Part shown: positions 1 through 64,000 of the stretch, in pieces
How positions within the stretch are numbered: the stretch's first letter is position 1
Layout: each line of letters begins with the position of its first letter
From: Bryobacteraceae bacterium
Lineage (GTDB): Bacteria > Acidobacteriota > Terriglobia > Bryobacterales > Bryobacteraceae
Assembly (NCBI GenBank): GCA_035516375.1
Contig: DATJAK010000022.1
Span: forward strand, 42,116-106,115
Reading direction: 5' to 3'
Length of the DNA stretch: 64,000 nucleotides
The notes under the pieces: model-generated
What the model saw: the letters and a program-made list of their open reading frames with translations, nothing else
Databases searched by the model: none
What the model was told of the DNA's origin: nothing
Made by a program: the position numbers and the translations under genes

Positions 1-800
1 GCGTAGGCATCGATGTTCGGCTGGGTGGGCAAATGGAATCCCGGCGGCATGACTCCAATTACCTGAGCCGGCTGCTCGCCAAAGAACACCTTGCTGCCGA
101 TCGCGTCCGGCCGTCCACCAAACCGGCGCTGCCAGAAGCCGTAGCTAAGCACCACTACGGCGGCGCCGTTAGGCGTATCGTCTTCCGGGCGGATGGCGTG
201 TCCCAACAGCGGCTGGACTCCCAGTGTTTCAAAGAAGCCGGCGGTCACGAGCAAGCCCGGGACCTGGACTGCTTCGTCGCCTGCCTCCACGTTAAATGGC
301 AGAGCCTCGATCGCCGCCATGTTGTCGAAGGACCGGTTCCTCCGGCGCCACTCAAGAAAATTGCCGGTCTGCACTACGTTCGGCTTTCCGGTCTTAGGTT
401 GCGTCTCCCAGACCATCACCAGGCGTTCCGGCTGCGGAAATGGCAGGGAGCGCAGCAGAACCGAGTGGACTACGCTGTACACGCTGGTAGTGGCGCCGAT
501 GCCGAGCGCCAGAGCCGCAACCGAAAGCGCCGTGAACGCCGGCGACTTGCGCAGCATTCGCAGGGAGAAATGGAGGTCGGCGGCGAGCCGATCGAGCGCG
601 CTCCAGGTCCAAGCTTCCCGGGCAATCTCTTTGGTCCGAAGCACATTGCCGAACCCGCGCCTTGCGGATTGCCTGGCGCTATCGGGCGCTTCGCCGCGTC
701 CGATGCGGAGGCGGGCCTCTTCGGCAAGGTGAAATTGCAACTCTTCGTCCAGTTCCGCGTCCTCTTGAGAGCGGCGTGTCAGCCAATGCAAGAATCTCAT
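1..800 (-). CDS. ADOP-family (MacB/FtsX-like) ABC transporter permease, N-terminal part; open at the left window edge
   Basis: Not in the ORF track because it is open at the edge. My reverse-complement translation from the ATG at 798-800 gives MRFLHWLTRRSQEDAELDEELQFHLAEEARLRIGRGEAPDSARQSARRGFGNVLRTKEIAREAWTWS. This is the stereotyped N-terminus of permeases that follow PadR genes. It starts 10 nt after the PadR stop. Only the first ~65 codons were checked by hand. Confidence 0.8.
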   Translation of the reverse strand, partial: MRFLHWLTRRSQEDAELDEELQFHLAEEARLRIGRGEAPDSARQSARRGFGNVLRTKEIAREAWTWSALDRLAADLHFSLRMLRKSPAFTALSVAALALGIGATTSVYSVVHSVLLRSLPFPQPERLVMVWETQPKTGKPNVVQTGNFLEWRRRNRSFDNMAAIEALPFNVEAGDEAVQVPGLLVTAGFFETLGVQPLLGHAIRPEDDTPNGAAVVVLSYGFWQRRFGGRPDAIGSKVFFGEQPAQVIGVMPPGFHLPTQPNIDAY

Positions 801-810
801 TTCCGGCCTC

Positions 811-1140
811 CTATGCAGGACGCAGAACGCGCGCGATGGCTTCCACCATGCGGTTCCAGCGCGATTCTTCCGCCGTCAGCTGTTTCCTGCCCTTTGCCGT
901 GAGCCGGTAGTAGCGGGCGCGCTGTTTGTTTTCGGACAACTTCCACTCGCCCTCGATCAATCCCTCCTTGCGCAGACGATGCAGCGCGGGATAAAGCGAG
1001 CCATGCTCCACCTGGAGCACCTCCTGCGAAGTGGCGCGGATCGCGACGCCGATGCCGTGGCCATGCTGCGGGCCAGCCCGCAGCGTGCGCAGGATGAGCA
1101 TTTCCAGGGTGCCATGCAGAAGTTCGATGCGATCTTCCAT
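811..1140 (-). CDS. PadR family transcriptional regulator
   Basis: 109 aa. The motif LEMLILRTL...HGHGI...GSLYPALHRLRKEGLIEGEW...RARYYRLTAKG is the classic PadR winged helix. Confidence 0.9.
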   Translation of the reverse strand: MEDRIELLHGTLEMLILRTLRAGPQHGHGIGVAIRATSQEVLQVEHGSLYPALHRLRKEGLIEGEWKLSENKQRARYYRLTAKGRKQLTAEESRWNRMVEAIARVLRPA

Positions 1141-1214
1141 GGTAGAAGACAGCCTACCACATTAGGTGGTCGAGCGTCTACTACTTGGGGAAGCACACAG
1201 GCCGGGAGGCTGTG

Positions 1215-2705
1215 CTACTTTTCCAGCCAATCGAACGAACGGGTGACGGCTTTCTTCCACGAGGCGCACATTTGTTCGCGGTGTGCCCGGTCCATCTCCG
1301 GTTTCCAGGTGCGATTGACAGACCAATGCGAGCGCAGTTCGTCTAGGCCGGCGAAGAATCCGGTGGCGAGTCCGGCGGCATAAGCAGCGCCCAAAGCCGT
1401 GGTCTCTTTCACCGCCGGGCGAACCACTTCGCGGCCCAGGATATCCGCCTGGAACTGCATGAGCAGATCGTTTTCCACCATGCCGCCATCGGTGCGCAGG
1501 GTTGCGAGCGGGATGCCGGAATCCTGCTCCATGGCCTCGACCACTTCGCGGGTTTGGAACGCCGTGGCTTCGAGCACCGCGCGGGCGAGATGCCCCTTGT
1601 TGGTGTACCGCGTCAGCCCGGCGATCACGCCGCGCGCGTTGTGTTTCCAATACGGCGCGTACAGGCCCGAGAACGCCGGCACGAAGTAGATGCCACCGTT
1701 ATCTCCCACCGTGCGGGCCAGCGCTTCAATCTCGGCGCTGTGGCGGATCAACCCGAAATTGTCGCGGATCCACTGCACCAGCGCGCCAGTGATGGCGATA
1801 CTGCCTTCGAGCGCGTAGTTAGCCGGCTGATTGCCCAGCCGGAAAGCCACAGTGGTCAGCAGGCCACAGTGCGAAGGAACGATCTGGCGCCCCGTGTTCA
1901 TGAGCAGGAAACATCCGGTGCCGTATGTGTTTTTGGCTTCGCCGGGTTGAAAGCAGGTTTGTCCCACCAGCGCTGCCTGCTGGTCTCCCAGGATGCCTGC
2001 GATCGGCACGCCTTTCACCGCCTCGAGCGTGGCCTCGCCGTACCGTTCGCTGCTCGAACAGATCCGCGGCAGAATCTGCGGCGGGATCTGGAAGGCGCGG
2101 AGCAACTCCGGATCCCAATCCAAAGTGGCCAGGTTCATCAACTGCGTGCGGCTGGCGTTGGTGCAATCGGTGCGGTGCAAGCCGCCGGTCAGCCGCCATA
2201 GAAGAAACGTGTCGATGGTGCCAAAAAGAAGGTCGCCCGCCTCGGCCTGGGCGCGCGCGCCAGATACGTTGTCGAGCAGCCAGCGAATCTTGAGACTGCT
2301 GAAGTACGTGGAAAGGGGCAGGCCCGTCTGCGCGCGGAAGCGGTCGGGGCCGCCGGTGCGTGTGAACTCCGATACCATTTCGCCCACGCGCGTATCCTGC
2401 CAGACTAACGCGTGGTGAACGGGGTGCCCAGTAAGGCGATTCCACAGAACCGTGGTCTCCCGCTGGTTGGTGATTCCGATGCCCGCCAAGTCATGTGGCT
2501 TGAGGCCACTCTCGAACATTGCCGCGGAAATCACTTCCTGCGTACGCGCCCAGATTTCCTCGGCATCGTGCTCCACCCATCCCGGCTGCGGATAGATTTG
2601 CTGGTGCTCTTTTTGCGCCGAGGCGATGATCTTACCGGACCGATCGAAAACCAGGAAGCGAGTGCTGGTGGTGCCTTGATCCAAGGCGCCGATGTAATCG
2701 GGCAT
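1215..2705 (-). CDS. glpK: glycerol kinase
   Basis: 496 aa. The N-terminus [18 protein letters not shown], plus [10 protein letters not shown] and [10 protein letters not shown], are typical FGGY/GlpK signatures along the full length. Confidence 0.95.
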
Positions 2706-2836
2706 AAGACTAAAATACCGGGTCGCCTTGGGTTGCGGCCCGGTATTCGGATCTCAGCAATGAGAGGTGGTGTCGAAACACCAATTACCCTGAATTCCGC
2801 GGGACAGCCCGGGAGTTCAACTTTTTTCAGCTCCGC

Positions 2837-4790
<1,954 letters not shown>

Positions 4791-4836
4791 CTAACCATAG
4801 GATGCAACACAATCGCTGCTTGTTTCGAGTTAACAC

Positions 4837-6648
4837 GTGGTCAATTGCTCGGGTACCCGTAAACCAAGGATAATAGGAGTAAATCGGATTCATCCCGTGT
4901 CACTGCCGAGGCACTCCGCAATCCAGCACTCGGCGATTCGGCGGCAACTCGAAAAGATCTTAGGCCATGGTCTATTCATACGCTCGGATCGCATGGGGAG
5001 ATTCCTGCGCTTCGCGGTCGAACAGACGCTCGAAGGCAAGGGCGATGAGCTGAAAGAGTATTTGATCGGCGTCGAGGTTTTCGATCGCAAAGGTTCCTAC
5101 GACCCGCGGGTGGACCCGATCGTCCGCGTGGAGGCGCGCCGCCTGCGCTCCAAGCTGAAGGCCTACTACGAAGGTGATGGCCGCGACGATCCCGTGATTT
5201 TCGAATTCAACACGGGCAGCTACGCGCCATCCATTCAAGAAAGGAATCCTGCGGGACCAGTTGCCGAACCGGGCGTCAGCACGGTAGCGGTTCTTCCCTT
5301 CAGCAATCTCAGCGGCAGCGCGGACCACGATTACTTCAGCGACGGGCTTACCGAAGAATTGATTCACGCGCTGACGAAATTGAGCGGAATGCGCGTGGTG
5401 GCTTGGGATTCCGCGGCGCGGATGCGCGGCGTCGAGCAGGACCTCATGGAGGTGCGGCGGCAATTGCATGTCGGCGCCGTGTTGACGGGAAGTGTGCGAA
5501 TCGCCGGGACCAGCCTCCGCGTGCGCGCCCAATTGATTGACACGCAAACCGGCTTCTATCTATGGTCGGAAACATTCGACCGCCAGATGCAGGATGTCTT
5601 CGCGATTCAAGAGCAGATCGCCCGCGCCATCGTGCGGACGCTGCGCGTACAGATGGCCTGCGGCGCCGGGCCCCTGGTTTCAAAAAGCGCCAGCGTCACC
5701 GCGTATGACTACTACCTGAAAGGCCGGTACCACTGGCATCGCCGCGCCGCCGAAGATCTGAAACGTAGCTTGCAGTACTTCGAGGCGGCGATTGAAGCCG
5801 ATCCTTCATCCGCGCTCGCGTACGCGGGGGTTGCCGACGCGATCACGCTGCTGGTCGAATATGGCCAAGTTCACCCAGCCGAGGGCATCCCGAGAGTAAA
5901 GGTCGCGGCCCTGCGCGCGATCGAGCTCGATCAGAACCTGGCAGAAGCTTATCCGGCTTTAGCGCTCATCCGCTCGCTGCACGACTGGGAGTGGGAAGAG
6001 GCTGAGAGTCTTTATCGCAAAGCGATCGCACTCAACCCCGGCTACGCGACCGCGCACCAGTGGCTAGGTATCGATTGTCTGGGACTCCTTGGCCGCCTGG
6101 AAGAAGCAGCCCTCGAAAATGAAATCGCCCTGCAAATGGATCCTCTCTCCAGCATCACTTACGAGGGGCGCGCGTATCTGAGTATGTTGCGCCGGGATTA
6201 TGCGGAAGCGATTCGGCAATGCCGCGAAATTCAGGAGTTCGACCCTTCGTTCTACAAAGCCTACACGTCGATGGGCCGCGCCCTGTCGCTTGCGGGAAAT
6301 TATCCGGAGGCGCTGGCGATGTTGGAGAAAGGCCGCTCGCTTGCCGGGGACGTGCCGAGCGTTCTCGCAGCCATGGGCCATGTCTTCGCTCTTTCCGGAG
6401 ACCGCGCCAGCGCCGAAGGAGTGCTCGCAAAACTCACGGCGCGCGCCGCCGAAGTTCACACCCCTTCCACCTCGTTCGCGATTGTTCACATGGGTTTGGG
6501 CGAGAACGATCGCGCGCTCGATTGGCTCGAGAGGGCTTGCGAGCAACACGAATTGCCCATCTGCACGATCAAGACTCACCCGGTCTATGATCCGCTGCGG
6601 ACCAGTCCCCGGTTCCAAGCCATCTTGCGGCGGCTGCGTATGGCGTGA
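4837..6648 (+). CDS. TPR-repeat regulatory/signalling protein with a conserved N-terminal FLRF...LKEYLIGVEVF domain and a TolB-like middle region
   Basis: 603 aa. The N-terminal block RMGRFLRFAVEQTLEGKGDELKEYLIGVEVFDRKGSYDPRVDPIVRVEARRLRSKL is followed by VAVLPFSNLSG...YFSDGLTEELI and then C-terminal TPRs. The true start may lie downstream of 4837. Confidence 0.7.
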   Translation: MVNCSGTRKPRIIGVNRIHPVSLPRHSAIQHSAIRRQLEKILGHGLFIRSDRMGRFLRFAVEQTLEGKGDELKEYLIGVEVFDRKGSYDPRVDPIVRVEARRLRSKLKAYYEGDGRDDPVIFEFNTGSYAPSIQERNPAGPVAEPGVSTVAVLPFSNLSGSADHDYFSDGLTEELIHALTKLSGMRVVAWDSAARMRGVEQDLMEVRRQLHVGAVLTGSVRIAGTSLRVRAQLIDTQTGFYLWSETFDRQMQDVFAIQEQIARAIVRTLRVQMACGAGPLVSKSASVTAYDYYLKGRYHWHRRAAEDLKRSLQYFEAAIEADPSSALAYAGVADAITLLVEYGQVHPAEGIPRVKVAALRAIELDQNLAEAYPALALIRSLHDWEWEEAESLYRKAIALNPGYATAHQWLGIDCLGLLGRLEEAALENEIALQMDPLSSITYEGRAYLSMLRRDYAEAIRQCREIQEFDPSFYKAYTSMGRALSLAGNYPEALAMLEKGRSLAGDVPSVLAAMGHVFALSGDRASAEGVLAKLTARAAEVHTPSTSFAIVHMGLGENDRALDWLERACEQHELPICTIKTHPVYDPLRTSPRFQAILRRLRMA

Positions 6649-7923
6649 TCAGGGCGTGGCACTGCGGAAGCCCTGCCCCGTGCCTGGAATTTGCGCCCGT
6701 ATGGCGGCGGCCTGTTTCGTTCGCTTGGTGTCTTCGAGGAGACGGGCGTAGTTCGTTTTGGCGCGGATCACTCGGGGATCTTCGCGTCCGAGCGAGGTCT
6801 CGAGGGAGGCCAGCGCGGCGCGCTCGAGTTTCTCCGATTCCGTAAAGCGGCCCTCCGCGCGCAACACTTCGGCCAATTCGTCGCGCGCCACCAGAGTCAG
6901 AGGGCCGGTGGAGCCATACACCGATTCGAATGTGGCGGCGACACGACGATACAAATCCTCCGCACCGATTTCGCGGCCCCGCTGGTGGTAGAACGCTGCC
7001 AGATTCATCACGGCCTTGGCGGTATCGGGGTGCTGGCGGCCGAGCGACTCCTCCAGGATGGCGATCGCCTGCCGGTAATACTTCTCCGCCTCCAGAAACC
7101 GGCCTTGGAAACGGCAGCTCTGCGCCAGATTGTTCAACGCCGCGGCGCGCACCGGGTGCCCCTCAGGGAGCAAGCGCCCAGCGATTTCGAGCGCCTTCCG
7201 CGACAGCGATTCGGCGTCGGCAGGATGCTCCTGGCGCAGAGCAGCGGTTGCCAGGTCATTGTAAATAGCGGCCGTTGAACGCTCTTCGGCCCCTTCGAGC
7301 AGCAGCCGCAGCAGCGACTCGGCCCGATCGTAGCGCCCCTCGGCCAGATAAATGGAGGCGAGAGTGTGCCGCGCATTCACACGGTCGGTTGCGGTGCCCG
7401 CCAGATTTTGCTCAAAGATGGCGTTCGCACGCACTGCCAAGGGCTCGGCGTCGGCCAGTTTTCCCCAGGCCTGGTACAGGGCCGCTAAACTGGCGGCGGC
7501 ACGGCCGGCATCCACGCTGGTGGAACCAGTGGTAGCTTCCATTTGTTCGAGGCAGTCACGCAACATGGCTTCGGCCTCCGGAAACCGGCCTTGGGTGCGC
7601 AGCAGGGTTCCCAGATTGAGCGCGGTAACGGTGCGATCGTGGGCGGTCTGCGGCGCTAGCTGGTCCCAGGCAGAAAGCGATCGACGATACAACCATTCGG
7701 CGTCCCGATAGCGGGATAAGTAATGGAACTGTAACCCCAGTTCGTTCAGTTCGCCCGCGCTGAAGCCTTGGGCGTCCGTAATCACTCGTTGGTAAGCCGC
7801 CTCGGCGGCGGCCGTTTGCCCTACCGCCGACAAACGCTTGGCCTCCTCCAGGCCCGTATCCCACGAGGCAGCCCCCACCAAAGCAGCAAAACCCAGAAGT
7901 ATCATGATTGGTTTCATCCGCAC
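6649..7923 (-). CDS. secreted tetratricopeptide-repeat protein (TPR_10/12-like)
   Basis: 424 aa with signal peptide MRMKPIMILLGFAALVGAAS. Repeated A..Y/L..A...G.Y.EAE TPR units occur throughout. Confidence 0.8.
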   Translation of the reverse strand: MRMKPIMILLGFAALVGAASWDTGLEEAKRLSAVGQTAAAEAAYQRVITDAQGFSAGELNELGLQFHYLSRYRDAEWLYRRSLSAWDQLAPQTAHDRTVTALNLGTLLRTQGRFPEAEAMLRDCLEQMEATTGSTSVDAGRAAASLAALYQAWGKLADAEPLAVRANAIFEQNLAGTATDRVNARHTLASIYLAEGRYDRAESLLRLLLEGAEERSTAAIYNDLATAALRQEHPADAESLSRKALEIAGRLLPEGHPVRAAALNNLAQSCRFQGRFLEAEKYYRQAIAILEESLGRQHPDTAKAVMNLAAFYHQRGREIGAEDLYRRVAATFESVYGSTGPLTLVARDELAEVLRAEGRFTESEKLERAALASLETSLGREDPRVIRAKTNYARLLEDTKRTKQAAAIRAQIPGTGQGFRSATP

Positions 7924-8120
7924 CCTCCGATGTATCTACAATGCGGCAGGCGCAGGGGAGGAAAGGAGTATAGAGGGGTTAGCTTACGGTAAAGGGCTTG
8001 AGGCGGCGGTAGAACCGCTTGCTACGCGCGCGGCTCGGAAACGCGGCATCGAGTTCACAGCCAGTTACTGAGCCGCGACCGGAGGGAGCGGAGGCTTGGC
8101 GGGTTTTTTTTGGCAGCCTG

Positions 8121-9134
8121 CTAGTGCTTCTCGCGCCACGCCGCTGTAAAGATATTGAACTCGTAGGGAGTCTTGGCGTCCTTGTCGGACGCGAACACGA
8201 TCCTCTTGCTGTCGGGGGCGAATTCGGGGAAAGCCGTGAAGCCGCCGAAGTTGGTCACTTGTTCCAAACCGGTGCCGTCCACGTTGATCAGGTACAGCTC
8301 GAAGTGGCGGCTGTCGCACTCGTGTTTGTTGGACGCGAACAGGATGCGCTTGTCGTCGGGAGTGAACGTCGGCGCGAAGCTGGCGCAGCCGAAGTTGGTG
8401 ATTTCATGGGCATGGCTGCCGTCGGCATCGGCAACCATCAGTTCCATCTTCATGGGTGCGGTCAGGTTGTCGGCGAGGAGAGATTTGTAACGCTCCATAT
8501 CCTGGGGCGTCTTGGGGTGGTGCGCGCGCCACACCAGCTTCTTCCCGTCGTGAGAAAAAACGGGGCCGCCATCGTAGCCGGCCGTACGGGTGAGCTGCTT
8601 CTTCTGCGAACCATCCGGGCGCATGGTCCAGAGTTCCAGGTCGCCGGAAGAGAGCGAAGTGTAAACAATCTGGCCGGACTTGAAGTTGATGGTCCCTTCA
8701 GCGTCATAACCCGGGGTATCGGTGAGGCGCTTCTCGATCTTGCCGTCGTCGGTGGCGAGGAAAATATCGTAGCCGGGAAAAATCCCCCACACATACCCTT
8801 TGCTGCGGTCGGGCGGCGCCGGGCAGGCGTCGGCGGCAAGGTGGGTAGAAGCGTAGATGATGTGTTTGTTGTCGGGTAGGAAATACCCGCAGGTAGTACG
8901 GCCTTTACCGGTGGATACCAGATGCTGATTGGACCCATCGGCGTTCATGATGAAAATCTGGTCGCAGCTGTATGGGGGGCGCGTGGTTTGGAAAATGATG
9001 CGCTTGCCATCCGGCGCCCAATACGCCTCGGCATTTTCTCCGCCGTTGGTTAACTGCCGGAGTTCGCCCAGGTATGACGACTGCGCGGCGGCGGCGGCCG
9101 CAACCGCAAACGTGATAAAGATCGTCCGGATCAT
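8121..9134 (-). CDS. PD40/TolB-like beta-propeller protein, secreted
   Basis: 337 aa with a signal peptide. Repeated blades of the form W.PDGK.I.F.S / FSHDGKKLV / FTPDDKRILFAS / FAPDSKRIVFAS. Confidence 0.85.
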   Translation of the reverse strand: MIRTIFITFAVAAAAAAQSSYLGELRQLTNGGENAEAYWAPDGKRIIFQTTRPPYSCDQIFIMNADGSNQHLVSTGKGRTTCGYFLPDNKHIIYASTHLAADACPAPPDRSKGYVWGIFPGYDIFLATDDGKIEKRLTDTPGYDAEGTINFKSGQIVYTSLSSGDLELWTMRPDGSQKKQLTRTAGYDGGPVFSHDGKKLVWRAHHPKTPQDMERYKSLLADNLTAPMKMELMVADADGSHAHEITNFGCASFAPTFTPDDKRILFASNKHECDSRHFELYLINVDGTGLEQVTNFGGFTAFPEFAPDSKRIVFASDKDAKTPYEFNIFTAAWREKH

Positions 9135-10474
9135 CGCAGGTTGAACTTTTTCATTTTGTACCGCAGCGTGTCGCGCGTGATGCGCAGCAGGCGCGCGGCC
9201 TGGGTCTGGTTGCCGTTGGTTCTTTCCAGCGCGCGGGCCAACAGACTGCGTTCGTTGTCTTCGAGGGAGAGCCCATCGACTGGCGGTGACGCGACTGCCG
9301 CGGCGGGAACCGAGCCGTTATCGCTTGGATGGGAAATCGTGATCGGCAGGCTGGCAGGAGTAATCAGAGCGGTGTCCTCCAGAATCATGGCCCGCTCAAT
9401 GGCGTTGCGCAACTCGCGGACATTGCCTGGCCAATCGTGCGATAGCATCAGGCGGGCAGCGCCATCCGAGACGCCCTCGATATTGCGCTTGAACTTGCGG
9501 TTGTAGTGTTCCACAAAAAAACGCGCCAGGGGCAAAATGTCGTCGGGGCGTTCGCGCAGGGGCGGGATGGTGATTTGAATGACGTTGAGCCGGAAGTACA
9601 GGTCCTGGCGGAAGGCGCCTTCCTTCACCGCCTCGCGCAAGTTCTTATTGGTGGCGGCCACGACCCGCAGATTGAGGTTGATATCTTTCAAACCGCCCAG
9701 GCGCCGGAAGCTCTGTTCCTCGAGCACGCGCAGCAACTTGGCCTGTAGCATGAGGGGAATTTCACCGATCTCATCGAGAAACAGCGTGCCCTTATCGGCC
9801 AGCTCGAAAATCCCACGCTTTTGGGCGCGCGCATCGGTAAATGCGCCCTTCTCATAGCCAAACAATTCGCTTTCGAGCAGCGTCTCGGGAATGGCCGCGC
9901 AGTTGATGGCGATGAACGGCTCGGCTTGCCGCGTGCTCTGGTAGTGCAGAGTTTTGGCGATCAGATCTTTGCCCGTGCCATTCTCGCCATCCAGAAGGAT
10001 GGTGGTGGCTTCGCTGGCCGCCACGCGCCGCACGAAATTCAGCACATCGAGCATGGCGGGCGATTCGGCAATGACTTCACGCTTCTGGGGCGCTGCCGCT
10101 TCGGTGATGTCTTTGATCGTGGCCACCACGCCGGCCAGCGTCCCATCATCATCGAACATCTGCGTGGTTCGCATCACGACCAGGCGCTCCATGCCGTTGC
10201 CGGTATTGAGCCTCACGGTAGCGTTAGGCGCCCCGTGGTTTTGATTCAAACCTTCGAGCATGCCGCACCCGGCTTCGCAGACGGTACAGTTGAAGATTTC
10301 CTGGCAGTGTTTGCCGAGCATCTCCTCAGAGGACATGCCGAAGAGTCTTTCCGCGGCGTCATTCACGCCGGTGATGCGGAACTCGGGATCGTAGAGAACG
10401 AGCGCGTCGGAGAGCTGGTTGAAGACAGTTTCTAAGACGCTGCTTTTCTGCCAGCCTGGAGTGAGCTTCGACAT
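9131..10474 (-). CDS. sigma-54-dependent transcriptional activator (PAS-AAA+-Fis HTH), no receiver domain
   Basis: 447 aa. An N-terminal PAS domain is followed by a Walker A (GENGTGKD), the GAFTDA sigma54-contact loop (ESELFGYEKGAFTDA) and a C-terminal Fis-type HTH (AARLLRITRDTLRYKMKKF). Confidence 0.92.
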   Translation of the reverse strand: MSKLTPGWQKSSVLETVFNQLSDALVLYDPEFRITGVNDAAERLFGMSSEEMLGKHCQEIFNCTVCEAGCGMLEGLNQNHGAPNATVRLNTGNGMERLVVMRTTQMFDDDGTLAGVVATIKDITEAAAPQKREVIAESPAMLDVLNFVRRVAASEATTILLDGENGTGKDLIAKTLHYQSTRQAEPFIAINCAAIPETLLESELFGYEKGAFTDARAQKRGIFELADKGTLFLDEIGEIPLMLQAKLLRVLEEQSFRRLGGLKDINLNLRVVAATNKNLREAVKEGAFRQDLYFRLNVIQITIPPLRERPDDILPLARFFVEHYNRKFKRNIEGVSDGAARLMLSHDWPGNVRELRNAIERAMILEDTALITPASLPITISHPSDNGSVPAAAVASPPVDGLSLEDNERSLLARALERTNGNQTQAARLLRITRDTLRYKMKKFNLR

Positions 10475-10499
10475 TACTGATTACGTTGCTCAATTATAA

Positions 10500-10555
10500 C
10501 AAGCGCGCTTGGGTCAATTGGCCCAATGGGACCTGATTGCCGGGTCAAGCGCGCC
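10500..10555. promoter_or_regulatory. cluster of palindromes, candidate activator-binding sites (UAS)
   Basis: There is a perfect 12-nt palindrome CAAGCGCGCTTG at 10500-10511. It overlaps an 18-nt near-palindrome TTGGGTCAATTGGCCCAA at 10509-10526 (16/18 symmetric). GCGCGCTTG (10503-10511) is repeated in inverted orientation as CAAGCGCGC (10546-10554). The cluster lies ~60-110 nt upstream of the -24/-12 element. Its function is inferred. Confidence 0.4.
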
Positions 10556-10610
10556 AGCAGCGGGTCCCGGCGTGACACGGAAAACACTGAAAACCAGACG
10601 CTACAGCAGG

Positions 10611-10626
10611 TGGCGATGCAATTGCT
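10611..10626 (+). promoter_or_regulatory. candidate sigma-54 (-24/-12) promoter
   Basis: TGGCGA-TGCAA-TTGCT matches the TGGCAC-N5-TTGCW consensus with correct GG/GC spacing. It sits 74 nt upstream of the ATG at 10700 and is divergent from a sigma54 activator gene. Confidence 0.55.
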
Positions 10627-10699
10627 GCTTTGCGGGCGGAGTCCGCATGACGGCCACAGAGAGTCGCTGGTTGCCAATCCAAACAGTTCGGAGTCAACG

Positions 10700-11137
10700 A
10701 TGATGCGAACGGTTCAGCTTTCGATTGCTGACACCGGTTACGCGGAGCACCTGAAGAACGCTTTGCAGCGGAGTGGGCCGTGGCGAGTGGAGCGTGTGGA
10801 CTATCCCCACGTGGTGGAGGGAAGCGTTATGGTACTCGACGAGCTCGCCTTCGCGCGGCTACCCCACCTTTTGGAAAATCCCGAGCGCGTTGTATTGATC
10901 ACTCATCAAGACCCGGAACTGCTGGCCCAAGCCTGGGAGGCGGGTATTGTCTCGGTTGTCTCCAACGATGATTCCGTTGCGACCGTTCTGCTGGCAATCA
11001 TGGCCGCTTCCTTGCGGGTTGCCAAACCTCACTCTCTGGCTGAGCCAAGTGTAATTTCCCCCAGCGCCGCTGTTTCCCCTGCGCAATTGTCCCCAGATAA
11101 TCAGATCTCCAGATCCAAACGTTGCAAAATACGATAG
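10700..11137 (+). CDS. receiver (CheY)-like domain protein, partly degenerate
   Basis: The start was moved to the ATG at 10700, which has GGAG 7-10 nt upstream. The alternating beta/alpha pattern VQLSIAD...VMVLDEL...VVLITH...GIVSVVSND resembles a REC fold. An Asp is retained at the phospho-acceptor-like position, but I see no conserved Lys. Confidence 0.5.
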   Translation: MMRTVQLSIADTGYAEHLKNALQRSGPWRVERVDYPHVVEGSVMVLDELAFARLPHLLENPERVVLITHQDPELLAQAWEAGIVSVVSNDDSVATVLLAIMAASLRVAKPHSLAEPSVISPSAAVSPAQLSPDNQISRSKRCKIR

Positions 11138-11200
11138 TTTGCCTCCGCAAGGTGGGTGGACTCCCGCGTGCAACAATTGGCACTCGAAACCGAGGTGCAC

Positions 11201-11485
11201 ATGACTTACACACCGTTTACCGTTCTGTGGGTTTTTCTCGCGTTAGTCGTGTTGGGGCTGATCGCGTACCGTAAGCTCGTAAGCAACAAAGAGGATGAAA
11301 CCATCCACCTGGGCAGCGGCAGCGAGGCCGTGCCGGCACAACAGGCGGCGATTGCCCATAAGCTCGACGTGATCGACAAATGGGGCAAGCTGCTCACGGT
11401 GGTTGCGGTAGTTTACGGAATACTGCTGTTGGCGGTCTACACGTGGCAAACCTGGCTTAGCGCGGGTACACGCATGGGGCTCTGA
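11201..11485 (+). CDS. small two-TM membrane protein
   Basis: MTYTPFTVLWVFLALVVLGLIAY...LLTVVAVVYGILLLAVYTW gives two clear hydrophobic helices. It lies immediately upstream of the cytochrome genes. The start (11156 or 11201) is uncertain. Confidence 0.55.
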   Translation: MTYTPFTVLWVFLALVVLGLIAYRKLVSNKEDETIHLGSGSEAVPAQQAAIAHKLDVIDKWGKLLTVVAVVYGILLLAVYTWQTWLSAGTRMGL

Positions 11486-11489
11486 AGCC

Positions 11490-13190
11490 ATGGCGCGCCG
11501 AGCAATCCTTCCCGCCGCCTTCGGCATTGCCCTTTTATGCGTTTTATTAGGGGCGCCGGGCACCCGGCTTTATGCCAAGACGGCTCCGGCGGATTGCTCT
11601 TCCTGCCATGACCAGGCTAAGAAGCTCGAGAAGAGCGCGCACGCGGGCCTGACCTGCGACACGTGCCACGATCAGCACGAACAATATCCACATCCGGCGG
11701 GAGTCCCGAAGCCGGTTTGTACCACGTGCCATCAGGACCAGGCCGGCGATTATGCCAGCAGCGTACATGGCCAGGCGGCCCAGAAAGGCAACGCGGCGGC
11801 TCCGGATTGCGGCATCTGCCATGGCAGCGCGCACGAGTTGCTTCCACCCAAGTCCCAAACGTTTCGCGCAGCGGTGCCGGATACGTGCGGCATGTGTCAT
11901 TCCGACGTGGCTGCGCAGTTCCGGAACAGCGTGCACGGGCAGGCGCTGGCACGCGGGGCTACCGAGGCCCCGCTGTGCACGGACTGCCACGGCGAGCACA
12001 AAATCCTCGCTCCCACGAACGAAGCGTCGACTGTCAACAGAGCCAACATTCGCGACACCTGTGGCAGCTGCCACGGCGATGTCCGTTTGACGCGAAAATT
12101 CGGGTTGCCGTCGGATCGCCTGCTGACGTTCGATTCTTCCTTTCACGGGCTCGCTGCGAAATCCGGCGATCAGACCGTGGCGAATTGCGCCAGCTGCCAC
12201 GGGTTCCACAACATTCTGCCGGCTTCCGATCCCAAGTCGACGGTGAACGCCAAGAACCTGGCCAAGACTTGCGGCCAATGCCACCCGGGGGCGGGGACGC
12301 GCTTCGCGATCAGCCAGGTGCACGTCGTCGAAGGGCGCGGGGAGCCGGCCGCCACGCGTTGGGTCCGCGAGTTCTATCTGCTCGTCATCCCCGTGACTCT
12401 CGGGCTCATGCTGTTGCACAATGCGGGAGACTGGATCCGAAAGACCATTCGGCTGCGCTTCCGGCCCAACCGCCCGCGCCGCCCGGCGGCTTTGGCCCAC
12501 GCGGGGCCGCGCATGCTGCCATTTGAGCGGCTGCAGCACGCGGTGTTGGCGATCTCGTTTATCACCTTGGTGATTACCGGCTTCGCCCTAAAATTCTCGG
12601 ACCAGTGGTGGGCACGTCCCGTGCTGATGATGGAAGGCGCCATCTCGATGCGCAGTCTGATCCATCGCATTGCCGCCGTTGTTTTCCTGACGCTGGCGTT
12701 CACCCATCTGATCTCGCTGATCGTCAATCGCAAACTGCGGGAGCATTGGAAGCAGATGCTGCCGAAGAACAACGACGCCCGCGAGGCGCTGTCGAATTTC
12801 GCTTATAACTTAGGCCTGGGATCGGAGCGGCCTGCGCGGTCTTCACACAGCTACATCGAGAAGGTCGAGTACTGGGCATTGATCTGGGGAACCCTTGTCA
12901 TGGCGGCAACGGGCCTGCTGTTGTGGGCCAACAACCTGGCGATGCGATTTCTGCCGAAGTTGTGGCTCGATGTGGCAACCTCCGTCCACTTCTATGAGGC
13001 GATCCTGGCCGCCTCCGCAGTTTTGATCTGGCATTTCTACTCCACCATCTTCGATCCGGACGTCTACCCGCTAGACACTTCTTTCCTTACGGAGAGCGAG
13101 CCCGCAAAGCACGAAGAGCAAAATCCGCCCGAGCTGCTTGCCGAGGAACCTGAGTCCCAGCCAGAGGAAGTGTCGTCTGTGCGAGACTGA
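11490..13190 (+). CDS. nine-heme c-type cytochrome fused to a b-type cytochrome (FdnI/HydC-like) membrane domain; CbcL-like architecture
   Basis: 566 aa with a signal peptide. It has nine CxxCH motifs (CSSCH, CDTCH, CTTCH, CGICH, CGMCH, CTDCH, CGSCH, CASCH, CGQCH). These are followed by ~5 TM helices carrying conserved His residues (LLHNAG, LQHAV, IHRIAAV..FTHL, VHFYEA..IWHFY). Confidence 0.85.
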   Translation: MARRAILPAAFGIALLCVLLGAPGTRLYAKTAPADCSSCHDQAKKLEKSAHAGLTCDTCHDQHEQYPHPAGVPKPVCTTCHQDQAGDYASSVHGQAAQKGNAAAPDCGICHGSAHELLPPKSQTFRAAVPDTCGMCHSDVAAQFRNSVHGQALARGATEAPLCTDCHGEHKILAPTNEASTVNRANIRDTCGSCHGDVRLTRKFGLPSDRLLTFDSSFHGLAAKSGDQTVANCASCHGFHNILPASDPKSTVNAKNLAKTCGQCHPGAGTRFAISQVHVVEGRGEPAATRWVREFYLLVIPVTLGLMLLHNAGDWIRKTIRLRFRPNRPRRPAALAHAGPRMLPFERLQHAVLAISFITLVITGFALKFSDQWWARPVLMMEGAISMRSLIHRIAAVVFLTLAFTHLISLIVNRKLREHWKQMLPKNNDAREALSNFAYNLGLGSERPARSSHSYIEKVEYWALIWGTLVMAATGLLLWANNLAMRFLPKLWLDVATSVHFYEAILAASAVLIWHFYSTIFDPDVYPLDTSFLTESEPAKHEEQNPPELLAEEPESQPEEVSSVRD

Positions 13191-13199
13191 GACCGGGGC

Positions 13200-14642
13200 A
13201 TGACCTCTAACAATTCAGGCGGCCGTGGCCGGTCGTGGCTGTCGCCGCTCATTCACCTGAGCAATAACTGGGTAAGCCTTGCGGGGGTCGTGCTGGTCAC
13301 GACTGCCACCGTCCTCTGGCTCTTTCTACTGCCAACCACGGCGCGGGGCGAGACAGACAATCCCTATATCGGCATTCTGGCGTTTCTGGTGCTGCCGGCG
13401 CCTTTCTTCGCGGGCCTGGTGATGATCCCCTTGGGGATGTGGTTGAAGCGCAAGCGCACAGGCGAGGCAGGCGTCTATCCGGCGGATTTTCCGGCGCTGG
13501 CGTGGAGCAATCCGGAACTGCGCAAGTTGGCTTATTTCATCGGCGTGACCACGGTGATCAACGTGGTGGTGGCCAGCCAGCTCACGTATGGCGCAGTGAA
13601 CTACATGGACTCGGTGACGTTTTGCGGCCAGACGTGCCACAACGTGATGCAGCCCGAATATACGGCGTACCAGAACTCGCCGCACGCGCGCGTGGAATGC
13701 GTGAAGTGCCACATCGGTCCGGGTGCGAACTGGTTTGTGCGGAGCAAATTGTCAGGCGTCGGCCAAGTGGTGGCGGTCACGTTTAACACCTACCCGCGGC
13801 CCATTCCGACGCCGGTGCGCAATCTGCGTCCCGCGCGCGAAACCTGCGAAGCCTGTCACTGGCCGCAGAAGTATGGTGAGGATCGTCTGCGGGTCATTTC
13901 GAAATTTGCGGACGACGAACACAACACGCTGACCAAAACGGTTCTGCTGATGAAGATTGGCGGTGGCAATGGCGGCATTGGCATTCATGGAACGCATCTC
14001 GGCCCGGGAGTGCAGATTCGCTACGCACACTCCGATGAAGGCCGACAAAATATCCCGTGGGTCGAATACGACGGGCCCGGCGGAAAGCGGGTCTACGCAG
14101 TTGCGGATGCCAAGACTGCCGGCCTGCCGGTTCGTGAAATGGATTGCATGGATTGCCACAACCGGCCGACCCACACCTACGAGTTGCCGGATAGCGGCCT
14201 CGACCGCGTGATGAACGCGGGCCTGCTCTCGGCGTCGCTGCCGTTCGCCAAGAAGGAAGCATTGGAACTCATCAAGGCCAATTACGCCTCGCGCGAGGAC
14301 GCCGCGCAACGGATACCGGCGGGTTTCGCCAAATACTACCAGAAGCATTATCCCGACGTGTGGTCCACGCGGCGCAGCGAAATTACCGCGGGTGGCGAGG
14401 CAGCACTCGACGTTTGGAACCGGAATATCTTTCCGGCGATGAAGGTGGCCTGGGGCTCGTATCCCAACAATCTGGGACACATGGATTTTCCGGGATGCTT
14501 CCGGTGCCACGACGGCAGCCACTCCACGAAAGGCGGCGATTCCATTACGCAGGACTGTAATGCCTGCCACAGTCTACTCGCAGTGGACGACGCAGCCCCG
14601 AAGATCCTCAGCGATCTCGGCGTGGTGGAAGCTAAGCACTGA
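13200..14642 (+). CDS. membrane-anchored multiheme c-type cytochrome (NapC/NirT-like)
   Basis: 480 aa with two N-terminal TM helices. It has five CxxCH motifs (CVKCH, CEACH, CMDCH, CFRCH, CNACH) plus one CGQTCH (CX3CH). Confidence 0.8.
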   Translation: MTSNNSGGRGRSWLSPLIHLSNNWVSLAGVVLVTTATVLWLFLLPTTARGETDNPYIGILAFLVLPAPFFAGLVMIPLGMWLKRKRTGEAGVYPADFPALAWSNPELRKLAYFIGVTTVINVVVASQLTYGAVNYMDSVTFCGQTCHNVMQPEYTAYQNSPHARVECVKCHIGPGANWFVRSKLSGVGQVVAVTFNTYPRPIPTPVRNLRPARETCEACHWPQKYGEDRLRVISKFADDEHNTLTKTVLLMKIGGGNGGIGIHGTHLGPGVQIRYAHSDEGRQNIPWVEYDGPGGKRVYAVADAKTAGLPVREMDCMDCHNRPTHTYELPDSGLDRVMNAGLLSASLPFAKKEALELIKANYASREDAAQRIPAGFAKYYQKHYPDVWSTRRSEITAGGEAALDVWNRNIFPAMKVAWGSYPNNLGHMDFPGCFRCHDGSHSTKGGDSITQDCNACHSLLAVDDAAPKILSDLGVVEAKH

Positions 14643-15720
14643 GCTGGCGCGCAGATCGCTCGCGGGCCGCTTCCACGAGCGGCTCTCCCGTACGTTCCAG
14701 CTCCAGCAACAGATGCTTGCGCCACAACCCTCCGCCATATCCGCACAGTTTGCCATCCTGGTTGATCACGCGATGACAGGGAATCAGGATGGCGATGCGG
14801 TTCCTGCCGTTGGCGCGGCCAACCGCGCGCGCGGCGCCGGGCCGGCCCAAAGAACGCGCCAGTTCCTGGTAGGACACGGTCTTGCCGCAAGGGATGCGGA
14901 GTAACGCGTTCCAAACCTGCTCCTCAAAGGGCGTGCCGGGATAGACCAGCGGGACGGTGAATGCGCGCCGCTCACCCGCGAAATACTCCGGCAACTCGGT
15001 TTTCAATTGGCTGAGGTGGGCATTCTCTCCGGGAATCAGCGGCGATCGGAAACGCCGGCCGATCGTGGCAAACTGTTTCTCGATCAGGCGGCGTTCGGTG
15101 AACTCGAGGAGACAGATTCCTTGATCGGTTGCACCGGCCACCATCGGGCCGATCGGCGTATCCACCCACGCGACGCGCACGCATTCGGCATCGCGCGATT
15201 GCCCGGGTGGTTTGCCGAACAGTTGTGCGAATGCGGTGCGAAAGCCGCTATGCGAGTCAAAGCCCGAATCGAGGATGGCTTCGTCCAAGGAAGTGCCGTT
15301 GCGGATCTGCTCGAAAGCTTTGGCGAGGCGGCGGGCGCGGCTATATGCCTGAAAGGTCATGCCGTATTCGGCGAGAAAGTAGCGGCGGACACGGGCCGGC
15401 TCCAGCCCCAGCTTACGCAGATCGGCCTCGGCAATACGCAGTTGAGGATCCTCTTCGAGGCGGGCCAGAAGAGCACGCACCCATTCCGGCGCGGAGTTCT
15501 CGGTGGGCCGGCAGCGTTTGCAAGGCCGATAGCCCGCGAACAGTGCGTCGCGGACGGTTCCGAAGTACGCGACATTTTCCGGCTTCGGCTTGCGGGCGGC
15601 GCACGAAGGTAGACAGAAGATGCCCGTGGTCCGAACCGCTACGAAGAAGAGGCCGTTGTAGGATGCATCGGATTTCAGAAACGCGCGCTCCATTTCCGCG
15701 CGCGGGGGTAACAAATCCAT
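14632..15720 (-). CDS. ada: bifunctional Ada-like regulator/methyltransferase (Ada Zn-binding + AraC HTH + O6-alkylguanine-DNA methyltransferase)
   Basis: The start was moved to the ATG at 15718-15720 (MDLLPPRAEMERAF). It contains the Cys4 Ada domain (CLPSCAARKP...CKRCRP), an AraC-type HTH and the C-terminal MGMT active site IPCHRVI. The 100-aa upstream extension in the track overlaps the rhodanese gene and was discarded. Confidence 0.88.
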   Translation of the reverse strand: MDLLPPRAEMERAFLKSDASYNGLFFVAVRTTGIFCLPSCAARKPKPENVAYFGTVRDALFAGYRPCKRCRPTENSAPEWVRALLARLEEDPQLRIAEADLRKLGLEPARVRRYFLAEYGMTFQAYSRARRLAKAFEQIRNGTSLDEAILDSGFDSHSGFRTAFAQLFGKPPGQSRDAECVRVAWVDTPIGPMVAGATDQGICLLEFTERRLIEKQFATIGRRFRSPLIPGENAHLSQLKTELPEYFAGERRAFTVPLVYPGTPFEEQVWNALLRIPCGKTVSYQELARSLGRPGAARAVGRANGRNRIAILIPCHRVINQDGKLCGYGGGLWRKHLLLELERTGEPLVEAARERSARQLSA

Positions 15721-15785
15721 GCTCCGAGTGTACTGCCGGCCGGCGAACGCCGCCACCGAAAAACCGGCGTGGAAGTGAGGCGGGC

Positions 15786-16157
15786 TTAGGGCTTCTCGAG
15801 CGGAAGACCGGATTGCTGCAGAGCGCGCCAGCCGCCGTCGAGCGAGATCGCGCGCGTGTAACCCATGACTTGGAGGTTGTCGGCCACCAGGGCGGAGCGG
15901 TAACCGCCGCCGCAATACAGAATCAGGGTTGCGTTCTTGTCTGGAGCTTTGGTCTCGATATCGCGCTCGATGATTCCCTTGCTTAAGTGGATGGCGCCAG
16001 TGACGTGCCCGGCCGACCACTCACTCTCTTCGCGCGTATCGATCAGGATATGCGGCTCGCCGCTGGCGACCATTTTCTTGTAGCCTTCGATGTCGATTTC
16101 CTGGACGCGCGATTTGGCGTCATTCACGAGTTTCAGAAATCCGGGGTTGTGTGGCAT
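15786..16157 (-). CDS. rhodanese-like sulfurtransferase domain protein
   Basis: The start was moved to the ATG at 16155-16157 (MPHNPGF). LIDTREESEWSAGHVTGAIHL and the active-site loop YCGGGYRS support the call. Confidence 0.85.
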   Translation of the reverse strand: MPHNPGFLKLVNDAKSRVQEIDIEGYKKMVASGEPHILIDTREESEWSAGHVTGAIHLSKGIIERDIETKAPDKNATLILYCGGGYRSALVADNLQVMGYTRAISLDGGWRALQQSGLPLEKP

Positions 16158-16313
16158 GCGGCGCTTCCGATCGATTGTCGCACAGCGGGACTCGACCGAC
16201 ACGGACACAGGCCAGGAGGCCTGTGCCGGACATGCCCGGCCGGTCACATCGCTGACACACGACCGGTCGCGGCTTCGGAAACTGCTTGTGACGCGGGCAT
16301 CTCAGCCCTGCTG

Positions 16314-17342
16314 CTAAGGCTCTAACGTCAGTTCCAACGCCGCAGCTTCCGGTTTCCCAAGATTGCTCAGGTGCTCCTGGAGTGCACGGATGTCCGGCGG
16401 GTTGGGCATCAGTTGGAGGTATTTCTCGATGTGCTCCTTGGCGGCCCCGGTATCGCCTTTGGCTTCCAGAATCCGGCCGAGCACATACTCTTCCCGCGGA
16501 TGGTGGTGATACGGGTCGAGCTGGATGGCCTGTTGCACGCTGCTCTCCGCGCCGCTCAGGTCCTTGTGCTGGTACTCGACCACGGCTTGATGAATGTACA
16601 GTTCCGAGTACAAGTGTTTGGTATCCGCTTTAATTCCGTCGGCGGAGACCTTGGCCGCGCACTCCCAGTCCTTGGTCTTAATGCAGAGGGCCGCCAGCGT
16701 CACATAGGGCTGCAGGAACTTCGGGTTCGCTTTTAGCGCCTGTTCGTAGGCTTCGCGGGCATCAGCCGTTTTTTGGAGCCGCTCATCCACCACGCCCAGA
16801 GCGTGCCAGCCCTCGGCAAATTTAGGAGACGCTTTGACCGCCGCGCTGAGCTGGCTGGCGGCTTGTTCGAAGTTGGGCGCGTCGAGGGACTTCATGGCCG
16901 CATCGAATGAGGATTTCGCCCGGTCCGGAATGTTATTGGTGGGAACGCTGATCGAATGAGGGTCGGGAACATTCCTGGAAATGATCAGCGTTGGAACCGT
17001 GTAAGTCGGGTCGTGGGAGGTGGCGTTGATGGCCGAGATGTCCTGACGCGTCGATACATACCCCGGATGCGTGACCTGAATCCAGCACGTGCGGCTATTA
17101 AAGGTATCCAGTTCCATGTTCCAGGTGTACTCGCCCTTCTTATTCGTGATGGGGCCGGGGGCTGACCCCTGGATGTCCGTGCAGACTCGCTCAATTCCGA
17201 CGGTAAAGGGAGGCGGCGCGCCGTCTTCCATCGTTACCTTGCCGCTAATAATCACATGATAGGTATCGGCCGCCACCGGCCTGGTGAAGGTGAAGAAGGC
17301 CGTCGCCACGGCGAAGCCCGAGAATAGCCGCACTGAGAGCAT
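16314..17342 (-). CDS. secreted protein with a carboxypeptidase-regulatory-like N-terminal domain and C-terminal TPRs
   Basis: The signal peptide MLSVRLFSGFAVATAFFTF is followed by a beta-rich region and then TPR units (AEGWHALGVV, ALKANPKFLQPYVTLA, AIQLDPYHHHP). The start was moved to 17342. Confidence 0.7.
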   Translation of the reverse strand: MLSVRLFSGFAVATAFFTFTRPVAADTYHVIISGKVTMEDGAPPPFTVGIERVCTDIQGSAPGPITNKKGEYTWNMELDTFNSRTCWIQVTHPGYVSTRQDISAINATSHDPTYTVPTLIISRNVPDPHSISVPTNNIPDRAKSSFDAAMKSLDAPNFEQAASQLSAAVKASPKFAEGWHALGVVDERLQKTADAREAYEQALKANPKFLQPYVTLAALCIKTKDWECAAKVSADGIKADTKHLYSELYIHQAVVEYQHKDLSGAESSVQQAIQLDPYHHHPREEYVLGRILEAKGDTGAAKEHIEKYLQLMPNPPDIRALQEHLSNLGKPEAAALELTLEP

Positions 17343-17494
17343 AACCCCTCCTCGGTGAAGATATACCACAATCGGGCCAGATGCGACCAACCGAGCAGGG
17401 ACTTGGGAAGAACCGAAAGAGGCGGCGTAGGGTTGTTACGCTCTCGAGAAGTGTTCCGGCCTCGCCGCCTGTGTCGCGACGAGGCCGGAACAGC

Positions 17495-20400
17495 CTAGAA
17501 GGTCAGACGGATTACCGCTTGGCCGGTGCGCGGCCCGGGGCATCCCGCGTTGGTTCCAAATGCGGCCATAAACAGACCCCCTGCTCCGGCCCCTCCCGGT
17601 TGTTCGCATCCTCCGTTGACGTAGTTCACGTAGCCATAACCGCCCGACAGCCCGCCGTTGGGGTTGTTATGCACTGCCGGGGTGGTGGGGTTAGTCCCGC
17701 CGGCTAACGACGGCTCCGAGTAGAACAGGCGGTTGAAGATGTTCTGGAACTCGACGCGGAACTGCAAGTTGGCCCTTTCCTTGATACGGAAATTTCGGCC
17801 GAAGCTCATATTTTCCGCCGGGTACCGCTGCCAACGGCAATTATTGTAGAACGGCGCGGCGGTTCCAAAGTTCCCCCCGCCTGGATCCACCCAAGCGTTG
17901 GTATTCAGTGCCAGCGTCTTGGTCGGATCGAATCCCTTCTGATTCGGATTGATCGCCAGACAAGATTGACCAGCGATGGGGTTAAAGAAGGTATATCCCC
18001 CGCCCCAGAGGGCCGGGTTATTGGACGGTCCGCGATCCAACTGGGTGAGCAGGTTGTTGACGGACGAGGGACTTTGGATCAGCGCACCGTTCTGGTAGCG
18101 CAACAGGGTGGCGATCTGCCAGCCGCCCAATACGTTTTTCAGGAGCCTGCTCTGTCCCACTCGGGGCGTCACGTACTGACCGGAAATCACGAGCAAACTC
18201 GGCGCTGTATTTTGAGACAACTGCTTGTTTTGATCGCGGTTGTAGACGTCGTTGATGAGCGGCGTGCCGGGCGTGAAGTACTGCGTGGAGGCGCTGACGC
18301 CCAGAACGTCGTTCTTGCTGAAGGTATAGGAGCCCTGGATGCTCAAGCCGTGCGAAAACCTCTTCGTTACTTTCACCTGCAGCGCATCGTACCAGGTGTT
18401 GCCCAGCGGTGGACCCAGGAAAGGAGGCACGCCGAGAAACTCCGGAGCCAGCCGGAACACCTGGTTCAAGGGTTGACTCGCAGGGAACCCGGGGTACACG
18501 TTGTTGGGATTGGCGAGATACGGATAGCGCGCAATCACAGCAGGCGAGTTGATGGGCTGCAACAGGAGTGCCCGGTCCGCAGGGTTCTGGATGTTGATGC
18601 CGTCCGCGAGCAGTTGCTGGGGCGTAAGCGCATTATAATCGGTGGCATCGAGCTCCGGCGCCGTAAGCCAAACCCCACGATTGCCCACATAGGTGGCTTC
18701 CGCGACGAGATTCGGCGTAATTTCACGTTGTAAGCCGACACTCCAGTTCAGGATTCGCCCTGGCCGCGAACTCCGGTCTATGTTGATGAAGGGCGAATCC
18801 GGCGGCAATACTCCCCCAGTCGGGACTGGGAATATTCCCTCATCGAAGTTCGGATATTTGAGCGGCGGGTTCCCGAAGGGATTACCCGGCGCGTACGGGT
18901 TGGGACCCAGGGTCATGAACGGGAGGCCATAGGACGGCCCGCTTACGGCGTAGAACACGGTGTCGTTGTAGGACAAGAACGCGTTGTTCGGCGCCGGGGT
19001 GTACAGGAGCCCGGCACCGCCCCTGAGAACCGTCTTGGGGGCAATTTGATACGCGACCCCCAGGCGCGGGCCGAATCCATACGGATAGTTGTGGGAGAAC
19101 TGGCAGTTGCAGCGGCCGCCACCATATCCTTCGAAGAGCGTGGCCCCTGGGGTGCCGGTTTCTGGATTGGTAACGTTAAAAACGGTGTTCGGCATGCGTC
19201 CGTATTGTTCCTTGAGGTAAGTTTGAAAGTCGTAACGCAGGCCGTAATCCACGGTCAGCTTTCTAGTAACCTTCCAACTATCCTGGGCATACAGCCCGAA
19301 GGAGTGATAGCCGAGCTTGGATTGGGTGGGAGGATTAATATTCAGGTTGTCCACCTGCCCCAAAAGGAAGCTGGCATAGCCAAAGCCCGTAAGCCCAGTG
19401 GTGAAAGGACTACTCAAGCCTACCGCCTGCTCATTGGGATTTCCGGTTTCGGTTTGGGAGATGCCGAAATTCCCATTAGCGCGGTTAACGCCGATATCGG
19501 GAAACCCTTCGGCCATGAACTCGCCGCCGAACTTGAAGGTATGGTTGCCCTTGACCCAGGTTACGTAGGTATTGCCGGTGGGCTTTTCATCCCAAAGATT
19601 CTGGAGGAAGCCAGCTGGGCCGAGACCGCCTCCGCCGAAAAGACCCCCGCCTATACCCACACCACCCGAAAAGAAATCGGACAAACCGGAGAAATTGGGG
19701 AAATAATTCTCAACGGGATATCCCGTCAGGCCCAGACTGGCTTCGTTGTAGTTTGGAGAGCCGGACGGAATATAGGTATACAGGTAGCCGATTCCCAAGT
19801 GCAGCAGCAACGTCGGCCGGATGGTCTGATCGTAGTTGACGCGGACCGTCGTCGAGCGGTTGTTCGTTTCCGACGGTTGTATCACGGGCCCCGGTATGCC
19901 GTTCTTGTTCGGATTGAACGTCAGGATGTGCGACACGTACGCGGATATCTTGATGGTCGGGCTGAACGAGTGATCCCCCTTTATGGACCAGTTAGTGGTG
20001 TGCTGATAGTTCTGATATTGCGGCAGATTATAGTTGTTCAGCACGCCGGGGGCGTTCGGCAGCGGAATGAGGTTCTGAAGTGCCATCGCAATCGGATTGA
20101 AGCGGGCTGCCGGAATGATACCGCCCGGAAATGGGTCACGCACAATTGCGCCGCTCGCCAGCGTCTTGGTGCTGTTGGGATCATAAACCTCGTCGTAGAA
20201 CATGGGACGTCCGAGCGCATCCAGAGTCGGGGGACCAAAGAATCCCGCAGAGCTCAGAGCCAGGGGGAATCCGAAGGGATTTGTGGCGGCGGAAAAGTTT
20301 CCACTGCGATAGGCCAGCGTTGGAACAGTTTCCGTCTGGGTGAAAGCTTGGGTTTCCTGATACCGCTCGAAATTGAAGAAGAAGAAAGTCTTGTCCCGGC

Positions 20401-21334
20401 CGTCGTAAATTTTCGGGATTTTGACGGGGCCGCCCAAGGTACCTCCGAAATCGAACTTGCGGTCGGGGTCGCGGATGTGTTCCCCGTCCTTGAGGCTATT
20501 GGTAAGGCCTGCATTGGTGAAGGGCAAGCCCGCATTCAAGGCCTCGTTCACCCAGTACATGTAGGTGCTGCCATGGAGGGTGTTGGTACCCGACTTCATG
20601 GTGTAGTTGAAATAGCCGCCGCCAGCCTGCCCGTACTCCGCCGCGAAATTACTGGTTTGGATGGAGACCTCCTGGATGGCATCCATGCCGCTCTGATTAA
20701 TCTGAGTCTTTTGATTCCACGCGCCATTGGTTGCGTCCTGACCCTCGACACGAATGGCTTCAGTGGAGGCGGGCAACCCGTTGACGCTGATTCCCCCATC
20801 CACTGCGTAGACCACGCCGGGGAGAAGCTGGGATACCGCCAGCGGATCGCGAATGTTACCGAAACCGTTGGAGCCGAAAGAGTTTCCCGCAGTCAGAGCC
20901 AGCACGGGCAGGTTGTCTGCGTCGTCGACTGTTACGTTGTGGCTCAACTCGCCGCTCTCGGTCTTCAGGAGCGGAGCTTCGGCATTGACAGTGACAGTCT
21001 CGGAATTCGCTCCTACTTCCAGGGCGACGTCCTGGCGCACGTCGGTCGCCACGGTGACCACCAGGTTCTCGCGAACAAACTTCTTGAAACCTGCTGAAGT
21101 AACCGTGAGTTCGTATTTGCCCACCGGCACCTGGATCACAAAATTACCCGTGGCGGAGGTGCCGCCCTGGTACACGGTATTGGTGTCAACGTTTTTGACT
21201 TGCACCATCGCGTTCGGCACGACCGCCCCAGCCGGATCGGAAACCGTGCCCGTAATCGTGCCGCCCGCGTTCTGGGCGAACGCAGCGAAGGCGGAAAGCA
21301 TTAAACTGCCGGTAACAACCAACAGTAAGCGCAT
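17495..21334 (-). CDS. TonB-dependent-receptor-like outer-membrane protein with an N-terminal CarboxypepD_reg domain
   Basis: 1279 aa. The signal peptide is followed by TGTVSDPAGAVVPNAMVQVKNVDTNTVYQGGTSATGNFVIQVPVGKYELTVTSAGFK (CarboxypepD_reg), a plug-like region and a long Gly/Asn/Tyr-rich beta-barrel that ends in an aromatic residue (..VIRLTF). Confidence 0.88.
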   Translation of the reverse strand: MRLLLVVTGSLMLSAFAAFAQNAGGTITGTVSDPAGAVVPNAMVQVKNVDTNTVYQGGTSATGNFVIQVPVGKYELTVTSAGFKKFVRENLVVTVATDVRQDVALEVGANSETVTVNAEAPLLKTESGELSHNVTVDDADNLPVLALTAGNSFGSNGFGNIRDPLAVSQLLPGVVYAVDGGISVNGLPASTEAIRVEGQDATNGAWNQKTQINQSGMDAIQEVSIQTSNFAAEYGQAGGGYFNYTMKSGTNTLHGSTYMYWVNEALNAGLPFTNAGLTNSLKDGEHIRDPDRKFDFGGTLGGPVKIPKIYDGRDKTFFFFNFERYQETQAFTQTETVPTLAYRSGNFSAATNPFGFPLALSSAGFFGPPTLDALGRPMFYDEVYDPNSTKTLASGAIVRDPFPGGIIPAARFNPIAMALQNLIPLPNAPGVLNNYNLPQYQNYQHTTNWSIKGDHSFSPTIKISAYVSHILTFNPNKNGIPGPVIQPSETNNRSTTVRVNYDQTIRPTLLLHLGIGYLYTYIPSGSPNYNEASLGLTGYPVENYFPNFSGLSDFFSGGVGIGGGLFGGGGLGPAGFLQNLWDEKPTGNTYVTWVKGNHTFKFGGEFMAEGFPDIGVNRANGNFGISQTETGNPNEQAVGLSSPFTTGLTGFGYASFLLGQVDNLNINPPTQSKLGYHSFGLYAQDSWKVTRKLTVDYGLRYDFQTYLKEQYGRMPNTVFNVTNPETGTPGATLFEGYGGGRCNCQFSHNYPYGFGPRLGVAYQIAPKTVLRGGAGLLYTPAPNNAFLSYNDTVFYAVSGPSYGLPFMTLGPNPYAPGNPFGNPPLKYPNFDEGIFPVPTGGVLPPDSPFINIDRSSRPGRILNWSVGLQREITPNLVAEATYVGNRGVWLTAPELDATDYNALTPQQLLADGINIQNPADRALLLQPINSPAVIARYPYLANPNNVYPGFPASQPLNQVFRLAPEFLGVPPFLGPPLGNTWYDALQVKVTKRFSHGLSIQGSYTFSKNDVLGVSASTQYFTPGTPLINDVYNRDQNKQLSQNTAPSLLVISGQYVTPRVGQSRLLKNVLGGWQIATLLRYQNGALIQSPSSVNNLLTQLDRGPSNNPALWGGGYTFFNPIAGQSCLAINPNQKGFDPTKTLALNTNAWVDPGGGNFGTAAPFYNNCRWQRYPAENMSFGRNFRIKERANLQFRVEFQNIFNRLFYSEPSLAGGTNPTTPAVHNNPNGGLSGGYGYVNYVNGGCEQPGGAGAGGLFMAAFGTNAGCPGPRTGQAVIRLTF

Positions 21335-21513
21335 GGATAACCCCCCTCAGACGAGAACCTGCTACCAATGCTGACAACGAATTCCCCGTGGAGACAGGCC
21401 TCTGAAATCGGAGTGAGTATATCGAAAGATAATCACCGCGTCAATGGTTTTGATAGTTTTGGTGTTTTTTTTTGATTTGTTTCGTCAGTGCCGCGCGGCC
21501 CCAGGCTGACTCT

Positions 21514-23232
21514 TTACCGGCCAATGCCGCCTGCGAGACAGGGATGCCCGCTTCCCTCGCGCAGAGTCACGACGCGATCCTCACCAATCTGTTTCCAGGA
21601 GTCACACCCGCCCGCCGGCCAGCGGACCTGTATCCGGTCCACTGTGGCCGATTTGCCCAACCCGAAGTGGACTCGTGGGTCGTTGGCTGACAGGTAGCTG
21701 CCATCACCTCTGACCCAGCGCTGGATAGATGTCCCGTCTTTCCGAAACAACTCGACCACGCTGCCGTACCCGGATCGGTTGGAACGTACTCCTTCGAGAC
21801 GAACCTGGATCCAGTGCCCGCGTTCCGGCACCGTATTCAGCAACAGGCGAGCCGGACCGTTATTGTTAGTCACCAGAATGTCGATTCCGCCGTCGTTGTT
21901 GACGTCGCCGAATACCGCCGCGCGGCTAACATCAAGGTGGTCGAAGGCTGGCCCGGCCAAAGCCGTCACATCCTCGAACCCCTTTCCCTTACCCAAATTG
22001 CGCAGCAGCAGATTGCGCTGCCGGTATGGGAAGAGGTCGCCTAGTTGCGTCGCCATGGCGAGTACCGCGCCATTGGCGGCGAACAGGTCCAGCAAGCCGC
22101 GATTTTCCATGTCCAGCAGACCGACTCCGAAGCCGGTGTACGGCAGGGAAAAGTGAAGCAACCCAGTCTGCGCCGTGGAATCGGTGTAATCGCCGCGCGG
22201 CTGCCGCTGGAACAGAGTGAATCCTTCATTGGGAAGATTGGTGATTACCACAGCCTCCCCGCCATCGCCGTACAAGTCGCCGGCCGCTACGCCCATTCCC
22301 GCCCGGGCGCGGCCGTCCGCAGCGAAGGCTAGCCCGCGCATGAGGCCCGCTTCCTTGAATACCCGGCCCTTTTGACTCCCTTCATTCAGCCAAAGATGAT
22401 TGGCGGCGCCATCGTTAGCGACCACGAAGCTCGGCCAGCCATTCGAACCGAAATCGCCTGTCAGGATGCCAAGCCCGGGTCCACGCGCCGCGTTCAGGCC
22501 AACCGCGGAAGTGACGTCTTCAAACCGGCCGTTGCCCAGGTTGCGATAGAGCTGGGTGACGGTCCGGTCGAAGTTCTCGGGCCCGCAATAGTCTCGACGG
22601 CCCTCCGGCCCATAGCAGTTCCTGGGATAGAACTCCAGGTAGTGGACAACCACCAGATCGAGCCAGCCATCGCGATCGTAGTCAATGAACGCGGCGCTGG
22701 TGGACCATCCGGACGATTCCACCCCGGCGGTCTTAGTCACGTCAGTGAAGGTGCCGTTCCCGTTGTTGTGATAGAGAACGTTGTGGCCATAATTCGTTAC
22801 GTACAGATCGGTGTAGCCGTCGTTGTCATAGTCTCCGGCAGCCACACCCATGCCAAAATCACTGTGCCCAACACCCGCCGCTTCGGTGACGTCGGTGAAG
22901 GAGAGTTTTCCGCTTTCGACCAGGTTATTCCGGAACAGCCGGTTCCCGGGCCTCCAGCCTGCCGGCAAAGGGACCAGCGGCTTGCCTTGCGGAATTGCCG
23001 GAGCGCCCTGGACCAGATAAACATCCAGGTCCCCGTCATTGTCATAGTCGATCAGGGCAGCGCCCGATCCCATGATTTCCGGTAAACGAAAGTCTCCCGT
23101 CGCGCCGGAAAACTGCCAGAAGTCGAGCCCGGTCTGCCTGGCGACGTCTGCGAAGAGGGGAGTTGGATGACGAGAAGATCTGCAGGAGAGCGAGAGCGCA
23201 GCAAACAGAAGCAGCACTGCTCCCGATTTCAC
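21514..23232 (-). CDS. CRTAC1-family protein (FG-GAP/VCBS repeats + ASPIC/UnbV domain), lipoprotein-like signal
   Basis: 572 aa with a GTG start. It has repeated DYDNDGDLD / DYDNDGYTD / DYDRDGWLD / DVNNDGGID calcium-binding FG-GAP loops and a C-terminal UnbV-like block (NRSGYGSVVEL...SYLSANDPRVHFGLG...VRWPAG). Confidence 0.88.
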   Translation of the reverse strand: MKSGAVLLLFAALSLSCRSSRHPTPLFADVARQTGLDFWQFSGATGDFRLPEIMGSGAALIDYDNDGDLDVYLVQGAPAIPQGKPLVPLPAGWRPGNRLFRNNLVESGKLSFTDVTEAAGVGHSDFGMGVAAGDYDNDGYTDLYVTNYGHNVLYHNNGNGTFTDVTKTAGVESSGWSTSAAFIDYDRDGWLDLVVVHYLEFYPRNCYGPEGRRDYCGPENFDRTVTQLYRNLGNGRFEDVTSAVGLNAARGPGLGILTGDFGSNGWPSFVVANDGAANHLWLNEGSQKGRVFKEAGLMRGLAFAADGRARAGMGVAAGDLYGDGGEAVVITNLPNEGFTLFQRQPRGDYTDSTAQTGLLHFSLPYTGFGVGLLDMENRGLLDLFAANGAVLAMATQLGDLFPYRQRNLLLRNLGKGKGFEDVTALAGPAFDHLDVSRAAVFGDVNNDGGIDILVTNNNGPARLLLNTVPERGHWIQVRLEGVRSNRSGYGSVVELFRKDGTSIQRWVRGDGSYLSANDPRVHFGLGKSATVDRIQVRWPAGGCDSWKQIGEDRVVTLREGSGHPCLAGGIGR

Positions 23233-23273
23233 GTGATCAGCATTACATGCGCATGATATGCTGTCAACAATTC

Positions 23274-24680
23274 ATGAAACGGGGTGCGGCGTTCACGGTC
23301 ACAACGTTGGCCGCGCTGCTGGCGTGGTCCTGCGCGGGTCCGGTTCCGCCTGTTCCCGCAGTAACGCTGGAAGGCATGGACACCGAGGTGCGCGCCGTTG
23401 TCCAGGCGGCTCATCAGCAAGCGGCGGCGCAACCCTCCAGCGGCCAGGCATCGGGGCGTCTGGGGATGGTGCTGCACGCGCACTCGCTGTATCAACCGGC
23501 GATGCTCTCCTATCAGCGCGCGATTCGTCTGGAGCCGAAGGAGTTCGCCTGGCGATACTACCTGGCGTTGGTGCTTCAGCAAATATCGCAGCCGGACAAG
23601 GCACTGGAGGCCTTTTCGGCCGCGCTGCGCATCCGTCCGGACTACGCTCCCGCAGTTCTGAGGCGTGGGGACCTGCTGTTCCAGATGGGGCGTTTCCAAG
23701 AGAGCGCTGCCGCATATGAATCGGTACTGGCGAAGGATCCAGCTTCGGCTGACGCACTCTACGGTTTGGGGCGGGTACGCTATGCACAGCACGATATGTC
23801 CGCCGCTGAAGATCTCTACCGCCGTGCTTCGCAGGCTTATCCAAAATTCGGCGCCGCCTATTACGGACTAGCCATGGCGGGCCGGAGTCTGGGACATGAC
23901 GCAGACTCGGCGAAGAACTTCGAGCTGTCCAAACGCTTCACGGGTGACCATCCTTCCACTTCGGACCCGCTGCTGAGCCAGATGGGGGCGCTGACCACGG
24001 GCGTTTTCCGCAGGTTCGAGCAAGCCAACTCACTGGCCAAGCAGGGAGACATGGAGGAGGCTGCGCGGCTGAATGAAGAAGTGCTGGCGCGGGATCCGGA
24101 CAACCTCTCCGCGTTACTGAACCTTTTATACCTGGCGCGGTTTCTGAACCGCTTCGATAATCAGGTGGACACCCTCTATTCGCGGGCCCAGCGGATCGAC
24201 CCGCGGGTTCCGCTCATTTACGACTACTACGGTGTCGTCATGGTTCGGGAAGGCAAGTACGAAGCGGCCATGGCCGCGCTCCGGAAAGCCCTCGATCTGC
24301 GGCCGAATTACGCCGAACCGCACAAGTGGATGGGGGAAGTTCTGGAACGGCAGAACCAGATCGCCGGCGCTATCGAGAATTATCAGCTGGCGCTGGCCGC
24401 GGAGCCTTCCGACCGCGCAACCCAAATGAAACTGTGGTGGGACCTCATCATCCAGGGCCGCGGCCGCGAGGCAATTCCACAATTGATCCCGGCGATCCAG
24501 ATTGACGATATGTTTACGCCCATGCGACTGGTCCTGTTGGGCGAGGCTTATCGAACCACGGGCGAATTCGGAAAATCGCGGCAGTATCTGGAGCAAGCGC
24601 GAAGCCGCGTGCGCAACCAGGGTCCGCCGGATCTTTTGGCGCAGATTGAACACGAGTTGAAGGAGCTACCGCAACCTTGA
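23274..24680 (+). CDS. TPR-repeat lipoprotein
   Basis: The start was moved to the ATG at 23274 (MKRGAAFTVTTLAALLAWSCAG, which has a lipobox). TPR units occur throughout. Confidence 0.8.
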   Translation: MKRGAAFTVTTLAALLAWSCAGPVPPVPAVTLEGMDTEVRAVVQAAHQQAAAQPSSGQASGRLGMVLHAHSLYQPAMLSYQRAIRLEPKEFAWRYYLALVLQQISQPDKALEAFSAALRIRPDYAPAVLRRGDLLFQMGRFQESAAAYESVLAKDPASADALYGLGRVRYAQHDMSAAEDLYRRASQAYPKFGAAYYGLAMAGRSLGHDADSAKNFELSKRFTGDHPSTSDPLLSQMGALTTGVFRRFEQANSLAKQGDMEEAARLNEEVLARDPDNLSALLNLLYLARFLNRFDNQVDTLYSRAQRIDPRVPLIYDYYGVVMVREGKYEAAMAALRKALDLRPNYAEPHKWMGEVLERQNQIAGAIENYQLALAAEPSDRATQMKLWWDLIIQGRGREAIPQLIPAIQIDDMFTPMRLVLLGEAYRTTGEFGKSRQYLEQARSRVRNQGPPDLLAQIEHELKELPQP

Positions 24681-27640
24681 GCCGACTGCTGTCGAGCTCC
24701 GCGAGGTGCGCGCACCTGACACTCGCCATGGCATTGCTGATGCTCGTGGCATGCACCCGGCGAATTGACGAAGATCGGTTAAGCGAGCGTCGCAACCTGG
24801 GCACCGCGTTCTACGAGAATCCCACCACCCACCAGGAAGCCGTCCGGGAGTTTCAACAAGCACTGCAACTGGCGCCGGACTCCGCCCGAGAGAAGTTGAA
24901 CTATGCCCTGGCGTTGCTGCGGGCAGGCCGCGAAGAAGAAGGGGTATCGCGGCTTCAGGAGGTGCAGCGCCAGGATCCTTCGCTTCCGCACACCTGGTTC
25001 AATCTGGGAATCTATTACAAACGGCGGGGAGATGTCACTCGTGCCATCACACAATTCGAAGGCATGGTCGCGCGGGCGCCAGAGGAGCCCGTCGCACACT
25101 ATCAGCTGGGTACTCTGTATCGGCAGGTGAAACGCAATGCGGAGGCGCGTACCGAGTTCGAGCGGGCTGCGGCATTGAACCCACTGCTGGCCGCCGCGCG
25201 GTATCAGCTTTACGATCTGAATCGGGTGGCTGGAAATGTCGAGCAAGCCAAGCTCTACCTGGCGGATTTTCAACGCATCCAGCAAGCGCAAAAAGGCTCG
25301 GTGATACCGGAGGACGTCGAGTGGTGCGCTTACGCGGAGATCTATAACCCGCCGGAGTATCGTAACGAAGCGGCGGCGTCGCCGGAACTCACTCTTACCG
25401 ACAAACGGCTGCCCGGCAGTGTCGATCCTAAGACGGCCGGAATGACCCTGATCGACCTGGCGGGTGTCGGGCGAACCGATCTGCTGGTATGGTCGTCGCA
25501 GGGGATTCGAGTGTTTCGCGGCGGACAACAGATCGCCGAAGACATCGGCCTGGACGGATTGACCGGGATTCTGGACGTTGCTCCCGGCGATTTCGACAAC
25601 GACGGCCTGATGGATCTGTGTGTGCTCACCGCCGCCGGCCCGACGCTGTACCGCAACGCTGGAGGCAAATTTGTGCGCCAGCAAGCGCCCCTTCCCGACC
25701 GGCGTTTCGACAAGGCGGTATGGCTCGATTACGATCACGATTACGATCTCGACCTGGTCTTGCTGGGAGAACAACCGGCACTGATGCGCAATCAAGGAAC
25801 CGCCGGCTGGGCTGATCACACGGACGATTTCCCGTTTGTGAAGGGCACGGCCACGAACGCCCAAAAAATGCGCACGGTACCCGATAGCAAAGCGTTCGAT
25901 TTGGCGGTATTTTACCTGGATCGGATGCCGGTACTCTATCGCGATCAGCTTGGCGGCCGCTACACCGCCGAGGCATTTCCGGGAAAGCCCCCGGACGTAA
26001 CACGCACCGAAGTGGATGCCGACTTCGATGCTGACGGCCGGATGGACCGCGCGAGGATCGATCCGGATGGCAGCCTTCACCTTTTGCTCAACCGGAGCGG
26101 AAATGATCGTCGCTGGATCGGTATTCAGCTTAAGGGCGTGCGCAGTCTAAAGCTGGCGCAAGATGCCCTGGTGGAGATCAAGGCCGGCACTCTTTACCGG
26201 CGCCAGTTCTATACGGGGGTCCCGCTGCTGTTTGACGCGGGAAACAATACCACAGTCGACGCGGTTCGCATTACGTGGCCCAATGGGCTGATTCAGAACG
26301 AAATCCGCCAGGCGACGAATCGAACTCATGCTTATGTGGAAGCACAACGACTGTCCGGCTCCTGTCCCATGATCTGGACGTGGAACGGGCATGCGTTCGA
26401 ATTCATCACCGATGTCCTGGGGGTGGCTCCGCTGGGCGCCAGCGATGGTGATGGAAGCTACTTCCCGGTGGATCACGTTGAGTACGTGCAGATTCCCGGC
26501 GGGGCGCTCGAGACCGACCGGAATCATGCCGGTCACTATGAAGTGCGCATCACTGAAGAGCTGAGCGAGGTGTCGTACCTAGACCAGGTCCAGCTTTATG
26601 CGGTGGATCAGCGCGCCGGCACGGAAATCTTCACCAACGAAAAGTTTAAGGGGCCGCCTTATCCGGAATTCCGGCTGTTCGAAGTGGAGCGGCGGATTTA
26701 TCCCGTGGCCGCGCGCGATGACCAAGGCGCGGACGTGTTGCCGCGGTTAATCGCTAAAGACGGCCGGTATCCCGATCAGTTCAGGCGGTCCGAGACCGGT
26801 GTGGCGGAGTTGCACACATTGGAGCTGGATTTCGGAAGCGCGGCGCCATCCGGCAAAGCCATTCTATTACTCAACGGCTGGGTTGATTGGCCCGATGGCA
26901 GCACTTTCCGCAGAGCCTCGCAGGAGTCGGCGGCGGGGTTGGTGATGCCATACCTCGAGGTGCAGGACGGAAGCGGCCAATGGAAGACCGTGAACCAGGA
27001 CATGGGTATGCCCGCCGGCAAGCCCAAGACAATCGTGGTTCCTGTAGAGTTTCTGTCGGCAAGCCGCAAGATCCGGATCGTCACTAACCTATGCGTATAT
27101 TGGGACGAGATTTTCTTGAGTGAGGGGATTTCCAATACGAGCCGGGAGCCAAAGCTGATACCGCTGATTTCGGCCGATTTACACTTTCGGGGATTCTCGG
27201 AATCGCGTATCGACCCGCGCCGCAAACAACCGGACACGTTTTTTTACGGCCAGGTTTCTCCAACCTCTTTCTGGAATCCCACACCGGGCATGTATACAAG
27301 ATACGGCTCGGTGGAGAGCTTGCTCCGCGACGTGGACGACCAGCTCGTGATCATGGGCTCGGGCGACGAAGTTCGGCTCCAGTTCGACGCGGGAACTCTG
27401 GACGAGCTCCGGGCGGGATGGCGCCGCGACTACCTGCTCAAAGTGGACGGCTGGGCTAAGGATCGTGACCCGAATACGGCGTTTTCTTCGAACGTGAAGC
27501 CCCTGCCTTTTCACGGTATGTCACAGTATCCGTATTCGGCCAAAGAGCATTTCCCCAACGACGCCTTGCATGATGAGTATCAACGCACCTACAATACACG
27601 TCCGGCGCTGGTGTTAATCCGGCCGTTGGAGGGACGATGA
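24677..27640 (+). CDS. large TPR + FG-GAP/VCBS + ASPIC/UnbV protein with an uncharacterised ~450-aa C-terminal region
   Basis: 987 aa. It has a lipoprotein-like signal (LLMLVAC), N-terminal TPRs, FG-GAP loops (DFDNDGLMD, DYDHDYDLD, DFDADGRMD) and a UnbV-like block (NDRRWIGIQLKG...RITWPNG). A conserved-looking tail follows, starting SGSCPMIWTWNGHAFEF. The start is either TTG at 24677 (which overlaps the upstream stop) or ATG at 24728. Confidence 0.8.
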   Translation: MSRLLSSSARCAHLTLAMALLMLVACTRRIDEDRLSERRNLGTAFYENPTTHQEAVREFQQALQLAPDSAREKLNYALALLRAGREEEGVSRLQEVQRQDPSLPHTWFNLGIYYKRRGDVTRAITQFEGMVARAPEEPVAHYQLGTLYRQVKRNAEARTEFERAAALNPLLAAARYQLYDLNRVAGNVEQAKLYLADFQRIQQAQKGSVIPEDVEWCAYAEIYNPPEYRNEAAASPELTLTDKRLPGSVDPKTAGMTLIDLAGVGRTDLLVWSSQGIRVFRGGQQIAEDIGLDGLTGILDVAPGDFDNDGLMDLCVLTAAGPTLYRNAGGKFVRQQAPLPDRRFDKAVWLDYDHDYDLDLVLLGEQPALMRNQGTAGWADHTDDFPFVKGTATNAQKMRTVPDSKAFDLAVFYLDRMPVLYRDQLGGRYTAEAFPGKPPDVTRTEVDADFDADGRMDRARIDPDGSLHLLLNRSGNDRRWIGIQLKGVRSLKLAQDALVEIKAGTLYRRQFYTGVPLLFDAGNNTTVDAVRITWPNGLIQNEIRQATNRTHAYVEAQRLSGSCPMIWTWNGHAFEFITDVLGVAPLGASDGDGSYFPVDHVEYVQIPGGALETDRNHAGHYEVRITEELSEVSYLDQVQLYAVDQRAGTEIFTNEKFKGPPYPEFRLFEVERRIYPVAARDDQGADVLPRLIAKDGRYPDQFRRSETGVAELHTLELDFGSAAPSGKAILLLNGWVDWPDGSTFRRASQESAAGLVMPYLEVQDGSGQWKTVNQDMGMPAGKPKTIVVPVEFLSASRKIRIVTNLCVYWDEIFLSEGISNTSREPKLIPLISADLHFRGFSESRIDPRRKQPDTFFYGQVSPTSFWNPTPGMYTRYGSVESLLRDVDDQLVIMGSGDEVRLQFDAGTLDELRAGWRRDYLLKVDGWAKDRDPNTAFSSNVKPLPFHGMSQYPYSAKEHFPNDALHDEYQRTYNTRPALVLIRPLEGR

Positions 27641-30408
27641 CCACATCTAACCGGCGATGGGCGGGCGTGGCTTTGGTGGTGCTGATCCTGAACAGCGGCT
27701 ACCTCGCGGGTTTTCCTCGACCGACCATCTTCTACATGGGCAACGTGCTGCTGCACCTTGTAGTGGGACTGGTCCTGATGGCGGTCGCGATCCTCGTGAG
27801 CAAACGGTATCGCCGCGAAAGCGCAGTATTCCTGGCTGCGGGTCTGCCCGGCCTCTATCTGGCGGTGGGCGGCAATACCTTGGATCATCGTTGGATACTG
27901 TGGCTGCACATTTTGCTGGCTGTCGTGGCAGTGGCAGCGATCGCGTGGCGCGTGGCGCTGGCGCCGTCTGTCCGGGCAGGGCATGGCTTCGCCCTACGAA
28001 CTCTCAGAGCTGCAGTTGCGGTTGCCCTGCTGATCGCGATCGCGTTGCCGGCTTCCAGTTTCCTGTACCGGAGATGGCGTCCGGATGCCCGCGAGCGGAT
28101 CGCCAATCCGGCTGCGCCGCCGCTGTCCATGGATCAAGAAGGCGCCGGAGAGCACTCGCCGTTTGCGCCTTCTTCCGCGCAAACCACTACCGGGAAAATC
28201 ATTCCGTCGAACTTCTTTATGGATTCGGAAGCCTGCGGCGAGTGTCACCGGGATATTTACCAGCAGTGGAAGAGCTCCATGCATCACTTCGCTTCTTTCA
28301 ACAACCAGTTCTACCGGAAATCCATCGAGTACATGCAGGATGTGACGGGCACGCGCTCGAGTAAATGGTGTGCGGGATGCCACGATCACGCCGTTTTCTT
28401 CAATGGCCGTTTCGACCGGCCGATGCGAGAGCAGATCGACACCCCAGAGGCGCAGGCCGGGCTGGGATGCATGTCATGCCACGCCATCGTTCACGTGGCA
28501 AGCACCATGGGCAATGCGGATTTCACAGTTGAGTATCCACCCCTGCACGAAATCGCCTCCAGTCATAACCAGTACCTGCGAGCGATGGACTCCTTTCTCA
28601 CCTACCTGAATCCTCAGCCGCACCGCCAAACCTTCATGAAGCCATACATGCGCCAGGCTGAGTTTTGCGCCGCCTGTCACAAGGTGCACTTGGATGTTCC
28701 GGTGAATGACTACCGTTGGGTGCGCGGTTTTAACGATTACGACAACTGGCAGGCGAGCGGCGTCTCGGGGCAAGGCGCCCGCTCCTTTTACTACCCCGAG
28801 AAGAACATGGCTTGTGCCGATTGCCATATGCCGCTGGTGCCTTCACGCGATCCAGGCAATCATGACGGTAAGGTGCATTCGCACCGCTTCCCCGCCGCCA
28901 ACATGGCCGTGGCAGAGGCCAACCAGGATCAGGCGCAGATGGACGCCACCGAAAAATTCCTGAAATCGGGCTTTATCACGGTGGATATTTTTGCGGTCTC
29001 TCCGGCGGACGAGAGTAAAACGCAGACACGCATGATACGGCGCGGCGATAGTGTACAGGCGAACTCGACGTTCGCCGCCGGCGAAGAAACTGACGTGACG
29101 AGCGCCGGTCTCATTCGGGATGTCGGCAAAGTGACAGCACCGGTGGATGTGGCCGGGGCGGCATTGGCGCCGGGAAGTACAACGCGCGTGGACGTGGTGG
29201 TGCGCACGCGAAAGATCGGCCACTTTTTCCCGGGCGGAACGGTGGACGCGTTCGATGTGTGGCTGGAACTGGAAGGCAGGGATGCGCAAGGGCGGGTCAT
29301 CTTCTGGAGCGGGAATGTGGAAGATCATGGAAAGGGGCCGGTAGAGCCGGGTGCGCACTTCTATCGCTCGTACCAACTCGACGCCGCTGCTAATCCCATT
29401 AACAAGCGCAATGCCTGGCAAGCCCGGAGCCTGCTCTATGTGAGGCTGATCCCGCCAGGAGCTGCCGACGTGGCACACTACCTGCTGAAAGTACCGAAAA
29501 CCGCCCGGGGCCCTATTCATTTGACCGCGCGGCTGAACTATCGGAAGTTCTCGTGGTACTACACGCAATTCGCGTACGCAGGTCAGCCTAAGCCGGGCCA
29601 GGATCCCGCTCTGCTCGCGCGCGATCGCAATGGCTTCGAATATGAGTTCGCGCGCGCCTCGATTCCGGCGAATGTTTCGGGAAAGATCCGCGGCCGGATT
29701 CCCGATGTGCCCATCGTCACGCTGGCCCAATCGAATGTCACGATTCCCTTGGGTGCGCCCGCATGGTCACCCGTGGTGCGCAAGCAGGATCGGGAGCGGT
29801 GGAATGACTGGGGCATCGGGCTCTTGCTGCAGGGCGACCTGAAAGGGGCGGAATACGCCTTTCAGAAAGCCACCGAGGCTGAGCCGGAATATGCCGATGG
29901 ATGGCTGAATGTGGCGCGGGCGCTGATTCAGGAAGGTGAAACCGATCGGGCCAAACCTTATATTGAAAAGGCGCTCGCGATCAACCCGGGGTTGGGACGC
30001 ACCTGGTTCTTCCAGGCCGCCATTCAAAGAGCCGACGGCGACTACGACGCGGCATTGCATTCGCTCGAGGTGGTGCGCGCGAAGTATCCGCGCGACCGCG
30101 TGGTCCTCAACCAGATCGCCCGTATTCTCTTCCTGAAACGCGAGTACGCCGCAGCGGTAGAAGTGCTGAAGCAGGTGTGCGACATCGATCCTGAAGATGT
30201 AACCATGCACTACACGCTGATGTTGTGTTATCGAGGCTTGGGCGACACCGCAAACGCTGCCCGGGAAGAGGCGCTGTTTCGCCGTTTTAAGGCCGACGAA
30301 GCTTCGCAGTCCATCACCGAGCAGCGGCGCATGATCAGCCCGGAAGACAACAATGAGCGGCAGCAGATTCACGATCACGAAAGCGCGGTCAGGAGCGATC
30401 TGCCATGA
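27637..30408 (+). CDS. membrane-anchored pentaheme c-type cytochrome (cytochrome c554-like multiheme region) with C-terminal TPRs
   Basis: 923 aa with ~4 N-terminal TM helices. It has five CxxCH motifs (CGECH, CAGCH, CMSCH, CAACH, CADCH) and a C-terminal TPR block (AEPEYADGWLNVARALIQEG...). Its ATG overlaps the upstream TGA (ATGA). Confidence 0.85.
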   Translation: MTTSNRRWAGVALVVLILNSGYLAGFPRPTIFYMGNVLLHLVVGLVLMAVAILVSKRYRRESAVFLAAGLPGLYLAVGGNTLDHRWILWLHILLAVVAVAAIAWRVALAPSVRAGHGFALRTLRAAVAVALLIAIALPASSFLYRRWRPDARERIANPAAPPLSMDQEGAGEHSPFAPSSAQTTTGKIIPSNFFMDSEACGECHRDIYQQWKSSMHHFASFNNQFYRKSIEYMQDVTGTRSSKWCAGCHDHAVFFNGRFDRPMREQIDTPEAQAGLGCMSCHAIVHVASTMGNADFTVEYPPLHEIASSHNQYLRAMDSFLTYLNPQPHRQTFMKPYMRQAEFCAACHKVHLDVPVNDYRWVRGFNDYDNWQASGVSGQGARSFYYPEKNMACADCHMPLVPSRDPGNHDGKVHSHRFPAANMAVAEANQDQAQMDATEKFLKSGFITVDIFAVSPADESKTQTRMIRRGDSVQANSTFAAGEETDVTSAGLIRDVGKVTAPVDVAGAALAPGSTTRVDVVVRTRKIGHFFPGGTVDAFDVWLELEGRDAQGRVIFWSGNVEDHGKGPVEPGAHFYRSYQLDAAANPINKRNAWQARSLLYVRLIPPGAADVAHYLLKVPKTARGPIHLTARLNYRKFSWYYTQFAYAGQPKPGQDPALLARDRNGFEYEFARASIPANVSGKIRGRIPDVPIVTLAQSNVTIPLGAPAWSPVVRKQDRERWNDWGIGLLLQGDLKGAEYAFQKATEAEPEYADGWLNVARALIQEGETDRAKPYIEKALAINPGLGRTWFFQAAIQRADGDYDAALHSLEVVRAKYPRDRVVLNQIARILFLKREYAAAVEVLKQVCDIDPEDVTMHYTLMLCYRGLGDTANAAREEALFRRFKADEASQSITEQRRMISPEDNNERQQIHDHESAVRSDLP

Positions 30409-32084
30409 ATCGGCGAAGGGGGGCGGTTTGCCTGGTGCTGGCCCTCGCGCCGGTATTGGTGGTGCTCGGCGCCAGCGAACCGTCAGGCAGCGTGGTCTTC
30501 ACTGATATAACCGCGCCGGCAGGCATTCACTTTGTCCACAACGCCGGGCGGACCGGCAAGAAATATCTGCCCGAAACGCTCGGATCCGGCTGCGCGTTTG
30601 TGGACCTTGATGGCGATGGCTGGCCCGACATTCTGCTGCTCAACGGCAAGGATTTCGCACCCCGCGGACGCCGTTCGCTTCCCGCCCTGTATCACAACAA
30701 CCACGACGGCACGTTCACCGACATCACGGCCGGCAGCGGCCTGGATATCGAAATGTACGCGCTCGGAGTCGCGGTTGGGGACTATGACAATGACGGCCGC
30801 GAAGACGTCTATGTGACCGCGCTAGACGGCGATCACCTTTTTCATGGTGAAGGCAACGGAAAGTTTCGCGACGTCACCGAAGCCGCCGGAATTCACAATG
30901 CCAGCTTCGGAGCGAGCGCGGCGTGGCTCGACTACGACCGCGATGGCAAGCTCGATCTATTTGTCGCGAACTACGTTCAGTGGAGCACTAAGAACGATCT
31001 TTGGTGCTCCTTGGACGGCGCTACGAAATCATACTGTACGCCCGAATCGTACAAGGGAACCCGCAGCCGGCTCTTCCACAATCTGGGCGGCGGGCGCTTC
31101 GAAGATGTTGCGGCAGCGGCTGGCGTGGGCGACCCCACCAGCAAATCGCTGGGAGTCACGGTGCTCGATTACAACGGTGATGGCTGGCCCGACATCTTCG
31201 TAGCCAATGACACACAGCCGAACAAACTATATCGCAACTTGAAGAACGGTACTTTCCAGGAAGAGGGCATAGGCGCTGGAGTAGCCTACGGAGAGGATGG
31301 AGTGGCGCGTGGCGCCATGGGGGCCGACGCCGCCGACTACGACGGCAGCGGACGCCCACATTTGTTGGTGGGCAATTTTTCGAATCAGATGCTCGGCCTT
31401 TACCACAACGAAGGCAACGGTCTTTTTGTGGATGAGGCGCCCACCTCGAGCGTGGGCCGCGCCAGCCTGTTGTCGCTCACGTTCGGAGTATTCTTCTTCG
31501 ACTACGACCTGGACGGGCGCCTTGACATCCTGGCCGCCAACGGCCACATTGAGGACGAGATCGGGCGCGTTCAGCCCAAAGTGAGTTATCAAGAGACGCC
31601 GCTACTGTTTCGCAACCTGGGCAATCACAAATTCGAAAACGTCAGCAGCCGGATGGGCGCGGCGTTCGCCCGGCCAATAGTGGCGCGCGGCGCTGCTTAC
31701 GCCGATTTCGATCACGACGGGGACCTGGACGTATTGGTCTCCACCAACAACGGGCCGGCCTGTCTCCTGCGCAACGATGGCGGCAATCGGAACGCGTGGT
31801 TGAGCGTCCGGCTGGCAGGAAGCAAATCCAATCGCGACGGCATCGGCGCAGTCGTGCGCGTGGCGAGTGCTTCCGGAAAGCAGTGGAACATGGTTCGCAG
31901 CGGATCCAGTTATTGTTCCCAGAGCGATCTGAGCCTGGTTTTCGGGCTTGGCCGGGATGCCACCGCGGTGGTGGAAGTGGAGTGGCCGAGCGGTACCCGG
32001 CAGCGCTTCGAGAACATCAGAGCAAATCAGCGGATCACGATCCACGAAGCCGGTGGCGTGATTCCGAACGGAGGGAGGTCGTGA
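30405..32084 (+). CDS. CRTAC1-family protein (FG-GAP repeats + ASPIC/UnbV)
   Basis: 559 aa with a signal peptide. It has the loops DLDGDGWPD, DYDNDGRED, DYDRDGKLD, DYNGDGWPD, DYDLDGRLD and DFDHDGDLD, plus the UnbV block NRDGIGAVVRV...SYCSQSDLSLVFGLG...VEWPSG. It is a paralogue of 21514-23232. Confidence 0.9.
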   Translation: MNRRRGAVCLVLALAPVLVVLGASEPSGSVVFTDITAPAGIHFVHNAGRTGKKYLPETLGSGCAFVDLDGDGWPDILLLNGKDFAPRGRRSLPALYHNNHDGTFTDITAGSGLDIEMYALGVAVGDYDNDGREDVYVTALDGDHLFHGEGNGKFRDVTEAAGIHNASFGASAAWLDYDRDGKLDLFVANYVQWSTKNDLWCSLDGATKSYCTPESYKGTRSRLFHNLGGGRFEDVAAAAGVGDPTSKSLGVTVLDYNGDGWPDIFVANDTQPNKLYRNLKNGTFQEEGIGAGVAYGEDGVARGAMGADAADYDGSGRPHLLVGNFSNQMLGLYHNEGNGLFVDEAPTSSVGRASLLSLTFGVFFFDYDLDGRLDILAANGHIEDEIGRVQPKVSYQETPLLFRNLGNHKFENVSSRMGAAFARPIVARGAAYADFDHDGDLDVLVSTNNGPACLLRNDGGNRNAWLSVRLAGSKSNRDGIGAVVRVASASGKQWNMVRSGSSYCSQSDLSLVFGLGRDATAVVEVEWPSGTRQRFENIRANQRITIHEAGGVIPNGGRS

Positions 32085-32677
32085 AACCGATGTTTCTTCC
32101 CGGAGTGGAAAACAATCCACAACCCGGGCCTTACCGTGAAGTCCTGCAGCCCATGCGGGCGGCTGGCAAGGAATATCCACAGATTTGGCATCTGTTTGCT
32201 TTTCGCCCGCAGGCCACGGAGCATCTGGCGAGGTTCACTCAAGAGGTGATGCGCGGACCGGCGCCGATTGCTCCCGGCATTCGCGAATTGATCGCGGCCT
32301 ACACGTCGTACCGCAACGATTGCCCATTTTGACTGCACGCGCATGCCGCGGTCGCGGCAGAGTTGCTGGGCAGTGAAGAGTTGGTGTGGAGTGTGATTCG
32401 GGACCTGGAGAATTCAGCACTCCCGGAGAAAGAGAAGGCCCTTTTCCGCTTCATTGATAAGGTGAACGGCGATTCTCCTCGCATTGCGCCTTCCGACATG
32501 CAACCGTTGTACGCCGTGGGTTGGGATGATGAGGCCATCTACTTTGCGATTACAGTCTGCGCCTTGTTCAATTTCTATAATCGTTGGATCGATGCGACCG
32601 GTGTGCACGCGCTATCGCCCGAGGCTCATCGGGAAGGGGGCAAGCGCACGGCACAGCACGGCTATGTTCGAAAGTGA
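32081..32677 (+). CDS. AhpD/carboxymuconolactone-decarboxylase-family peroxidase-related protein with an in-frame TGA at 32330-32332 (candidate selenocysteine, CxxU)
   Basis: Two same-frame track ORFs (ending at 32332 and starting at 32363) join across the TGA to give ...SYRNDCPF[TGA]LHAHAAVAAELLGSEEL.... This matches the C-x-x-C-x-x-x-H AhpD motif. The start is GTG at 32081 (overlapping the upstream TGA, with GGAGGGAGG upstream) or ATG at 32090. Confidence 0.65.
32333..32373 (+). promoter_or_regulatory. candidate bacterial SECIS hairpin
   Basis: The upper stem pairs U32344-C32349 with G32354-A32359 (6 bp) and closes a GGUC loop at 32350-32353. A lower stem with bulges is possible (C33/G68, G35/C66, C36/G65, A37/U64). 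The loop G-U lies at nt 22-23 counted from the U of UGA. Confidence 0.55.
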
Positions 32678-33278
32678 TGCCTGCGATGAGGTGGAGTGGC
32701 GCAGTTTTGTTCCGCGGCATCGGCGCGATGCGGTCATAGGCTGGGCTTCGAAATGAAATCCTGAAGGGGCGATCGGATGGCTAGGCTGCTTGCGGGAGCC
32801 GCACTCGTGTTTGGTTTCGGGCCTATTGCCGGGGCATCAAAGGCAGCATCCGGGTGACACTGGCGCATCAGATACACTCGAGCGACGCCGCTCGGGGTGG
32901 CGGAAACGCTGACTTCCGTCTGCCCCGCGGGGAGGACGGCTCCAGGCCCGGCGACGCAGGCTCCAGCCCCGGCGGCGAATCCAGTGCCGGCGGCGCCCAG
33001 GAAAGGGCAGCGCGAGTTCCGCGGCACCGGTGCCATTGCCCGCAACTCCTGCCGGAGCGGCGGCTCCCGCTCCAGTGCCTCCGGCTCCGGCGCCTCCCGC
33101 TCTGGCACGCACCGCCGAACAGCAACGTGAGGAGCAAGCGGTGGATAATCAAGAGCGAGCCCAGAAATACGGCCTGCATCCAAGGGAAGTAGAGTCCCTT
33201 TCGGGCTGTGCCAGGACGCCCACCTACCGAAAACGAAACGTCGATGAGGTTCGTGCTACCCGAATCTTTTCGGGTCTT

Positions 33279-33299
33279 TGGTGCGGAGAGGGGGACTTG
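33279..33299 (-). other. orphan tRNA 3'-end fragment (att-site remnant)
   Basis: The plus strand reads TGGTGCGGAGAGGGGGACTTG. This is the reverse complement of ..CAAGT-CCCCC-TCTCCGC-A-CCA, that is part of a T-loop, the T-stem 3' arm, the acceptor 3' arm, the discriminator base and CCA. The match breaks inside the T-loop, where TTCCTTC follows instead of AA-CCCCC, so there is no intact tRNA. A 7-bp hairpin (33258-33275) sits just beyond the CCA end. Confidence 0.55.
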
Positions 33300-33457
33300 T
33301 TCCTTCTCGGCCTACTGAAAACAAGTAACTTATACATAGCACAAAGGCCTGAAAATACCAGAAGTTCCAGAAAAACCCTTTTAAGTCACACCACCAGTCA
33401 CACGGGCCTGAAGAACCCCATCGCCTGTGGCGCCCTTGCAACGGAGGCGGCCGCCTG

Positions 33458-33838
33458 ATGGGCCCGAGAGCCACTCGTCCAAGCTCCAACCGCGACCTCT
33501 CGCCAGCCGAGCGCCGCTTCGTTGCTGCCCTTCAGCAACTCGGTTTCGGCCACCTCGAATCGATTAAAGTTCGTCGCGGCGGGTTGATCTTGGACCCATG
33601 GCCGGCGATGGTGCTGGTTCTGAAGTTCACGGCCGCCAAAAACGCGCCGGCAGCTCACCCTGCGGAGTTCGAGCTCAAAAAGCCCATGGTGGAACTTTTG
33701 GAATACATCCGTGGCGTTGAACACGGCGAGATCCGCCGTCTGGAAATCCGCTACGGATTGCCTTTTTCCATGGCGGTTGAATATCGCATCTCGAGAGGGA
33801 TGCCGGATGTCAAAGGGGAGCATGTCGGAGCTATTTGA
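33458..33838 (+). CDS. hypothetical protein (island-borne)
   Basis: 126-aa ORF with protein-like composition (LSPAERRFVAALQQLGFGHLESIKVRRGGLILDPWP...). I do not recognise a family. Confidence 0.45.
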   Translation: MGPRATRPSSNRDLSPAERRFVAALQQLGFGHLESIKVRRGGLILDPWPAMVLVLKFTAAKNAPAAHPAEFELKKPMVELLEYIRGVEHGEIRRLEIRYGLPFSMAVEYRISRGMPDVKGEHVGAI

Positions 33839-34308
33839 GGTAATAAGCGGGCGTGGGCGGTCGTGTTTGGCCGCGGCATTGCCGGGACAGCTTCGTAGTC
33901 AGTCAGGATGTTTTCTACTCTGGACGATCCAGCGACCGCCCTGTACAGCAACACAGGTCAGAGGGGCTGGTGACACTGATTGGTGGACCCCTACCCGGTC
34001 CGTTAGGCCATCCAGCCGCGCTAGCAACATCGGCGCGCAGAAGCACTGTTGAGGCTGCTGGTAGACAAGCGGGTACACAGACATGCAGGCGCGTGGGGCG
34101 CCTAAAAGCTGCGGGTAACCGTTGCGCCTAAGCCCACGGTGCGAACGAAGGGCCGGCTCCATACCGAACGAGTCAGTGTGCGTTCACGCAGGGTAATCAC
34201 TCAGGGGGTCAAAACCCTCTTTGTGCTTACTCTGAGCCTCACCACCCGAACCAAGCCGAAAAAGAAGACTAGCTCTAAAAAAAAGATCGTAGGTAAGATT
34301 ATTTTGAA

Positions 34309-34360
34309 GGCTCGGTTCGTCAAGCCAGCGCAGAGCGCAGCTTCCGAAAGATCCCCACAC
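34309..34360 (+). repeat. direct repeat copy A (52 nt) upstream of the P450
   Basis: GGCTCGGTTCGTCAAGCCAGCGCAGAGCGCAGCTTCCGAAAGATCCCCACAC. It matches copy B at 45/52 positions by hand alignment with no gaps. Confidence 0.8.
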
Positions 34361-34499
34361 AACTAAGCGCCGCACACGCCTGGAGTGCGTGTTGGGAGAT
34401 GTTCGGATGCTGACGCCGCAAACACTCGAGATCCAAATTTGGCCATCAGGAAAAGAAGAAAGCATCCTGTCGTCACATTGACGGTATAAACTGAATTCA

Positions 34500-35843
34500 T
34501 TGCGTCCCCCTGGCCCCAAGCCGCATTTTCTCATCGGAAATATACCTTTGGCTGACCGCAACCCTATTGCTGTTTTCCAACGCTGGGCCGCCGAATACGG
34601 GGACATTTTCTATTACCGCGCAGGATGGATTCGCGTGTATTTCTTGAACCATCCGGACCTCATCGAAGCGGTGTTGGTGCGCCACCATCAGAATCTGTTG
34701 AAGGACCGAGTCATCCGGAACAGCCGCTGGCTGTTCGGGGATGGCCTGCTGACCAGCGAAGCGGAGACGTGGAAGAAACAGCGCCGACTGACGCAGCCGG
34801 CGTTTCACCGGGAGCGCATCGCCTCGTACGCCGGCATCATGATGCAGTATACGGAAGAGGCAGTCGCGGAATGGCAGGACGGAGTGGTGGTCGATCTGCA
34901 CCGAGAGATGATGCGTCTGACGCTGAAGATCGCCGTGCGTACGCTCTTCAACGTGGAACCGGAAGGAATCCAGGAGATTTCGCAGGCCGCCGACATCCTG
35001 GTCCGGAATATGACAGGGGCGCGCATGCTGATGCCGTCCGTCGCCCGCTTTGTTCCGCTCCCGAGCATGTTGGAATTTCGCCGCGCCGTCAGGCAACTGG
35101 ATGCGACGGTGTATCAGATCATCGATCGTCGTCGTCGGAACGTACAAGACTCCGGCGATCTGCTCTCCATGCTGCTTGATGCGCGAGATGAAGACGGCAG
35201 CGGGATGGACGATGAACAAGTCCGCGATGAGGTGTTGACCTTTCTACTGGCCGGCCACGAAACCACAGCGCTGGCACTCTCCTGGGCCTGGCACCTTCTG
35301 GCGGAAAACCCCGAGGCTGACCAACGGCTGCGTGACGAACTGGATCGCGTCCTCAGTGGCCGCGCACCAGCGATCTCCGACTTGCCTTTATTACCGTACG
35401 CCGAAGGAGTCATCAAGGAATCGATGCGGCTGTACCCGCCGGCGTGGGCTGTTGGCCGCACGGTGGCAGAGGAGTTCGAACTGGGAGGCTATCGCATTCC
35501 GGCGGGCGCGAACGTGGTGATGAGCCAATGGGTTCAACACCGCGATGCGCGGTTCTTTCCGGATCCGGAAAAGTTCGATCCTGGCCGGTGGAGCTCGGGA
35601 GCCTCGCGGAAGCTGCCAAGGTTCGCCTATTTTCCGTTCGGAGCAGGTCCCCGACAATGCATCGGAGCATCGTTCGCCATGATGGAAGGCGTGCTTCTGC
35701 TCGCGATCATGGCCCAGAGATTTCAGCCGCGCGCAGCGCCAGGGCACCCAATCGAGCTCCAGCAGAGCATCACCCTGCGTCCCAAAGGAGGCGTGTGGAT
35801 GGAGTTGAAGCAAAGGCGCGCCACGGCCGTTCACGCAGTCTGA
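34500..35843 (+). CDS. cytochrome P450
   Basis: 447 aa. It has the N-terminal [12 protein letters not shown], the I-helix AGHETTA, the ExxR motif (ESMRLYPP) and the heme-binding loop [16 protein letters not shown]. The apparent start is TTG, with an in-frame stop 19 nt upstream and no obvious RBS. Confidence 0.9.
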
Positions 35844-35937
35844 GCGTTACCGTCTCCTAATCCGGACCTTCTCAAAAAATCATTACCGCTCGGAAATGTT
35901 GTACTGCAGGGCCATCCGCTGTAGAATCTGAATCAGA

Positions 35938-35989
35938 GGCTCGGTTCGACAGGCCAGCGCAAAGCGCACCCTCCGAAAGATCCCTCCAC
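35938..35989 (+). repeat. direct repeat copy B (52 nt) downstream of the P450 and 23 nt upstream of the ParB-methyltransferase start
   Basis: GGCTCGGTTCGACAGGCCAGCGCAAAGCGCACCCTCCGAAAGATCCCTCCAC. It is 87% identical to copy A. Weaker similarity extends ~40 nt further upstream with indels. Confidence 0.8.
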
Positions 35990-36012
35990 TTTTACTTATC
36001 AAAAGGTGAGGC

Positions 36013-37425
36013 ATGCTTTCGCAGGAAACGGCAGCCCAGATCCCACAAATTCAGTTTTGGCCCATTGAGCGACTGGTCTTCTACGCTCGCAATCCCCGCA
36101 AGAACGATGCCGCGGTCGACCGCATGTGCAGCAGCATCCGGGAGTTCGGCTTTAAGTGCCCAGTGCTGGCTCGCAGCGATGGAACCGTGGTGGACGGCCA
36201 CCTTAGAATTAAGGCAGCGCGCCAGTTGGGATCGTGGCCCGGTGGCGACACCACCGCAATCCCAGTGATCCTCTGCGATGAGTGGACGCCCGCGCACGTG
36301 AAGGCATTCCGCCTCCTGGTGAACAGATCCGGAACCTGGGCGGATTGGGATCTGGAACTGCTCGGCCCAGAGCTCGCGGACTTGAAAGACCTCGCCTATG
36401 ACGTGTCGTTAACAGGTTTCGACGCACGAGAGATCGACGCTCTCCTCGCATCCCCGGACGGCGACGAGAAAGCCAACGCCACGCCGCCACTGCCGGAGGT
36501 CGCGGTGACTCAGCCAGAAGATCTGTGGTGCTGTGGTCCACATCGCGTCTTGTGTAGCGATGCGACGCAAGAAAGCGCCACATCGCGGCTCTTTGCACGA
36601 ACGGTCCCGTTCCTGATGGTGACTGACCAACCATATGGCGTGAGCGTGGATCCAACCTGGCGGGAGGAGGCGGGTCTCAACCCCCGAACGGTGCAGGGCG
36701 GCAAGGTCGCTAACGACGACCGGGTGGATTGGTCACAGGCCTGGCAGCTATTCCCTGGGGACGTCGCTTATGTCTGGCACGCGGGGATCTATGCCGGAGA
36801 AGTTGCCGCTTCGCTGTTCGGCAGCGGCTTCCAGATTCGGGCACAAATCATTTGGCGAAAACAACACTTCGTAATCAGCCGCGGCGCTTACCATTGGCAG
36901 CACGAACCTTGCTGGTATGCGGTGCGCAAAGGGAGCTCCGCTCACTGGCGTGGGGATCGGACACAATCGACAGTGTGGGACGTTAGCAATCTGGGCTCTT
37001 TCGGCGGTGACCGGAGCGAGGAGAAGACGGGCCACGGCACGCAGAAGCCGGTCGAGTTGATGCGCTGCCCGATCCTGAATCATACGGAGCGTGGTGATGC
37101 GGTGTATGACCCCTTCTTGGGATCGGGTACGTGCATGGCTGCTGCCGAGTTAACCGGTCGCCTGTGTTATGGGATGGACATCGACCCGCGGTACGTTGAT
37201 GTCGCGGTACTTCGCTGGCAAGCCCTAACGGGGAAGGAGGCAACGCTGGCTGATGGGCCTTACGCCGGCGCCACGTTCGAGCACGTGAAAGAAGGGCGAC
37301 TTCTGGCTGCCGAAGATGCGATTAAGGATGATTGCGAGCGGCTACTGGACGAGCGGGCATGCGAGCAGGTGGCCGATCAGCCCGTCACGCATCATGCACC
37401 CAATGAAGGCACGGGGGGCGCCTAG
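36013..37425 (+). CDS. ParB-like nuclease domain fused to a DNA methyltransferase (beta-class N6A/N4C type)
   Basis: 470 aa. The N-terminal ParB/Srx-like block (YARNPRKNDAAVDRMCSSIREFGF..PVLA..DGTVVDGHLR) is followed by the catalytic DQPYG (DPPY-like) motif and then the SAM-binding DPFLGSGT motif. Confidence 0.85.
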   Translation: MLSQETAAQIPQIQFWPIERLVFYARNPRKNDAAVDRMCSSIREFGFKCPVLARSDGTVVDGHLRIKAARQLGSWPGGDTTAIPVILCDEWTPAHVKAFRLLVNRSGTWADWDLELLGPELADLKDLAYDVSLTGFDAREIDALLASPDGDEKANATPPLPEVAVTQPEDLWCCGPHRVLCSDATQESATSRLFARTVPFLMVTDQPYGVSVDPTWREEAGLNPRTVQGGKVANDDRVDWSQAWQLFPGDVAYVWHAGIYAGEVAASLFGSGFQIRAQIIWRKQHFVISRGAYHWQHEPCWYAVRKGSSAHWRGDRTQSTVWDVSNLGSFGGDRSEEKTGHGTQKPVELMRCPILNHTERGDAVYDPFLGSGTCMAAAELTGRLCYGMDIDPRYVDVAVLRWQALTGKEATLADGPYAGATFEHVKEGRLLAAEDAIKDDCERLLDERACEQVADQPVTHHAPNEGTGGA

Positions 37426-37886
37426 TGGGGGCTCGTGGGCCTGCTCCTAAGCCGACCGCACTTGTGCTGTTGGAAGGGAACCCGGGCAAGCGGCCGATCA
37501 ATCACGCCGAGCCACAACCTCGGCTCAAGACACCGCGGTGCCCAGACTATCTGGACGAGGAAGCCAAGAACGAGTGGAAGCGGCTCGTCCGGATCCTGCG
37601 TCATATGAAACTCCTCACGGAGGCCGACTACATCTCGCTCGGCAATCTCTGCCAAGCATATTCGACGATGATCAAGGCCCAGATGAAGCTCTCCGAAAGC
37701 GGGTTGCTCTTCAAGACCGGTTCCGGCTACGTGCAGCAGAGTCCCTTGCTCGGTGTCGTAAACACCTGCATGGAAACCATTACACGCTTGTGCCGAGAAT
37801 TCGGATTGACGCCCTCGAGCCGCTCTCGGATGCAGTTGCTCTCAACGGAGAGGGAACAATCCAGCGACGGCGTGTTGGATTTCTGA
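37425..37886 (+). CDS. phage terminase small subunit, P27 family
   Basis: 153 aa. The N-terminus GARGPAPKPTALVLLEGNPGKRPIN and the tail ..LCREFGLTPSSRSRM are characteristic. Its GTG start overlaps the upstream TAG. Confidence 0.85.
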   Translation: MGARGPAPKPTALVLLEGNPGKRPINHAEPQPRLKTPRCPDYLDEEAKNEWKRLVRILRHMKLLTEADYISLGNLCQAYSTMIKAQMKLSESGLLFKTGSGYVQQSPLLGVVNTCMETITRLCREFGLTPSSRSRMQLLSTEREQSSDGVLDF

Positions 37887-37889
37887 CGT

Positions 37890-39455
37890 GTGCCTTTCAG
37901 TGATGAGCGCGCCGATCGAGCGGTTAACTTCATCGAGCACTATCTCCACCACACGAAGGGACAGTTCGTCGGCCAGCCCTTCCTTCTGCGCGATTGGCAG
38001 AAGCAACACGTCCGAGAGATCTTTGGACGGCTCAATGACGACGGGAGCCGTCAGATTCGCCAGGTCTACTGGGAAATTCCCAAAAAGAACGGAAAAAGTG
38101 AAATCGCAGCCGCCATTGCCCTTACCTTGCTCTACGCGGACCGAGAGCCCGGAGCCGAGATCTATGGAGCTGCCGTAGATCGGGATCAAGCCGGCATCGT
38201 GTTCACGGTTGCCGCGGCGATGGTTCGATTCAACGCTAGACTCGCTCGGCGATCTAAAATCATCGATTCCAGCAAACGCATTGTTGTACCAGAGATGGGC
38301 AGCTTCTACCGTGCGCTATCGGCCGACGTAGGTGGCAAGCACGGGTTTAACAGCCACGGCGTGATCTTCGATGAAATTCACGCGCAGCGGGACCGGCGGC
38401 TCTGGGAGGTACTGACGTTCGGCGCCGGCGACGCACGCACCCAACCTCTGGTGTTCGGAATCACGACGGCCGGTATCCCCGGAGAGAGCCCGGTTGCGGA
38501 GGAACTGCACGAATACGCGGATCAGATCATCCGCGGCGTTATTCCTCCGGACCCGACTTTCTACCCGGTGATCTACGCGGCGCCGCAGGACGCCGATTGG
38601 ACCAGCGAAGAGGTGTGGCGAGCCTGCAATCCGGCGCTCGGCGACTTTCTGAACCTGGAGTCGGTCCGGTCAGCGTGTGAACGTGCAAAGCGCGTACCCA
38701 GCGAACAAAACAGCTTTCGGCGGCTGCGGCTGAATCAGTGGGTCAAACAGGAAACCCGGTTCATTGACATGGCCGATTGGGATGCCTGCTCGGCTCCTAT
38801 CGATCTGACTGCAGCGAAGGACCTGACCTGGTACGCAGGGCTCGACCTGTCGACCAAGCTGGATATTACGGCCCTGGTGCTTGTGGCGAAGGACGACGGT
38901 GGAGTCTTCAACCTGCTGCCCTTCTTCTGGCTGCCCGAAGATAACATGCAGGCTCGACCGCACCAAGAGAGCAGCAAATATCGTCTGTGGGCGGCCAAAG
39001 GCCTCATCACCCTCACGACCGGCAACGTCGTAGATTTCACGGCGGTTCGCAGAAGATTAAACGAGTTGCGAGACCAGGCAGGCCTCAGTATCCAACAAGT
39101 GGCGTATGATCCGTGGTCGGCCACTCAACTTGCGCAGCAACTCCAAGAGGACGGATTCCAAATGGTTGAGGTGGGGCAGACCTATCGGCACCTTTCGGAG
39201 GCCACAAAGGAACTCCAGAGCAGCATCGTGCACCGCAGCGTCCGTCATGGTGGGAACCCGGTGCTGCGCTGGATGGCCGACTGCATGACGGTCAAAAGCG
39301 ACATCAACAGCAACGTGCGACCAGTCAAGCCTGACCGACTAAAATCGTCCAAGCGAATTGACGGAATAGTGGCAGCCATCATGGGTTTGAGTCGTTCGAT
39401 GGTCGATGACCAGTCGCGCTCTGTGTACGAAGAGCGTGGAATCCGGATGCTTTAG
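37890..39455 (+). CDS. phage terminase large subunit
   Basis: 521 aa. It has a Walker-A-like region near IPKKNGKSE, a DE motif in VIFDEIHAQ, and a C-terminal nuclease-like region with typical Terminase_1 organisation. Confidence 0.85.
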   Translation: MPFSDERADRAVNFIEHYLHHTKGQFVGQPFLLRDWQKQHVREIFGRLNDDGSRQIRQVYWEIPKKNGKSEIAAAIALTLLYADREPGAEIYGAAVDRDQAGIVFTVAAAMVRFNARLARRSKIIDSSKRIVVPEMGSFYRALSADVGGKHGFNSHGVIFDEIHAQRDRRLWEVLTFGAGDARTQPLVFGITTAGIPGESPVAEELHEYADQIIRGVIPPDPTFYPVIYAAPQDADWTSEEVWRACNPALGDFLNLESVRSACERAKRVPSEQNSFRRLRLNQWVKQETRFIDMADWDACSAPIDLTAAKDLTWYAGLDLSTKLDITALVLVAKDDGGVFNLLPFFWLPEDNMQARPHQESSKYRLWAAKGLITLTTGNVVDFTAVRRRLNELRDQAGLSIQQVAYDPWSATQLAQQLQEDGFQMVEVGQTYRHLSEATKELQSSIVHRSVRHGGNPVLRWMADCMTVKSDINSNVRPVKPDRLKSSKRIDGIVAAIMGLSRSMVDDQSRSVYEERGIRML

Positions 39456-39736
39456 CAAGCTCGCGCGACCCCAGTCAGTCGAGCTTCCTTGCATGGCCTG
39501 ACTTCCTAACCTTGTTTCGTGGCTCGGCCCAACCGGAGTCTCTCTGACTGACCCGAGATAACTGGCCGGTTAATGCCACTCTCCGGTTAGGTGCGTCAGA
39601 CGTCAGTTGACGTGATGCGGACATATCAGGATCTATCGTAGATTGCGGCCTTTTCAGGGCCGAACTCAAACCAACCTAACCCACTGATTCCACGAGACGA
39701 CCCAACGAGAAAACGCCGATTTTATCCCTATTTGTT

Positions 39737-39765
39737 GGAACAGGAATGGAACAGGTCTGGAACAG
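39737..39765. repeat. three direct GGAACAG(G) repeats with 11-nt periodicity
   Basis: GGAACAGG at 39737-39744, GGAACAGG at 39748-39755 and GGAACAG at 39759-39765. They lie in the non-coding gap just 3' of the RT-Toprim stop. Confidence 0.6.
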
Positions 39766-39793
39766 CCACCCCCGGGAGAGCGCAGCCCGCATC

Positions 39794-41359
39794 CTACGGC
39801 ACGGTTGCCGCTTGTCCTGCGAGGATCGCCGCGTGCTGTTTGATGATGTCCTCCAGGATGGCGAGGAGCGGCTGAAATCCCGCAAAGCTAATCGTGCTCG
39901 CCTTTGCCTTCACGACCTGTTCGGCGAAAATGTGTTTGCCGAAATGCTGGTTCTTATCGAAGCCATTGCTGTCATCGTTGAAGGTCTTGCCGCCGACCTG
40001 GGTGGCTTTCGTTGCGGCATCAAAGAAATCCTCGATCTTCGATTCAGTGACTCCAGGAGACAATGGCGTTCGCATCGCGTAGAGGTTTCGGGCGACGTGC
40101 AGGTACGGTTCGGTTCCCTTCACCCTGTTTTTCGTCGCCTTACCAATGGCGCTCCGGATGTCTTTAGCGCCCGCATCGTTGTCATACAGGATAATCACGG
40201 GGTGTTTCTGTCCCGGCGCGTGAAAGTGGTCCGTATCCTTCTTGTAGGTGCCGATGAAGTGCGCGATGAGCGCGCTTCCACCGGAGGAGAGTCCGAGAAT
40301 GCGCCCTGTGCTCGTTTGGGGATAGTTGTACAGGCGCACGTTGAGCGTGATCTTGCCCTGCTGGTCGATGGTGGCGAGCTGAGGAAACTGCGCCGCTAGG
40401 CTGCGGATCGCGTGCTTGAGGTAAACGTTGTCTGTCTTCCCTTCGCAAATAATCACTGGTCGGGCTGCCATGTAGAAGTCCTTGTAGAGCAGGAAGCGTC
40501 GGTACATGGGCTGTTTCTTTTCCCCGTCGTGACGGTCAATGCTGTCGATGAATCCGAGGCGACCGTGCAGCTCATCGAGCGTGCCATCCCGATCCTCCAG
40601 GGTCACGACGCCGTTCTTGGTGACGGGCCCGACGAGCGTGAACTTACCCGTGGTGAAGAGATGGTGCACCATCGCTCGTACCTCTCGACGGTATTCGGTC
40701 CGCACGTTGATCTTCTGATTCACCACGAGCCCCGTGACCTCTTGTCGGGACATCCGGTACTGCATGCGCGTCTTGGTGGGGTTGATCCGGAATCCCGCGC
40801 GCGTGATCTGCCGCACGAGGGGCCGCGCTGGAGTCCAGACATGGGGGTTCGCGGGGTCTTGCTGCGCGATGTCCGGCGGGAATTCGTTCTTGTTCGTGGA
40901 GAACGTGAGATCGTCCGTATACCGGGAGTACGTACACCCCGCCCGCGAGACGAGCCGGAGGAGCTGCATGTCCATGATGTGTGCGATGAGGTTCGAGACG
41001 ACCGGGGAGCACGGGCTGCCTTGCGGAAGGGAGTTGTCGTCGCAAGCGATCTGCGCGAGGCCTGGATCGCAGCTGATCCCTTCCGCGGCGGCATGCGCGT
41101 TCTCATCACCGGCCCTCAGGGCTTCGAGCGGGTCGTGCAGTTCGACCCTAACGAGCAGCCTGCCGAGATTATCCGCCGAGTTCGCGAAACATTGGAAGAG
41201 TGATCCGGGCCGCCGTATCCGGACTTCTTGTGGAAACGGATAGGCGGAACCTTGCGCGTTTCCCGGTACCGATCGCGAGATTGTTTCCAGGTACACAGCA
41301 AACCATTCGCCGTAAGCCGTTCGTTTGACAGGTCGATTCGATCGGGATAGACTCGACAA
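39794..41359 (-). CDS. reverse transcriptase fused to a C-terminal Toprim domain (retron Ec67-like architecture); N-terminal RT motifs poorly recognisable
   Basis: 521 aa. RT motifs are LPQGSPCSPVVSN, YSRYTDDLTFS (YxDD) and the retron-type QEVTGLVVN. Toprim motifs are PVIICEGKTDNVYL (conserved Glu) and VIILYDNDAGAKD (DxD). Confidence 0.75.
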   Translation of the reverse strand: MSSLSRSNRPVKRTAYGEWFAVYLETISRSVPGNAQGSAYPFPQEVRIRRPGSLFQCFANSADNLGRLLVRVELHDPLEALRAGDENAHAAAEGISCDPGLAQIACDDNSLPQGSPCSPVVSNLIAHIMDMQLLRLVSRAGCTYSRYTDDLTFSTNKNEFPPDIAQQDPANPHVWTPARPLVRQITRAGFRINPTKTRMQYRMSRQEVTGLVVNQKINVRTEYRREVRAMVHHLFTTGKFTLVGPVTKNGVVTLEDRDGTLDELHGRLGFIDSIDRHDGEKKQPMYRRFLLYKDFYMAARPVIICEGKTDNVYLKHAIRSLAAQFPQLATIDQQGKITLNVRLYNYPQTSTGRILGLSSGGSALIAHFIGTYKKDTDHFHAPGQKHPVIILYDNDAGAKDIRSAIGKATKNRVKGTEPYLHVARNLYAMRTPLSPGVTESKIEDFFDAATKATQVGGKTFNDDSNGFDKNQHFGKHIFAEQVVKAKASTISFAGFQPLLAILEDIIKQHAAILAGQAATVP

Positions 41360-41364
41360 TCATC

Positions 41365-42545
41365 ATGCGAACGGCCCTGTGTGTGGCGGTGTTTCTTATG
41401 GCGGTCTCCGCACTCGCGGCTGATACCAGCGAATTGCAAAACCGCCGGCAACGCGCTGCGGCTGACTTCGGCGATGGAATTCTTATGGTGCACGCAAAGT
41501 CCGTGGTGGACGAATCCGCCGACGGGTTCCGCCAGGACCCTGCGTTTTACTACTTCACAGGTCTCGAAAATACTGTCGGTGCCATCCTCGCAATCGACGG
41601 CCGATCCCACGGGAGTTGGCTGTTTCTCAGCCCGCCAACGCCCAACGAGCGCTTCCTCGCGGGAGCGACGGGTCCGCTCAAAGGCTCACCCGGTTCAGAC
41701 GCCCTGAAGCAGGCGGGGATCGAACACGTGGTCGATTGGTCCGAGCTTGCAAGCTTCCTCGAAAAGAATGGAACCGTTACGACAGCGCTTTACTACCCAG
41801 CGGTCAAATATTCGCGCCCAGAACTGCCGCCGAACATCACCGGTGATCCACCGAGCGCACCGTTGTGGGCTCTCGCCATTGCCAGGAGATGGCCATCACT
41901 TCAACTTAAAGAAGCTAGCGCACGAGTCAATGCCCTCATGGCTGTGCAAAGCCCGTCGGAGCTGGTCAACGTGCGTGCTGCCGCAAAGGCCACAGTCCAG
42001 GCCGTGATGGCTGGGATCCACGCGATCGGGCCAGGTGTGTCGCAGCGAAGTGTAGAAGCCGCTGTAGAGGACGCATGCTGGAGAGCGGGCGCGCACGGGG
42101 CATCGTTCTGGCGTGGGCAATGGCGGGGCTGAATGGCGTATTCCCGAACCCATTCGCTTCACTAACCCTCTATGACCATCTAAACGCCGTCACGAATGCC
42201 GGCGACCTCGTACGGCTCGATGTTGGTTGCGAGTGGAACCACTACGGGGGCGATCTGGGCCGGACGGTTCCGGTATCGGGCCGCTACACCACCGATCAGC
42301 GCGAGATCTGGAATATTTTCGTGTCGGCTTATCATGCGGGCGTGAAATCGTTGCGAGAGGGAGCCACGGTGGATCAGATCTTCGAAGCCTGGCGCGCTGA
42401 GTTAATTCGCCACCGGCAATCCGCAAGGCCGGCAACGCGGGTTGCGTCACTTGGACCTATAGCGCCCGAACTAAAGCGCCCAAACAGCAGCAGGTTCTGG
42501 CGGTCGTCTCAGACCTTAACGGGAGTGCCCCCCGGCTTTGAGTAG
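41365..42545 (+). pseudogene. M24-family Xaa-Pro aminopeptidase-like gene, frameshifted and apparently 3'-truncated
   Basis: Frame 1 (41365-42132) holds a signal peptide and the N-terminal domain (FRQDPAFYYFTGLE). Frame 2 (42075-42545) continues AWAMAGLNGVFPNPF...AGDLVRLDVGCEWNHYGGDLGRTVP, which includes the metal-binding Asp residues. The junction GCATCGTTCTGGCGTGGGCAATGG near 42100-42108 needs a 1-nt insertion to stay in frame. I found no HxxxH/E/E distal metal ligands before the stop. Confidence 0.65.
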
Positions 42546-42781
42546 CTGGATTCAACGAATTCCATCGAGCGGCAGCGTACTCTAATGTCGTTCGATTCCG
42601 TCCCTGGCCCCGACATTCTAGATAAAATAGCGGACTTCTAGAAACCGATGGTTAAAGACCTGGGGAACAAGGCGGGAACACCAAGACTTGGTTCATTCCT
42701 CCCCCCAGACGGGTTCGAGGAGATTATTACCCGGAAGTCGGCTTGTAGCCGGGTTATCGTCGCGCTCACGAAGCCGGTGGG

Positions 42782-43729
42782 CTAAACCGCCACTCTCAGC
42801 TTGATCCCGTCATTGGGCGCATTGACCAAATCCTGCTTTGTACCGAGGTATCGCTCAGTTGTCTGGACCGACGCGTGGCCCAGGAGCATCTGGATTTGCT
42901 CCAACTCGCCGCCAGCGGCCCGGCACAGTTTGGCGCACGTCCGGCGGGCGTCGTGTGGCGCGATGCCGGGGACGCCGGCAGCTTCTGCATACCTACGAAG
43001 GAACTGCCAAATAACCTTCTCGCTCAAACGCTCGCCGGAAACCTGATCGCCACGATTTATCGGCCGAAATACGAAGCCATCACCCAAGCCAGCGGCCGAG
43101 GTCCAGGCATCGATCGCCATTTTTGCCCACGTCGGCATCGGAATTGTTCGCACGCGACCGTGCTTGCCGATCAAGTCTACGATGCACCAGTGGTTATCCC
43201 CTTGCTGAATGTGCTTGAGAGTAAGAGCCGCCACTTCGGATCGGCGCAACCCGCAGCCGAGGAGCACCGCGAGCATCGCCCGGTCTCGCAGCCCCTTGTT
43301 TGTAGTCGTGTCGGGCGCGTTGAGAAGCGCCTGGGCCTGTCGCAGCGACAGCCAGTTCCCGACACGGACGCCCTTCGACGCGACTCCCTTCACGCGCGCG
43401 ATCCCGCTGGCCAACTCCGGCGCCAGCAACCCGTTGTCAGCGGCCTCGACCGCCAGTTTCCGCACGGCGGTGATCCGGACATTGATGGAGACGGAGCCGA
43501 GCCCGCGGGCCTCAAGCGCAACTCGCCACGCACTCACGGTCGCTTTCGTGAAACCGGGCCGCGGCTCCTGGCCGTACCACTCGAAGAATTCGTCGAGCCC
43601 AAGATTGTAAACGCGCTTGGTGATCGGGGAGGAGACGCTGTCTAGCACGAGCGCCTTGAGTTTACGCCATTGGCTCGCTTGTGGGGCGACAATCAAATCG
43701 GTCATCTCTAGGTCCTCATAATGGGCCAT
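42782..43729 (-). CDS. tyrosine-type site-specific recombinase/integrase
   Basis: 315 aa with an N-terminal SAM-like core-binding domain. The catalytic residues are present: GLRRSE (Arg), HDARRT (His-x-x-Arg) and LGHASVQTTERYL (His...Tyr). Confidence 0.88.
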   Translation of the reverse strand: MAHYEDLEMTDLIVAPQASQWRKLKALVLDSVSSPITKRVYNLGLDEFFEWYGQEPRPGFTKATVSAWRVALEARGLGSVSINVRITAVRKLAVEAADNGLLAPELASGIARVKGVASKGVRVGNWLSLRQAQALLNAPDTTTNKGLRDRAMLAVLLGCGLRRSEVAALTLKHIQQGDNHWCIVDLIGKHGRVRTIPMPTWAKMAIDAWTSAAGLGDGFVFRPINRGDQVSGERLSEKVIWQFLRRYAEAAGVPGIAPHDARRTCAKLCRAAGGELEQIQMLLGHASVQTTERYLGTKQDLVNAPNDGIKLRVAV

Positions 43730-43781
43730 AACGGAAGCATTTGGACCTTACCTCTGCTCGGCGGGGACATCAAGGACGCCG

Positions 43782-44612
43782 CTACTTCGTTGATTGCGGC
43801 AGCACTACCGTGACCCGGCCATTCACGATCGGATTCCGGTCATCCGGTCCGCCGCAGGTTTCCGGTTCGGCCACCCACGTACCCGGTTTCATCCGCGTAT
43901 AGTGCTTCGTGAAGTTCCAAGGCTTGGTAAGCGCCACCGGATCGGTGATGCTCACCTGGTCTTCGAGCGTGTTGGCATCGATCTGGCGGAATCGCTCGTG
44001 AAAATGTGCTTTTTCGCTGAGCATTGCTGGTGTGAAATCGGCCCAGATGCCGCTCCTGACCGAGATCGTATCCACCACCAGCGTCTGGCCTTCCCAATGG
44101 CCGATCGATCTGCCTAAAAGAGTTGGCCAAAGCTCGTCTTCCGGTGGAAAGCCGCGGCCGTCGGTATAAATGTGCCGCGTTTCCTTGTCCACCGTAATCC
44201 ACGTCTTCTCCGGCGTCACGACAAATTCGTAGTCAAACGGCGTGCCGATGATGTGAGGCATGCCGGCCGCGCAGTAGACGGTGTGCGTGTCCACCAGCGG
44301 ATCGGGATAATTGGCATCGCCCTGGTGCTCCGCGCGGACCAGGTTCAGGCGATACTTGGCTTCCCACTCCTCGTTGTAAGGCGGATGATCACGCGTGCCG
44401 GGGACAAACGACGGCCCGTTCTCGACATCAAGTAGTGCAGGCGAGCCCTTCAATCGCCAGACGCCGCTCCAATTCGGAAGATTCGAAAATGACTTGAGCC
44501 GCGCCGGCGAGTTCAAATCCGCCTGAGCGAGGGCGTTGGAAACAAACAGCAGCACTGCGCTCAGAGAGCTGATTCGCGCGAACATGCGGACTTTCGAGCT
44601 TGTGGCGTTCAT
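43782..44612 (-). CDS. hypothetical secreted protein
   Basis: The start was moved to MNATSSKVRMFARISSLSAVLLFVSNALA, which is a signal peptide. The composition is protein-like and I do not recognise a family. It is co-oriented with the HHSF-motif gene upstream. Confidence 0.6.
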   Translation of the reverse strand: MNATSSKVRMFARISSLSAVLLFVSNALAQADLNSPARLKSFSNLPNWSGVWRLKGSPALLDVENGPSFVPGTRDHPPYNEEWEAKYRLNLVRAEHQGDANYPDPLVDTHTVYCAAGMPHIIGTPFDYEFVVTPEKTWITVDKETRHIYTDGRGFPPEDELWPTLLGRSIGHWEGQTLVVDTISVRSGIWADFTPAMLSEKAHFHERFRQIDANTLEDQVSITDPVALTKPWNFTKHYTRMKPGTWVAEPETCGGPDDRNPIVNGRVTVVLPQSTK

Positions 44613-44637
44613 GGCCAGATCCTCTTTTCCGGGAGTG

Positions 44638-45042
44638 CTATGGGGTATTGGGATCGCCGGTCGGCGAGCCTCCGATTCGCGTGCCATCGGCAAGGGTCAC
44701 CGTGATCAACGAACCGCCCGGCCGGCCGTCGCGCAGCGGATGCATGATGATGGTGATCTGATCGCCAGGCTTGAGGCTCTTCGGTTTCCAGCCTTGGCGC
44801 ACCAGACCCGACGGCGAACTCGTCTCAATGCTCCATTCCACTGGGTTGCCGGACGAGTCTTTCACCATGAGCTGGATCCACGAGTGCGGATTGAGCCACT
44901 GGAATTCTTTGACCACGCCACTGATCGTGGCCGTTTTGGACATGTCGAAGGCAGCGAACGAGTGATGCCCGAATGCTGCCGTACCACCGAGGAGGATCCC
45001 CAGCGCAGTGAGCGCGAGCCGGCGGAGCGTATTCTTTGTCAT
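44638..45042 (-). CDS. small secreted HHSF-motif protein (DUF6152-like)
   Basis: 134 aa. A signal peptide is followed by GHHSFAAFDMSKTATISGVVKEFQWLNPHSWIQ. I recall this pattern from DUF6152-type proteins; this has not been verified. Confidence 0.55.
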   Translation of the reverse strand: MTKNTLRRLALTALGILLGGTAAFGHHSFAAFDMSKTATISGVVKEFQWLNPHSWIQLMVKDSSGNPVEWSIETSSPSGLVRQGWKPKSLKPGDQITIIMHPLRDGRPGGSLITVTLADGTRIGGSPTGDPNTP

Positions 45043-45190
45043 ATGTCCGACCTCACATCACGACTAGATTACGCCAGCGGAAATCTTGCGGCAAATGTCG
45101 TTCCTGGCAAGCTCGGACCCCGCGCGTGGTTATGCCGGCAGTGGCGGTGGGTGGGGCAAGCTCCCAGCCTACAATGAATGTTTGTCCCGT

Positions 45191-46135
45191 ATGGACCGAC
45201 AACTACACATCGTCGTGGTCGGCAGCGCCAACATAGATCTCACCACGTTTACTGATACTTTTCCGCGGCCGGGCGAAACTGTTTTTGGAAGTAGGTTTCA
45301 ATTGGGCTTCGGAGGCAAGGGCGCCAACCAGGCCGTGGCGGTGCGTTTGTGTGGGGCTCGTGTTTCCATGGTGGCGCGGGTTGGCGATGACCTGTTCGGA
45401 CCCGCCACCGTCACCAACTTCACCTCCCGTGGCATAGACGCCAGCAACGTGGGAATCACGCTTGGCGTAGCGAGCGGTGTCGCACCTATTTTCGTCGACA
45501 GTTCCGGACAGAACCGCATCCTGGTGGTGAAAGGTGCGAACGATTGCCTGCAACCTGCCGACGTGGATCGGGCGGCCGATCTGTTGCGGAGCGCGGACTG
45601 CATCGTGCTACAGCTGGAGATCCCGATTGAAACCGTGTATTACACGCTAAGGTTTGCACAACAGCACGGGATTCGCACAATTCTCAATCCCGCCCCGGCA
45701 CAGCCGCTGGATTTGCAGGCTGCGGGTCTGGCGGACTACGTCGTACCGAACGAAACGGAGGCGGAGGCACTCTCCGGCATGCCGGTTCGCAATGTGGAAG
45801 AAGCGCAGGCATGCGCACAACGACTGCTCGACGGCGGTCTGCGACGGGTTATCCTTACGCTGGGCGCCAACGGCGCGTTGTATGCCGGCAGCGACGGGAT
45901 GCGGCACGTGGCTTCCTTCCCGGTGAAGCCCGTGGATACCACCGGCGCTGGCGATGCGTTCATAGGAAGCTTTGCGTTCTTCCTGGGCTGTGGTTGTCCG
46001 GAATCAGAAGCCATCGCGCGAAGCAACATGTACGCTGCCCTCTCGACGTTAGCGGTGGGGACCCAGACGTCATTCATGAGCAGAGAGGCCTTCGAGGCAG
46101 AGTGGGTCAAGGTCCACGAGGCACCGATCAGCTGA
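45191..46135 (+). CDS. rbsK: ribokinase
   Basis: The start was moved to the ATG at 45191 (MDRQLHIVVVGSANIDL). It has the GG motif (GFGGKGANQA) and the C-terminal PfkB signature DTTGAGDAFIGSF. Confidence 0.88.
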   Translation: MDRQLHIVVVGSANIDLTTFTDTFPRPGETVFGSRFQLGFGGKGANQAVAVRLCGARVSMVARVGDDLFGPATVTNFTSRGIDASNVGITLGVASGVAPIFVDSSGQNRILVVKGANDCLQPADVDRAADLLRSADCIVLQLEIPIETVYYTLRFAQQHGIRTILNPAPAQPLDLQAAGLADYVVPNETEAEALSGMPVRNVEEAQACAQRLLDGGLRRVILTLGANGALYAGSDGMRHVASFPVKPVDTTGAGDAFIGSFAFFLGCGCPESEAIARSNMYAALSTLAVGTQTSFMSREAFEAEWVKVHEAPIS

Positions 46136-47147
46136 CGAGGGGAGCGATCGCGATGGAAGCGAGCCCTGCGAGGAAGCACGCGAACATCAGGGCCAGCCGC
46201 AGGTTGGCTTTGGCCCCGGCGTCCTTGAACTCACGCCAGATGAAGACGCCCCACAACGCGGACACCAGAGTGGCGCCCTGCCCAAGCGAATACGAGACTG
46301 CCGGACCGACCAGGCCCGGCTTGGCACCGACAACGAAATTGGAAATCGTCCCCACCGACCAGATGACGCCGCCAATAACTCCCCACATGTGCCAGTGACC
46401 CGGGACTTTGAAGTATTCGGCGGCGTGGACCGGCTTGCCGCTAATCGGCTTGTACATGAGGTAGCCAATCACCGGCAACGTGCCGAGAACTGCACCGATG
46501 GAAAACACGAAAAAGCCAGAGTACGGGGTGAGGTTCTGGACCCCGGCAATCGACTTCGCGAAAAAGGGGTAGAACAGCCCCATTAGCACGCCGCACGCCA
46601 AGCTCAGCGCAATGCCGAGCCGAGCCGACCTCACCGGTTGCACTTGGCCTGCCGGCTTCCTAGCAGCAAGCGTTCGATAAGCCAGGGCGTCGAGTGCGAT
46701 CGCTGCCGCCACCAGGGTCATACCCCCGAACAGCAACACAGGGTTCCCGGCCGGTTTCACAATGTAGTTGCCGATGGTCCCGATGATGAGCGCCAGGCCT
46801 ATGCCGATCGGAAAAGCGACGGCCATGCCGGCAACGGCGATGGCGGCAACAAGCAGGATATTGGCCGCGGTGAAGATGATCCCGCTGAACATAGCCAGGC
46901 CCAAGTTGCGCGCCGCCGCCTGCGAAAGGCTCTCTGTGAACGGGAGGCCGTTGGCCAGATCGCCGGTGCTACCCAGCGTCACGCCAAACAGGACGCTGCT
47001 GAGCAGCATGCCGATGATGTAATCCCAATAAAAAAGCTCGAAGCGATACGACTGGGCCAGCTTTTGGGTGTTGGCCCAGGACCCCCAGCAGAACATGCAA
47101 GCGATCAGCATCAGAAGAGCCGGCAGGTAGTTTCCGGGCAGATACAT
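46128..47147 (-). CDS. GRP-family sugar (ribose/glucose) uptake permease
   Basis: 339 aa with ~10 TM helices. The N-terminus ALLMLIACMFCWGSWANTQK is typical of the GRP/RbsU-like sugar transporter family. It is convergent with and overlaps rbsK. Confidence 0.7.
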   Translation of the reverse strand: MYLPGNYLPALLMLIACMFCWGSWANTQKLAQSYRFELFYWDYIIGMLLSSVLFGVTLGSTGDLANGLPFTESLSQAAARNLGLAMFSGIIFTAANILLVAAIAVAGMAVAFPIGIGLALIIGTIGNYIVKPAGNPVLLFGGMTLVAAAIALDALAYRTLAARKPAGQVQPVRSARLGIALSLACGVLMGLFYPFFAKSIAGVQNLTPYSGFFVFSIGAVLGTLPVIGYLMYKPISGKPVHAAEYFKVPGHWHMWGVIGGVIWSVGTISNFVVGAKPGLVGPAVSYSLGQGATLVSALWGVFIWREFKDAGAKANLRLALMFACFLAGLASIAIAPLVS

Positions 47148-47376
47148 GTACCTTGTCCCCTTTTACTTCGGCCGATCGGAACCGATGGGCCGCCAAATCA
47201 AATCGACATACTCTTTATAGAACTTGGATGGGTCCAAGTCGACCTGCATGTGGGCCATGCCGACATCACTAGGGTTGCGCACGTGGATAGCCGATTCCCC
47301 TAAGCAGACGGAAGCTCCTCTTAACCGGAAATATCGGAACGGGTGAGATAGGTGAGGTCGCCGGTGTTTTTGGCTG

Positions 47377-48552
47377 TTACCGCGGCATCATCAGGCGGCC
47401 GATGAAGAGGACGACCTCGGTGCGCGTGTCGCGGATCAGAAAGATGAACGGGTGATCGGCGCGGAAGACAACGGCCTGTTCGGGCATGTGCATGGCAAGG
47501 GTGCGCATGGTGATGCCGGTGGCGGCTGCGGCTTCGGTACCCTGCTCGGAAACATCAACGAAGGCCTTGTGCACGACCTCGGATATCGCGACGCCGCGTT
47601 TCGGCTCGATGCCTGAGAAGTCGGCTTTGTCGACGAAGGCTGTAGGCATGCCCATAGTCGAGAGCGCCTTGCGGAGGGAGAACTCGGATTCCGCGCGAAA
47701 CTTGGGCAGGCTCACCTGCACGTTGCGAGTGGTGAGGCTGACCAGCCAGCCGTTCAGGTTTTCGAGTGTAAGCGATTTCTCGAGGCCGGTAAGGCCGCTG
47801 AGGGTCTTGGGGAGTAGGACGTCAAAAGCGATTCCTGTGCCGGCGTAGCGCATTTCGAGGATTTGGGCGGACGGCGTTTCGGTGTAGCCAAAGTTCGAGG
47901 TCTGGTTCATGAAGTTGGCCTGCGTGGTGGCGCCGGTCGGTAGAGTGAAGGGCGCGGGCTGGGTGCGCGAGGTGACGAACGGGTTCTGCCACTTGCCGTA
48001 GAAGTAGATGGCGCTGGTGAGGACGAGGCGGGTCTGGGCGTCGAGTGAGCCCGCCTGCAACAGGTTCTTGATCTTGTCGTTGGTGTGCACCTCAGTCCAG
48101 CGGTTGATCTCGGATCGCGCGGCTTCGGGATTCGCGATGAAATCGAGCGGCGTAAGAGGAGCGTGGTAGTTGTTTGCGAGTGTGTTCTCGAAGGCCGGTT
48201 GGATGTCTAATCCCTGTTGCACCCAGAGTCCGTTGGCGATGTGTAGTTCGTTGCCTCCGGTATTGCCGGCCTTGGTGACATCGGCGAGCAGCGCTCCAAG
48301 ACCGGCATCGTAGGTGGAGTCGTACTTAAGGTGCAGGACGGATTGGATTTCTTCGGAGGTCTGGCCGCGGGCGCCGGCGAGGGCCATGGAGAGCGCGGTG
48401 GCGATGTTGAAAGGCGAGAGGATCAGGTTCGCGTCACCTTGCGCAAGTTGTTTGTAGGCGGCGGTGGTGAAGGCGTTCATCGCGGGCATTATACGGGAGT
48501 CGGCTGCCGGCAGCGCGGCGGCGAGAAAGATCGGAAGAACAAGGCGTTTCAT
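47377..48552 (-). CDS. serpin (serine protease inhibitor), secreted
   Basis: 391 aa with a signal peptide. It has a full-length serpin scaffold, the hinge EQGTEAAAATG and the C-terminal FRADHPFIFLIRD signature. Confidence 0.9.
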   Translation of the reverse strand: MKRLVLPIFLAAALPAADSRIMPAMNAFTTAAYKQLAQGDANLILSPFNIATALSMALAGARGQTSEEIQSVLHLKYDSTYDAGLGALLADVTKAGNTGGNELHIANGLWVQQGLDIQPAFENTLANNYHAPLTPLDFIANPEAARSEINRWTEVHTNDKIKNLLQAGSLDAQTRLVLTSAIYFYGKWQNPFVTSRTQPAPFTLPTGATTQANFMNQTSNFGYTETPSAQILEMRYAGTGIAFDVLLPKTLSGLTGLEKSLTLENLNGWLVSLTTRNVQVSLPKFRAESEFSLRKALSTMGMPTAFVDKADFSGIEPKRGVAISEVVHKAFVDVSEQGTEAAAATGITMRTLAMHMPEQAVVFRADHPFIFLIRDTRTEVVLFIGRLMMPR

Positions 48553-48835
48553 GAGGCCTCACATCCATAATGTCGCGACTGTGGCGATCCTTTCAGAGAG
48601 GGCGGTGTCGGTTAACGGTTCAATCCGCCGCAAAGTCTGTCTATGCCTCTTCCCAGATGAGGAGGCCCAGGGGATACGACTCAACCGGAACGATATCTCG
48701 TGATATCGGTAGCGTTTCTGCCATGCCCGATTGGACCGTGAGGCTTCCTCGAATCGGACTGGTGGCCCGCACCACCTTGCCCAGCCGTCACGACCTGTTG
48801 AAACCAAATGTGTCGGTGGGTGGTAAATCCTGCCG

Positions 48836-49837
48836 ATGCCCTCGACTATTGCGATCGGCGCATGGAGTGTGCCGGCGCCGGCCCAACGGCTGGACCCGTT
48901 GCTGGCCCTCGAAATAAGGGTCGAACGCCTTCAGGCCCACATTGAAAGCATCGAGTCCGTCCGTGCCATTAAGCGCCTGCAGCATGCCTACCGACACTAT
49001 GTCGAACTCGGTTTGTGGAACGACTTCGCGGACCTGTTCGTTGAGGACGCCGTCACCAACTATCAGTCGGGCGTGCGTGGAAAGAATGCTATCCGTCAGC
49101 TCTTCTTCGAGCAGGTTGGCCAAGGGAAGCTTGGCCTCTCCGAAGGCCGCATCTATCCGCACATCTTGTTCCAGCCCGTGATAACCCTCGCGACAAACGG
49201 CCGAACTGCGAAGGGGCGATGGCGCATCCTGGCGATGTTGGGAGGCTTCGGAGGCTCGGCCACATGGTACAGCGGCGTCTACGAGAATGAGTACGTTTTG
49301 GAGGACGACGCCTGGAAGATCAGCCTGCTTCACTCAGAACCCAAGGTCACGGCGGCGTGTACTGCCGCTGGATGGAAGGACTCGAGAGCATACGTCCCGT
49401 TTCACTACGCTGCCGCGAGCGTCACCACGCCGATCCCAGATTCGGCGAGCCGGAGTGCCAAGTCGCCGAACGGCACCACTCCCTTACTCACCTCGCTTGT
49501 TGATCGCGTCAACCAACTCGCGCGGCGTGCCGCGCGGCTGAACGATCAGGCCGAAGTCACCAATCTCCAGGACAGCTACGGAAATGCTGTCGATCGCAAA
49601 CTCTGGGATGAGGCGGCGGATGTTTTCGCCGATGACGGAACTCTGGAGCTGGGGTTGCAAGGCGTCTACGTGGGTAACGGGAATCATCGAGCCCAGTGGA
49701 TACGAGACGTCGGCGGCCAGGATGATATAACCTTCTTCTGCCAGAATTTGCTGAGCGGGAGCCGGTTTTTTCACTCCTTACCTCGCACTCGTTATCAATT
49801 CGACCGCCCTGTATCCTGTCCTCACCACTGCGAATAG
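48836..49837 (+). CDS. tandem SnoaL/NTF2-like domain protein; second domain appears truncated or degenerate after ~49680
   Basis: The first domain is complete (VRAIKRLQHAYRHYVELGLWNDFADLF...WYSGVYENEYVLEDDAWKISLLH). The second starts the same way (VTNLQDSYGNAVDRKLWDEAADVFADDGTLELGLQGVYVG) and then loses all similarity at the point where GC content drops. Confidence 0.55.
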   Translation: MPSTIAIGAWSVPAPAQRLDPLLALEIRVERLQAHIESIESVRAIKRLQHAYRHYVELGLWNDFADLFVEDAVTNYQSGVRGKNAIRQLFFEQVGQGKLGLSEGRIYPHILFQPVITLATNGRTAKGRWRILAMLGGFGGSATWYSGVYENEYVLEDDAWKISLLHSEPKVTAACTAAGWKDSRAYVPFHYAAASVTTPIPDSASRSAKSPNGTTPLLTSLVDRVNQLARRAARLNDQAEVTNLQDSYGNAVDRKLWDEAADVFADDGTLELGLQGVYVGNGNHRAQWIRDVGGQDDITFFCQNLLSGSRFFHSLPRTRYQFDRPVSCPHHCE

Positions 49838-50290
49838 GCTCATCTTCGCGGATCTCGAATTGTAATTGGGGGGTATGGCAGCCGCCGCGTGAGCCGCGGA
49901 TTCCTGACTCAGTTGCTGCACCTGCCGATTGGGCATCGCGGTCGGGGGCCTCCAGTTCGTCCGACCGACGCTCGGCGCGAAGGGACCGATCCTGGGTGGC
50001 AATTAACTGGCCCTGCAGGAAACTCACCTGGTTGGATTTCTGAATAACGGCCAACATTGTCGCGAACAACTTCCGTGTTTCCTCGTTCGCTTTTGGTGAT
50101 ACTTATCTGATTGGCAGTGGCTTGGTGAGCGCCTTCCATTTCGGAAGCAATCGCTCGAACGGCGTCAACAGCCCGGATAACTTCTATAGTTGTCGGGATT
50201 TGGGATCCGATGCGGGCGACCTTTCTGTCTTATATACACGTTACATTTGAACGGCCTAACTTGTAGATTTTGACCGATCCAGCATTTGAT

Positions 50291-51184
50291 TCATTGAAGG
50301 TACTGTTTGAACCATTCGAGGACCGGTTTCATAGCTTCATTTGTCCTCTTCCCATACACGTCGAAGTGTACGCCGCCTTCTAGAGTGAAGAGCTTCTTCG
50401 GTTCCTTAGCCTTACGAAATAATATACTGGCGTCATCAGCTTCGAGCTCGTCCTTCTCAGCTTGAACGAAGAGAATTGGTGTTGGAGACACCTTGTCAAT
50501 AATCTCTTCCGGCTTGTAGCCCAGCCACCCATCAACGGTTGCTAGAGTTGTTCCGTTGCCTTTTTCCTTTTCCACCTGTTCAGCACTCTTCAAGGAAGAG
50601 CTCAGATCAGGAGGCATTATCAGTACCGAATCGGTTCCCTCTCCCAAAAACCCATGGAAGTCTTTGGACTTGCCAGTCAAAACCCTGTTTATCCTGTCCT
50701 CTTGAACTTTTTGCATTAAAGTTTCCCACTCCTGCTCGGTTCGAAATCTTCGCATTCTCCGCTCGCCATCACCGACCAAGACCATTGAGGCAACACACTT
50801 TACTCGTCGGTCTTGAGCTGCGATGTATGCCACTTCTCCTCCTCCCAAACTTACACCTAACAAGGCGATTTTGTCAGGGTTAACTTCTGGTCTTGATTGC
50901 AAGTAGGATATGGCGTTTCTAGCGTCATAGATCTGTAGGTATGGAATTACCTCGCCGCGGACGCCTTCGCTCTCTCCGAATCCTCTGAAATCCATAGTTA
51001 GGGATACAAAGCCACCTGCGTTCAACTCTTCAGCGAACCCAGGATGGAAAGCGTCCGCCGTGCTCATGAAACCTGGCACAAGCACGACAGCAGGAAAAGG
51101 TCTTCCTTCTCGGGAATTGTCAGGCGTAGAGAGTATTCCGGACAGTTTTAGGGCGTCGCTATAGTAGCTTATTCTCTTCTTCAT
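50291..51184 (-). CDS. alpha/beta hydrolase (dienelactone-hydrolase/peptidase S9-like fold)
   Basis: The start was moved to the ATG at 51182-51184 (MKKRISYYS). It has the nucleophile elbow GVSLGG. The GC content is clearly lower than in the flanks. Confidence 0.8.
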   Translation of the reverse strand: MKKRISYYSDALKLSGILSTPDNSREGRPFPAVVLVPGFMSTADAFHPGFAEELNAGGFVSLTMDFRGFGESEGVRGEVIPYLQIYDARNAISYLQSRPEVNPDKIALLGVSLGGGEVAYIAAQDRRVKCVASMVLVGDGERRMRRFRTEQEWETLMQKVQEDRINRVLTGKSKDFHGFLGEGTDSVLIMPPDLSSSLKSAEQVEKEKGNGTTLATVDGWLGYKPEEIIDKVSPTPILFVQAEKDELEADDASILFRKAKEPKKLFTLEGGVHFDVYGKRTNEAMKPVLEWFKQYLQ

Positions 51185-51208
51185 CGATCTATGATACGAG
51201 GATCTGCT

Positions 51209-51250
51209 GTGAAGAAGCAAGTGTGAAGAAGCAAGTGTGAAGAAGCAAGT
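51209..51250. repeat. perfect tandem repeat, 3 x 14 nt (GTGAAGAAGCAAGT)
   Basis: Copies lie at 51209-51222, 51223-51236 and 51237-51250, followed by a partial GA. The array starts 25 nt upstream of the hydrolase start codon (on the minus strand the unit reads ACTTGCTTCTTCAC). Confidence 0.95.
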
Positions 51251-51443
51251 GACTTCACCTCCAAGACGTTGGTGCTAAGAACAGTCTTTCGGTCATTCCG
51301 TCGCGGCCTCGCAGGGACGCGCGAGTCCATCTCTTCAGGTGAGCGCCCCGCACGCGGATGCGAGGCCCCGATGATGGTTCGGGGTGAAAGGAGCCCACTG
51401 CAACACCTCCAGCCGAGGACGGGAGGGCGTGTCTTTTCTACGG

Positions 51444-51902
51444 TCAATTTGGCTTTTCTGAAATGTCCTGGAGGAATCTTGTGATCACGAGTGCCAATAT
51501 GAACACCCAAAGCGCCAGCGGTAGATCCAACAGGAAGGACGCGACAGAATGAAGGCCATACCATGAGTGCGGCTCAATCACCCATGGCCAGAATGGCGCA
51601 CCGTCGAGTAGCAGAAAAGCCATTTCGCGGAGAGGGATCTCAGGCCAAGTACCGGAGGTTAGCCACCCAAGAATTTGAAACCCCAGGATAAGGACCGGCA
51701 GTGCGGACCCCCCAAGCTGGGAGAATATACCAGTCGACCCCGCGTTCACACCTGAAGGCCCCCGGGGCCCCGGTCTTGCAGAGTGCAGCGGAGGCCGGAT
51801 AATTGACGCTCGATCTCCGCTGCTCATTGGCTGCACTAGGTCGAATTCCGACAACCGGAGGGGAGTCATATGGTCCAGCCGCGGAGAGAGGAGGTGGCGC
51901 AT
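51444..51902 (-). CDS. hypothetical small membrane protein (start uncertain)
   Basis: The C-terminal ~95 aa contain three hydrophobic segments (ALPVLILGFQILGWL, AFLLLDGAPFWPWVI, LLDLPLALWVFILALVI). The N-terminal part is of doubtful coding quality. Confidence 0.35.
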   Translation of the reverse strand: MRHLLSPRLDHMTPLRLSEFDLVQPMSSGDRASIIRPPLHSARPGPRGPSGVNAGSTGIFSQLGGSALPVLILGFQILGWLTSGTWPEIPLREMAFLLLDGAPFWPWVIEPHSWYGLHSVASFLLDLPLALWVFILALVITRFLQDISEKPN

Positions 51903-51931
51903 GAGCTCGGCCCGACCGGCGTAACCGCTTC

Positions 51932-52354
51932 CTAATCGTCGTCCTGTGATAGTGCCTGAATCACGGTCTCCGGGATCGACTGCGCCTTCAGCCTTTCGGG
52001 GCCGGTGAAGTCAATTCGGCTCCAGACCCGGGTCTCCGAGCATTCAACTGCGAGATCCGCGCCCTTCAGTATCTTATGTTGGACATCGAAGCTGCTTCGG
52101 CCAAAGCGCGTGATCGTCGTCTCCACGGTCAGCTCATCGTCGAACCGGAACGGGATCAAAAACTTGCAGCGTGTATCCACCATCGGGATGACGATACCCT
52201 GCTTCCCCACCAGGTCTGCTCTAGGAAAGCCCGCAGCCGTAAAGAGAGCCGCCGCGCAGGCGTCGAACCACTTGAAATACTGCGGGTAGAAGACGATACC
52301 CGCTGGATCACAGTCTCCCCATTCGATTCGGATAGTGAGCCGGTTCTTTAGCAT
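51932..52354 (-). CDS. acyl-CoA thioesterase, 4HBT/YbgC-like hotdog fold
   Basis: RIEWGDCDPAGIVFYPQYFKWFDACAAALF contains the catalytic Asp. The start is either 52354 (MLKNRL) or 52435. Confidence 0.8.
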   Translation of the reverse strand: MLKNRLTIRIEWGDCDPAGIVFYPQYFKWFDACAAALFTAAGFPRADLVGKQGIVIPMVDTRCKFLIPFRFDDELTVETTITRFGRSSFDVQHKILKGADLAVECSETRVWSRIDFTGPERLKAQSIPETVIQALSQDDD

Positions 52355-52671
52355 TAGTCGCTGCCTTTCCTTTTCTATGTGGATTCGCCGCGGACCGAAC
52401 GAGGTCCCGGTCTGCGTATCCTTAGACGCATTCATGCATCATAATAGGCCTCTTGCCCACGGCGGTGTAGTACCATTGGTCGTTACAAACGGTGCCGCGA
52501 TCGATGCGGATATTGCACTTTCGCGAGTGACTTGGGAGGTCCTGGTGCCCACACGATGACTCCGGACGAGGTGATCACGGTTGCGGAAGCCGGCCGAAGG
52601 GCCTGGTGCAAAGAGGCTCTTTTCGCATACCCCGAGTATGAGCGCAGACGCCTTCAGTCACGAAAACCGAG

Positions 52672-52908
52672 ATGGAAGATCTCATCGACTTGACAACCGG
52701 ACTCCGCCGGATGAAATCTCCGTTGTTTCGGTCCCGGAAGCGTTCGAACGCATTTGCATCAGGCGAGGCAGCGACGGCCCTGCGGGCCGCTCGCTCTGGT
52801 CTTCGATACAATACGCCGGAAGATGTGGATCAGTTGCTTGGACGGGCGCCGATTCGCGTACCGGCCAATGGCTTAAAACGGAATGGACATCCGTATCGTA
52901 GGACTTGA
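52672..52908 (+). pseudogene. possible C-terminal remnant of a MobA-like/CofC-type nucleotidyltransferase
   Basis: A 78-aa ORF ends in ..GLRYNTPEDVDQLLG, which resembles the D-x-D/N-TPEDL tail of MobA-like NTP transferases (CofC belongs to this group). It lies directly upstream of cofE and overlaps it. No N-terminal half is present. The call is weak. Confidence 0.3.
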
Positions 52909-53617
52909 CGGCTTGCCGGAGGTTCACCCGGGCGACGACCTCGCGGGGCTGATTCTGGCCGCAGCGGTTCAAGCTCGGGAGACGATTGCTCACGAGACTA
53001 TCGTGGTCGTCGCGCAGAAGATCGTCTCGAAGGCAGAAGGCGCGATCGTTGATCTTGGTGAAATTCAGCCTTCTGAATTCGCCTCACGATGGGCCCGGCA
53101 GTGGGGCAAGGACGCGCGTTTCATCGAACTGATTCTTCGCCAGTCCCGCCGCATCGTTCGCATGGACCGTGGAGTCCTGATTGTTGAAACCCATCACGGT
53201 TTCGTGGCTGCAAACGCCGGAGCGGATCAGTCCAACGTGCCCGGTGAGCGCTTCGCGACGGTACTCCCCTCCGATCCCGACGCATCAGCCCACGCGCTGC
53301 AGAACCGGCTCAACTGTGGCGCCCTGCTTATTACCGATAGTTTTGGTCGGCCATGGCGCGAAGGGCTGGTGAATGTCGCCATTGGTGTCTCCGGTATGGA
53401 GCCGCTTGAGGACTGCCGCGGTACGCTCGATCGCGATCGGCGCGTTCTGCAGGCCACTGTCGCCGCGCGTGGCGACGAGCTCGCCGCGGCCGCTGGGCTG
53501 GTGATGAAGAAAGCCGCCGGCGTGCCTGTAGCACTAATCCACGGGTTTCAGTGGCCACCCGCGGAGGGGTCTTCCGCGCCCCTGATTCGCCGGCCGGAGT
53601 TGGATCTGTTCAGGTGA
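52883..53617 (+). CDS. cofE: coenzyme F420-0:L-glutamate ligase
   Basis: 244 aa. The motifs GLPEVHPGDDLAGLI, VVVAQKIVSKAEG, HGFVAANAGADQSN and ITDSFGRPWREG are typical of CofE. Confidence 0.85.
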   Translation: MDIRIVGLDGLPEVHPGDDLAGLILAAAVQARETIAHETIVVVAQKIVSKAEGAIVDLGEIQPSEFASRWARQWGKDARFIELILRQSRRIVRMDRGVLIVETHHGFVAANAGADQSNVPGERFATVLPSDPDASAHALQNRLNCGALLITDSFGRPWREGLVNVAIGVSGMEPLEDCRGTLDRDRRVLQATVAARGDELAAAAGLVMKKAAGVPVALIHGFQWPPAEGSSAPLIRRPELDLFR

Positions 53618-53803
53618 GCCGCTGTCATTGTCCTCCGACTGAGTTCGGGATTAGGGATTCGCAGGGATTCGCAGCTTGACAGGCGCGACCCGTGGAAGAT
53701 AACATAGTTCCTCGTCACCGGGACATTTCTGTTGCCTCCGCTCGCGCCCTCTGAGCGAATCCGCAACTGAATCAACTCTGCGATGCGGGACCAAGTGTGA
53801 ACC

Positions 53804-54811
53804 ATGCCAATCTATGACATCGAGTTGAATTCGGCCGCACACTATCCTGTCAGCGGGATTGTCGAGTTGTCGCCGTTAATCGAAGAAGCCGGTTTCGGCG
53901 CGTTCTGGAAAGGTGAATCCAATAGCACCGATCCACTGGTCTTGCTTTCTGCGATTGCAGCGCGGACCAAGAAACTCAAATTAGGCACTGCCATTTATCA
54001 CATCTATGGACGGAGTCCGGTTACCCTCGGCGTTCAGTCTGCTACTCTTCAGGATCTGTCCGCAGGTCGACTGCTGCTTGGCTTAGGAGTTGCCAACACG
54101 ACCATTGCTGCCTGGCATGGTGGGATCTTCGACCGGCCGCTCCGGCGCATTCGCGAGTATGTGGAAATTGTGCGCCAGACCAGCGCGGGCGAGCGTGTCG
54201 AATATCAAGGCGAAATCTATACGACCGGGAAACGCTTCCAGCTTTCCTGGAAACCCGATCACCCCCGATTTCCGATAATTATTGCCGGCTTGGGACCTCA
54301 GATGACGCACCTGGTGGGCAAGATCGGCGACGGGGTGATGATCAACATGGCAATACCCGACACCGTGCGCCAGATTGCCGAGCGCGTTCGCGCTGGTGCT
54401 GCCGAAGCCGGTCGTCCCCCGAGTGACATCCAGATTATTACGAAGGTGCGGGTTTCGCTAAATCCCGATCGTGCGAAAGCGCGGGCAAAGCTGCGGCAAG
54501 TGCTCACCTTTTACAACATCGCCGACCATTACCGCGACATGCTCAAGGCGTCCGGTTTTGAGCCGGAGGTGAATGCAGTCCAGGAGGCCTTCCGTCAAGG
54601 AGGTTTCAAGGCTGCGCAGGAACTGATCACCGACGCTTACATGGATCGACTGCCAGTTGTGCCTGGTACCTCGGCTGGGGAAATTAAGGAGCGCCTGCAG
54701 CCCTTTTTGAACGCGGGCGTGGATCGTTTGATTATCCCGTACGTACCCTCGACGGAAGATGTCCTCGGAGACGCTAAGCGTTTTATCGAGGCTTGGAAGA
54801 AAGCTAATTAA
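53804..54811 (+). CDS. LLM-class (luciferase-like) flavin/F420-dependent oxidoreductase
   Basis: 335 aa with the luciferase-like TIM-barrel pattern (GFGAFWKGES...LGTAIYHIYGRSPVTLG...LGLGV). Its position next to cofE suggests F420 dependence; this is inference. Confidence 0.8.
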   Translation: MPIYDIELNSAAHYPVSGIVELSPLIEEAGFGAFWKGESNSTDPLVLLSAIAARTKKLKLGTAIYHIYGRSPVTLGVQSATLQDLSAGRLLLGLGVANTTIAAWHGGIFDRPLRRIREYVEIVRQTSAGERVEYQGEIYTTGKRFQLSWKPDHPRFPIIIAGLGPQMTHLVGKIGDGVMINMAIPDTVRQIAERVRAGAAEAGRPPSDIQIITKVRVSLNPDRAKARAKLRQVLTFYNIADHYRDMLKASGFEPEVNAVQEAFRQGGFKAAQELITDAYMDRLPVVPGTSAGEIKERLQPFLNAGVDRLIIPYVPSTEDVLGDAKRFIEAWKKAN

Positions 54812-54865
54812 GAGAAAGAGTTCCGCCAAACTGATGTGGCTGGACTGATGACGCCGCGGTAAGAA

Positions 54866-56050
54866 GTGATCATGCCAGAACCGGAATTACAAGCTGAAAC
54901 TACTGCACAAGACCAGCAAGCGATTCGGCAGAGCGTTCGTGAGCTGTGCAGAGATTTTCCCGATGCCTACTGGCGCAAGGTCGACAAGAATGAGGAGTAC
55001 CCGGAAGAGTTCGTAAAGGCGGTCACTAAGTCCGGGTACCTGGCTGCTCTCATTCCGGAAGAATATGGCGGTGCTGGGATGGGTATCACCGAGGCCAGCA
55101 TCATCCTGGAGGAAATCAATCGCTCCGGAGGCAATCCAGGAGCGTGTCACGCGCAGATGTACACCATGGGCACTCTTCTGCGCCACGGCAGTGAGGACCA
55201 GAAGCGCCGGTACCTGCCGCAGATTGCGCGCGGTGAGCTCCGTTTGCAGGCTTTTGCGGTGACCGAGCCGAACTCAGGTTCGGAGGCGACGCGGATTCAG
55301 ACGCGCGCGCTACGCAAAGGAGACCGGTACATCGTAAACGGGCAGAAGATCTTCATCTCGCGAGTGAAGCAATCCGACTTAATGCTGCTGCTCGCCCGCA
55401 CGACTCCTTACGACGATGTAAAGGATAAGACCCAGGGCATTTCAGTCTTCATTGTCGATATGAGAAACGTTCGGGGGAAGCTGGACGTGCAGCCGCTCGA
55501 TATGATGGTGAACCATCACACGAATTCAGTTTTCTTCGAGGATGTGGAAGTTCCGGCCGAGAATCTGATCGGCGAAGAGGGCCGCGGGTTCAGCTACATC
55601 ATCGACGGCTGGAATGCCGAGCGCATTCTGGTTGCCTCCGAAGCGATAGGGGACGGGCGCTGGTTCGTCAACCGAGCAGTAACTTATGCCCGCGATCGCG
55701 TTCTGTTTGGAAAGCCGATCGGGGCGAATCAAGGAATTCAGTTTCCCATCGCGCAGGCGTATGCTCGGATCGAAGCCGCCGACCTGATGCGTTTTCAAGC
55801 CGCCGCCAAATTCGACCGCCGCGAAAAATGCGGAGCCGAGGCGAACATGGCAAAGCTGCTGGCATCCGAGGCCGCATGGGAAGCGGCGAATATCTGTCTG
55901 ACTACCCACGGCGGGTACGGTTTTGCGCGCGAATACGATGTGGAGCGAAAGTTCCGAGAGACGCGATTGCTTACGATCGCGCCGGTCAGTAATAATCTGA
56001 TCTTGGCATTTCTCGGAAACAAAGTCCTGGGATTGCCGAAGTCGTACTGA
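54866..56050 (+). CDS. acyl-CoA dehydrogenase
   Basis: 394 aa. It has the three-domain ACAD pattern (EEYGGAGMG, AFAVTEPNSGSE, GQKIFISR, the catalytic region GGYGFAREYDVERKFRE). Confidence 0.9.
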   Translation: MIMPEPELQAETTAQDQQAIRQSVRELCRDFPDAYWRKVDKNEEYPEEFVKAVTKSGYLAALIPEEYGGAGMGITEASIILEEINRSGGNPGACHAQMYTMGTLLRHGSEDQKRRYLPQIARGELRLQAFAVTEPNSGSEATRIQTRALRKGDRYIVNGQKIFISRVKQSDLMLLLARTTPYDDVKDKTQGISVFIVDMRNVRGKLDVQPLDMMVNHHTNSVFFEDVEVPAENLIGEEGRGFSYIIDGWNAERILVASEAIGDGRWFVNRAVTYARDRVLFGKPIGANQGIQFPIAQAYARIEAADLMRFQAAAKFDRREKCGAEANMAKLLASEAAWEAANICLTTHGGYGFAREYDVERKFRETRLLTIAPVSNNLILAFLGNKVLGLPKSY

Positions 56051-56075
56051 CTTGGAACTCTGGAATCGGTGAACA

Positions 56076-56981
56076 ATGGGCGATGAACTACGCCGCTCCT
56101 GGATGTTTGTACCGGGCCACCGCCAAAAGATGATCGACAAGGCGCTTGGTCTGGCCCAGGTTGACGCCGTGATGCTGGATATCGAAGATGGCGTTCCTCA
56201 GCCGGAAAAGCAGACTGCCCGCCAGCAAATCGGGGCTTCTTTAAGCAAAGAGCGAAAGCCCGGAACCACTCCCGCGCGCTTCGTGCGAGTCAGCGCCGTG
56301 AGCTACGAACAAATCACGGCAGATCTGGCGCAGATCGTCCAGCCCGGGCTGGATGGACTGGCGTTACCGAAAGTCGAAACGACGCAGCAAATCCAGCTCG
56401 TGGATGCGATTTTGCGCGACCGCGAGCGGCAGATGGGCATCGCAGTTGGCAAGATCGCTTTGTTGATCGCGATCGAAAGTCCCCGAGGGTTGCTGAATGC
56501 GTACGGCATCGCCACTGCGTCGCCTCGCGTGACTGGATTGATGTTCGGAGCGGAAGATCTCGGCAAGGAACTCGGTCTCCCGTTTCGAAGAGAAGCGGAA
56601 GCATCGGAGATGCTGTTCCAAAGGTCTTCGCTGGTGGTTGCCGCGGCGGCCGCGAATGTTCAGGCCGTGGACGGCGTGTGGCCCGATCTGTCAGACGCCG
56701 AGGGACTCAAGCGGTATGCCCTGCAGTCTCGAAGGCTCGGGTTCAGCGGGATGTCGCTGATTCATCCCGGCCAGATCGAGACGATCAATCAGCTCTTCGG
56801 GCCGACGGCGGACGAAGTGGCCTATTGCCAAAAGGTCATCGAGGCATTCGATGCGGCGATTGCACGCGGCGACGGCTCTATTGCTTTCGGCGGTCAACTG
56901 ATCGATCTTCCGATTGTCGAGAGGGCAAAGCGCACCGTGGCGTTCGCGGCAAAACTTGGCGTGGCGACAGCAAGTTCTTGA
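56076..56981 (+). CDS. HpcH/HpaI-family CoA-ester lyase (citryl/malyl/citramalyl-CoA lyase-like)
   Basis: 301 aa. RSWMFVPG..., D.VMLDIEDGV, the IESPRG loop and FGAEDL are CitE-like signatures. Confidence 0.85.
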   Translation: MGDELRRSWMFVPGHRQKMIDKALGLAQVDAVMLDIEDGVPQPEKQTARQQIGASLSKERKPGTTPARFVRVSAVSYEQITADLAQIVQPGLDGLALPKVETTQQIQLVDAILRDRERQMGIAVGKIALLIAIESPRGLLNAYGIATASPRVTGLMFGAEDLGKELGLPFRREAEASEMLFQRSSLVVAAAAANVQAVDGVWPDLSDAEGLKRYALQSRRLGFSGMSLIHPGQIETINQLFGPTADEVAYCQKVIEAFDAAIARGDGSIAFGGQLIDLPIVERAKRTVAFAAKLGVATASS

Positions 56982-57015
56982 TCAAACAGGAGCCACAAGG
57001 AGGAGGATTATCAGA

Positions 57016-57522
57016 ATGGCCGTGAAACAGGGCTGGGAAGGACGCTACTTCGAGGACTTTGAAGTCGGCGATATTTACCGTTGCCGCCTGGGTAGGACCC
57101 TCACCGAAGCCGACAATACCTGGTTTACCCTGTTGACCAACAACACCAATCAAATCCATTTCAACACCGAGTACGCGAAGCGAACCGAGTATAAACGGCC
57201 TTTGATCAACAGCGCTCTGACGCTCGCGATCGTAGCAGGAATGGGCGTCGCGGATGTCAGCGAGAACGGCTTTGCCCTGGGATGGGATGAAATCAAATTG
57301 CCCAACCCGCTGTTTGCGGGTGATACGCTGTATTCCGAATCGGAAGTTCTGGAGAAGCGTGAGTCCAAGTCCCGCCCGCAGTGGGGCTTGGTCAAGGTGC
57401 GTACGCGCGGCGTCCAGCAGGAAGGCAAAATCGTAATCGACTACGCCCGAACGGTGATGGTCTGGAAGCGCGCCTTCGCTCCTTCACGCGATCTTTTCCC
57501 TACAATCGATGAATCCAAATAA
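57016..57522 (+). CDS. MaoC-family (R)-specific enoyl-CoA hydratase/dehydratase
   Basis: The start was moved to the ATG at 57016, which is preceded by AGGAGGA. FEDFEVGDIY....TLTEADNTWFTLLTNNTNQIHFN is the hotdog hydratase motif. Confidence 0.85.
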   Translation: MAVKQGWEGRYFEDFEVGDIYRCRLGRTLTEADNTWFTLLTNNTNQIHFNTEYAKRTEYKRPLINSALTLAIVAGMGVADVSENGFALGWDEIKLPNPLFAGDTLYSESEVLEKRESKSRPQWGLVKVRTRGVQQEGKIVIDYARTVMVWKRAFAPSRDLFPTIDESK

Positions 57523-58708
57523 CACCGATGAATCAGCTCTAGCCGGCGTCAAGGTTTTGGCGTTGGAGGTGTCGGTCTCCGGCCCCCACTGCACCCGCAT
57601 TTTGGGGGACATGGGTGCGGATGTCATCAAGATCGAGAAGCCCAAAGACGGAGATTTGATCCGCCACTGGGACAGCGCTGTCCGCGGATTATCGTCGGGC
57701 TATGTGTGGCTCAACTACAACAAGCGCAGCTTCGCTCTGGACCTGAAGAAGCCCGCTGGATTAGAAATACTTCAGCGCCTGGTCAAGACCGTTGACGTGT
57801 TCGTCGAAAACTTCGCGCCGGGCGTGGCCGCAAGATTAGGGCTGGGATATGACGAGCTGAGTGCCATTAATCCTCGATTGATTTATTGCTCGATTTCAGG
57901 ATACGGCCAGGGGGGGCCCTATAAGGACGTAAAGGCATACGACCTGCTGATTCAAGGCGAGGCCGGCATTATCGCCACCACCGGCTCCGAAAACCAGCCG
58001 GCCAAAGTGAGTGTTCCGATTGCCGATTTAGCGTGCTCGATGTATGCGGTCACGGGCATACTTACGGCTTTGTATCAAAGGCAAAGGACCGGCCGGGGGC
58101 AGTATCTCGATATTTCGATGTTCGAATCCATTCTGGCCTGGCAAGGATATTTTCTGCAACATTATTGGCACCAGGGCGAGGAGCCTGTGCGCGTCGGATT
58201 CCGCCATCATTACGTCACTCCCTACGGACCTTTTCTGGCTGGCGATGGAGTGTATGTGAGCTTCGCCGTGGCGACGCGGCAGGATTGGGAAATATTTTGC
58301 CGCGAAGTAATCGAGCGGCCAGACTTTCTGGAAGACGCGCGGTTCCAGACGTCGGAATTACGCCGGAAGAATCGGGCGGTTCTCGAGCAAATGATCGACG
58401 AGATCTTTCTGCAGCGAAACCATGAAGAGTGGCTGGTCCGGTTAGAGAAGAGCCGTTTGCCTTATGGCGAAGTGAGAAGCATCGCGCAGGTGGCGGCTCA
58501 TCCGCAAGTGTCTGCTCGTGGGATGATTCGCGAAGTGGATTCCCCGGTTGGACGGATTCCTGTCACTTCCAGTCCCCTGCGCCTATCGGATAGTCCTGCC
58601 AGATTCGATCCGATTCCTTCGTTGGGTGAGAACACTGAATCGATTCTTCTCGACCTTGGTTACAGTAAGGAAGAGATTCAGACCATGCGCGATGAGAAGG
58701 TGATTTGA
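57509..58708 (+). CDS. CaiB/BaiF-family (class III) CoA-transferase
   Basis: 399 aa. LAGVKVLALEVSVSGPHCTRILGDMGADVIKIE and the catalytic-Asp region (ADLACSMYAVTG) support the call. It overlaps the MaoC gene by 14 nt. Confidence 0.9.
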   Translation: MNPNNTDESALAGVKVLALEVSVSGPHCTRILGDMGADVIKIEKPKDGDLIRHWDSAVRGLSSGYVWLNYNKRSFALDLKKPAGLEILQRLVKTVDVFVENFAPGVAARLGLGYDELSAINPRLIYCSISGYGQGGPYKDVKAYDLLIQGEAGIIATTGSENQPAKVSVPIADLACSMYAVTGILTALYQRQRTGRGQYLDISMFESILAWQGYFLQHYWHQGEEPVRVGFRHHYVTPYGPFLAGDGVYVSFAVATRQDWEIFCREVIERPDFLEDARFQTSELRRKNRAVLEQMIDEIFLQRNHEEWLVRLEKSRLPYGEVRSIAQVAAHPQVSARGMIREVDSPVGRIPVTSSPLRLSDSPARFDPIPSLGENTESILLDLGYSKEEIQTMRDEKVI

Positions 58709-58750
58709 TCGTGAGTCTCGGATGGGCTGCGGAGCCGGGAGTTCAGGACT

Positions 58751-59548
58751 TCATCTCAAGTACACACGTCCGGGATCGATCTCTTCCCGCAATAGCCGGA
58801 GTTCCTCTTTCGTCGGTAAGGGAGTGAGGGGCACCGGCTCAGGTATCTGGAGTGGAAACCCTGTGTTTTCCAATAACTGTTCGACTGCGACGCCTGGGTG
58901 CATGGAAACCAATGACGCCGTCCGTGAAGCATTATCAAACCCGAAAACAGCCATATCGGTGATGACGCGGTGCGGTCCGCCGCCGCGCAGGCCCAATTGC
59001 TCCCGGCTGCGGCCGTTTACGAAGCCCGGACTGGTGAGATAGGCTACGAGATTCGGCAGCTTGCGTTTTCCCGCGCGCACGATAATGACAACGCGTTTGG
59101 CGAGCGACGCTACATCATTGCCGCCGGCGCTGCCGTTGAAATAATGCACCTTCCCGTCGTGGTCTTTCGTCAGCGTCGTATTTACGTTGCCGAAACGATC
59201 GACCTCCAATCCGCCAATAAAACCGACATCGACCACGCCGCGGTGCAGATTCATGCCGAGCGTATCGAGAAATCCGCTCCAGCAGGTGGCGCGGTAAAAA
59301 ATCCTGGAATCGGCCAGGCCCACGGGCGTGTCGACCGGTTCCATACCGGCGACACCGATCTCCAGCAATAGACTCAATCGAGGCGCATGCGTTCGCCGCG
59401 CCAGGACACAAGCGACCTGCGGGAGACCGATTCCCACGACGGCGATTTCACCGTCCTGCACTTCTTTCGACGCCGCGGTCACCATAATCTCGCTCGCGGT
59501 GATGTCGGAGAGTTGCTGTTCCATGACCTCGGTGGAAGTCGGTGGCAT
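58751..59548 (-). CDS. CoA-transferase subunit B (class I, glutaconate/3-oxoacid type)
   Basis: 265 aa with typical beta-subunit features (VVGIGLPQ..., LLLEIG...). It lies immediately downstream of the subunit A gene. Confidence 0.8.
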   Translation of the reverse strand: MPPTSTEVMEQQLSDITASEIMVTAASKEVQDGEIAVVGIGLPQVACVLARRTHAPRLSLLLEIGVAGMEPVDTPVGLADSRIFYRATCWSGFLDTLGMNLHRGVVDVGFIGGLEVDRFGNVNTTLTKDHDGKVHYFNGSAGGNDVASLAKRVVIIVRAGKRKLPNLVAYLTSPGFVNGRSREQLGLRGGGPHRVITDMAVFGFDNASRTASLVSMHPGVAVEQLLENTGFPLQIPEPVPLTPLPTKEELRLLREEIDPGRVYLR

Positions 59549-59559
59549 AGATGTATCTC

Positions 59560-60462
59560 CTAATAGCCGAAAATCGCCTCGGCCTTAATCTCATTCATGC
59601 GGCGCAAGCCGCCAACTTTCTCCAGGTACTCCCAGTGATCGCGCGTACCAAGCACATAATTCTGCAAATACTCACTCATTTTCTCGGGAGTCTTATGGTG
59701 CTCGGCATACAATTTCAGGTGTTCTGAGTCATAGTCATAGCATCCGAAAACCCCCGTCGGATGGCCGCCGAAAGGCTGATGAACCACTGCTTCTACACGG
59801 TGGCCGGCGATGATGGTCCGCTCCGGCGAGCGTTGAATGTACTCTGTGGGGACCAGTTCCTCGGTGACAATAAACAATCTCTTGCCAGCCTTTGCTTGTT
59901 CCTCATTTTCCCAGCGAGGACCATGAATCCAGCAATTCCCGCTGCGATCCGAGACCTGAACGTGGACCACTGACACGTCCGGTGTGATCCCTCGCAGGAA
60001 AACAAACTCCTCGCCTGTGAACGGACACTTTCCGCGCCGGAGATAGTCGGGCGCCGCGGACTCGAGGTGTTCCATCATTTCGGAGGCCAACAGGGACTTG
60101 ATCGGTATGAAGGAGATGCCCAAAGCTCCCGCCAGATATCCAAAGGCGAGCGAGAGACTGCTCGAGTCGATGTGGATCAATGTACCGTTGTCTCGCGCGC
60201 GATTGATGCAGCGGACGGGGCCGAAGCGGTCGAGGGAGCCGCCTCCCACGATCAGTTTCGATACCAGACCGGCGCCGACGATCAGGTCCGTTTCCATGCC
60301 CATCACGCCCTGCGACAGCGTGAGGTTTTTCTTCTGCTGCCGGATGATTTCGTGCGCGAATACGATGGCGTTGCGTGCGATCGCAAACCCACCCAGCGCT
60401 ATGTGTGAGCCGTCGGGGATGCTACGGACAACCTCCGCAATACTTTTAACTTTATCAGTCAC
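59560..60462 (-). CDS. CoA-transferase subunit A (class I)
   Basis: SIAEVVRSIPDGSHIALGGF... is the typical alpha-subunit N-terminus. The start was placed at GTG 60460-60462 with GGGGAGA upstream. The ATG at 60537 is an alternative start. Confidence 0.75.
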   Translation of the reverse strand: MTDKVKSIAEVVRSIPDGSHIALGGFAIARNAIVFAHEIIRQQKKNLTLSQGVMGMETDLIVGAGLVSKLIVGGGSLDRFGPVRCINRARDNGTLIHIDSSSLSLAFGYLAGALGISFIPIKSLLASEMMEHLESAAPDYLRRGKCPFTGEEFVFLRGITPDVSVVHVQVSDRSGNCWIHGPRWENEEQAKAGKRLFIVTEELVPTEYIQRSPERTIIAGHRVEAVVHQPFGGHPTGVFGCYDYDSEHLKLYAEHHKTPEKMSEYLQNYVLGTRDHWEYLEKVGGLRRMNEIKAEAIFGY

Positions 60463-60645
60463 GTTTTCAGATCTCCCCGAGAGAGGCGGCGCGTTTCGAG
60501 TGTCCGTCGTGCTGACCTTTATCGCGCGGAACCTCAAACATTCTAATGATCGAGGTGGTGACTGTCAACAGGATGGAACGGTTAAAGGCGGGCCGTGATA
60601 AAATAGGCATCGCCGTAACGGGACCTGCGCACGGATATTGAAGGC

Positions 60646-61200
60646 ATGGCAAAGAAACCGATCACGAAGAAGGGCAAACGTAAGCCGGAGAAAGCGCACA
60701 TCAACTTGCATGTGAACGGCGAGCCGGTCGAAGTAGCTTTTGCCCCGCACAAGACGCTCCTGGAAGTGCTGCGCGAGGACCTGGGACTCACGGGCACGAA
60801 ACACGGCTGCGAGCTGGGTGAGTGTGGATGCTGCGCAGTGCTGGTGGACGGGCGGCCTGTCCTTTCCTGTTTGGCCCTGGGAATCGCTGTGGAAGGGCAC
60901 GAAGTCGCAACGGTCGAAGGGATGGCGGAGGGGAACAAGCTTCATCCATTACAGGCAGCGTTCGCCGATCTGGGAGCCGCGCAGTGCGGATATTGCACGC
61001 CTGGGATGCTCCTGACAGCAAAAGCCTTGCTAGAGCAGGTCCCGCGGCCTTCGCGCGATCAGATCAAGGCGGCTCTGGCGGGAAACATTTGCCGCTGTAC
61101 CGGCTACACCAAGATCTTCGAGGCAGTGGAGTTAGCCGCCGCCTGGATGGCTGGCGAGCAGGCGGAAGCTGCCAAGGAGAGTGTTTATGGCTGGCAATAA
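60646..61200 (+). CDS. (2Fe-2S)-binding small subunit of a xanthine-dehydrogenase-family molybdoenzyme
   Basis: 184 aa. It has two Fe-S motifs, GCELGECGCCAV and CGYCTPGM...CRCTGY. Confidence 0.9.
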   Translation: MAKKPITKKGKRKPEKAHINLHVNGEPVEVAFAPHKTLLEVLREDLGLTGTKHGCELGECGCCAVLVDGRPVLSCLALGIAVEGHEVATVEGMAEGNKLHPLQAAFADLGAAQCGYCTPGMLLTAKALLEQVPRPSRDQIKAALAGNICRCTGYTKIFEAVELAAAWMAGEQAEAAKESVYGWQ

Positions 61201-63628
61201 CGGCAGCAGAAAAGCCGGCCTGCGGGTGGTGGGCAGGCCCTTCCGCAAGGTGGACGTCACAGCGAAGTGCACGGGAGAGACGAAGTACGCGGATGACATC
61301 GTGTTCCCGCGAATGCTTCACACCAAGCTGTTTCGCAGCACCGTGCCCCACGCGATCATTCTGAAGATCGATACTTCTAAAGCAGAGAGTTATCCCGGCG
61401 TCAAGGCAGTGCTCACGGGAAAAGATTTGCCGGCGGCGTATGGGGCCATGCCCGTCAGCGAGGATGAACACGCTCTGGCGATCGGCAAAGTCCGGATGGT
61501 TGGCGAGCCGGTAGCCGCCATAGCTGCGGTGGATGAGGATGTCGCGACCGAAGCCTTAGAGCTCATAGAAGTCGAATATGAGCTTCTCCCCACGATTTCC
61601 TCCATGCAGAGCGCGCTGGAACACAACGAGCCTCGGGTCCACGATCATGGCGAATTCGGTAACGTCCACCGGAGACAAGTGTATGAATTCGGCGACATGG
61701 ACGCGGGCTTCGCCGAGGCCGATTTCATCCGGGAAGACCTGACGTTCTACGAAGGCAGCACCCATCTGGCTCTGGAACAACATGCCAGCGTCGCCAATTT
61801 CAGTCACGACGGCAAGCTCACCCTCTACACATGCACCCAGGACCTGCACTACCTGCATAAGGCGCTGGTCAAAGTGCTGGGGCTCCCCGCCAGCCACGTT
61901 CACGTGATCGCCACACCGAATGGAGGAGGCTTTGGAGGCAAGTGCGATCCGTTCCAGCATGAGATCGTGGTCTCCAAGCTGGCGATGATCCTCGGGCGTC
62001 CTGTCAAGATCTGTTTGACGCGTGAGGAGGTCTTCTACTGTCACCGGGGACGGCATCCAGTTCTAATGTCGACCAAGACCGGGTTTAAGAAGGACGGCTC
62101 CATCACCGCGATGCACCATCGCTCGATTCTGGACGGCGGAGCCTACGGCGGCTTGGGCGTCGCCAGCACCTTTTACACGGGAACATTTCAGACCACTACC
62201 TACGAAATCCCGCGGTTTAAAGTCGAAGCAGTACGAGTGTTCACGAACAAGGCTCCCTGCGGTCCAAAGCGGGGAAATGGGACCCCTCAGCCGCGCTTCG
62301 CTCAGGAAGTCCAGATGGACAAGATCGCCGAGCAGTTGGGGCTTGACCCAGCCGACATGCGGAAGCAGCATCTGGTCCAGCCTGATTCGACAGTCGCGAA
62401 TTGGATCCGCATAGGGACCATGGGCCTGCGCAAGTGCATTGACAAAGTGGTGGAAGGCTCCCGGTGGAACGAGCGGTTCCGCAAGCTTCCCTACGGCAAG
62501 GGGATCGGGTTGGCATGCAGCGGCTACATGACCGGAGCCCAGACTCCCATTTACTGGAACAACATGCCGCATTCCGGCGTGCAGTTGAAAGTGGATCGGG
62601 GCGGAGGCGTGACCGTTTATTGCGGCTCGGCGGAAATCGGTCAGGGTTCCGATTCGATTCTGGCGTACATTGTGGCCGAGGTATTGGGAATCGATCCTTT
62701 CGACATACGCGTGGTAACCGCCGATACGGATCTTACTCCCGTGGATCTAGGCAGCTACTCCAGCCGCGTTACGCTCATGACGGGAAATGCCGCCATCCAG
62801 GCCGCGGAGCGCGCCAAGGACTTATTGAGCCAGGCGGTTTCTGAAAAACTGGGGGTTCCTGCCGAGCGGCTGTGCTTTGCGGATCGTCGCGTTTTCGACT
62901 CTGAGAATCCGGAGAAAACCCAGTCCTTTATTGAGGCTGTGTGGCTGGCCGAGACGAAGTTCGGCACGCTCGGGACAGTCGGCTCGTACAAGCCGCCGGC
63001 GGGTCAGGGAAAATTCAAGGGCTCCGGCATCGGTCCTTCGCCCGCGTTCAGTTATACTGCGGCTGTCGCGGAAGTCGAGGTGAATCCGGAAACGGGCATT
63101 GTGGTGGTGCCGCGCATGTGGATTGCGCACGATGTGGGCCAGTGCATCAATCCTGTCCTGGTGATGGGTCAAGTGGAAGGCAGCGTCTATATGGGCCTGG
63201 GCGAAGCCCTGATGGAAGAGATGACGTACCGCGGAAACCGGAATGTGGTTCACAAGTTCCCTTCTTTCCTCGAATACAAAAGCCCGACCGCGCTGGAGAT
63301 GTGCGATGTTATCACGTACTTGATAGAAAATGGCGACTCAAATGGGCCGTTCGGAGCGAAAGAAGCGGGACAAGGGCCACAATTACCGGTTCCACCCGCG
63401 ATCGCCAACGCTATTTATGATGCAGTGGGAGTTCGAATCGACGAAGTTCCGATCACGCCCGACAAAGTGTTAAAAGCGATCCGGGCGAAGGCCAAAGGTG
63501 AGGAAGGAAGGTACGGGCCAGCAAAGTTCCTGCACTGCGATATGCCCGCCCCGATTTTCGTACCGACACCGGCGGAAGGCGGAGATGGTAAGCCGTTACA
63601 ACGCGAACCTGCCCTCGCCCAAAAATAG
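61187..63628 (+). CDS. molybdopterin-binding large subunit of a xanthine-dehydrogenase/aldehyde-oxidase-family enzyme
   Basis: ~813 aa. KVTG...YADD, GGGFGGK, an Ald_Xan_dh_C2-like C-terminus and GAKEAGQG near the end support the call. The ATG at 61187 overlaps the small-subunit stop. Confidence 0.9.
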   Translation: MAGNNGSRKAGLRVVGRPFRKVDVTAKCTGETKYADDIVFPRMLHTKLFRSTVPHAIILKIDTSKAESYPGVKAVLTGKDLPAAYGAMPVSEDEHALAIGKVRMVGEPVAAIAAVDEDVATEALELIEVEYELLPTISSMQSALEHNEPRVHDHGEFGNVHRRQVYEFGDMDAGFAEADFIREDLTFYEGSTHLALEQHASVANFSHDGKLTLYTCTQDLHYLHKALVKVLGLPASHVHVIATPNGGGFGGKCDPFQHEIVVSKLAMILGRPVKICLTREEVFYCHRGRHPVLMSTKTGFKKDGSITAMHHRSILDGGAYGGLGVASTFYTGTFQTTTYEIPRFKVEAVRVFTNKAPCGPKRGNGTPQPRFAQEVQMDKIAEQLGLDPADMRKQHLVQPDSTVANWIRIGTMGLRKCIDKVVEGSRWNERFRKLPYGKGIGLACSGYMTGAQTPIYWNNMPHSGVQLKVDRGGGVTVYCGSAEIGQGSDSILAYIVAEVLGIDPFDIRVVTADTDLTPVDLGSYSSRVTLMTGNAAIQAAERAKDLLSQAVSEKLGVPAERLCFADRRVFDSENPEKTQSFIEAVWLAETKFGTLGTVGSYKPPAGQGKFKGSGIGPSPAFSYTAAVAEVEVNPETGIVVVPRMWIAHDVGQCINPVLVMGQVEGSVYMGLGEALMEEMTYRGNRNVVHKFPSFLEYKSPTALEMCDVITYLIENGDSNGPFGAKEAGQGPQLPVPPAIANAIYDAVGVRIDEVPITPDKVLKAIRAKAKGEEGRYGPAKFLHCDMPAPIFVPTPAEGGDGKPLQREPALAQK

Positions 63629-63668
63629 AGTGCTGCAAATCGATTAACCCGCAGAGTGATCATCTCGA

Positions 63669-64000
63669 ATGCTGAGACTTCCTCGATTCCGTTATCTCCA
63701 ACCAGCCTCGCTGTCCGAGGCTGTGCGCATGATGTCGGATTTAGGACCGGATGCGATGTACGTAGCCGGCGGCACGGACCTTTATCCGAATATGAAGCGC
63801 CGGCAGCAGATGCCGAAGGTTGTTATCGGGCTGTCGCAGCTTAAGCAACTCCGTGCCATGAAGGGCAAGCCGGCGGGAGGGATCGTCCTGGGCGCGGGTC
63901 TCACGCTGACCGATGTCACCGATGACCGCAGCATCCAGCATTCCTACCGAGCGGTCGCGAAAGCCGCCGAGTTAATCTCTACACCGCTGCTGCGCAACAT
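63669..64000 (+). CDS. FAD-binding (PCMH-type) medium subunit of the same molybdoenzyme; open at the right window edge
   Basis: Not in the ORF track. My translation from the ATG at 63669 is MLRLPRFRYLQPASLSEAVRMMSDLGPDAMYVAGGTDLYPNMKRRQQMPKVVIGLSQLKQL...GAGLTLTDV.... This is the typical CoxM/HcrB-type FAD-binding N-terminus. Confidence 0.8.
   Translation, partial: MLRLPRFRYLQPASLSEAVRMMSDLGPDAMYVAGGTDLYPNMKRRQQMPKVVIGLSQLKQLRAMKGKPAGGIVLGAGLTLTDVTDDRSIQHSYRAVAKAAELISTPLLRN

Follow-up and report, generated by a model that had tools for sequence, protein, structure and literature searches.

A conserved five-haem membrane cytochrome and CRTAC1-like propeller gene pair within a mosaic locus of a Bryobacteraceae bacterium

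Described multihaem systems and the layout of the locus

Described, if distant, relatives of the five-haem domain presented here are found in the PHC family, whose members share a design with a five-haem cap and an Ig-like stem (PMC13510729; PMC11976967) and include MccSep, a five-haem polysulfide reductase (PMC13510729), and ExtKL, located in a Geobacter extracellular electron transfer (EET) cluster (PMC11976967). Propeller proteins have been reported in published multihaem clusters as well: a CRTAC1 gene lies between genes for hydrazine-synthase-like haem proteins, including in Paludibaculum (PMC12758564), and NHL propellers occur in EET islands (PMC8322314; bioRxiv 10.1101/2022.05.06.490989), where beta-propeller lipoproteins, a discoidin-domain protein and TPR proteins are also encoded (PMC8322314). 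These clusters are precedents for the arrangement that we describe below, in which a five-haem cytochrome gene is followed by the gene of an FG-GAP propeller.

Here we have analysed a window of 64,000 nt from a Bryobacteraceae bacterium (contig DATJAK010000022.1). Five genes, G1 to G5, are chained on the plus strand from 23274 to 32677, and each junction is a 4-nt start/stop overlap: TTGA at 24677-24680 (G1/G2), ATGA at 27637-27640 (G2/G3), ATGA at 30405-30408 (G3/G4) and GTGA at 32081-32084 (G4/G5), with a Shine-Dalgarno-like GGAG or GGAGG 6-12 nt 5' of each start. Export signals are present on G1, G2 and G4. The open reading frames and all four overlaps of a preliminary description of this DNA were reproduced, and its domain assignments agree throughout with Pfam and NCBIfam profiles and sequence motifs. 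That description had further taken the overlaps to imply co-translation and fixed stoichiometry; a 4-nt overlap indicates operon membership and possible translational coupling, the former part of that proposal, but is no proof of fixed stoichiometry. A neighbourhood survey of 3 x 80 species genomes found the G1-G2 and G4-G5 overlaps to be restricted to close relatives.

The cytochrome, the downstream propeller protein and the upstream lipoprotein

G3 (27637-30408) encodes a 923-aa five-haem cytochrome-TPR protein of the inner membrane, as predicted from a hydropathy profile with about five N-terminal transmembrane helices (aa 8-145); periplasmic placement of the haems would need an odd number of them. 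His40 and His91 within these helices are invariant among 75 homologues. Five CXXCH motifs follow at aa 200, 245, 278, 344 and 393 (nt 28234-28827), all ten cysteines of which are invariant among 47 homologues, and the protein continues with a 'mid' domain of beta-sandwich type (about nt 29047-29781) and ends in a TPR domain (about nt 29782-30405). Pfam matches are to Cytochrome_C554 and TPR. The best PDB profile match is 5ZE8, a five-haem c552 (E=3.7e-6), which is also the top Foldseek match of a poor AF2 model of the periplasmic part (E=1e-4; pLDDT 41); with so modest an E-value and so weak a model, the haem domain appears to be distantly related to Thermochromatium tepidum cytochrome c552. 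Both G3 and the PHC family combine a five-haem domain with a beta-sandwich or Ig-like stem. The G3 family is large, with no fewer than 572 stretches matched in species genomes and, in the protein database, 7,913 of 8,000 scored candidates at E<=1e-10, for which the existing label is only "TPR protein".

Directly downstream, G4 (30405-32084) encodes a 559-aa secreted CRTAC1-like protein with a signal peptide, seven FG-GAP_3 matches and UnbV_ASPIC in Pfam, six Dx[DN]x[DN]G calcium-binding motifs in its seven-repeat beta-propeller, and a match to the human CRTAC1 structure 9ETN (E=3.5e-24). We know of no redox activity of FG-GAP propellers. In 72/76 loci the gene immediately after that of the cytochrome is a CRTAC1-like orthologue, at 63-82% identity compared with 25-55% for paralogues, and these loci span Bryobacterales, Vicinamibacterales, Thermoanaerobaculia and Holophagales. 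Of 73 orthologous pairs from across the phylum, 46 share the 4-nt overlap, which is therefore a conserved feature; in the other pairs open to measurement, bar three, the earliest possible start falls between -41 and +18 nt. The coupling of an FG-GAP/UnbV protein to a membrane five-haem cytochrome, as first proposed from this single locus, is thereby borne out, and no description of the cytochrome-propeller module was found in the literature searched.

Upstream of the pair, G2 (24677-27640) encodes a 987-aa lipoprotein made up of TPR repeats (aa 1-230), a reduced FG-GAP propeller that matches FG-GAP_3 and, weakly, UnbV in Pfam (aa 231-545), and a tail of about 440 aa (aa 546-987, nt 26312-27637). 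TTG 24677 is the sole start that gives a signal peptide ahead of the lipobox LVAC, whose cysteine is nearly invariant among 50 homologues; from the following in-frame start, ATG 24728, only 8 residues would precede that cysteine. The gene call on a 99%-identical contig places the start at the same overlap, so that the TTG start, on which the first junction had been made conditional, is supported. In 41/77 loci the cytochrome gene is immediately preceded by the gene of a tail-bearing G2 homologue, and about half of the cytochrome loci are without a G2-type gene; reciprocally, the cytochrome is directly downstream of the G2 homologue in 33 of about 71. The next commonest cytochrome neighbours are an amidase (16/80) and a histidine kinase (10/80), and beyond the G4 orthologue and the G2-type gene no further common neighbour was found among the 80 loci. 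The conserved unit is G3 plus G4, often with a G2-type lipoprotein gene upstream.

The tail itself, which carries an SCPxxWxWNG motif from aa 562 (inside an SGSCPMIW string from aa 560, nt 26354), had been singled out as unrecognised. Indeed, it has no Pfam or PDB sequence match, yet with occurrences in at least 3,513 protein clusters (50% identity) it cannot be called rare. Its AF2 model is all-beta (pLDDT 64), and Foldseek returned weak matches of low TM-score to CBM32, discoidin and Eph-LBD folds, consistent with a widespread unnamed all-beta domain. Outside this Acidobacteriota subfamily, tail proteins have no cytochrome neighbour in 34 of 36 loci; three representative proteins fuse the tail domain to 14-15-haem cytochromes. 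Given the cytochrome loci that lack a G2-type gene and the near lack of cytochrome neighbours in other phyla, G2 may have a role independent of the cytochrome.

The divergent unit and the selenoprotein gene

G1 (23274-24680), a 468-aa lipoprotein with Pfam TPR families and the lipobox AWSC, has a different set of neighbours. None of the 80 cytochrome loci has a G1-like gene (>40% identity) beside the cytochrome; G1-like genes instead adjoin relatives of the divergent CRTAC1-like gene in L001-L003, L084 and L086. That gene, CRTa (21514-23232, minus strand; 572 aa; Pfam FG-GAP_3 and UnbV_ASPIC), is the second paralogue previously noted 41 nt from G1 and is about 36% identical to G4-type proteins. 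Its orthologues (61-77% identity) lie beside G1-like and outer-membrane protein genes in L003, L084 and L086. CRTa is the first gene of a minus-strand unit that continues with a 1279-aa outer-membrane beta-barrel (17495-21334; CarboxypepD_reg and OMP_b-brl_4; Pfam 2.1e-148), whose earlier assignment as TonB-dependent-receptor-like its profile matches support, and ends with a 358-aa protein matching Pfam TPR families (16314-17390). Only 11/80 loci have a barrel gene within 10 kb of the cytochrome. G1 is a lineage-specific neighbour, and it belongs with the divergent CRTAC1/OMP unit, not with the cytochrome.

G5 (32081-32677) encodes a 198-aa AhpD/CMD-like protein with an in-frame TGA at 32330-32332. 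With selenocysteine read as cysteine, it matches CMD in Pfam and TIGR01926 (86 bits, cutoff 81.8), and its redox motif reads C-P-F-U-L-H-A-H. TGA stands at the same codon in 80/80 orthologues, and at the position of the G5 start codon, GTG, 74 of the 80 have ATG and 3 have GTG. A SECIS-like hairpin, GCCGC-GGUC-GCGGC (32345-32358, plus strand), begins 12 nt past the last base of the UGA, at position 16 from its U. Its folding energy alone is not significant (z=-0.9); its closing pair covaries at synonymous sites among the 80 orthologues (G..C in 37, A..T in 43, mixed in 0), and a second pair is compensatory in two loci. The conserved UGA and the covarying hairpin together show that this candidate is a genuine selenoprotein.

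Possible roles of the cytochrome-propeller unit

We favour, as moderately probable, an electron-transfer complex anchored in the inner membrane, to which propeller partners dock. G3 would be held in the inner membrane by its roughly five helices, the two invariant histidines of which are a candidate haem b ligand pair or quinol site, and would extend into the periplasm with a PHC-like (c552/ExtKL/MccSep) c-type domain of five haems, then the beta-sandwich and the TPR arm. Electrons would be exchanged between the quinone pool and G3, in a direction that we can only infer, and be relayed through the five haems, while the TPR arm would dock the calcium-binding propeller G4, probably produced from the same mRNA by translational coupling. 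Where G2 occurs, the arm may dock it as well, and the G2 propeller and its CBM-like beta-sandwich tail may bind a substrate or surface. G1, the divergent CRTAC1 and the TonB-like barrel would form a second unit, typical of Bryobacteraceae and joined to the cytochrome pair in this lineage, with G5 a presumed cytoplasmic passenger at the operon's 3' end.

An unlikely alternative is polymer capture. Here a glycan or another polymer would be bound and taken up by the TPR lipoproteins, the calcium-binding propellers with their CBM-like tails and the TonB-type barrel, and the cytochrome would supply or remove electrons as this substrate is processed oxidatively or reductively. Integrin-like FG-GAP propellers can act as lectins, and the folds that Foldseek matched to the tail, at a weak E of about 1e-3, are jelly rolls that bind carbohydrate (CBM32, discoidin). 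CRTa, the barrel and the TPR protein form a unit of their own, and G2 relatives often adjoin barrel genes without the cytochrome. The neighbourhood has no conserved carbohydrate-active enzyme, however, the tail matches rest on a moderate model with low TM-scores, and the conserved pair is the cytochrome plus G4, which has no tail.

Distinctly doubtful is an EET or metal-reduction conduit running from the cytochrome through the propeller and TPR lipoproteins to the barrel and on to an external acceptor, for example Fe(III) or humics. Besides the ExtKL precedent in Geobacter (PMC11976967) and the similar protein kinds in EET islands elsewhere (PMC8322314), a large barrel and two lipoproteins are adjacent in this window, and peat Bryobacterales express other multihaem clusters (bioRxiv 10.64898/2026.05.27.727921). 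Those published clusters, with 8-13 haems and a porin, are unlike the present one: the module encodes no extracellular or periplasmic 8-13-haem partner, and the barrel, besides being rare near the cytochrome, is of the TonB-dependent-receptor type and not a porin-cytochrome sheath.

Very unlikely is the reading first given to this locus, in which all five genes form one extracytoplasmic redox module of fixed stoichiometry whose haems and AhpD-like thiol/selenol act together, for instance in peroxide handling. All four junctions here are overlaps, and an AhpD-like gene lies within 8 kb in 8/80 Bryobacterales loci, above the roughly 0.2% expected by chance for a single-copy gene in a 7-Mb genome. 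A signal peptide was looked for in G5 and none was found, so that the protein would be cytoplasmic and could not physically partner periplasmic proteins. Counted from the cytochrome side, an AhpD-like gene occurs within 8-10 kb in only 3/80 loci (8/80 from the AhpD side), its place and direction differing between loci, and only 2/80 G5 orthologues are immediately preceded by a CRTAC1 gene. The usual neighbours of the AhpD-like gene are an MFS transporter (32/80) and an outer-membrane barrel (24/80), and in the relatives L086 and L003 an amidase fills the 3' slot with the same 4-nt overlap. G5, while predicted to be co-transcribed here, is no conserved module member. With G1 missing from every cytochrome locus, the census that bears out G3-G4 and often G2 largely refutes the five-gene reading; nothing supports peroxide handling, and a peroxidase-type dihaem domain is absent.

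Still less probable is an MccSep-type reductase of polysulfide or sulfur, as G3, while distantly related to the c552/ExtKL/MccSep group, has neither an invariant cysteine beyond its CXXCH motifs nor an in-frame UGA, where the MccSep active site needs a haem-2 cysteine ligand and selenocysteine, and it reaches 19 bits (cutoff 250) with the NCBIfam ExtKL model and matches MccSep over the first haem motif only (E=0.13). That the genes have no functional link, their adjacency reflecting paralogue expansions of CRTAC1, TPR and barrel families in Bryobacteraceae, is just as improbable overall: Solibacter-type genomes show strong expansion of these families (PMC3174227), G2, G1, the barrel and G5 assort fairly independently, and this is a fair description of the last three, but for the G3-G4 pair it is refuted by the same orthologue following the cytochrome across several orders, usually overlapping.

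The region is a mosaic, whose conserved functional core is the cytochrome and propeller pair, often preceded by a G2-type gene, and this pair is widespread in soil Acidobacteriota.

Gene order and predicted translational coupling

Five plus-strand genes of the window follow one another with 4-nt overlaps: G1 (23274-24680), encoding a lipoprotein with TPR as its only domain and the lipobox AWSC; G2 (24677-27640), whose 987-aa product carries TPR and FG-GAP_3 domains, a weak UnbV match and the lipobox LVAC; G3 (27637-30408), encoding a 923-aa protein with a Cytochrome_C554 match, five CXXCH motifs and a C-terminal TPR domain; G4 (30405-32084), encoding a 559-aa CRTAC1-like protein with seven FG-GAP_3 stretches and a UnbV_ASPIC domain; and G5 (32081-32677), an AhpD-like gene with an in-frame TGA at 32330-32332. 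The four junctions read TTGA, ATGA, ATGA and GTGA, with a ribosome-binding sequence of the GGAG type ahead of each, which bears out the gene map and overlaps of the preliminary description; from these overlaps, G1 to G5 are predicted to form an operon with translational coupling. The TTG start of G2 at 24677, on which the first overlap depends, is supported as well, as no other start places a signal peptide ahead of the lipobox LVAC, whose Cys is nearly invariant among 50 homologues, and the identical overlapping start is called on a 99%-identical metagenome contig. Similarly, the GTG start of G5 at 32081 aligns with an ATG in 74 of 80 orthologues. A consensus promoter and terminator scan of 16-34.6 kb returned counts at the level of shuffled sequence and is hence uninformative on internal promoters.

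Divergent from G1 across a 41-nt gap lies CRTa, a second CRTAC1-like gene (21514-23232), followed in the minus-strand unit by the gene for a 1279-aa outer-membrane barrel (17495-21334), both as initially described, and lastly by a further TPR gene (358 aa; 16314-17390, minus strand). Elsewhere in the window, two more cytochrome genes occupy 11490-14642, the first encoding a multihaem c domain and, fused to it, a membrane domain of the cytochrome b kind (Ni_hydr_CYTB), the second a NapC/NirT-like multihaem protein. Past the end of G5, some 1.8 kb (32678-34499) that lead up to a cytochrome P450 gene hold only short overlapping ORFs, two of which were searched and had no Pfam match. Downstream lies a prophage-like stretch (36013-41359) made up of DNA methylase, large terminase and reverse transcriptase genes; at a separate place, 50-52 kb, GC content falls to 0.52. 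Scans of the whole window for tRNA genes and Rfam families found nothing.

The conserved unit

Neighbourhood conservation had been named as the decisive test of the proposed five-gene envelope redox module, and we carried it out in three censuses, centred on G3, G5 and G2 and each covering 80 species-genome loci. Across the G3-centred loci, which span Bryobacterales, Vicinamibacterales, Thermoanaerobaculia and Holophagales, a G4 orthologue lies immediately 3' of the G3-type gene in 72 of the 76 loci with adequate flanks. These neighbours are 63-82% identical to G4, as against 25-55% for paralogues; the notion that paralogue clutter alone explains the adjacency is refuted for G3-G4 and is a fair account of the other genes. 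Of 73 G3-G4 pairs, 46 could use a start that overlaps the G3-type gene by 4 nt, and in all but three of the other measurable pairs the first possible start falls within -41 to +18 nt. Upstream, a G2-type gene bearing the C-terminal tail domain sits immediately 5' of the cytochrome gene in 41 of 77 loci; conversely, the G2-centred census places a cytochrome gene immediately 3' in 33 of approximately 71 loci with adequate flanks, and many of the closest G2 relatives adjoin barrel genes and have no cytochrome neighbour.

The outer genes behave differently. None of the 80 G3-centred loci has a G1-like gene (>40% identity), 3 have an AhpD-like gene and 11 a barrel gene; the next commonest neighbours of G3 encode an amidase (16/80) and a histidine kinase (10/80). 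In the G5-centred census, 8 of 80 loci have a G3-like gene no more than 8 kb away, its order and orientation differing from locus to locus, and 2 have a CRTAC1 gene immediately upstream; the usual neighbours encode an MFS transporter (32/80) and a barrel (24/80). What is conserved is the pair G3-G4, which G2 frequently joins; G1 goes with CRTa, the barrel and the 358-aa TPR protein in another unit, a Bryobacteraceae one, which adjoins the pair's operon in the window.

The order barrel-CRTa, divergent from G1-G2-G3-G4, recurs in a 99% relative (L084) and partly in an 84% relative (L085), while a third locus, L086, shares the full order with a cytochrome only 58% identical. In L086 (17250-18650) and L003 (18015-19496), an amidase-signature (GGSSGG) gene shares 4 nt with the end of the CRTAC1 gene, filling the 3' slot occupied in the window by the AhpD-like gene. 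When identities to the window are plotted for G2 against G3 across the G3-centred (L004-L083) and G2-centred (L167-L246) loci, two groups emerge, one at about 60% for G2 and 70% for G3, the other at about 75% and 58%; the window's G2 falls in the second and its G3 and G4 in the first. We infer that two paralogous G2-G3-G4 lineages exist in Bryobacterales and that the window's G2-G3-G4 set arose by recombination between them, with unequal evolutionary rates as an alternative origin of the same two groups.

Anatomy of the encoded proteins

The five CXXCH motifs of G3 begin at residues 200, 245, 278, 344 and 393 (span 200-397), and none of their ten Cys and five His varies among 47 homologues. 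In a profile search of the PDB, the sole solved relative of this haem domain is Thermochromatium tepidum c552 (5ZE8, E=3.7e-6), matched over haems 1-3 with a weak second stretch at haem 5 that is not significant alone; cytochrome c554 and the selenoenzyme MccSep, which also has five haems, match at marginal E-values. An AF2 model of the periplasmic part, built from 47 close homologues, reached a pLDDT of 41 and was used solely for Foldseek ranking of 5ZE8, as the basis of no residue-level conclusion; 5ZE8 is again the top match (E=1e-4, prob 1.00). The remaining matches to this low-quality model are Ig-like sandwiches, and residues ~510-700 are modelled, within its low overall quality, as beta strands at pLDDT 60-88. 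c552, Geobacter ExtKL and Gsu2801, and MccSep form the PHC group, in which a five-haem cap stands on an Ig-like stem (PMC11976967; PMC13510729). With five CXXCH motifs in one domain and detectable homology to a solved member, G3 is by sequence a predicted member of this group. Its modelled N-terminal helical five-CXXCH region followed by a beta-sandwich appears to be shared with 5ZE8, ExtKL, Gsu2801 and MccSep (9WT8), and the spacing of its haem motifs is comparable. However, sequence similarity is marginal, G3 is no equivalog of MccSep or of ExtKL (19 bits against an NCBIfam cutoff of 250), and it adds a predicted five-helix membrane anchor and a 200-aa TPR domain where the known members are soluble.

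The N-terminus of G3 has four to five hydrophobic segments, and since the haems must face the periplasm an odd number of transmembrane helices is needed. Within this membrane domain (residues 1-148; 27637-28080), N19, N35, H40, G44 and H91 are invariant among 75 homologues, H40 and H91 lying in two transmembrane helices. The domain belongs to no Pfam family, and permissive-E Pfam scans of it, of the G3 mid domain and of the G2 tail gave nothing meaningful; it could hold haem b or quinol. Membership of the NapC/NirT/CymA quinol dehydrogenases was considered and rejected, that family being defined by a four-haem Cytochrom_NNT domain and a single N-terminal transmembrane helix, whereas G3 has no Cytochrom_NNT match, five haems and about five helices, yet its function could be alike. 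The G3 family is large: at least 572 stretches of species genomes match it, and of 8,000 database candidates that were scored, 7,913 did. Sources label its members simply 'tetratricopeptide repeat protein', so that surveys which go by name miss the five haems. In an Ignavibacteriales MAG (L260 3215-5371), a G3-like protein of 718 aa with 26% identity and four CXXCH motifs is encoded approximately 6 kb upstream of a tail protein, so that the cytochrome family extends past Acidobacteriota.

G4 matches FG-GAP_3 in seven stretches (1.5e-54) and UnbV_ASPIC (6e-19), and has six calcium-binding Dx[DN]x[DN]G motifs; CRTa has corresponding matches of 1.4e-34 and 4e-17 and four such motifs. Both are accordingly assigned to the CRTAC1/ASPIC-UnbV family as predicted calcium-binding FG-GAP propellers with a C-terminal UnbV_ASPIC domain. 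Human CRTAC1 (9ETN), which G4 matches at E=3.5e-24, shares with the two this seven-repeat propeller and UnbV_ASPIC; by contrast, the G4 gene is near-obligately paired with a cytochrome gene. Bacterial family members are not known to carry the EGF-like region with which animal CRTAC1 ends. At one locus (L031 9992-14461) a single ORF covers both the cytochrome and the CRTAC1-like protein, either a true gene fusion or a long-read indel error.

The last ~440 aa of G2, a tail which the preliminary description could not place, indeed have no Pfam or PDB sequence match, but the domain that they form is a common one, with members in 3,513 protein clusters (50% identity). It opens with a conserved SCPxLYxWNG motif and usually closes proteins of 1,100-1,250 aa arranged as TPR, FG-GAP, UnbV and tail. 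AF2 models it as all-beta (pLDDT 64), and a Foldseek search found weak matches to the CBM32, discoidin and Eph-LBD jelly rolls (E about 1e-3, TMq <=0.21) that assign it to no family. Three proteins of 2,200-2,550 aa (P0318, P0320 and P0382) join 14-15 CXXCH motifs to two tail copies each, a natural fusion of tail and multihaem domains; P0318 additionally carries a purple-acid-phosphatase N domain. A general link between tail and cytochrome beyond Acidobacteriota was also considered, using a Planctomycetota-type relative as seed, and rejected, as only 2 of 36 loci for tail proteins from Planctomycetota, Blastocatellia and further groups had a G3-like neighbour.

G5 is by its sequence an ordinary AhpD-like selenoprotein of known kind. 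Its redox motif is C-P-F-U-L-H-A-H, of the form CxxU(C)xxxH, and with U read as C it scores 86.1 bits with TIGR01926 (cutoff 81.8) and 26.6 with Pfam CMD (cutoff 23). All 80 orthologues have TGA at the Sec codon, which lies in the motif DCPF*L[HKE][AS]HA, and a SECIS hairpin (GCCGC-GGUC-GCGGC; 32345-32358) begins 12 nt past the UGA. Folding energy alone is not significant for this hairpin (z=-0.9), and covariation analysis was used instead: across the 80 orthologues (L087-L166) the closing pair is G..C in 37, A..U in 43 and mixed in none, both changes being synonymous at third positions, and a second compensatory pair appears in two loci. Motif, score, UGA and SECIS are those of the AhpD/CMD selenoproteins (TIGR01926 and the NCBIfam AhpD-related selenoprotein models); G5 differs only in its place after a CRTAC1 gene, where it is the last gene of the predicted operon in the window's lineage only. 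G5 is furthermore cytoplasmic, and the five-gene peroxide or thiol-redox module proposed at the outset fails on this point as well as on the census. What is retained of that proposal is the cytochrome-CRTAC1 pair, with or without G2, while G1 and the selenoprotein drop out.

A proposed electron-transfer complex

The preferred reading is that the G3-G4 core constitutes an inner-membrane-anchored electron-transfer complex. The transmembrane domain of G3, with its two invariant His, would trade electrons with the quinone pool and its five haems would pass them on, while its TPR arm would dock the calcium propeller G4 and, if present, the lipoprotein G2, which would then bind substrate. We tentatively propose, as a conjecture with the odds against it, that in Acidobacteriota G3-G4, alone or together with G2, works as a hitherto unrecognised periplasmic oxidoreductase linked to quinones, in which the propeller provides the substrate site and the five-haem/TPR protein the wire to the respiratory chain. 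PQQ-dehydrogenase:cytochrome pairs and hydrazine synthase would offer analogous logic.

Precedents by analogy, in which propeller proteins appear as steady companions of multihaem proteins, come from two sources. In non-anammox hydrazine-synthase-like clusters of Planctomycetota, Syntrophobacter and the Bryobacteraceae member Paludibaculum, a CRTAC1-family FG-GAP gene stands between haem-bearing propeller genes, some with cytochrome c554 domains (PMC12758564); the haem proteins there are HZS alpha- and beta-gamma-like, and a membrane-anchored five-haem TPR protein and a tail protein are lacking. In the extracellular electron transfer (EET) islands of D. ferrophilus IS5, Ca. Tenderia (Uet) and Ca. 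Desulfofervidus, multihaem cytochromes accompany 6-7-bladed beta-propeller lipoproteins, thought to stabilise cytochrome complexes, together with discoidin-domain and TPR proteins (PMC8322314; bioRxiv 10.1101/2022.05.06.490989). Those propellers are NHL-type, whereas the window module's are FG-GAP, and the cytochromes are extracellular with many more haems than G3 and come with a porin or outer-membrane component.

Among less likely functions, an apparatus that captures polymers and processes them by redox chemistry would agree with the CBM-like tail and with the unit of barrel and TPR genes, although a conserved enzyme partner is lacking. It is also possible that the module serves as an EET conduit, as the islands might suggest; yet G3 is the sole haem protein of the module, with no conserved barrel or extra cytochromes, and the barrel found nearby in 11 of 80 loci is of TonB-receptor type. 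The Mtr/Pcc combination of a porin-like barrel with periplasmic and surface cytochromes of 8 or more haems is absent from the module, and the peat EET clusters described in a preprint differ (bioRxiv 10.64898/2026.05.27.727921). Sulfur reduction of the MccSep type, a polysulfide reductase whose active site combines a Cys ligand to haem 2 with a catalytic Sec/Cys (PMC13510729), fails because G3 has no invariant Cys beyond its CXXCH motifs (47 homologues) and no in-frame UGA.

The families of all parts are known, as are envelope modules of multihaem cytochrome and propeller as a kind. New are the architecture of G3 (transmembrane, five-haem, sandwich and TPR), the nearly obligate way in which it is coupled to a single CRTAC1-like orthologue, and the size of its family under the 'TPR protein' label; we found no description of such a G3-G4 module in the literature on UnbV/ASPIC, CRTAC1, multihaem, TPR/propeller and Acidobacteria. 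Acidobacteriota rank among the commonest bacteria of soil, and little is known of their respiration or of their envelope. Reduced from five genes to two or three, G3-G4(-G2) would give Acidobacteriota and cytochrome specialists a solid, testable lead drawn from genome comparison. The G3-G4 pairing is the first consistent genomic partner that we have found for the bacterial ASPIC/UnbV family and makes its role testable; if the reading as a quinone-linked oxidoreductase is true, this would be the first biochemical role for the bacterial CRTAC1/ASPIC-UnbV family.

Follow-up and report, generated by a model that had tools for sequence, protein, structure and literature searches.

Is the TGA triplet that divides a small gene of a Bryobacteraceae bacterium a stop, or is it read as an amino acid? 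The gene lies in the 64-kb stretch of DNA analysed here (the window), and the original prediction proposed that its two open pieces form one selenoprotein. The analyses presented below indicate that the TGA at residue 84 very probably encodes selenocysteine (Sec), in an AhpD-like CxxU enzyme whose mRNA would carry a SECIS hairpin. Every sequence-level check that the prediction called for agreed with it. The presence of Sec machinery in the source genome is an assumption of this reading.

One gene across an in-frame TGA

The 198-codon frame starts at GTG 32081 and contains a single in-frame TGA, 32330-32332 (Table 1). Reading through it gives YRNDC81-P-F-[TGA84]-L-H-A-H88, which includes the predicted C-P-F-X-L-H-A-H, with 114 further codons beyond. 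On sequence grounds, 32081-32677 is one intact gene that would encode a small redox enzyme. In GenBank, however, an exact-sequence look-up found a pair of 'hypothetical proteins' in its place (HUI76587.1, HUI76588.1), the very mis-annotation that had been foreseen, and the GenBank record of the source genome carries no selenoprotein label for the gene. Other gene callers, like GenBank, split the frame into ORFs of 83 aa and 94-104 aa. This split favours a different explanation, namely a pseudogene or two small independent genes, in which the TGA would be a true stop and the hairpin that follows it a by-product of alanine-rich coding.

Table 1. Features of the locus and their positions in the window (nt numbers in the hairpin rows count the U of UGA as 1).
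Feature	Position	Strand	Details
Upstream CRTAC1-family gene	30405-32084		Stop TGA 32082-32084
Shine-Dalgarno-like run GGAGGGAGG	32070-32078	+	Sequence reading
Probable AhpD-like selenoprotein gene	32081..32677	+	198 codons including the putative Sec codon; ends TGA 32675-32677
GTGA start/stop overlap, 4 nt	32081..32084	+	GTG of the selenoprotein gene against the CRTAC1-family stop TGA 32082-32084
HUI76587.1, N-terminal fragment	32081-32332	+	Same GTG start
Redox motif E69-x11-C81-P-F-U84-x3-H88	32285..32344	+	GAA 32285-32287, TGC 32321-32323, TGA 32330-32332, CAT 32342-32344
In-frame UGA, putative Sec codon	32330..32332	+	Residue 84, second CxxC position
SECIS-type hairpin	32344..32359	+	Stem 32344-32349 with 32354-32359; loop GGUC 32350-32353
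Hairpin stem pairs			U15-A30, G16-C29, C17-G28, C18-G27, G19-C26, C20-G25
Hairpin loop G21-G22-U23-C24			G21:C24 acts as a seventh pair; G22-U23 (32351-32352) exposed
HUI76588.1, 98-aa 'hypothetical protein'	32381..32677	+	Actually belongs to the same protein, as its C-terminal half

Two scans of the window, one for TGA-split ORFs and one for TGA plus hairpin, left 32330 alone as a credible selenoprotein site. The TGA sites at 19837 (+) and 44827 (-) were rejected as candidates, as they lie in non-coding frames with low GC3.

Family, fold and redox motif

With Cys substituted for the stop in both profile searches, the read-through protein matched TIGR01926 (NCBIfam) at 86.1 bits over residues 9-174, spanning the stop (curated cut-off 81.8), and the Pfam CMD profile PF02627 at 26.6 bits over residues 43-106 (cut-off 23). 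Both halves are needed by the family profiles, which argues against a pseudogene or two independent genes and agrees with the claim that the long open stretch past the TGA supplies the C-terminal half of this fold. Full-length homologues of the read-through protein reach up to 83-84% identity. Its sequence relatives in the PDB are 2OYO, 2PFX, 3C1L and 2PRR, entered as 'uncharacterized peroxidase-related proteins', and D. radiodurans 6K40. These five are also the closest solved structures, and their C-x-x-C aligns to C81 and residue 84. A model of the orthologue P0013, which is 72% identical to the window protein and stands in for it, was obtained with AlphaFold2 (pLDDT 95.2); the best PDB matches of this model in Foldseek were 6K40, 2OYO, 3C1L, 2PFX and 2PRR (TM 0.71-0.8). 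The P0013 model and the sequence matches to the same PDB entries both point to the all-helical AhpD/CMD fold. Judged from these matches, the window protein belongs to the 'peroxidase-related enzyme' family, an AhpD-like group with the CMD fold (TIGR01926, COG2128).

Within an E-x11-C-x2-C-x3-H motif the TGA takes exactly the place of the second Cys, in accordance with the C-x-x-C-x-x-x-H fit proposed for it; in 31 homologues E69 never varies, while C81 and H88 are each conserved in at least 90%. The same spacing is seen in M. tuberculosis AhpD, whose relay consists of Glu118/Cys130/Cys133/His137 (PMC3141380), with E69, C81, U84 and H88 in the corresponding places here. M. tuberculosis AhpD is, however, only a remote structural match to the P0013 model (Foldseek E 0.05 or weaker, 11-14% identity), and the equivalent of its His132 is Phe83. 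The protein thus differs from AhpD sensu stricto, the partner of AhpC, in having neither a His132 equivalent nor an adjacent ahpC or peroxiredoxin gene, none having been found nearby among the window genes by NCBIfam scans.

Conservation of the TGA and of the frame beyond it

The 160 orthologous loci, all from Bryobacterales/Terriglobia and with amino-acid identities of 73-88%, came in equal numbers (80 each) from metagenome contigs and from GTDB species representatives. All 160 have TGA at the residue-84 codon, although they differ by up to 38% at the nucleotide level. None of them contains a secondary stop or a frameshift, so that the decay at varying positions named in the original prediction as the mark of a pseudogene did not appear. 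In more distant homologues the aligned column is Cys (93 CxxC homologues), and the alignment of these relatives reads CxFC. The TGA form belongs to a single, nearly monophyletic lineage, counted in more than 150 species-level genomes, in which one reversion from TGA to Cys was observed.

Downstream of the TGA, 160 of 161 sequences (the window together with the 160 loci) have an open frame of 112-122 codons, and the remaining one runs off its contig. Substitutions in this part are third-position-dominated. At the three codon positions, entropy is 0.42/0.31/1.25 bits in the downstream part and 0.49/0.39/1.24 bits in the upstream part, and amino-acid identity across the orthologues is 79% downstream against 74% upstream. 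By these substitution patterns, the coding sequence past the TGA is under purifying selection, as is the upstream half, and the TGA itself is maintained by selection. With the same stop at the same codon in every orthologue, intact frames and equal constraint on both halves, a pseudogene or a pair of independent genes is very unlikely.

A lineage-wide sense reading of TGA as Trp or Gly (genetic code 4 or 25) draws some support from the closest JGI proteins (P0001-P0011 and P0014-P0018), which show Trp at the residue-84 column ('CPFW'). This Trp is best explained as a code-4-style mistranslation, since the DNA of the 160 orthologues from the same collections has TGA and never TGG; the contigs behind these entries are about 1 kb long, and the gene caller was presumably free there to choose a TGA=Trp model. 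TGA is, moreover, the true stop of the candidate selenoprotein gene itself, of the overlapping CRTAC1-family gene upstream and of 36 of the 160 orthologues, and the window has no further credible in-frame TGA. A sense reading of this kind is accordingly given almost no weight.

A hairpin that accompanies the TGA

Reading of the sequence confirmed the predicted pairing of U32344-C32349 with G32354-A32359 around a GGUC loop, as well as the placement of the loop G-U at nt 22-23 (32351-32352). Across 144 distinct sequences the helix 15-21/24-30 is 98.5% paired, the pairing counts having been set beside slid controls, and it is uninterrupted in every one of them. The loop-closing pair 21:24 covaries perfectly (A:U 87, G:C 57, unpaired 0; n=144), with at least 14 independent A:U/G:C switches on the tree of 160 genes and no intermediates, and compensatory changes are also present at pairs 15:30 and 18:27. 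The covariation sits at synonymous sites. Third-codon-position entropy drops from 1.25 to 0.51 bits within the hairpin, where nt 15, 18 and 27 are near-invariant synonymous sites. The loop varies to AGUU in about a third of the orthologues and to AGGU in 8 of 160.

Part of the potential to form this hairpin is supplied for free by the Ala-Ala-x-Ala-Ala codons. The codons for Ala-Ala-Val-Ala-Ala are intrinsically self-complementary and the single-sequence fold of the window hairpin is not significant (z = -1.26), both of which speak for a by-product of coding; the covariation at synonymous sites speaks against it. A hairpin at this spacing had been considered unexpected in a simple TGY-to-TGA pseudogene. 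It is rare against background: when an equivalent was defined as at least 5 bp closing an N-G-U-N loop whose G lies at nt 21-24, it followed 152 of 161 orthologous sites but only 20 of the 32,320 other TGA triplets that 1.3 Mb of related DNA contains. As read from its covariation, the hairpin is a conserved RNA structure. RNAalifold on the orthologues returned the upper stem alone, and an extended lower stem suggested by the minimum-free-energy fold of the window was rejected, its candidate pairs 4-6/42-44 being 63% paired across orthologues. No Rfam family matched the hairpin at the gathering threshold, and a permissive search of 32250-32450 gave chance-level matches only (S4-Bacteroidia leader, E = 0.64; snoRNA, E = 5.8).

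Relatives bearing Cys serve as natural controls. In the two closest of them, L163 and L169, the hairpin is lost. P0013, a Cys form nested within the Sec clade, has GCCGC-GAUU-GCGAC, and P0012 keeps the peptide H-A-A-V-A-A-E with codons (CAT GCT GCG GTG GCC GCC) that break the helix. Some Cys forms fold weakly at the hairpin site; the full signature was present at 0 of 10 Cys-form CxxC sites in 8 further loci of more distant relatives, which amount to 6 distinct genes and their paralogues. Loss of the hairpin where TGC replaces TGA, with the peptide identical, is again contrary to a mere by-product of coding. The proposed check on co-occurrence has given a hairpin that accompanies TGA with compensatory changes and has decayed in the two Cys-bearing relatives nearest to the TGA forms. 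By this comparison the hairpin goes with the TGA, and the covarying helix disappears on reversion to TGC.

The loop of the E. coli fdhF SECIS is GGUC, the same as that of the window hairpin. The two are also alike in a G+C-rich stem, in a helix that starts 11 nt past the UGA and in an N-G-U-N' loop with complementary outer nucleotides. They differ in that the Bryobacterales 5' arm is one nucleotide shorter, placing G-U at nt 22-23 rather than 23-24, and in that the bulged U17 is missing from a helix uninterrupted in 144 distinct sequences. The E. coli element, of about 40 nt, also has a lower helix reaching to the UGA, whereas no conserved lower helix is present here. In the E. coli model the upper stem-loop lies 11 nt from the UGA and its apical loop contains G23/U24 (PMC8659212). 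A bolder interpretation would be a Bryobacterales-specific minimal SECIS (an uninterrupted 7-bp helix with an extruded G-U 'di-loop' and a closing pair that is only A:U or G:C, without bulged U or lower helix), implying SelB recognition unlike that of E. coli, together with conditional Sec/Cys decoding in some members through adjacent tRNASec-like tRNA-Cys genes. This broader proposal is regarded as unlikely.

Selenocysteine machinery and the possibility of cysteine insertion

Neither selA, selB, selD nor tRNA-Sec is encoded within the 64-kb window. NCBIfam scans found no SelA, SelB or SelD among its 40 ORFs, ARAGORN found no tRNA in it, and Rfam at gathering threshold returned nothing. In 1.3 Mb of related locus DNA, which represents loci rather than whole genomes, tblastn with E. 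coli SelA, SelB and SelD gave no match, and ARAGORN detected no tRNA-Sec(UCA) in the 160 orthologous loci, again locus flanks rather than whole genomes. Acidobacteria have been recorded with selenoproteins, a support at phylum level (PMC1794560, Table 2).

The hairpin evidence would be the same if the UGA were recoded to Cys, at least under some conditions, by a tRNA-Cys of the SelC*/tRNA-ReC type delivered by SelB or a paralogue to the same hairpin. Such tRNAs and SECIS-dependent UGA-to-Cys recoding have been described (PMC5389517, PMC13582414), and their sites are likewise of the UGA-plus-SECIS type. About 100 nt upstream of the orthologue in locus L159 lies a 93-nt tRNASec-like tRNA with Cys identity elements (GCA anticodon and U discriminator base), which scored 45.5 bits against Rfam RF01852 (gathering score 47; E = 5e-8). 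The L159 tRNA would not read UGA, however, because its anticodon is GCA and not UCA, and a tRNASec-like tRNA-Cys was found in 1 of the 160 loci and not in the window. In addition, TGC would be a cheaper route to Cys, yet all 160 orthologues have TGA with one reversion observed, and the CxxU form of the AhpD-like family is a recognised selenoprotein class. Insertion of Cys at the UGA is therefore regarded as unlikely.

Proposed decoding and enzyme mechanism

In the favoured selenocysteine reading, the UGA would be recoded co-translationally. A short, G+C-rich helix of 6-7 bp is predicted to form in the mRNA 11 nt past the UGA, exposing the G-U dinucleotide at nt 22-23. This geometry would suit a bacterial SelB-GTP carrying Sec-tRNA(Sec), tethered beside the ribosome paused at the UGA. 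After insertion of Sec, 114 more codons would be translated up to the true TGA stop. The product would be a cytoplasmic, all-helical thiol/selenol oxidoreductase in which Sec replaces the second Cys of the CxxC (C81-P-F-U84). The selenolate of U84, which would lie in a helix's first turn with E69/H88 as its proton relay, may attack an oxidised substrate such as a peroxide, sulfenic acid or disulfide. The resulting selenenyl-sulfide to C81 would then be reduced by a cellular thiol system.

Genomic context

The gene had been described as the last, overlapping gene of a cytochrome/CRTAC1 operon. This holds in the window, where the overlap is the 4-nt GTGA, and in a minority of relatives, but not for the family. 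In only about 15-20 of the 160 loci does the gene have an ASPIC/TPR - multihaem cytochrome - CRTAC1 cluster close by, and the cluster is then usually downstream, not upstream, for which reason a dedicated role in the cytochrome/CRTAC1 system was rejected as a general statement. Clustering of the flanking ORFs of the 160 loci revealed no universal neighbour gene.

Relation to known selenoproteins and significance

The family is not new to selenium biology, as had been pointed out from the start: AhpD-like CxxU selenoproteins are catalogued in published tables, with TIGR01926 named explicitly (PMC13188914, PMC2398784). The Bryobacterales gene is a further case of these proteins (TIGR01926 / COG2128 YciW; 'AhpD-like 1', Sargasso Sea and GOS), sharing their profile family and CMD/AhpD fold and the location of Sec at the second CxxC residue, and in both the Cys homologues outnumber the Sec forms. 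The catalogued counts are mainly marine, whereas the present clade belongs to terrestrial Acidobacteriota and has the motif C-P-F-U. An explicit description of this clade was not found in the papers searched, nor did searches on Solibacter or soil selenoproteomes yield anything relevant, and Acidobacteriota are not mentioned in the main text of the BSepDB paper or of a 2026 review.

The finding does not reveal a new mechanism. As the enzyme family is already known for Sec, its value lies in correcting a database entry of two 'hypothetical proteins'. The orthologues, which share this TGA in no fewer than 80 species-level genomes of Bryobacterales, could be mis-called in the same way, and proteome, domain or pangenome analyses of these abundant soil bacteria miscount the gene. 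The 160 sequences are a very clean natural case of a coding-embedded SECIS and, given the covariation at synonymous sites and the decay after Sec-to-Cys reversion, would be useful for training bacterial SECIS predictors. Soil selenoproteomes are much less charted than marine ones. The retention of a selenoprotein without exception in a large soil and peat clade of Acidobacteriota would imply that these organisms keep the Sec machinery and depend on a supply of selenium.

Reading frame and database entries

The gene opens on the forward strand with a GTG at 32081, which shares four bases with the TGA stop (32082-32084) of an upstream 559-aa gene and has the run GGAGGGAGG a short way upstream. 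A single internal stop, TGA 32330-32332, interrupts the frame before the final TGA at 32675-32677, and read-through would give a product of 198 residues carrying the peptide ...YRNDC81-P-F-[TGA]-L-H-A-H88.... Starting 11 nt after the TGA, U32344-C32349 pairs with G32354-A32359 and closes a GGUC loop, whose G-U lies at nt 22-23 in a numbering that starts with the U of UGA as 1. The TGA and hairpin features listed in the original prediction were all present in the sequence. Its expectation that the gene would be mis-annotated as two fragments was also borne out, as the GenBank deposit contains two hypothetical proteins, HUI76587.1 (83 aa, 32081-32332) and HUI76588.1 (98 aa, 32381-32677). These are preceded in the deposited Bryobacteraceae MAG by HUI76586.1, a "CRTAC1 family protein".

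Conservation of the TGA codon

Of roughly 2,900 homologues retrieved by protein search, the relatives from other Terriglobia (55-72% identity) carry C-x-F-C. The closest entries read C-P-F-W; every one is a JGI prediction made on a contig about 1 kb long. The entries in public protein collections with Trp at the Sec codon are P0001-P0011 and P0014-P0018 (JGI metagenome predictions). DNA was examined at 80 metagenome loci and 80 loci from GTDB species-representative genomes, all from Bryobacterales, Bryobacteraceae, Solibacteraceae or Terriglobia MAGs and with 73-88% amino-acid identity. The codon aligned with residue 84 is TGA in all 160 loci, with TGG or TGC in none; the Trp would therefore reflect mistranslation by gene callers under a TGA=Trp model, and the apparent active-site Trp would be an artefact of applying that code to short contigs.

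Of the 161 sequences (the 160 loci and the window), all but one have an open frame of 112-122 codons beyond the TGA, the exception running off its contig. Codon-position entropies (positions 1/2/3) are 0.42/0.31/1.25 bits downstream of the TGA versus 0.49/0.39/1.24 upstream, and amino-acid identity is 79% versus 74%, in agreement with the proposal that the downstream frame encodes the C-terminal half of the same protein. TGA is also an ordinary terminator in this lineage, ending the gene studied, its upstream neighbour and 36 of the 160 orthologues. Taken together, the conserved TGA column, the selection on the open downstream frame and the normal use of TGA as a stop rule out that the locus is a pseudogene or a pair of separate genes, or that the genetic code has been reassigned.

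A covarying hairpin downstream of the TGA

The single-sequence fold of the window hairpin was unimpressive (z = -1.26), and it is the comparative data that are decisive. In the first 79 distinct sequences examined, nt 15, 18 and 27, all of them third-codon positions, hardly vary, in contrast to the other third positions, which are free; third-position entropy is 0.51 bits within the hairpin versus 1.25 elsewhere. Pairing in the helix 15-21/24-30 reaches 98.5% over 144 distinct sequences, compared with 28-82%, and essentially no double changes, for control registers slid by 1-3 columns. Compensatory C:G to U:A changes were found three times at 15:30, where the window itself has U:A, and at 18:27 in one orthologous locus (L135). 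The strongest signal is covariation of the loop-closing pair 21:24, where nt 21 is the third position of an Ala codon and nt 24 that of a Val codon, both of them synonymous. All 144 sequences have either A:U (87) or G:C (57) here. Mapped on a neighbour-joining tree from which the hairpin columns had been left out, this distribution calls for a minimum of 14 independent double switches.

The loop variants amongst the 160 genes are AGUU (91), GGUC (61) and AGGU (8), and the element is best described as a 7-bp helix exposing two unpaired nucleotides, G22-U23. RNAalifold supported the upper helix only; the lower stem of the window's minimum-free-energy fold, 63% paired across orthologues, was rejected as a conserved element. 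An equivalent hairpin follows the TGA at 152 of 161 orthologous sites, compared with 20 of 32,320 other TGA triplets in 1.3 Mb of related DNA.

Cysteine forms

A single clade of the protein tree takes in all 153 distinct Sec forms, together with one Cys form, P0013 (L163:2752). Its DNA reads TGC ... GCCGC-GAUU-GCGAC, with the G-U gone and the stem broken, and it is probably a Sec-to-Cys reversion with a decayed hairpin. A near neighbour, P0012 (L169:1750), reads T-Q-F-C, having lost the first Cys. Its downstream peptide, H-A-A-V-A-A-E, is exactly that of the Sec forms, yet its codons (CAT GCT GCG GTG GCC GCC) break pair 18:27 and the closing pair, which tells RNA-level constraint apart from protein-level constraint. 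The hairpin accompanies TGA and is lost in both of these Cys-bearing genes.

The full hairpin signature was found at none of 10 CxxC sites in eight further loci of distant Cys-form relatives (six distinct genes and paralogues). Several of these sites still fold weakly because Ala-Ala-x-Ala-Ala codons are self-complementary, and such residual pairing was probably the raw material for SECIS evolution. Cys-form relatives have the gene in tandem with CMD-family paralogues, two or three to an array (L167:1-1636, L168:1001-2176); the Sec-form loci examined have a single gene copy.

Proposed selenocysteine insertion

As in the E. coli SECIS model (summarised in PMC8659212), an upper stem-loop lies 11 nt after the UGA and exposes G and U apically. 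Two strict E. coli-type features, the bulged U17 and the lower helix, are absent, and the shift from G23/U24 to G22/U23 is explained by the missing bulge. The shared geometry suggests that SelB would insert selenocysteine at residue 84, giving a putative CxxU selenol/thiol oxidoreductase, expected to be cytoplasmic since it has no signal peptide. On these comparative sequence data the selenoprotein interpretation is very well supported.

No tRNA, selA, selB or selD gene was found in the 64-kb window, and no tRNA-Sec, selA, selB or selD in the flanks of the 160 loci. The case for Sec machinery in the source genome is indirect, resting on the selection pattern and on published Acidobacteria selenoproteins (3 families, 4 proteins; PMC1794560 Table 2). 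A lineage-specific minimal SECIS, possibly with Sec/Cys dual decoding, is an improbable reading, hinted at by a tRNASec-like tRNA(GCA) adjoining one orthologue, L159.

This tRNA, 93 nt long, was seen at only one of the 160 loci, where it is encoded some 100 nt upstream of the orthologous gene (L159:5809-5901; minus strand of the Bryobacterales MAG contig CAVTWL010000009.1). ARAGORN called it tRNA-Cys (GCA), and it scored 45.5 bits (E = 5e-8) against Rfam tRNA-Sec RF01852 (gathering score 47). Its long variable arm, 6-bp D-stem and U discriminator give it a likeness to the SelC*/allo-tRNA classes of Mukai et al. (PMC5389517).

Protein family and fold

When the stop was read as Cys, the protein matched NCBIfam TIGR01926 "peroxidase-related enzyme" (86.1 bits; curated cut-off 81.8) over residues 9-174, spanning the stop, and exceeded the Pfam threshold for the CMD family PF02627. 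Weaker NCBIfam matches were AhpD_rel_CFYUT and a YciW-related model, both named "(seleno)protein". The nearest solved structures by sequence are 2OYO, 2PFX, 3C1L and 2PRR ("uncharacterized peroxidase-related proteins") and D. radiodurans AhpD 6K40, whose C-x-x-C aligns to C81/residue 84. An AlphaFold2 model of the 72%-identical P0013 is all-helical (pLDDT 95.2) and superposes on these five with TM 0.71-0.8.

M. tuberculosis AhpD resembles this model only remotely. Its relay Glu118/Cys130/Cys133/His137 has the same spacing as E69, C81, residue 84 and H88, whereas its His132 is replaced by Phe, and the gene does not belong to the AhpC-partnered AhpD class. The closest structures are structural-genomics entries without established function, and the debrominase Bmp8 is one example of unrelated chemistry on the same fold.

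The original prediction took AhpD-like selenoproteins to be known already, and CxxU members are indeed on record: 299 genes (AhpD-like 1, COG2128) from the Sargasso Sea and GOS metagenomes (PMC2398784), a 2026 review table entry "AhpD-like protein, TIGR01926, CxxU" with an example accession (PMC13188914), and a listing in PMC9312934. Every class feature tested was found in the gene studied, which therefore appears to belong to this class.

Genomic context

The gene had been described as the last of a cytochrome/CRTAC1 operon. In the source genome the gene is indeed translationally coupled to CRTAC1, but this is not a family trait: only about 15-20 of the 160 loci have the TPR/cytochrome/CRTAC1 cluster close to the orthologue, and in these it is usually downstream. 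No other universal neighbour was found in the 160 loci.

Across the window, a divergent pair of gene clusters is rich in genes typical of Acidobacteria, and the ASPIC/cytochrome module seen there is a recurring one. Two adjacent membrane/multihaem cytochrome genes, a possible mobile or defence island (36013-44693) and coenzyme F420 genes, here in an acidobacterial genome, were also observed.

Other features of the window (window coordinates)
Feature	Position	Strand	Remark
Sigma-54 activator	9131-10474	-	upstream of cytochrome pair
566-aa protein, c7-type trihaem domain fused to formate-dehydrogenase-gamma/Ni-Fe-hydrogenase-type cytochrome b	within 11490-14642	+	cytochrome pair
480-aa protein with NrfH-like domain	within 11490-14642	+	cytochrome pair
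CarboxypepD_reg/OMP beta-barrel protein, 1279 aa	within 17495-23232	-	divergent cluster
Second CRTAC1-like FG-GAP/UnbV_ASPIC protein, 572 aa	within 17495-23232	-	divergent cluster
Operon TPR - TPR/FG-GAP - multihaem cytochrome - CRTAC1	within 23163-32084	+	divergent cluster
TPR/FG-GAP protein	24677-27640		upstream of selenoprotein gene
Multihaem cytochrome c with TPR repeats	27637-30408		upstream of selenoprotein gene
CRTAC1-type FG-GAP/UnbV_ASPIC protein	30405-32084		directly upstream of selenoprotein gene
DNA methyltransferase-like gene	36013-37425		possible island
Five ORFs, no NCBIfam match	37890-42132		possible island
XerC/XerD-type tyrosine recombinase	42782-43729	-	possible island
Further ORF, no NCBIfam match	43782-44693	-	possible island
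F420-0:L-glutamate ligase CofE (above cut-off), then LLM-class F420-dependent oxidoreductase	within 52883-54811	+	F420 genes

Significance

The Bryobacterales clade is large and systematically mis-annotated, and as far as could be found it has no earlier description in the literature. The finding implies no new mechanism; its value lies in the correction of annotation, in an unusually clean SECIS covariation data set and in an angle on the selenium biology of soil.

Follow-up and report, generated by a model that had tools for sequence, protein, structure and literature searches.

Within the window, by which we mean the whole 64,000-nt stretch of DNA analysed, the list of open reading frames (ORFs) includes a 521-codon frame on the minus strand (39794-41359) that carries reverse transcriptase (RT) and Toprim motifs. 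A preliminary description of this DNA had reported the frame, and it is present as described. On its stop side lies a prophage stub of three plus-strand genes (36013-39455) encoding a ParB-like DNA methyltransferase, a small terminase and a large terminase (Pfam N6_N4_Mtase, Terminase_4, and TerL_ATPase with TerL_nuclease; phrog_498 and phrog_620). The stub stops after a complete TerL (37890-39455), which is convergent with the ORF, in agreement with the earlier statement that a terminase closes a truncated prophage at this point. On the other side is a gene for an M24 (Xaa-Pro aminopeptidase-like) peptidase (41365-42545, plus strand) that carries a frameshift near 42075-42132 and a 3′ truncation. 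Its first ORF matches AMP_N and positions 3-49 of the Peptidase_M24 profile, its second matches positions 64-144 of the 208 in the M24 profile, and nothing follows; the peptidase lacks its C-terminal third. The same split is found in three other assemblies. Further along is a tyrosine recombinase (integrase) gene (42782-43729, minus strand; Phage_integrase, 2.6e-26, with a SAM-like N-terminal domain; phrog_1 integrase, 4.4e-39).

A 20-kb comparison within the genus showed that this neighbourhood is a mosaic and that the integrase is multi-copy. Two further species of the genus have genes 94-95% identical to the P450 gene at 34.5-36.0 kb, whereas identities of 65-88% prevail among the remaining matches of this comparison. 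The P450 gene is flanked (window 34308-35989) by 53-nt direct repeats that are 87% identical, and it looks like a recently moved cassette. For the M24 region (41365-42780), none of the genus's 15 other genomes gave a DNA match, and for this reason the region is probably foreign DNA like its neighbours. A stretch of about 45 nt (44064-44108) inside the gene at 43782-44693 (minus strand) has numerous copies, 87-95% identical, in each of the searched genomes of the genus, and is either a short repeat or a very conserved motif shared by a large family of paralogues.

The RT and Toprim motifs quoted in the preliminary description were all located in the translation of the ORF, each where it was expected: the RT motif LPQGSPCSPVVSN (40991-41029), YTDD (40910-40921), the retron-type VTG motif QEVTGLVVN (40718-40744), and the Toprim motifs ICEGKTD (40430-40450) and ILYDNDAG (40169-40192), all on the minus strand. 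About 110 residues precede LPQG, close to the 111 estimated previously. The first codon needs correction, as it had been read as an ATG at 41359: the codon there is TTG, standing right behind two in-frame TGA stops, and the two ATGs at 41361-41366 belong to another frame. The observation that the ORF has no non-coding room upstream holds, since it reaches 41359, the M24 gene starts at 41365 and only 5 nt lie between them.

Database profiles place the ORF in a known family, for which Retron-Eco2 (Ec67), a type I-C1 system, served as the reference (structures 9i2f and 9lm3; PMC7736814, PMC12916289, PMC12405507). The PADLOC model RT-Toprim_I-C matched with 6.8e-148 (residues 101-515, profile positions 155-557 of 568). 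The NCBIfam model NF038237 (retron_Ec67_fus) gave 456.3 bits over residues 101-508 (profile positions 151-571 of 572), exceeding its curated cut-off of 450 despite the truncation described below, and retron Ec67 was matched in the PDB (9i2f, 9lm3; 5e-84), with query residue 100 aligned to Ec67 residue 152. The next-best PADLOC and NCBIfam classes scored far lower (RT-TIR_XII, 178 bits; Drt2, 31 bits). The RT-Toprim proteins of type I-C retrons are characterised by Toprim motif IV, EGxxD, and motif V, DxD (Mestre et al. 2020, PMC7736814), and the ORF carries both in its C-terminal fused Toprim domain, as EGKTD and DND. The Ec67-like RT-Toprim assignment proposed earlier was thus right.

The matches do not cover the whole ORF. 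All profile and pairwise matches begin at query residues 100-106, which correspond to family position 114 in Pfam or 145-155 in the other models, and Pfam, PADLOC and NCBIfam gave no match ahead of residue 100; Pfam RVT_1 is matched only at profile positions 114-203 of 205. When the ORF was aligned with seven relatives of 575-590 aa, homology began abruptly at AQIAC (residue 102, nt 41056), and the N-terminal ~150 residues of the family, including motif A (consensus YVFNxDLEDFFPSI), had no counterpart. Residues 102-521 (nt 39797-41056; 39794-41056 with the stop codon) are therefore the sole part of the ORF that belongs to the retron type I-C RT-Toprim family. This part comprises RT palm motifs B-E, the thumb and the complete Toprim domain. 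The RT domain is incomplete, retaining only the stretch from just before motif B (LPQG) and missing the fingers (motifs 1-2) and motif A with its catalytic Asp. Motifs 1-3 and A are not intact, and on this point the preliminary description was not refuted. The wording "degenerate finger/palm motifs" was nevertheless wrong in kind, as the N-terminal ~150 residues have been replaced by foreign DNA at a sharp junction, not mutated.

A search of a 5.8-billion-protein collection with the ORF product returned thousands of relatives, the closest of which was 67% identical among the matches listed. Nearly all of the other listed relatives (108 of 119) are 560-610 aa long. Query coverage was at most 87% in all 120 listed matches and mostly ~80%, corresponding to the C-terminal 420 residues. 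None of these 120 shares the N-terminus of the ORF, as close homologues would if it were a normal full-length form. Short relatives of 431-453 aa that start near AQIAC were considered as a natural short form, and this was rejected on the two inspected: P0015 is cut by a contig edge, and P0098 has a 711-nt uncalled gap upstream, which we read as a probable frameshift.

The upstream 101 codons of the ORF (41057-41359, minus strand) are covered by no homologue. They are the antisense of a fragment of an unrelated gene, together with spacer. At 41056/41057 the RT is joined to the last 48 codons of an opposite-strand gene for an 82-aa hypothetical protein (41057-41203, plus strand; residues 35-82 and stop), the plus-strand frame of which reads EAWIAADPFRGGMRVLITGPQGFERVVQFDPNEQPAEIIRRVRETLEE up to its stop codon and the 5′ end of which is missing. 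Similarity to the copies in the related genome G008 continues through a conserved 3′ flank (41204-41269), which includes a terminator-like hairpin at 41204-41223. In DNA searches of related genomes, window 41056-41269 was 89% identical to two loci in G008 and 78-81% identical to two loci in G001, and DNA from 41056 onward resembled multiple unrelated loci at 78-91%. Partial copies of 41056-41269 are also present in the same genome as the ORF, on contigs C138 and C122. All DNA matches begin at window 41056-41062, that is, at the RT breakpoint or a few bases from it. A match of the small gene that reached 41015 in tblastn proved to be a low-identity extension only.

A complete 82-aa ORF is found in G001 (L007:600-845, minus strand), and database searching gave 720 relatives of the family; of the 120 listed, most are 82 aa long and none has a Pfam domain. 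Named members among these 120 are all called hypothetical protein, and the 82-aa protein gave no match in Pfam, NCBIfam or PHROGs. Differences between copies mostly leave the plus-strand protein unchanged, which suggests protein-coding constraint. The peptides ANSADN and VELHDPLEAL, which had been taken as weak echoes of RT motifs, are instead antisense translation of the 82-aa gene fragment; the same antisense peptide (LVQCFAKSAGDLRRLLVTVELHDPLEALRAGDEN), including VELHDPLEAL, occurs at two loci of a related genome (L005 and L009), where the listed ORFs include no RT gene beside the small-gene copy. The repeated occurrence of 41056-41269 in related genomes also raised the possibility of a MITE or an IS end, which was rejected because the copies have no fixed left end, the substitutions are mostly synonymous (judged by eye), a full 82-aa ORF exists and the family has its 720 relatives.

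The 82-aa family has the sequence MPLTVFNxEGLP…AADPFRGGMRVLITGPQGFERVV…RETLEE and is multi-copy in the genus, where it was seen at L007 and L102-L107. In both independent contexts examined a tyrosine integrase lies ~1 kb away from the gene, accompanied in one case by an HTH_17 excisionase-like gene. The copy in G001 adjoins genes for a restriction-endonuclease-like and a TIR-like protein, each recognised by eye from its motifs. Members of the family probably serve as cargo or accessory genes in integrative elements.

An abrupt junction of this kind could be an artefact of assembly, the organism truly carrying an intact retron. A chimera would be favoured by the nature of the genome, a metagenome bin with 342 contigs and 6% contamination, and by the multi-copy sequence of the junction partner. 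Against this, the junction coincides with the repeat's edge instead of falling inside it, the genome has a single copy of the RT side, and the identical junction is present in three separate ENA assemblies, which appear to share one study and one assembler. Contigs of these assemblies carry a 500-aa called version of the protein and a common gene order of integrase, split M24, truncated RT, TerL, TerS, methylase and P450. Two of the assemblies are identical to the window over 10 kb, and the third differs by 16 SNPs, which marks it as another strain carrying the same junction. None of the inter-strain SNPs falls in the RT or the M24 gene, hence they are uninformative on selection. The 5.8-billion-protein collection, which includes these assemblies, contains no full-length version at an identity of at least 90%, and the bin holds neither the N-terminal part nor the non-coding RNA (ncRNA) of a retron. 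Taking these points together, we regard a chimera as highly improbable. A split or rearranged gene with its N-terminal half elsewhere in the genome was also rejected, since no such half was found: the N-terminal 149 aa of the nearest relative found no counterpart in the 93%-complete genome (lowest E = 0.57), and the family profile matched this genome at one place only, the locus of the ORF.

We then looked for the ncRNA (msr/msd). No family in Rfam 15 detects the type I-C ncRNA, even at intact loci, and a covariance model was therefore built. A conserved block of ~140 nt lies upstream of 13 full-length relatives and ends shortly before the start codon; in an alignment of 10 sequences, its a1/a2 stem and msr hairpin are backed by 11 pairs changed on both sides. 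The model built from the upstream ncRNA of these 10 relatives (R1) was run on 25 held-out loci from many phyla; it recovered the ncRNA in 24 of them, in each case immediately 5′ of the RT and with 40-111 bits, and it scored 81.8 bits in a genome of the same genus (G004, locus L006). The ncRNA is strongly conserved across phyla, with an msr hairpin of the form UGCCAUG…CGUGGCA, and was seen at L002:905-1110 and at L018-L057, about 230 nt upstream of each RT. The sole held-out full-length locus of the 25 that lacked a match, L019 (Terriglobia MAG CAWGNS010000007.1), keeps an a2-like 3′ end in its upstream region, the msr part being different or lost.

At the ORF no such RNA was found. With filters off, the best match of R1 in the whole 64-kb window was 11.9 bits at 14746-14796, 26 kb from the ORF, and in the genome to which the window belongs there was no ncRNA, just a 17-nt fragment at E = 0.2. 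Loci L004 and L015-L017 gave nothing at E up to 1, and scanning 38.5-44.5 kb against Rfam with E values as high as 10 yielded three sub-threshold chance matches only. The ORF accordingly lacks an adjacent upstream msr/msd ncRNA, and the covariance search found no canonical ncRNA overlapping the 5′ region of the M24 gene, where one had been considered possible.

It had also been suggested that the ORF encodes an RT-Toprim that works without a canonical upstream ncRNA and uses, for example, RNA from the 338-nt gap between the TerL and RT stop codons (39456-39793). This gap is the only sizeable non-coding DNA nearby, and on the RT strand it folds slightly better than shuffled sequences (z = -2.0). 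The two fold scores (z = -2.0 and -1.3 versus shuffles) are not notable, so the term "structured" applied to the gap was not borne out. The gap contains no recognisable RNA gene: it matched neither R1 with filters off nor Rfam, and an inverted-repeat search detected no a1/a2-type repeats around it, the gap holding two short inverted repeats only. The ncRNA lies upstream of the RT in 24 of the 25 held-out relatives, and without fingers and motif A the enzyme is unable to polymerise on any template. Given the incomplete polymerase, and given that neither the gap nor the window or genome as a whole yielded the family ncRNA, it is hardly credible that the RT-Toprim works with a non-canonical one.

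These observations instead support the alternative of a decaying defence gene, which had also been put forward, given the truncation, the foreign junction and the absence of the ncRNA. With a probability that we put at roughly 0.9, a retron type I-C (Ec67/Eco2-like) RT-Toprim gene has lost its 5′ end here, and the ORF is its remaining 3′ four-fifths, now a decaying pseudogene. Because a complete RT domain and an adjacent ncRNA are both missing, the sequence argues for a remnant of this family, neither a working nor a variant member of it.

Comparison with intact relatives shows what the remnant has kept. Like Retron-Eco2 (Ec67), it has VTG, a YxDD motif, a thumb and a C-terminal Toprim domain with EGKTD and DND; unlike Retron-Eco2, it lacks Ec67 residues 1-151 (fingers and motif A), the upstream msr/msd ncRNA and most of the trimer-contact loop (residues 326-349). 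The RT-Toprim proteins of soil Acidobacteriota/Bryobacteraceae MAGs (P0002 in GCA_955652915.1; P0010 and P0034) are 54-67% identical to it over residues 102-521 and share the domain order and length of the retained part, but they are 575-590 aa long and have both the N-terminus and the ~140-nt ncRNA. A broken RT-Toprim is also found in the same genus at G004 locus L006 (C79:55806-59316), with 68% DNA identity to the remnant. Unlike the remnant, it keeps the ncRNA and the N-terminus, and its RT is split into ORFs of 113 and 477 aa by an internal deletion and a frameshift in the fingers. It lies at a different locus, and its lesion is independent of the one described here.

Judging from its codons, the retained part seems only slightly decayed. 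Its 420 codons contain no stop or frameshift, and for this reason the truncation is probably recent. At 132 columns that are ≥95% conserved, the remnant deviates five times (V134L, A148T, E283Q, K345N and Y473F), which is within the range of the family (mean 2.2; at least five in 13 of 108 members). A148T turns YADD, the motif in all 15 aligned relatives, into YTDD. The thumb-Toprim linker has undergone a unique in-frame deletion of 11-12 residues between EK and KQ (40511-40522, minus strand): by length comparison, the span of residues 272-290 is 19 residues long in the remnant versus 26-39 in all 108 full-length relatives. Aligned to Ec67, the missing stretch corresponds to residues 326-349, a loop that forms the sole protein-protein contact in the Eco2 trimer (PMC12916289). 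The Toprim alignment spans Ec67 residues 350-583, and the catalytic residues all align (E306, D310, D393, D395 and E443, equivalent to Ec67 E374, D378, D460, D462 and E515).

In Eco2, the RT copies the ncRNA into msDNA, which serves as the scaffold of a trimer and keeps the Toprim nuclease caged; degradation of the msDNA by phage DenB releases the nuclease, which then cuts tRNA (PMC12916289, PMC12405507). None of these steps should be possible for the remnant, which is devoid of fingers, motif A, template RNA and trimer loop. Because the first three are missing, the product could not make msDNA or act as a retron, and with the polymerase core and template gone both msDNA production and anti-phage activity are predicted to be absent.

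A different activity can be imagined, in which an internal or fortuitous start allows the remnant to be expressed as an N-terminally truncated palm/thumb-Toprim protein that acts by itself in the absence of msDNA, for instance as an RNase or toxin that is unregulated or regulated differently. Its Toprim domain is complete with intact catalytic residues, its frame is open across the 420 retained codons, and Toprim-only truncations of Eco2 are active RNases (PMC12405507, PMC12916289). The same truncations are toxic to E. coli (PMC12405507), which makes stable carriage of an expressed remnant unlikely and favours silence. No promoter-like site was found upstream on the minus strand, and the in-frame starts before the RT part are only TTG and GTG codons that lie within the foreign antisense sequence and have no obvious ribosome-binding site. 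The linker loop is deleted, and the form is absent from all other database sequences among the matches listed. We consider this kind of activity quite improbable; the remnant is very probably silent, and some expression of the truncated protein would be very unlikely. It is very doubtful, more specifically, that translation of the truncated gene begins within the foreign leader or shortly behind it and gives an msDNA-free palm/thumb-Toprim protein acting as a free-standing RNase. In that case the RNase would be a toxin or a new effector dependent on a regulator, nature's equivalent of the Eco2 Toprim-only constructs, which are toxic.

The pseudogene reading can be put in terms of a single main event. 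A deletion or rearrangement would have removed ~150 N-terminal codons, encoding the N-terminal helices, the fingers and motif A with the catalytic Asp, and with them the msr/msd ncRNA gene, which lies directly upstream in intact relatives, and the promoter. The breakpoint at 41056/41057 would thereby have become fused to the 3′ part of the opposite-strand 82-aa gene, likewise devoid of its 5′ end. Because two divergent genes both lost their 5′ ends at one junction, deletion of the intervening DNA is the simplest reading, and we infer that this is what occurred. Beyond the breakpoint the frame stays open for 101 further codons by chance, as is common in GC-rich DNA, giving the appearance of a 521-aa gene, and the linker-loop deletion is a second lesion. 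The remnant sits amid other wrecks: the terminase-ended prophage stub, the frameshifted and truncated M24 gene and the lone integrase.

The locus reveals no new biology; it holds an ordinary pseudogene of a known retron family and not a new kind of defence system, and it provides no evidence that an RT-Toprim works in the absence of its ncRNA. It does expose an annotation problem: gene callers, defence-system finders such as PADLOC and NCBI family models score the remnant above threshold, so that it would be counted as a defence system, and as a retron, despite the missing polymerase core and template RNA. It is also a clean example of retron death, in which the 5′ end and the ncRNA were lost together in a hotspot of mobile-element debris, and the G004 copy adds a second, independently broken RT-Toprim within the same genus.
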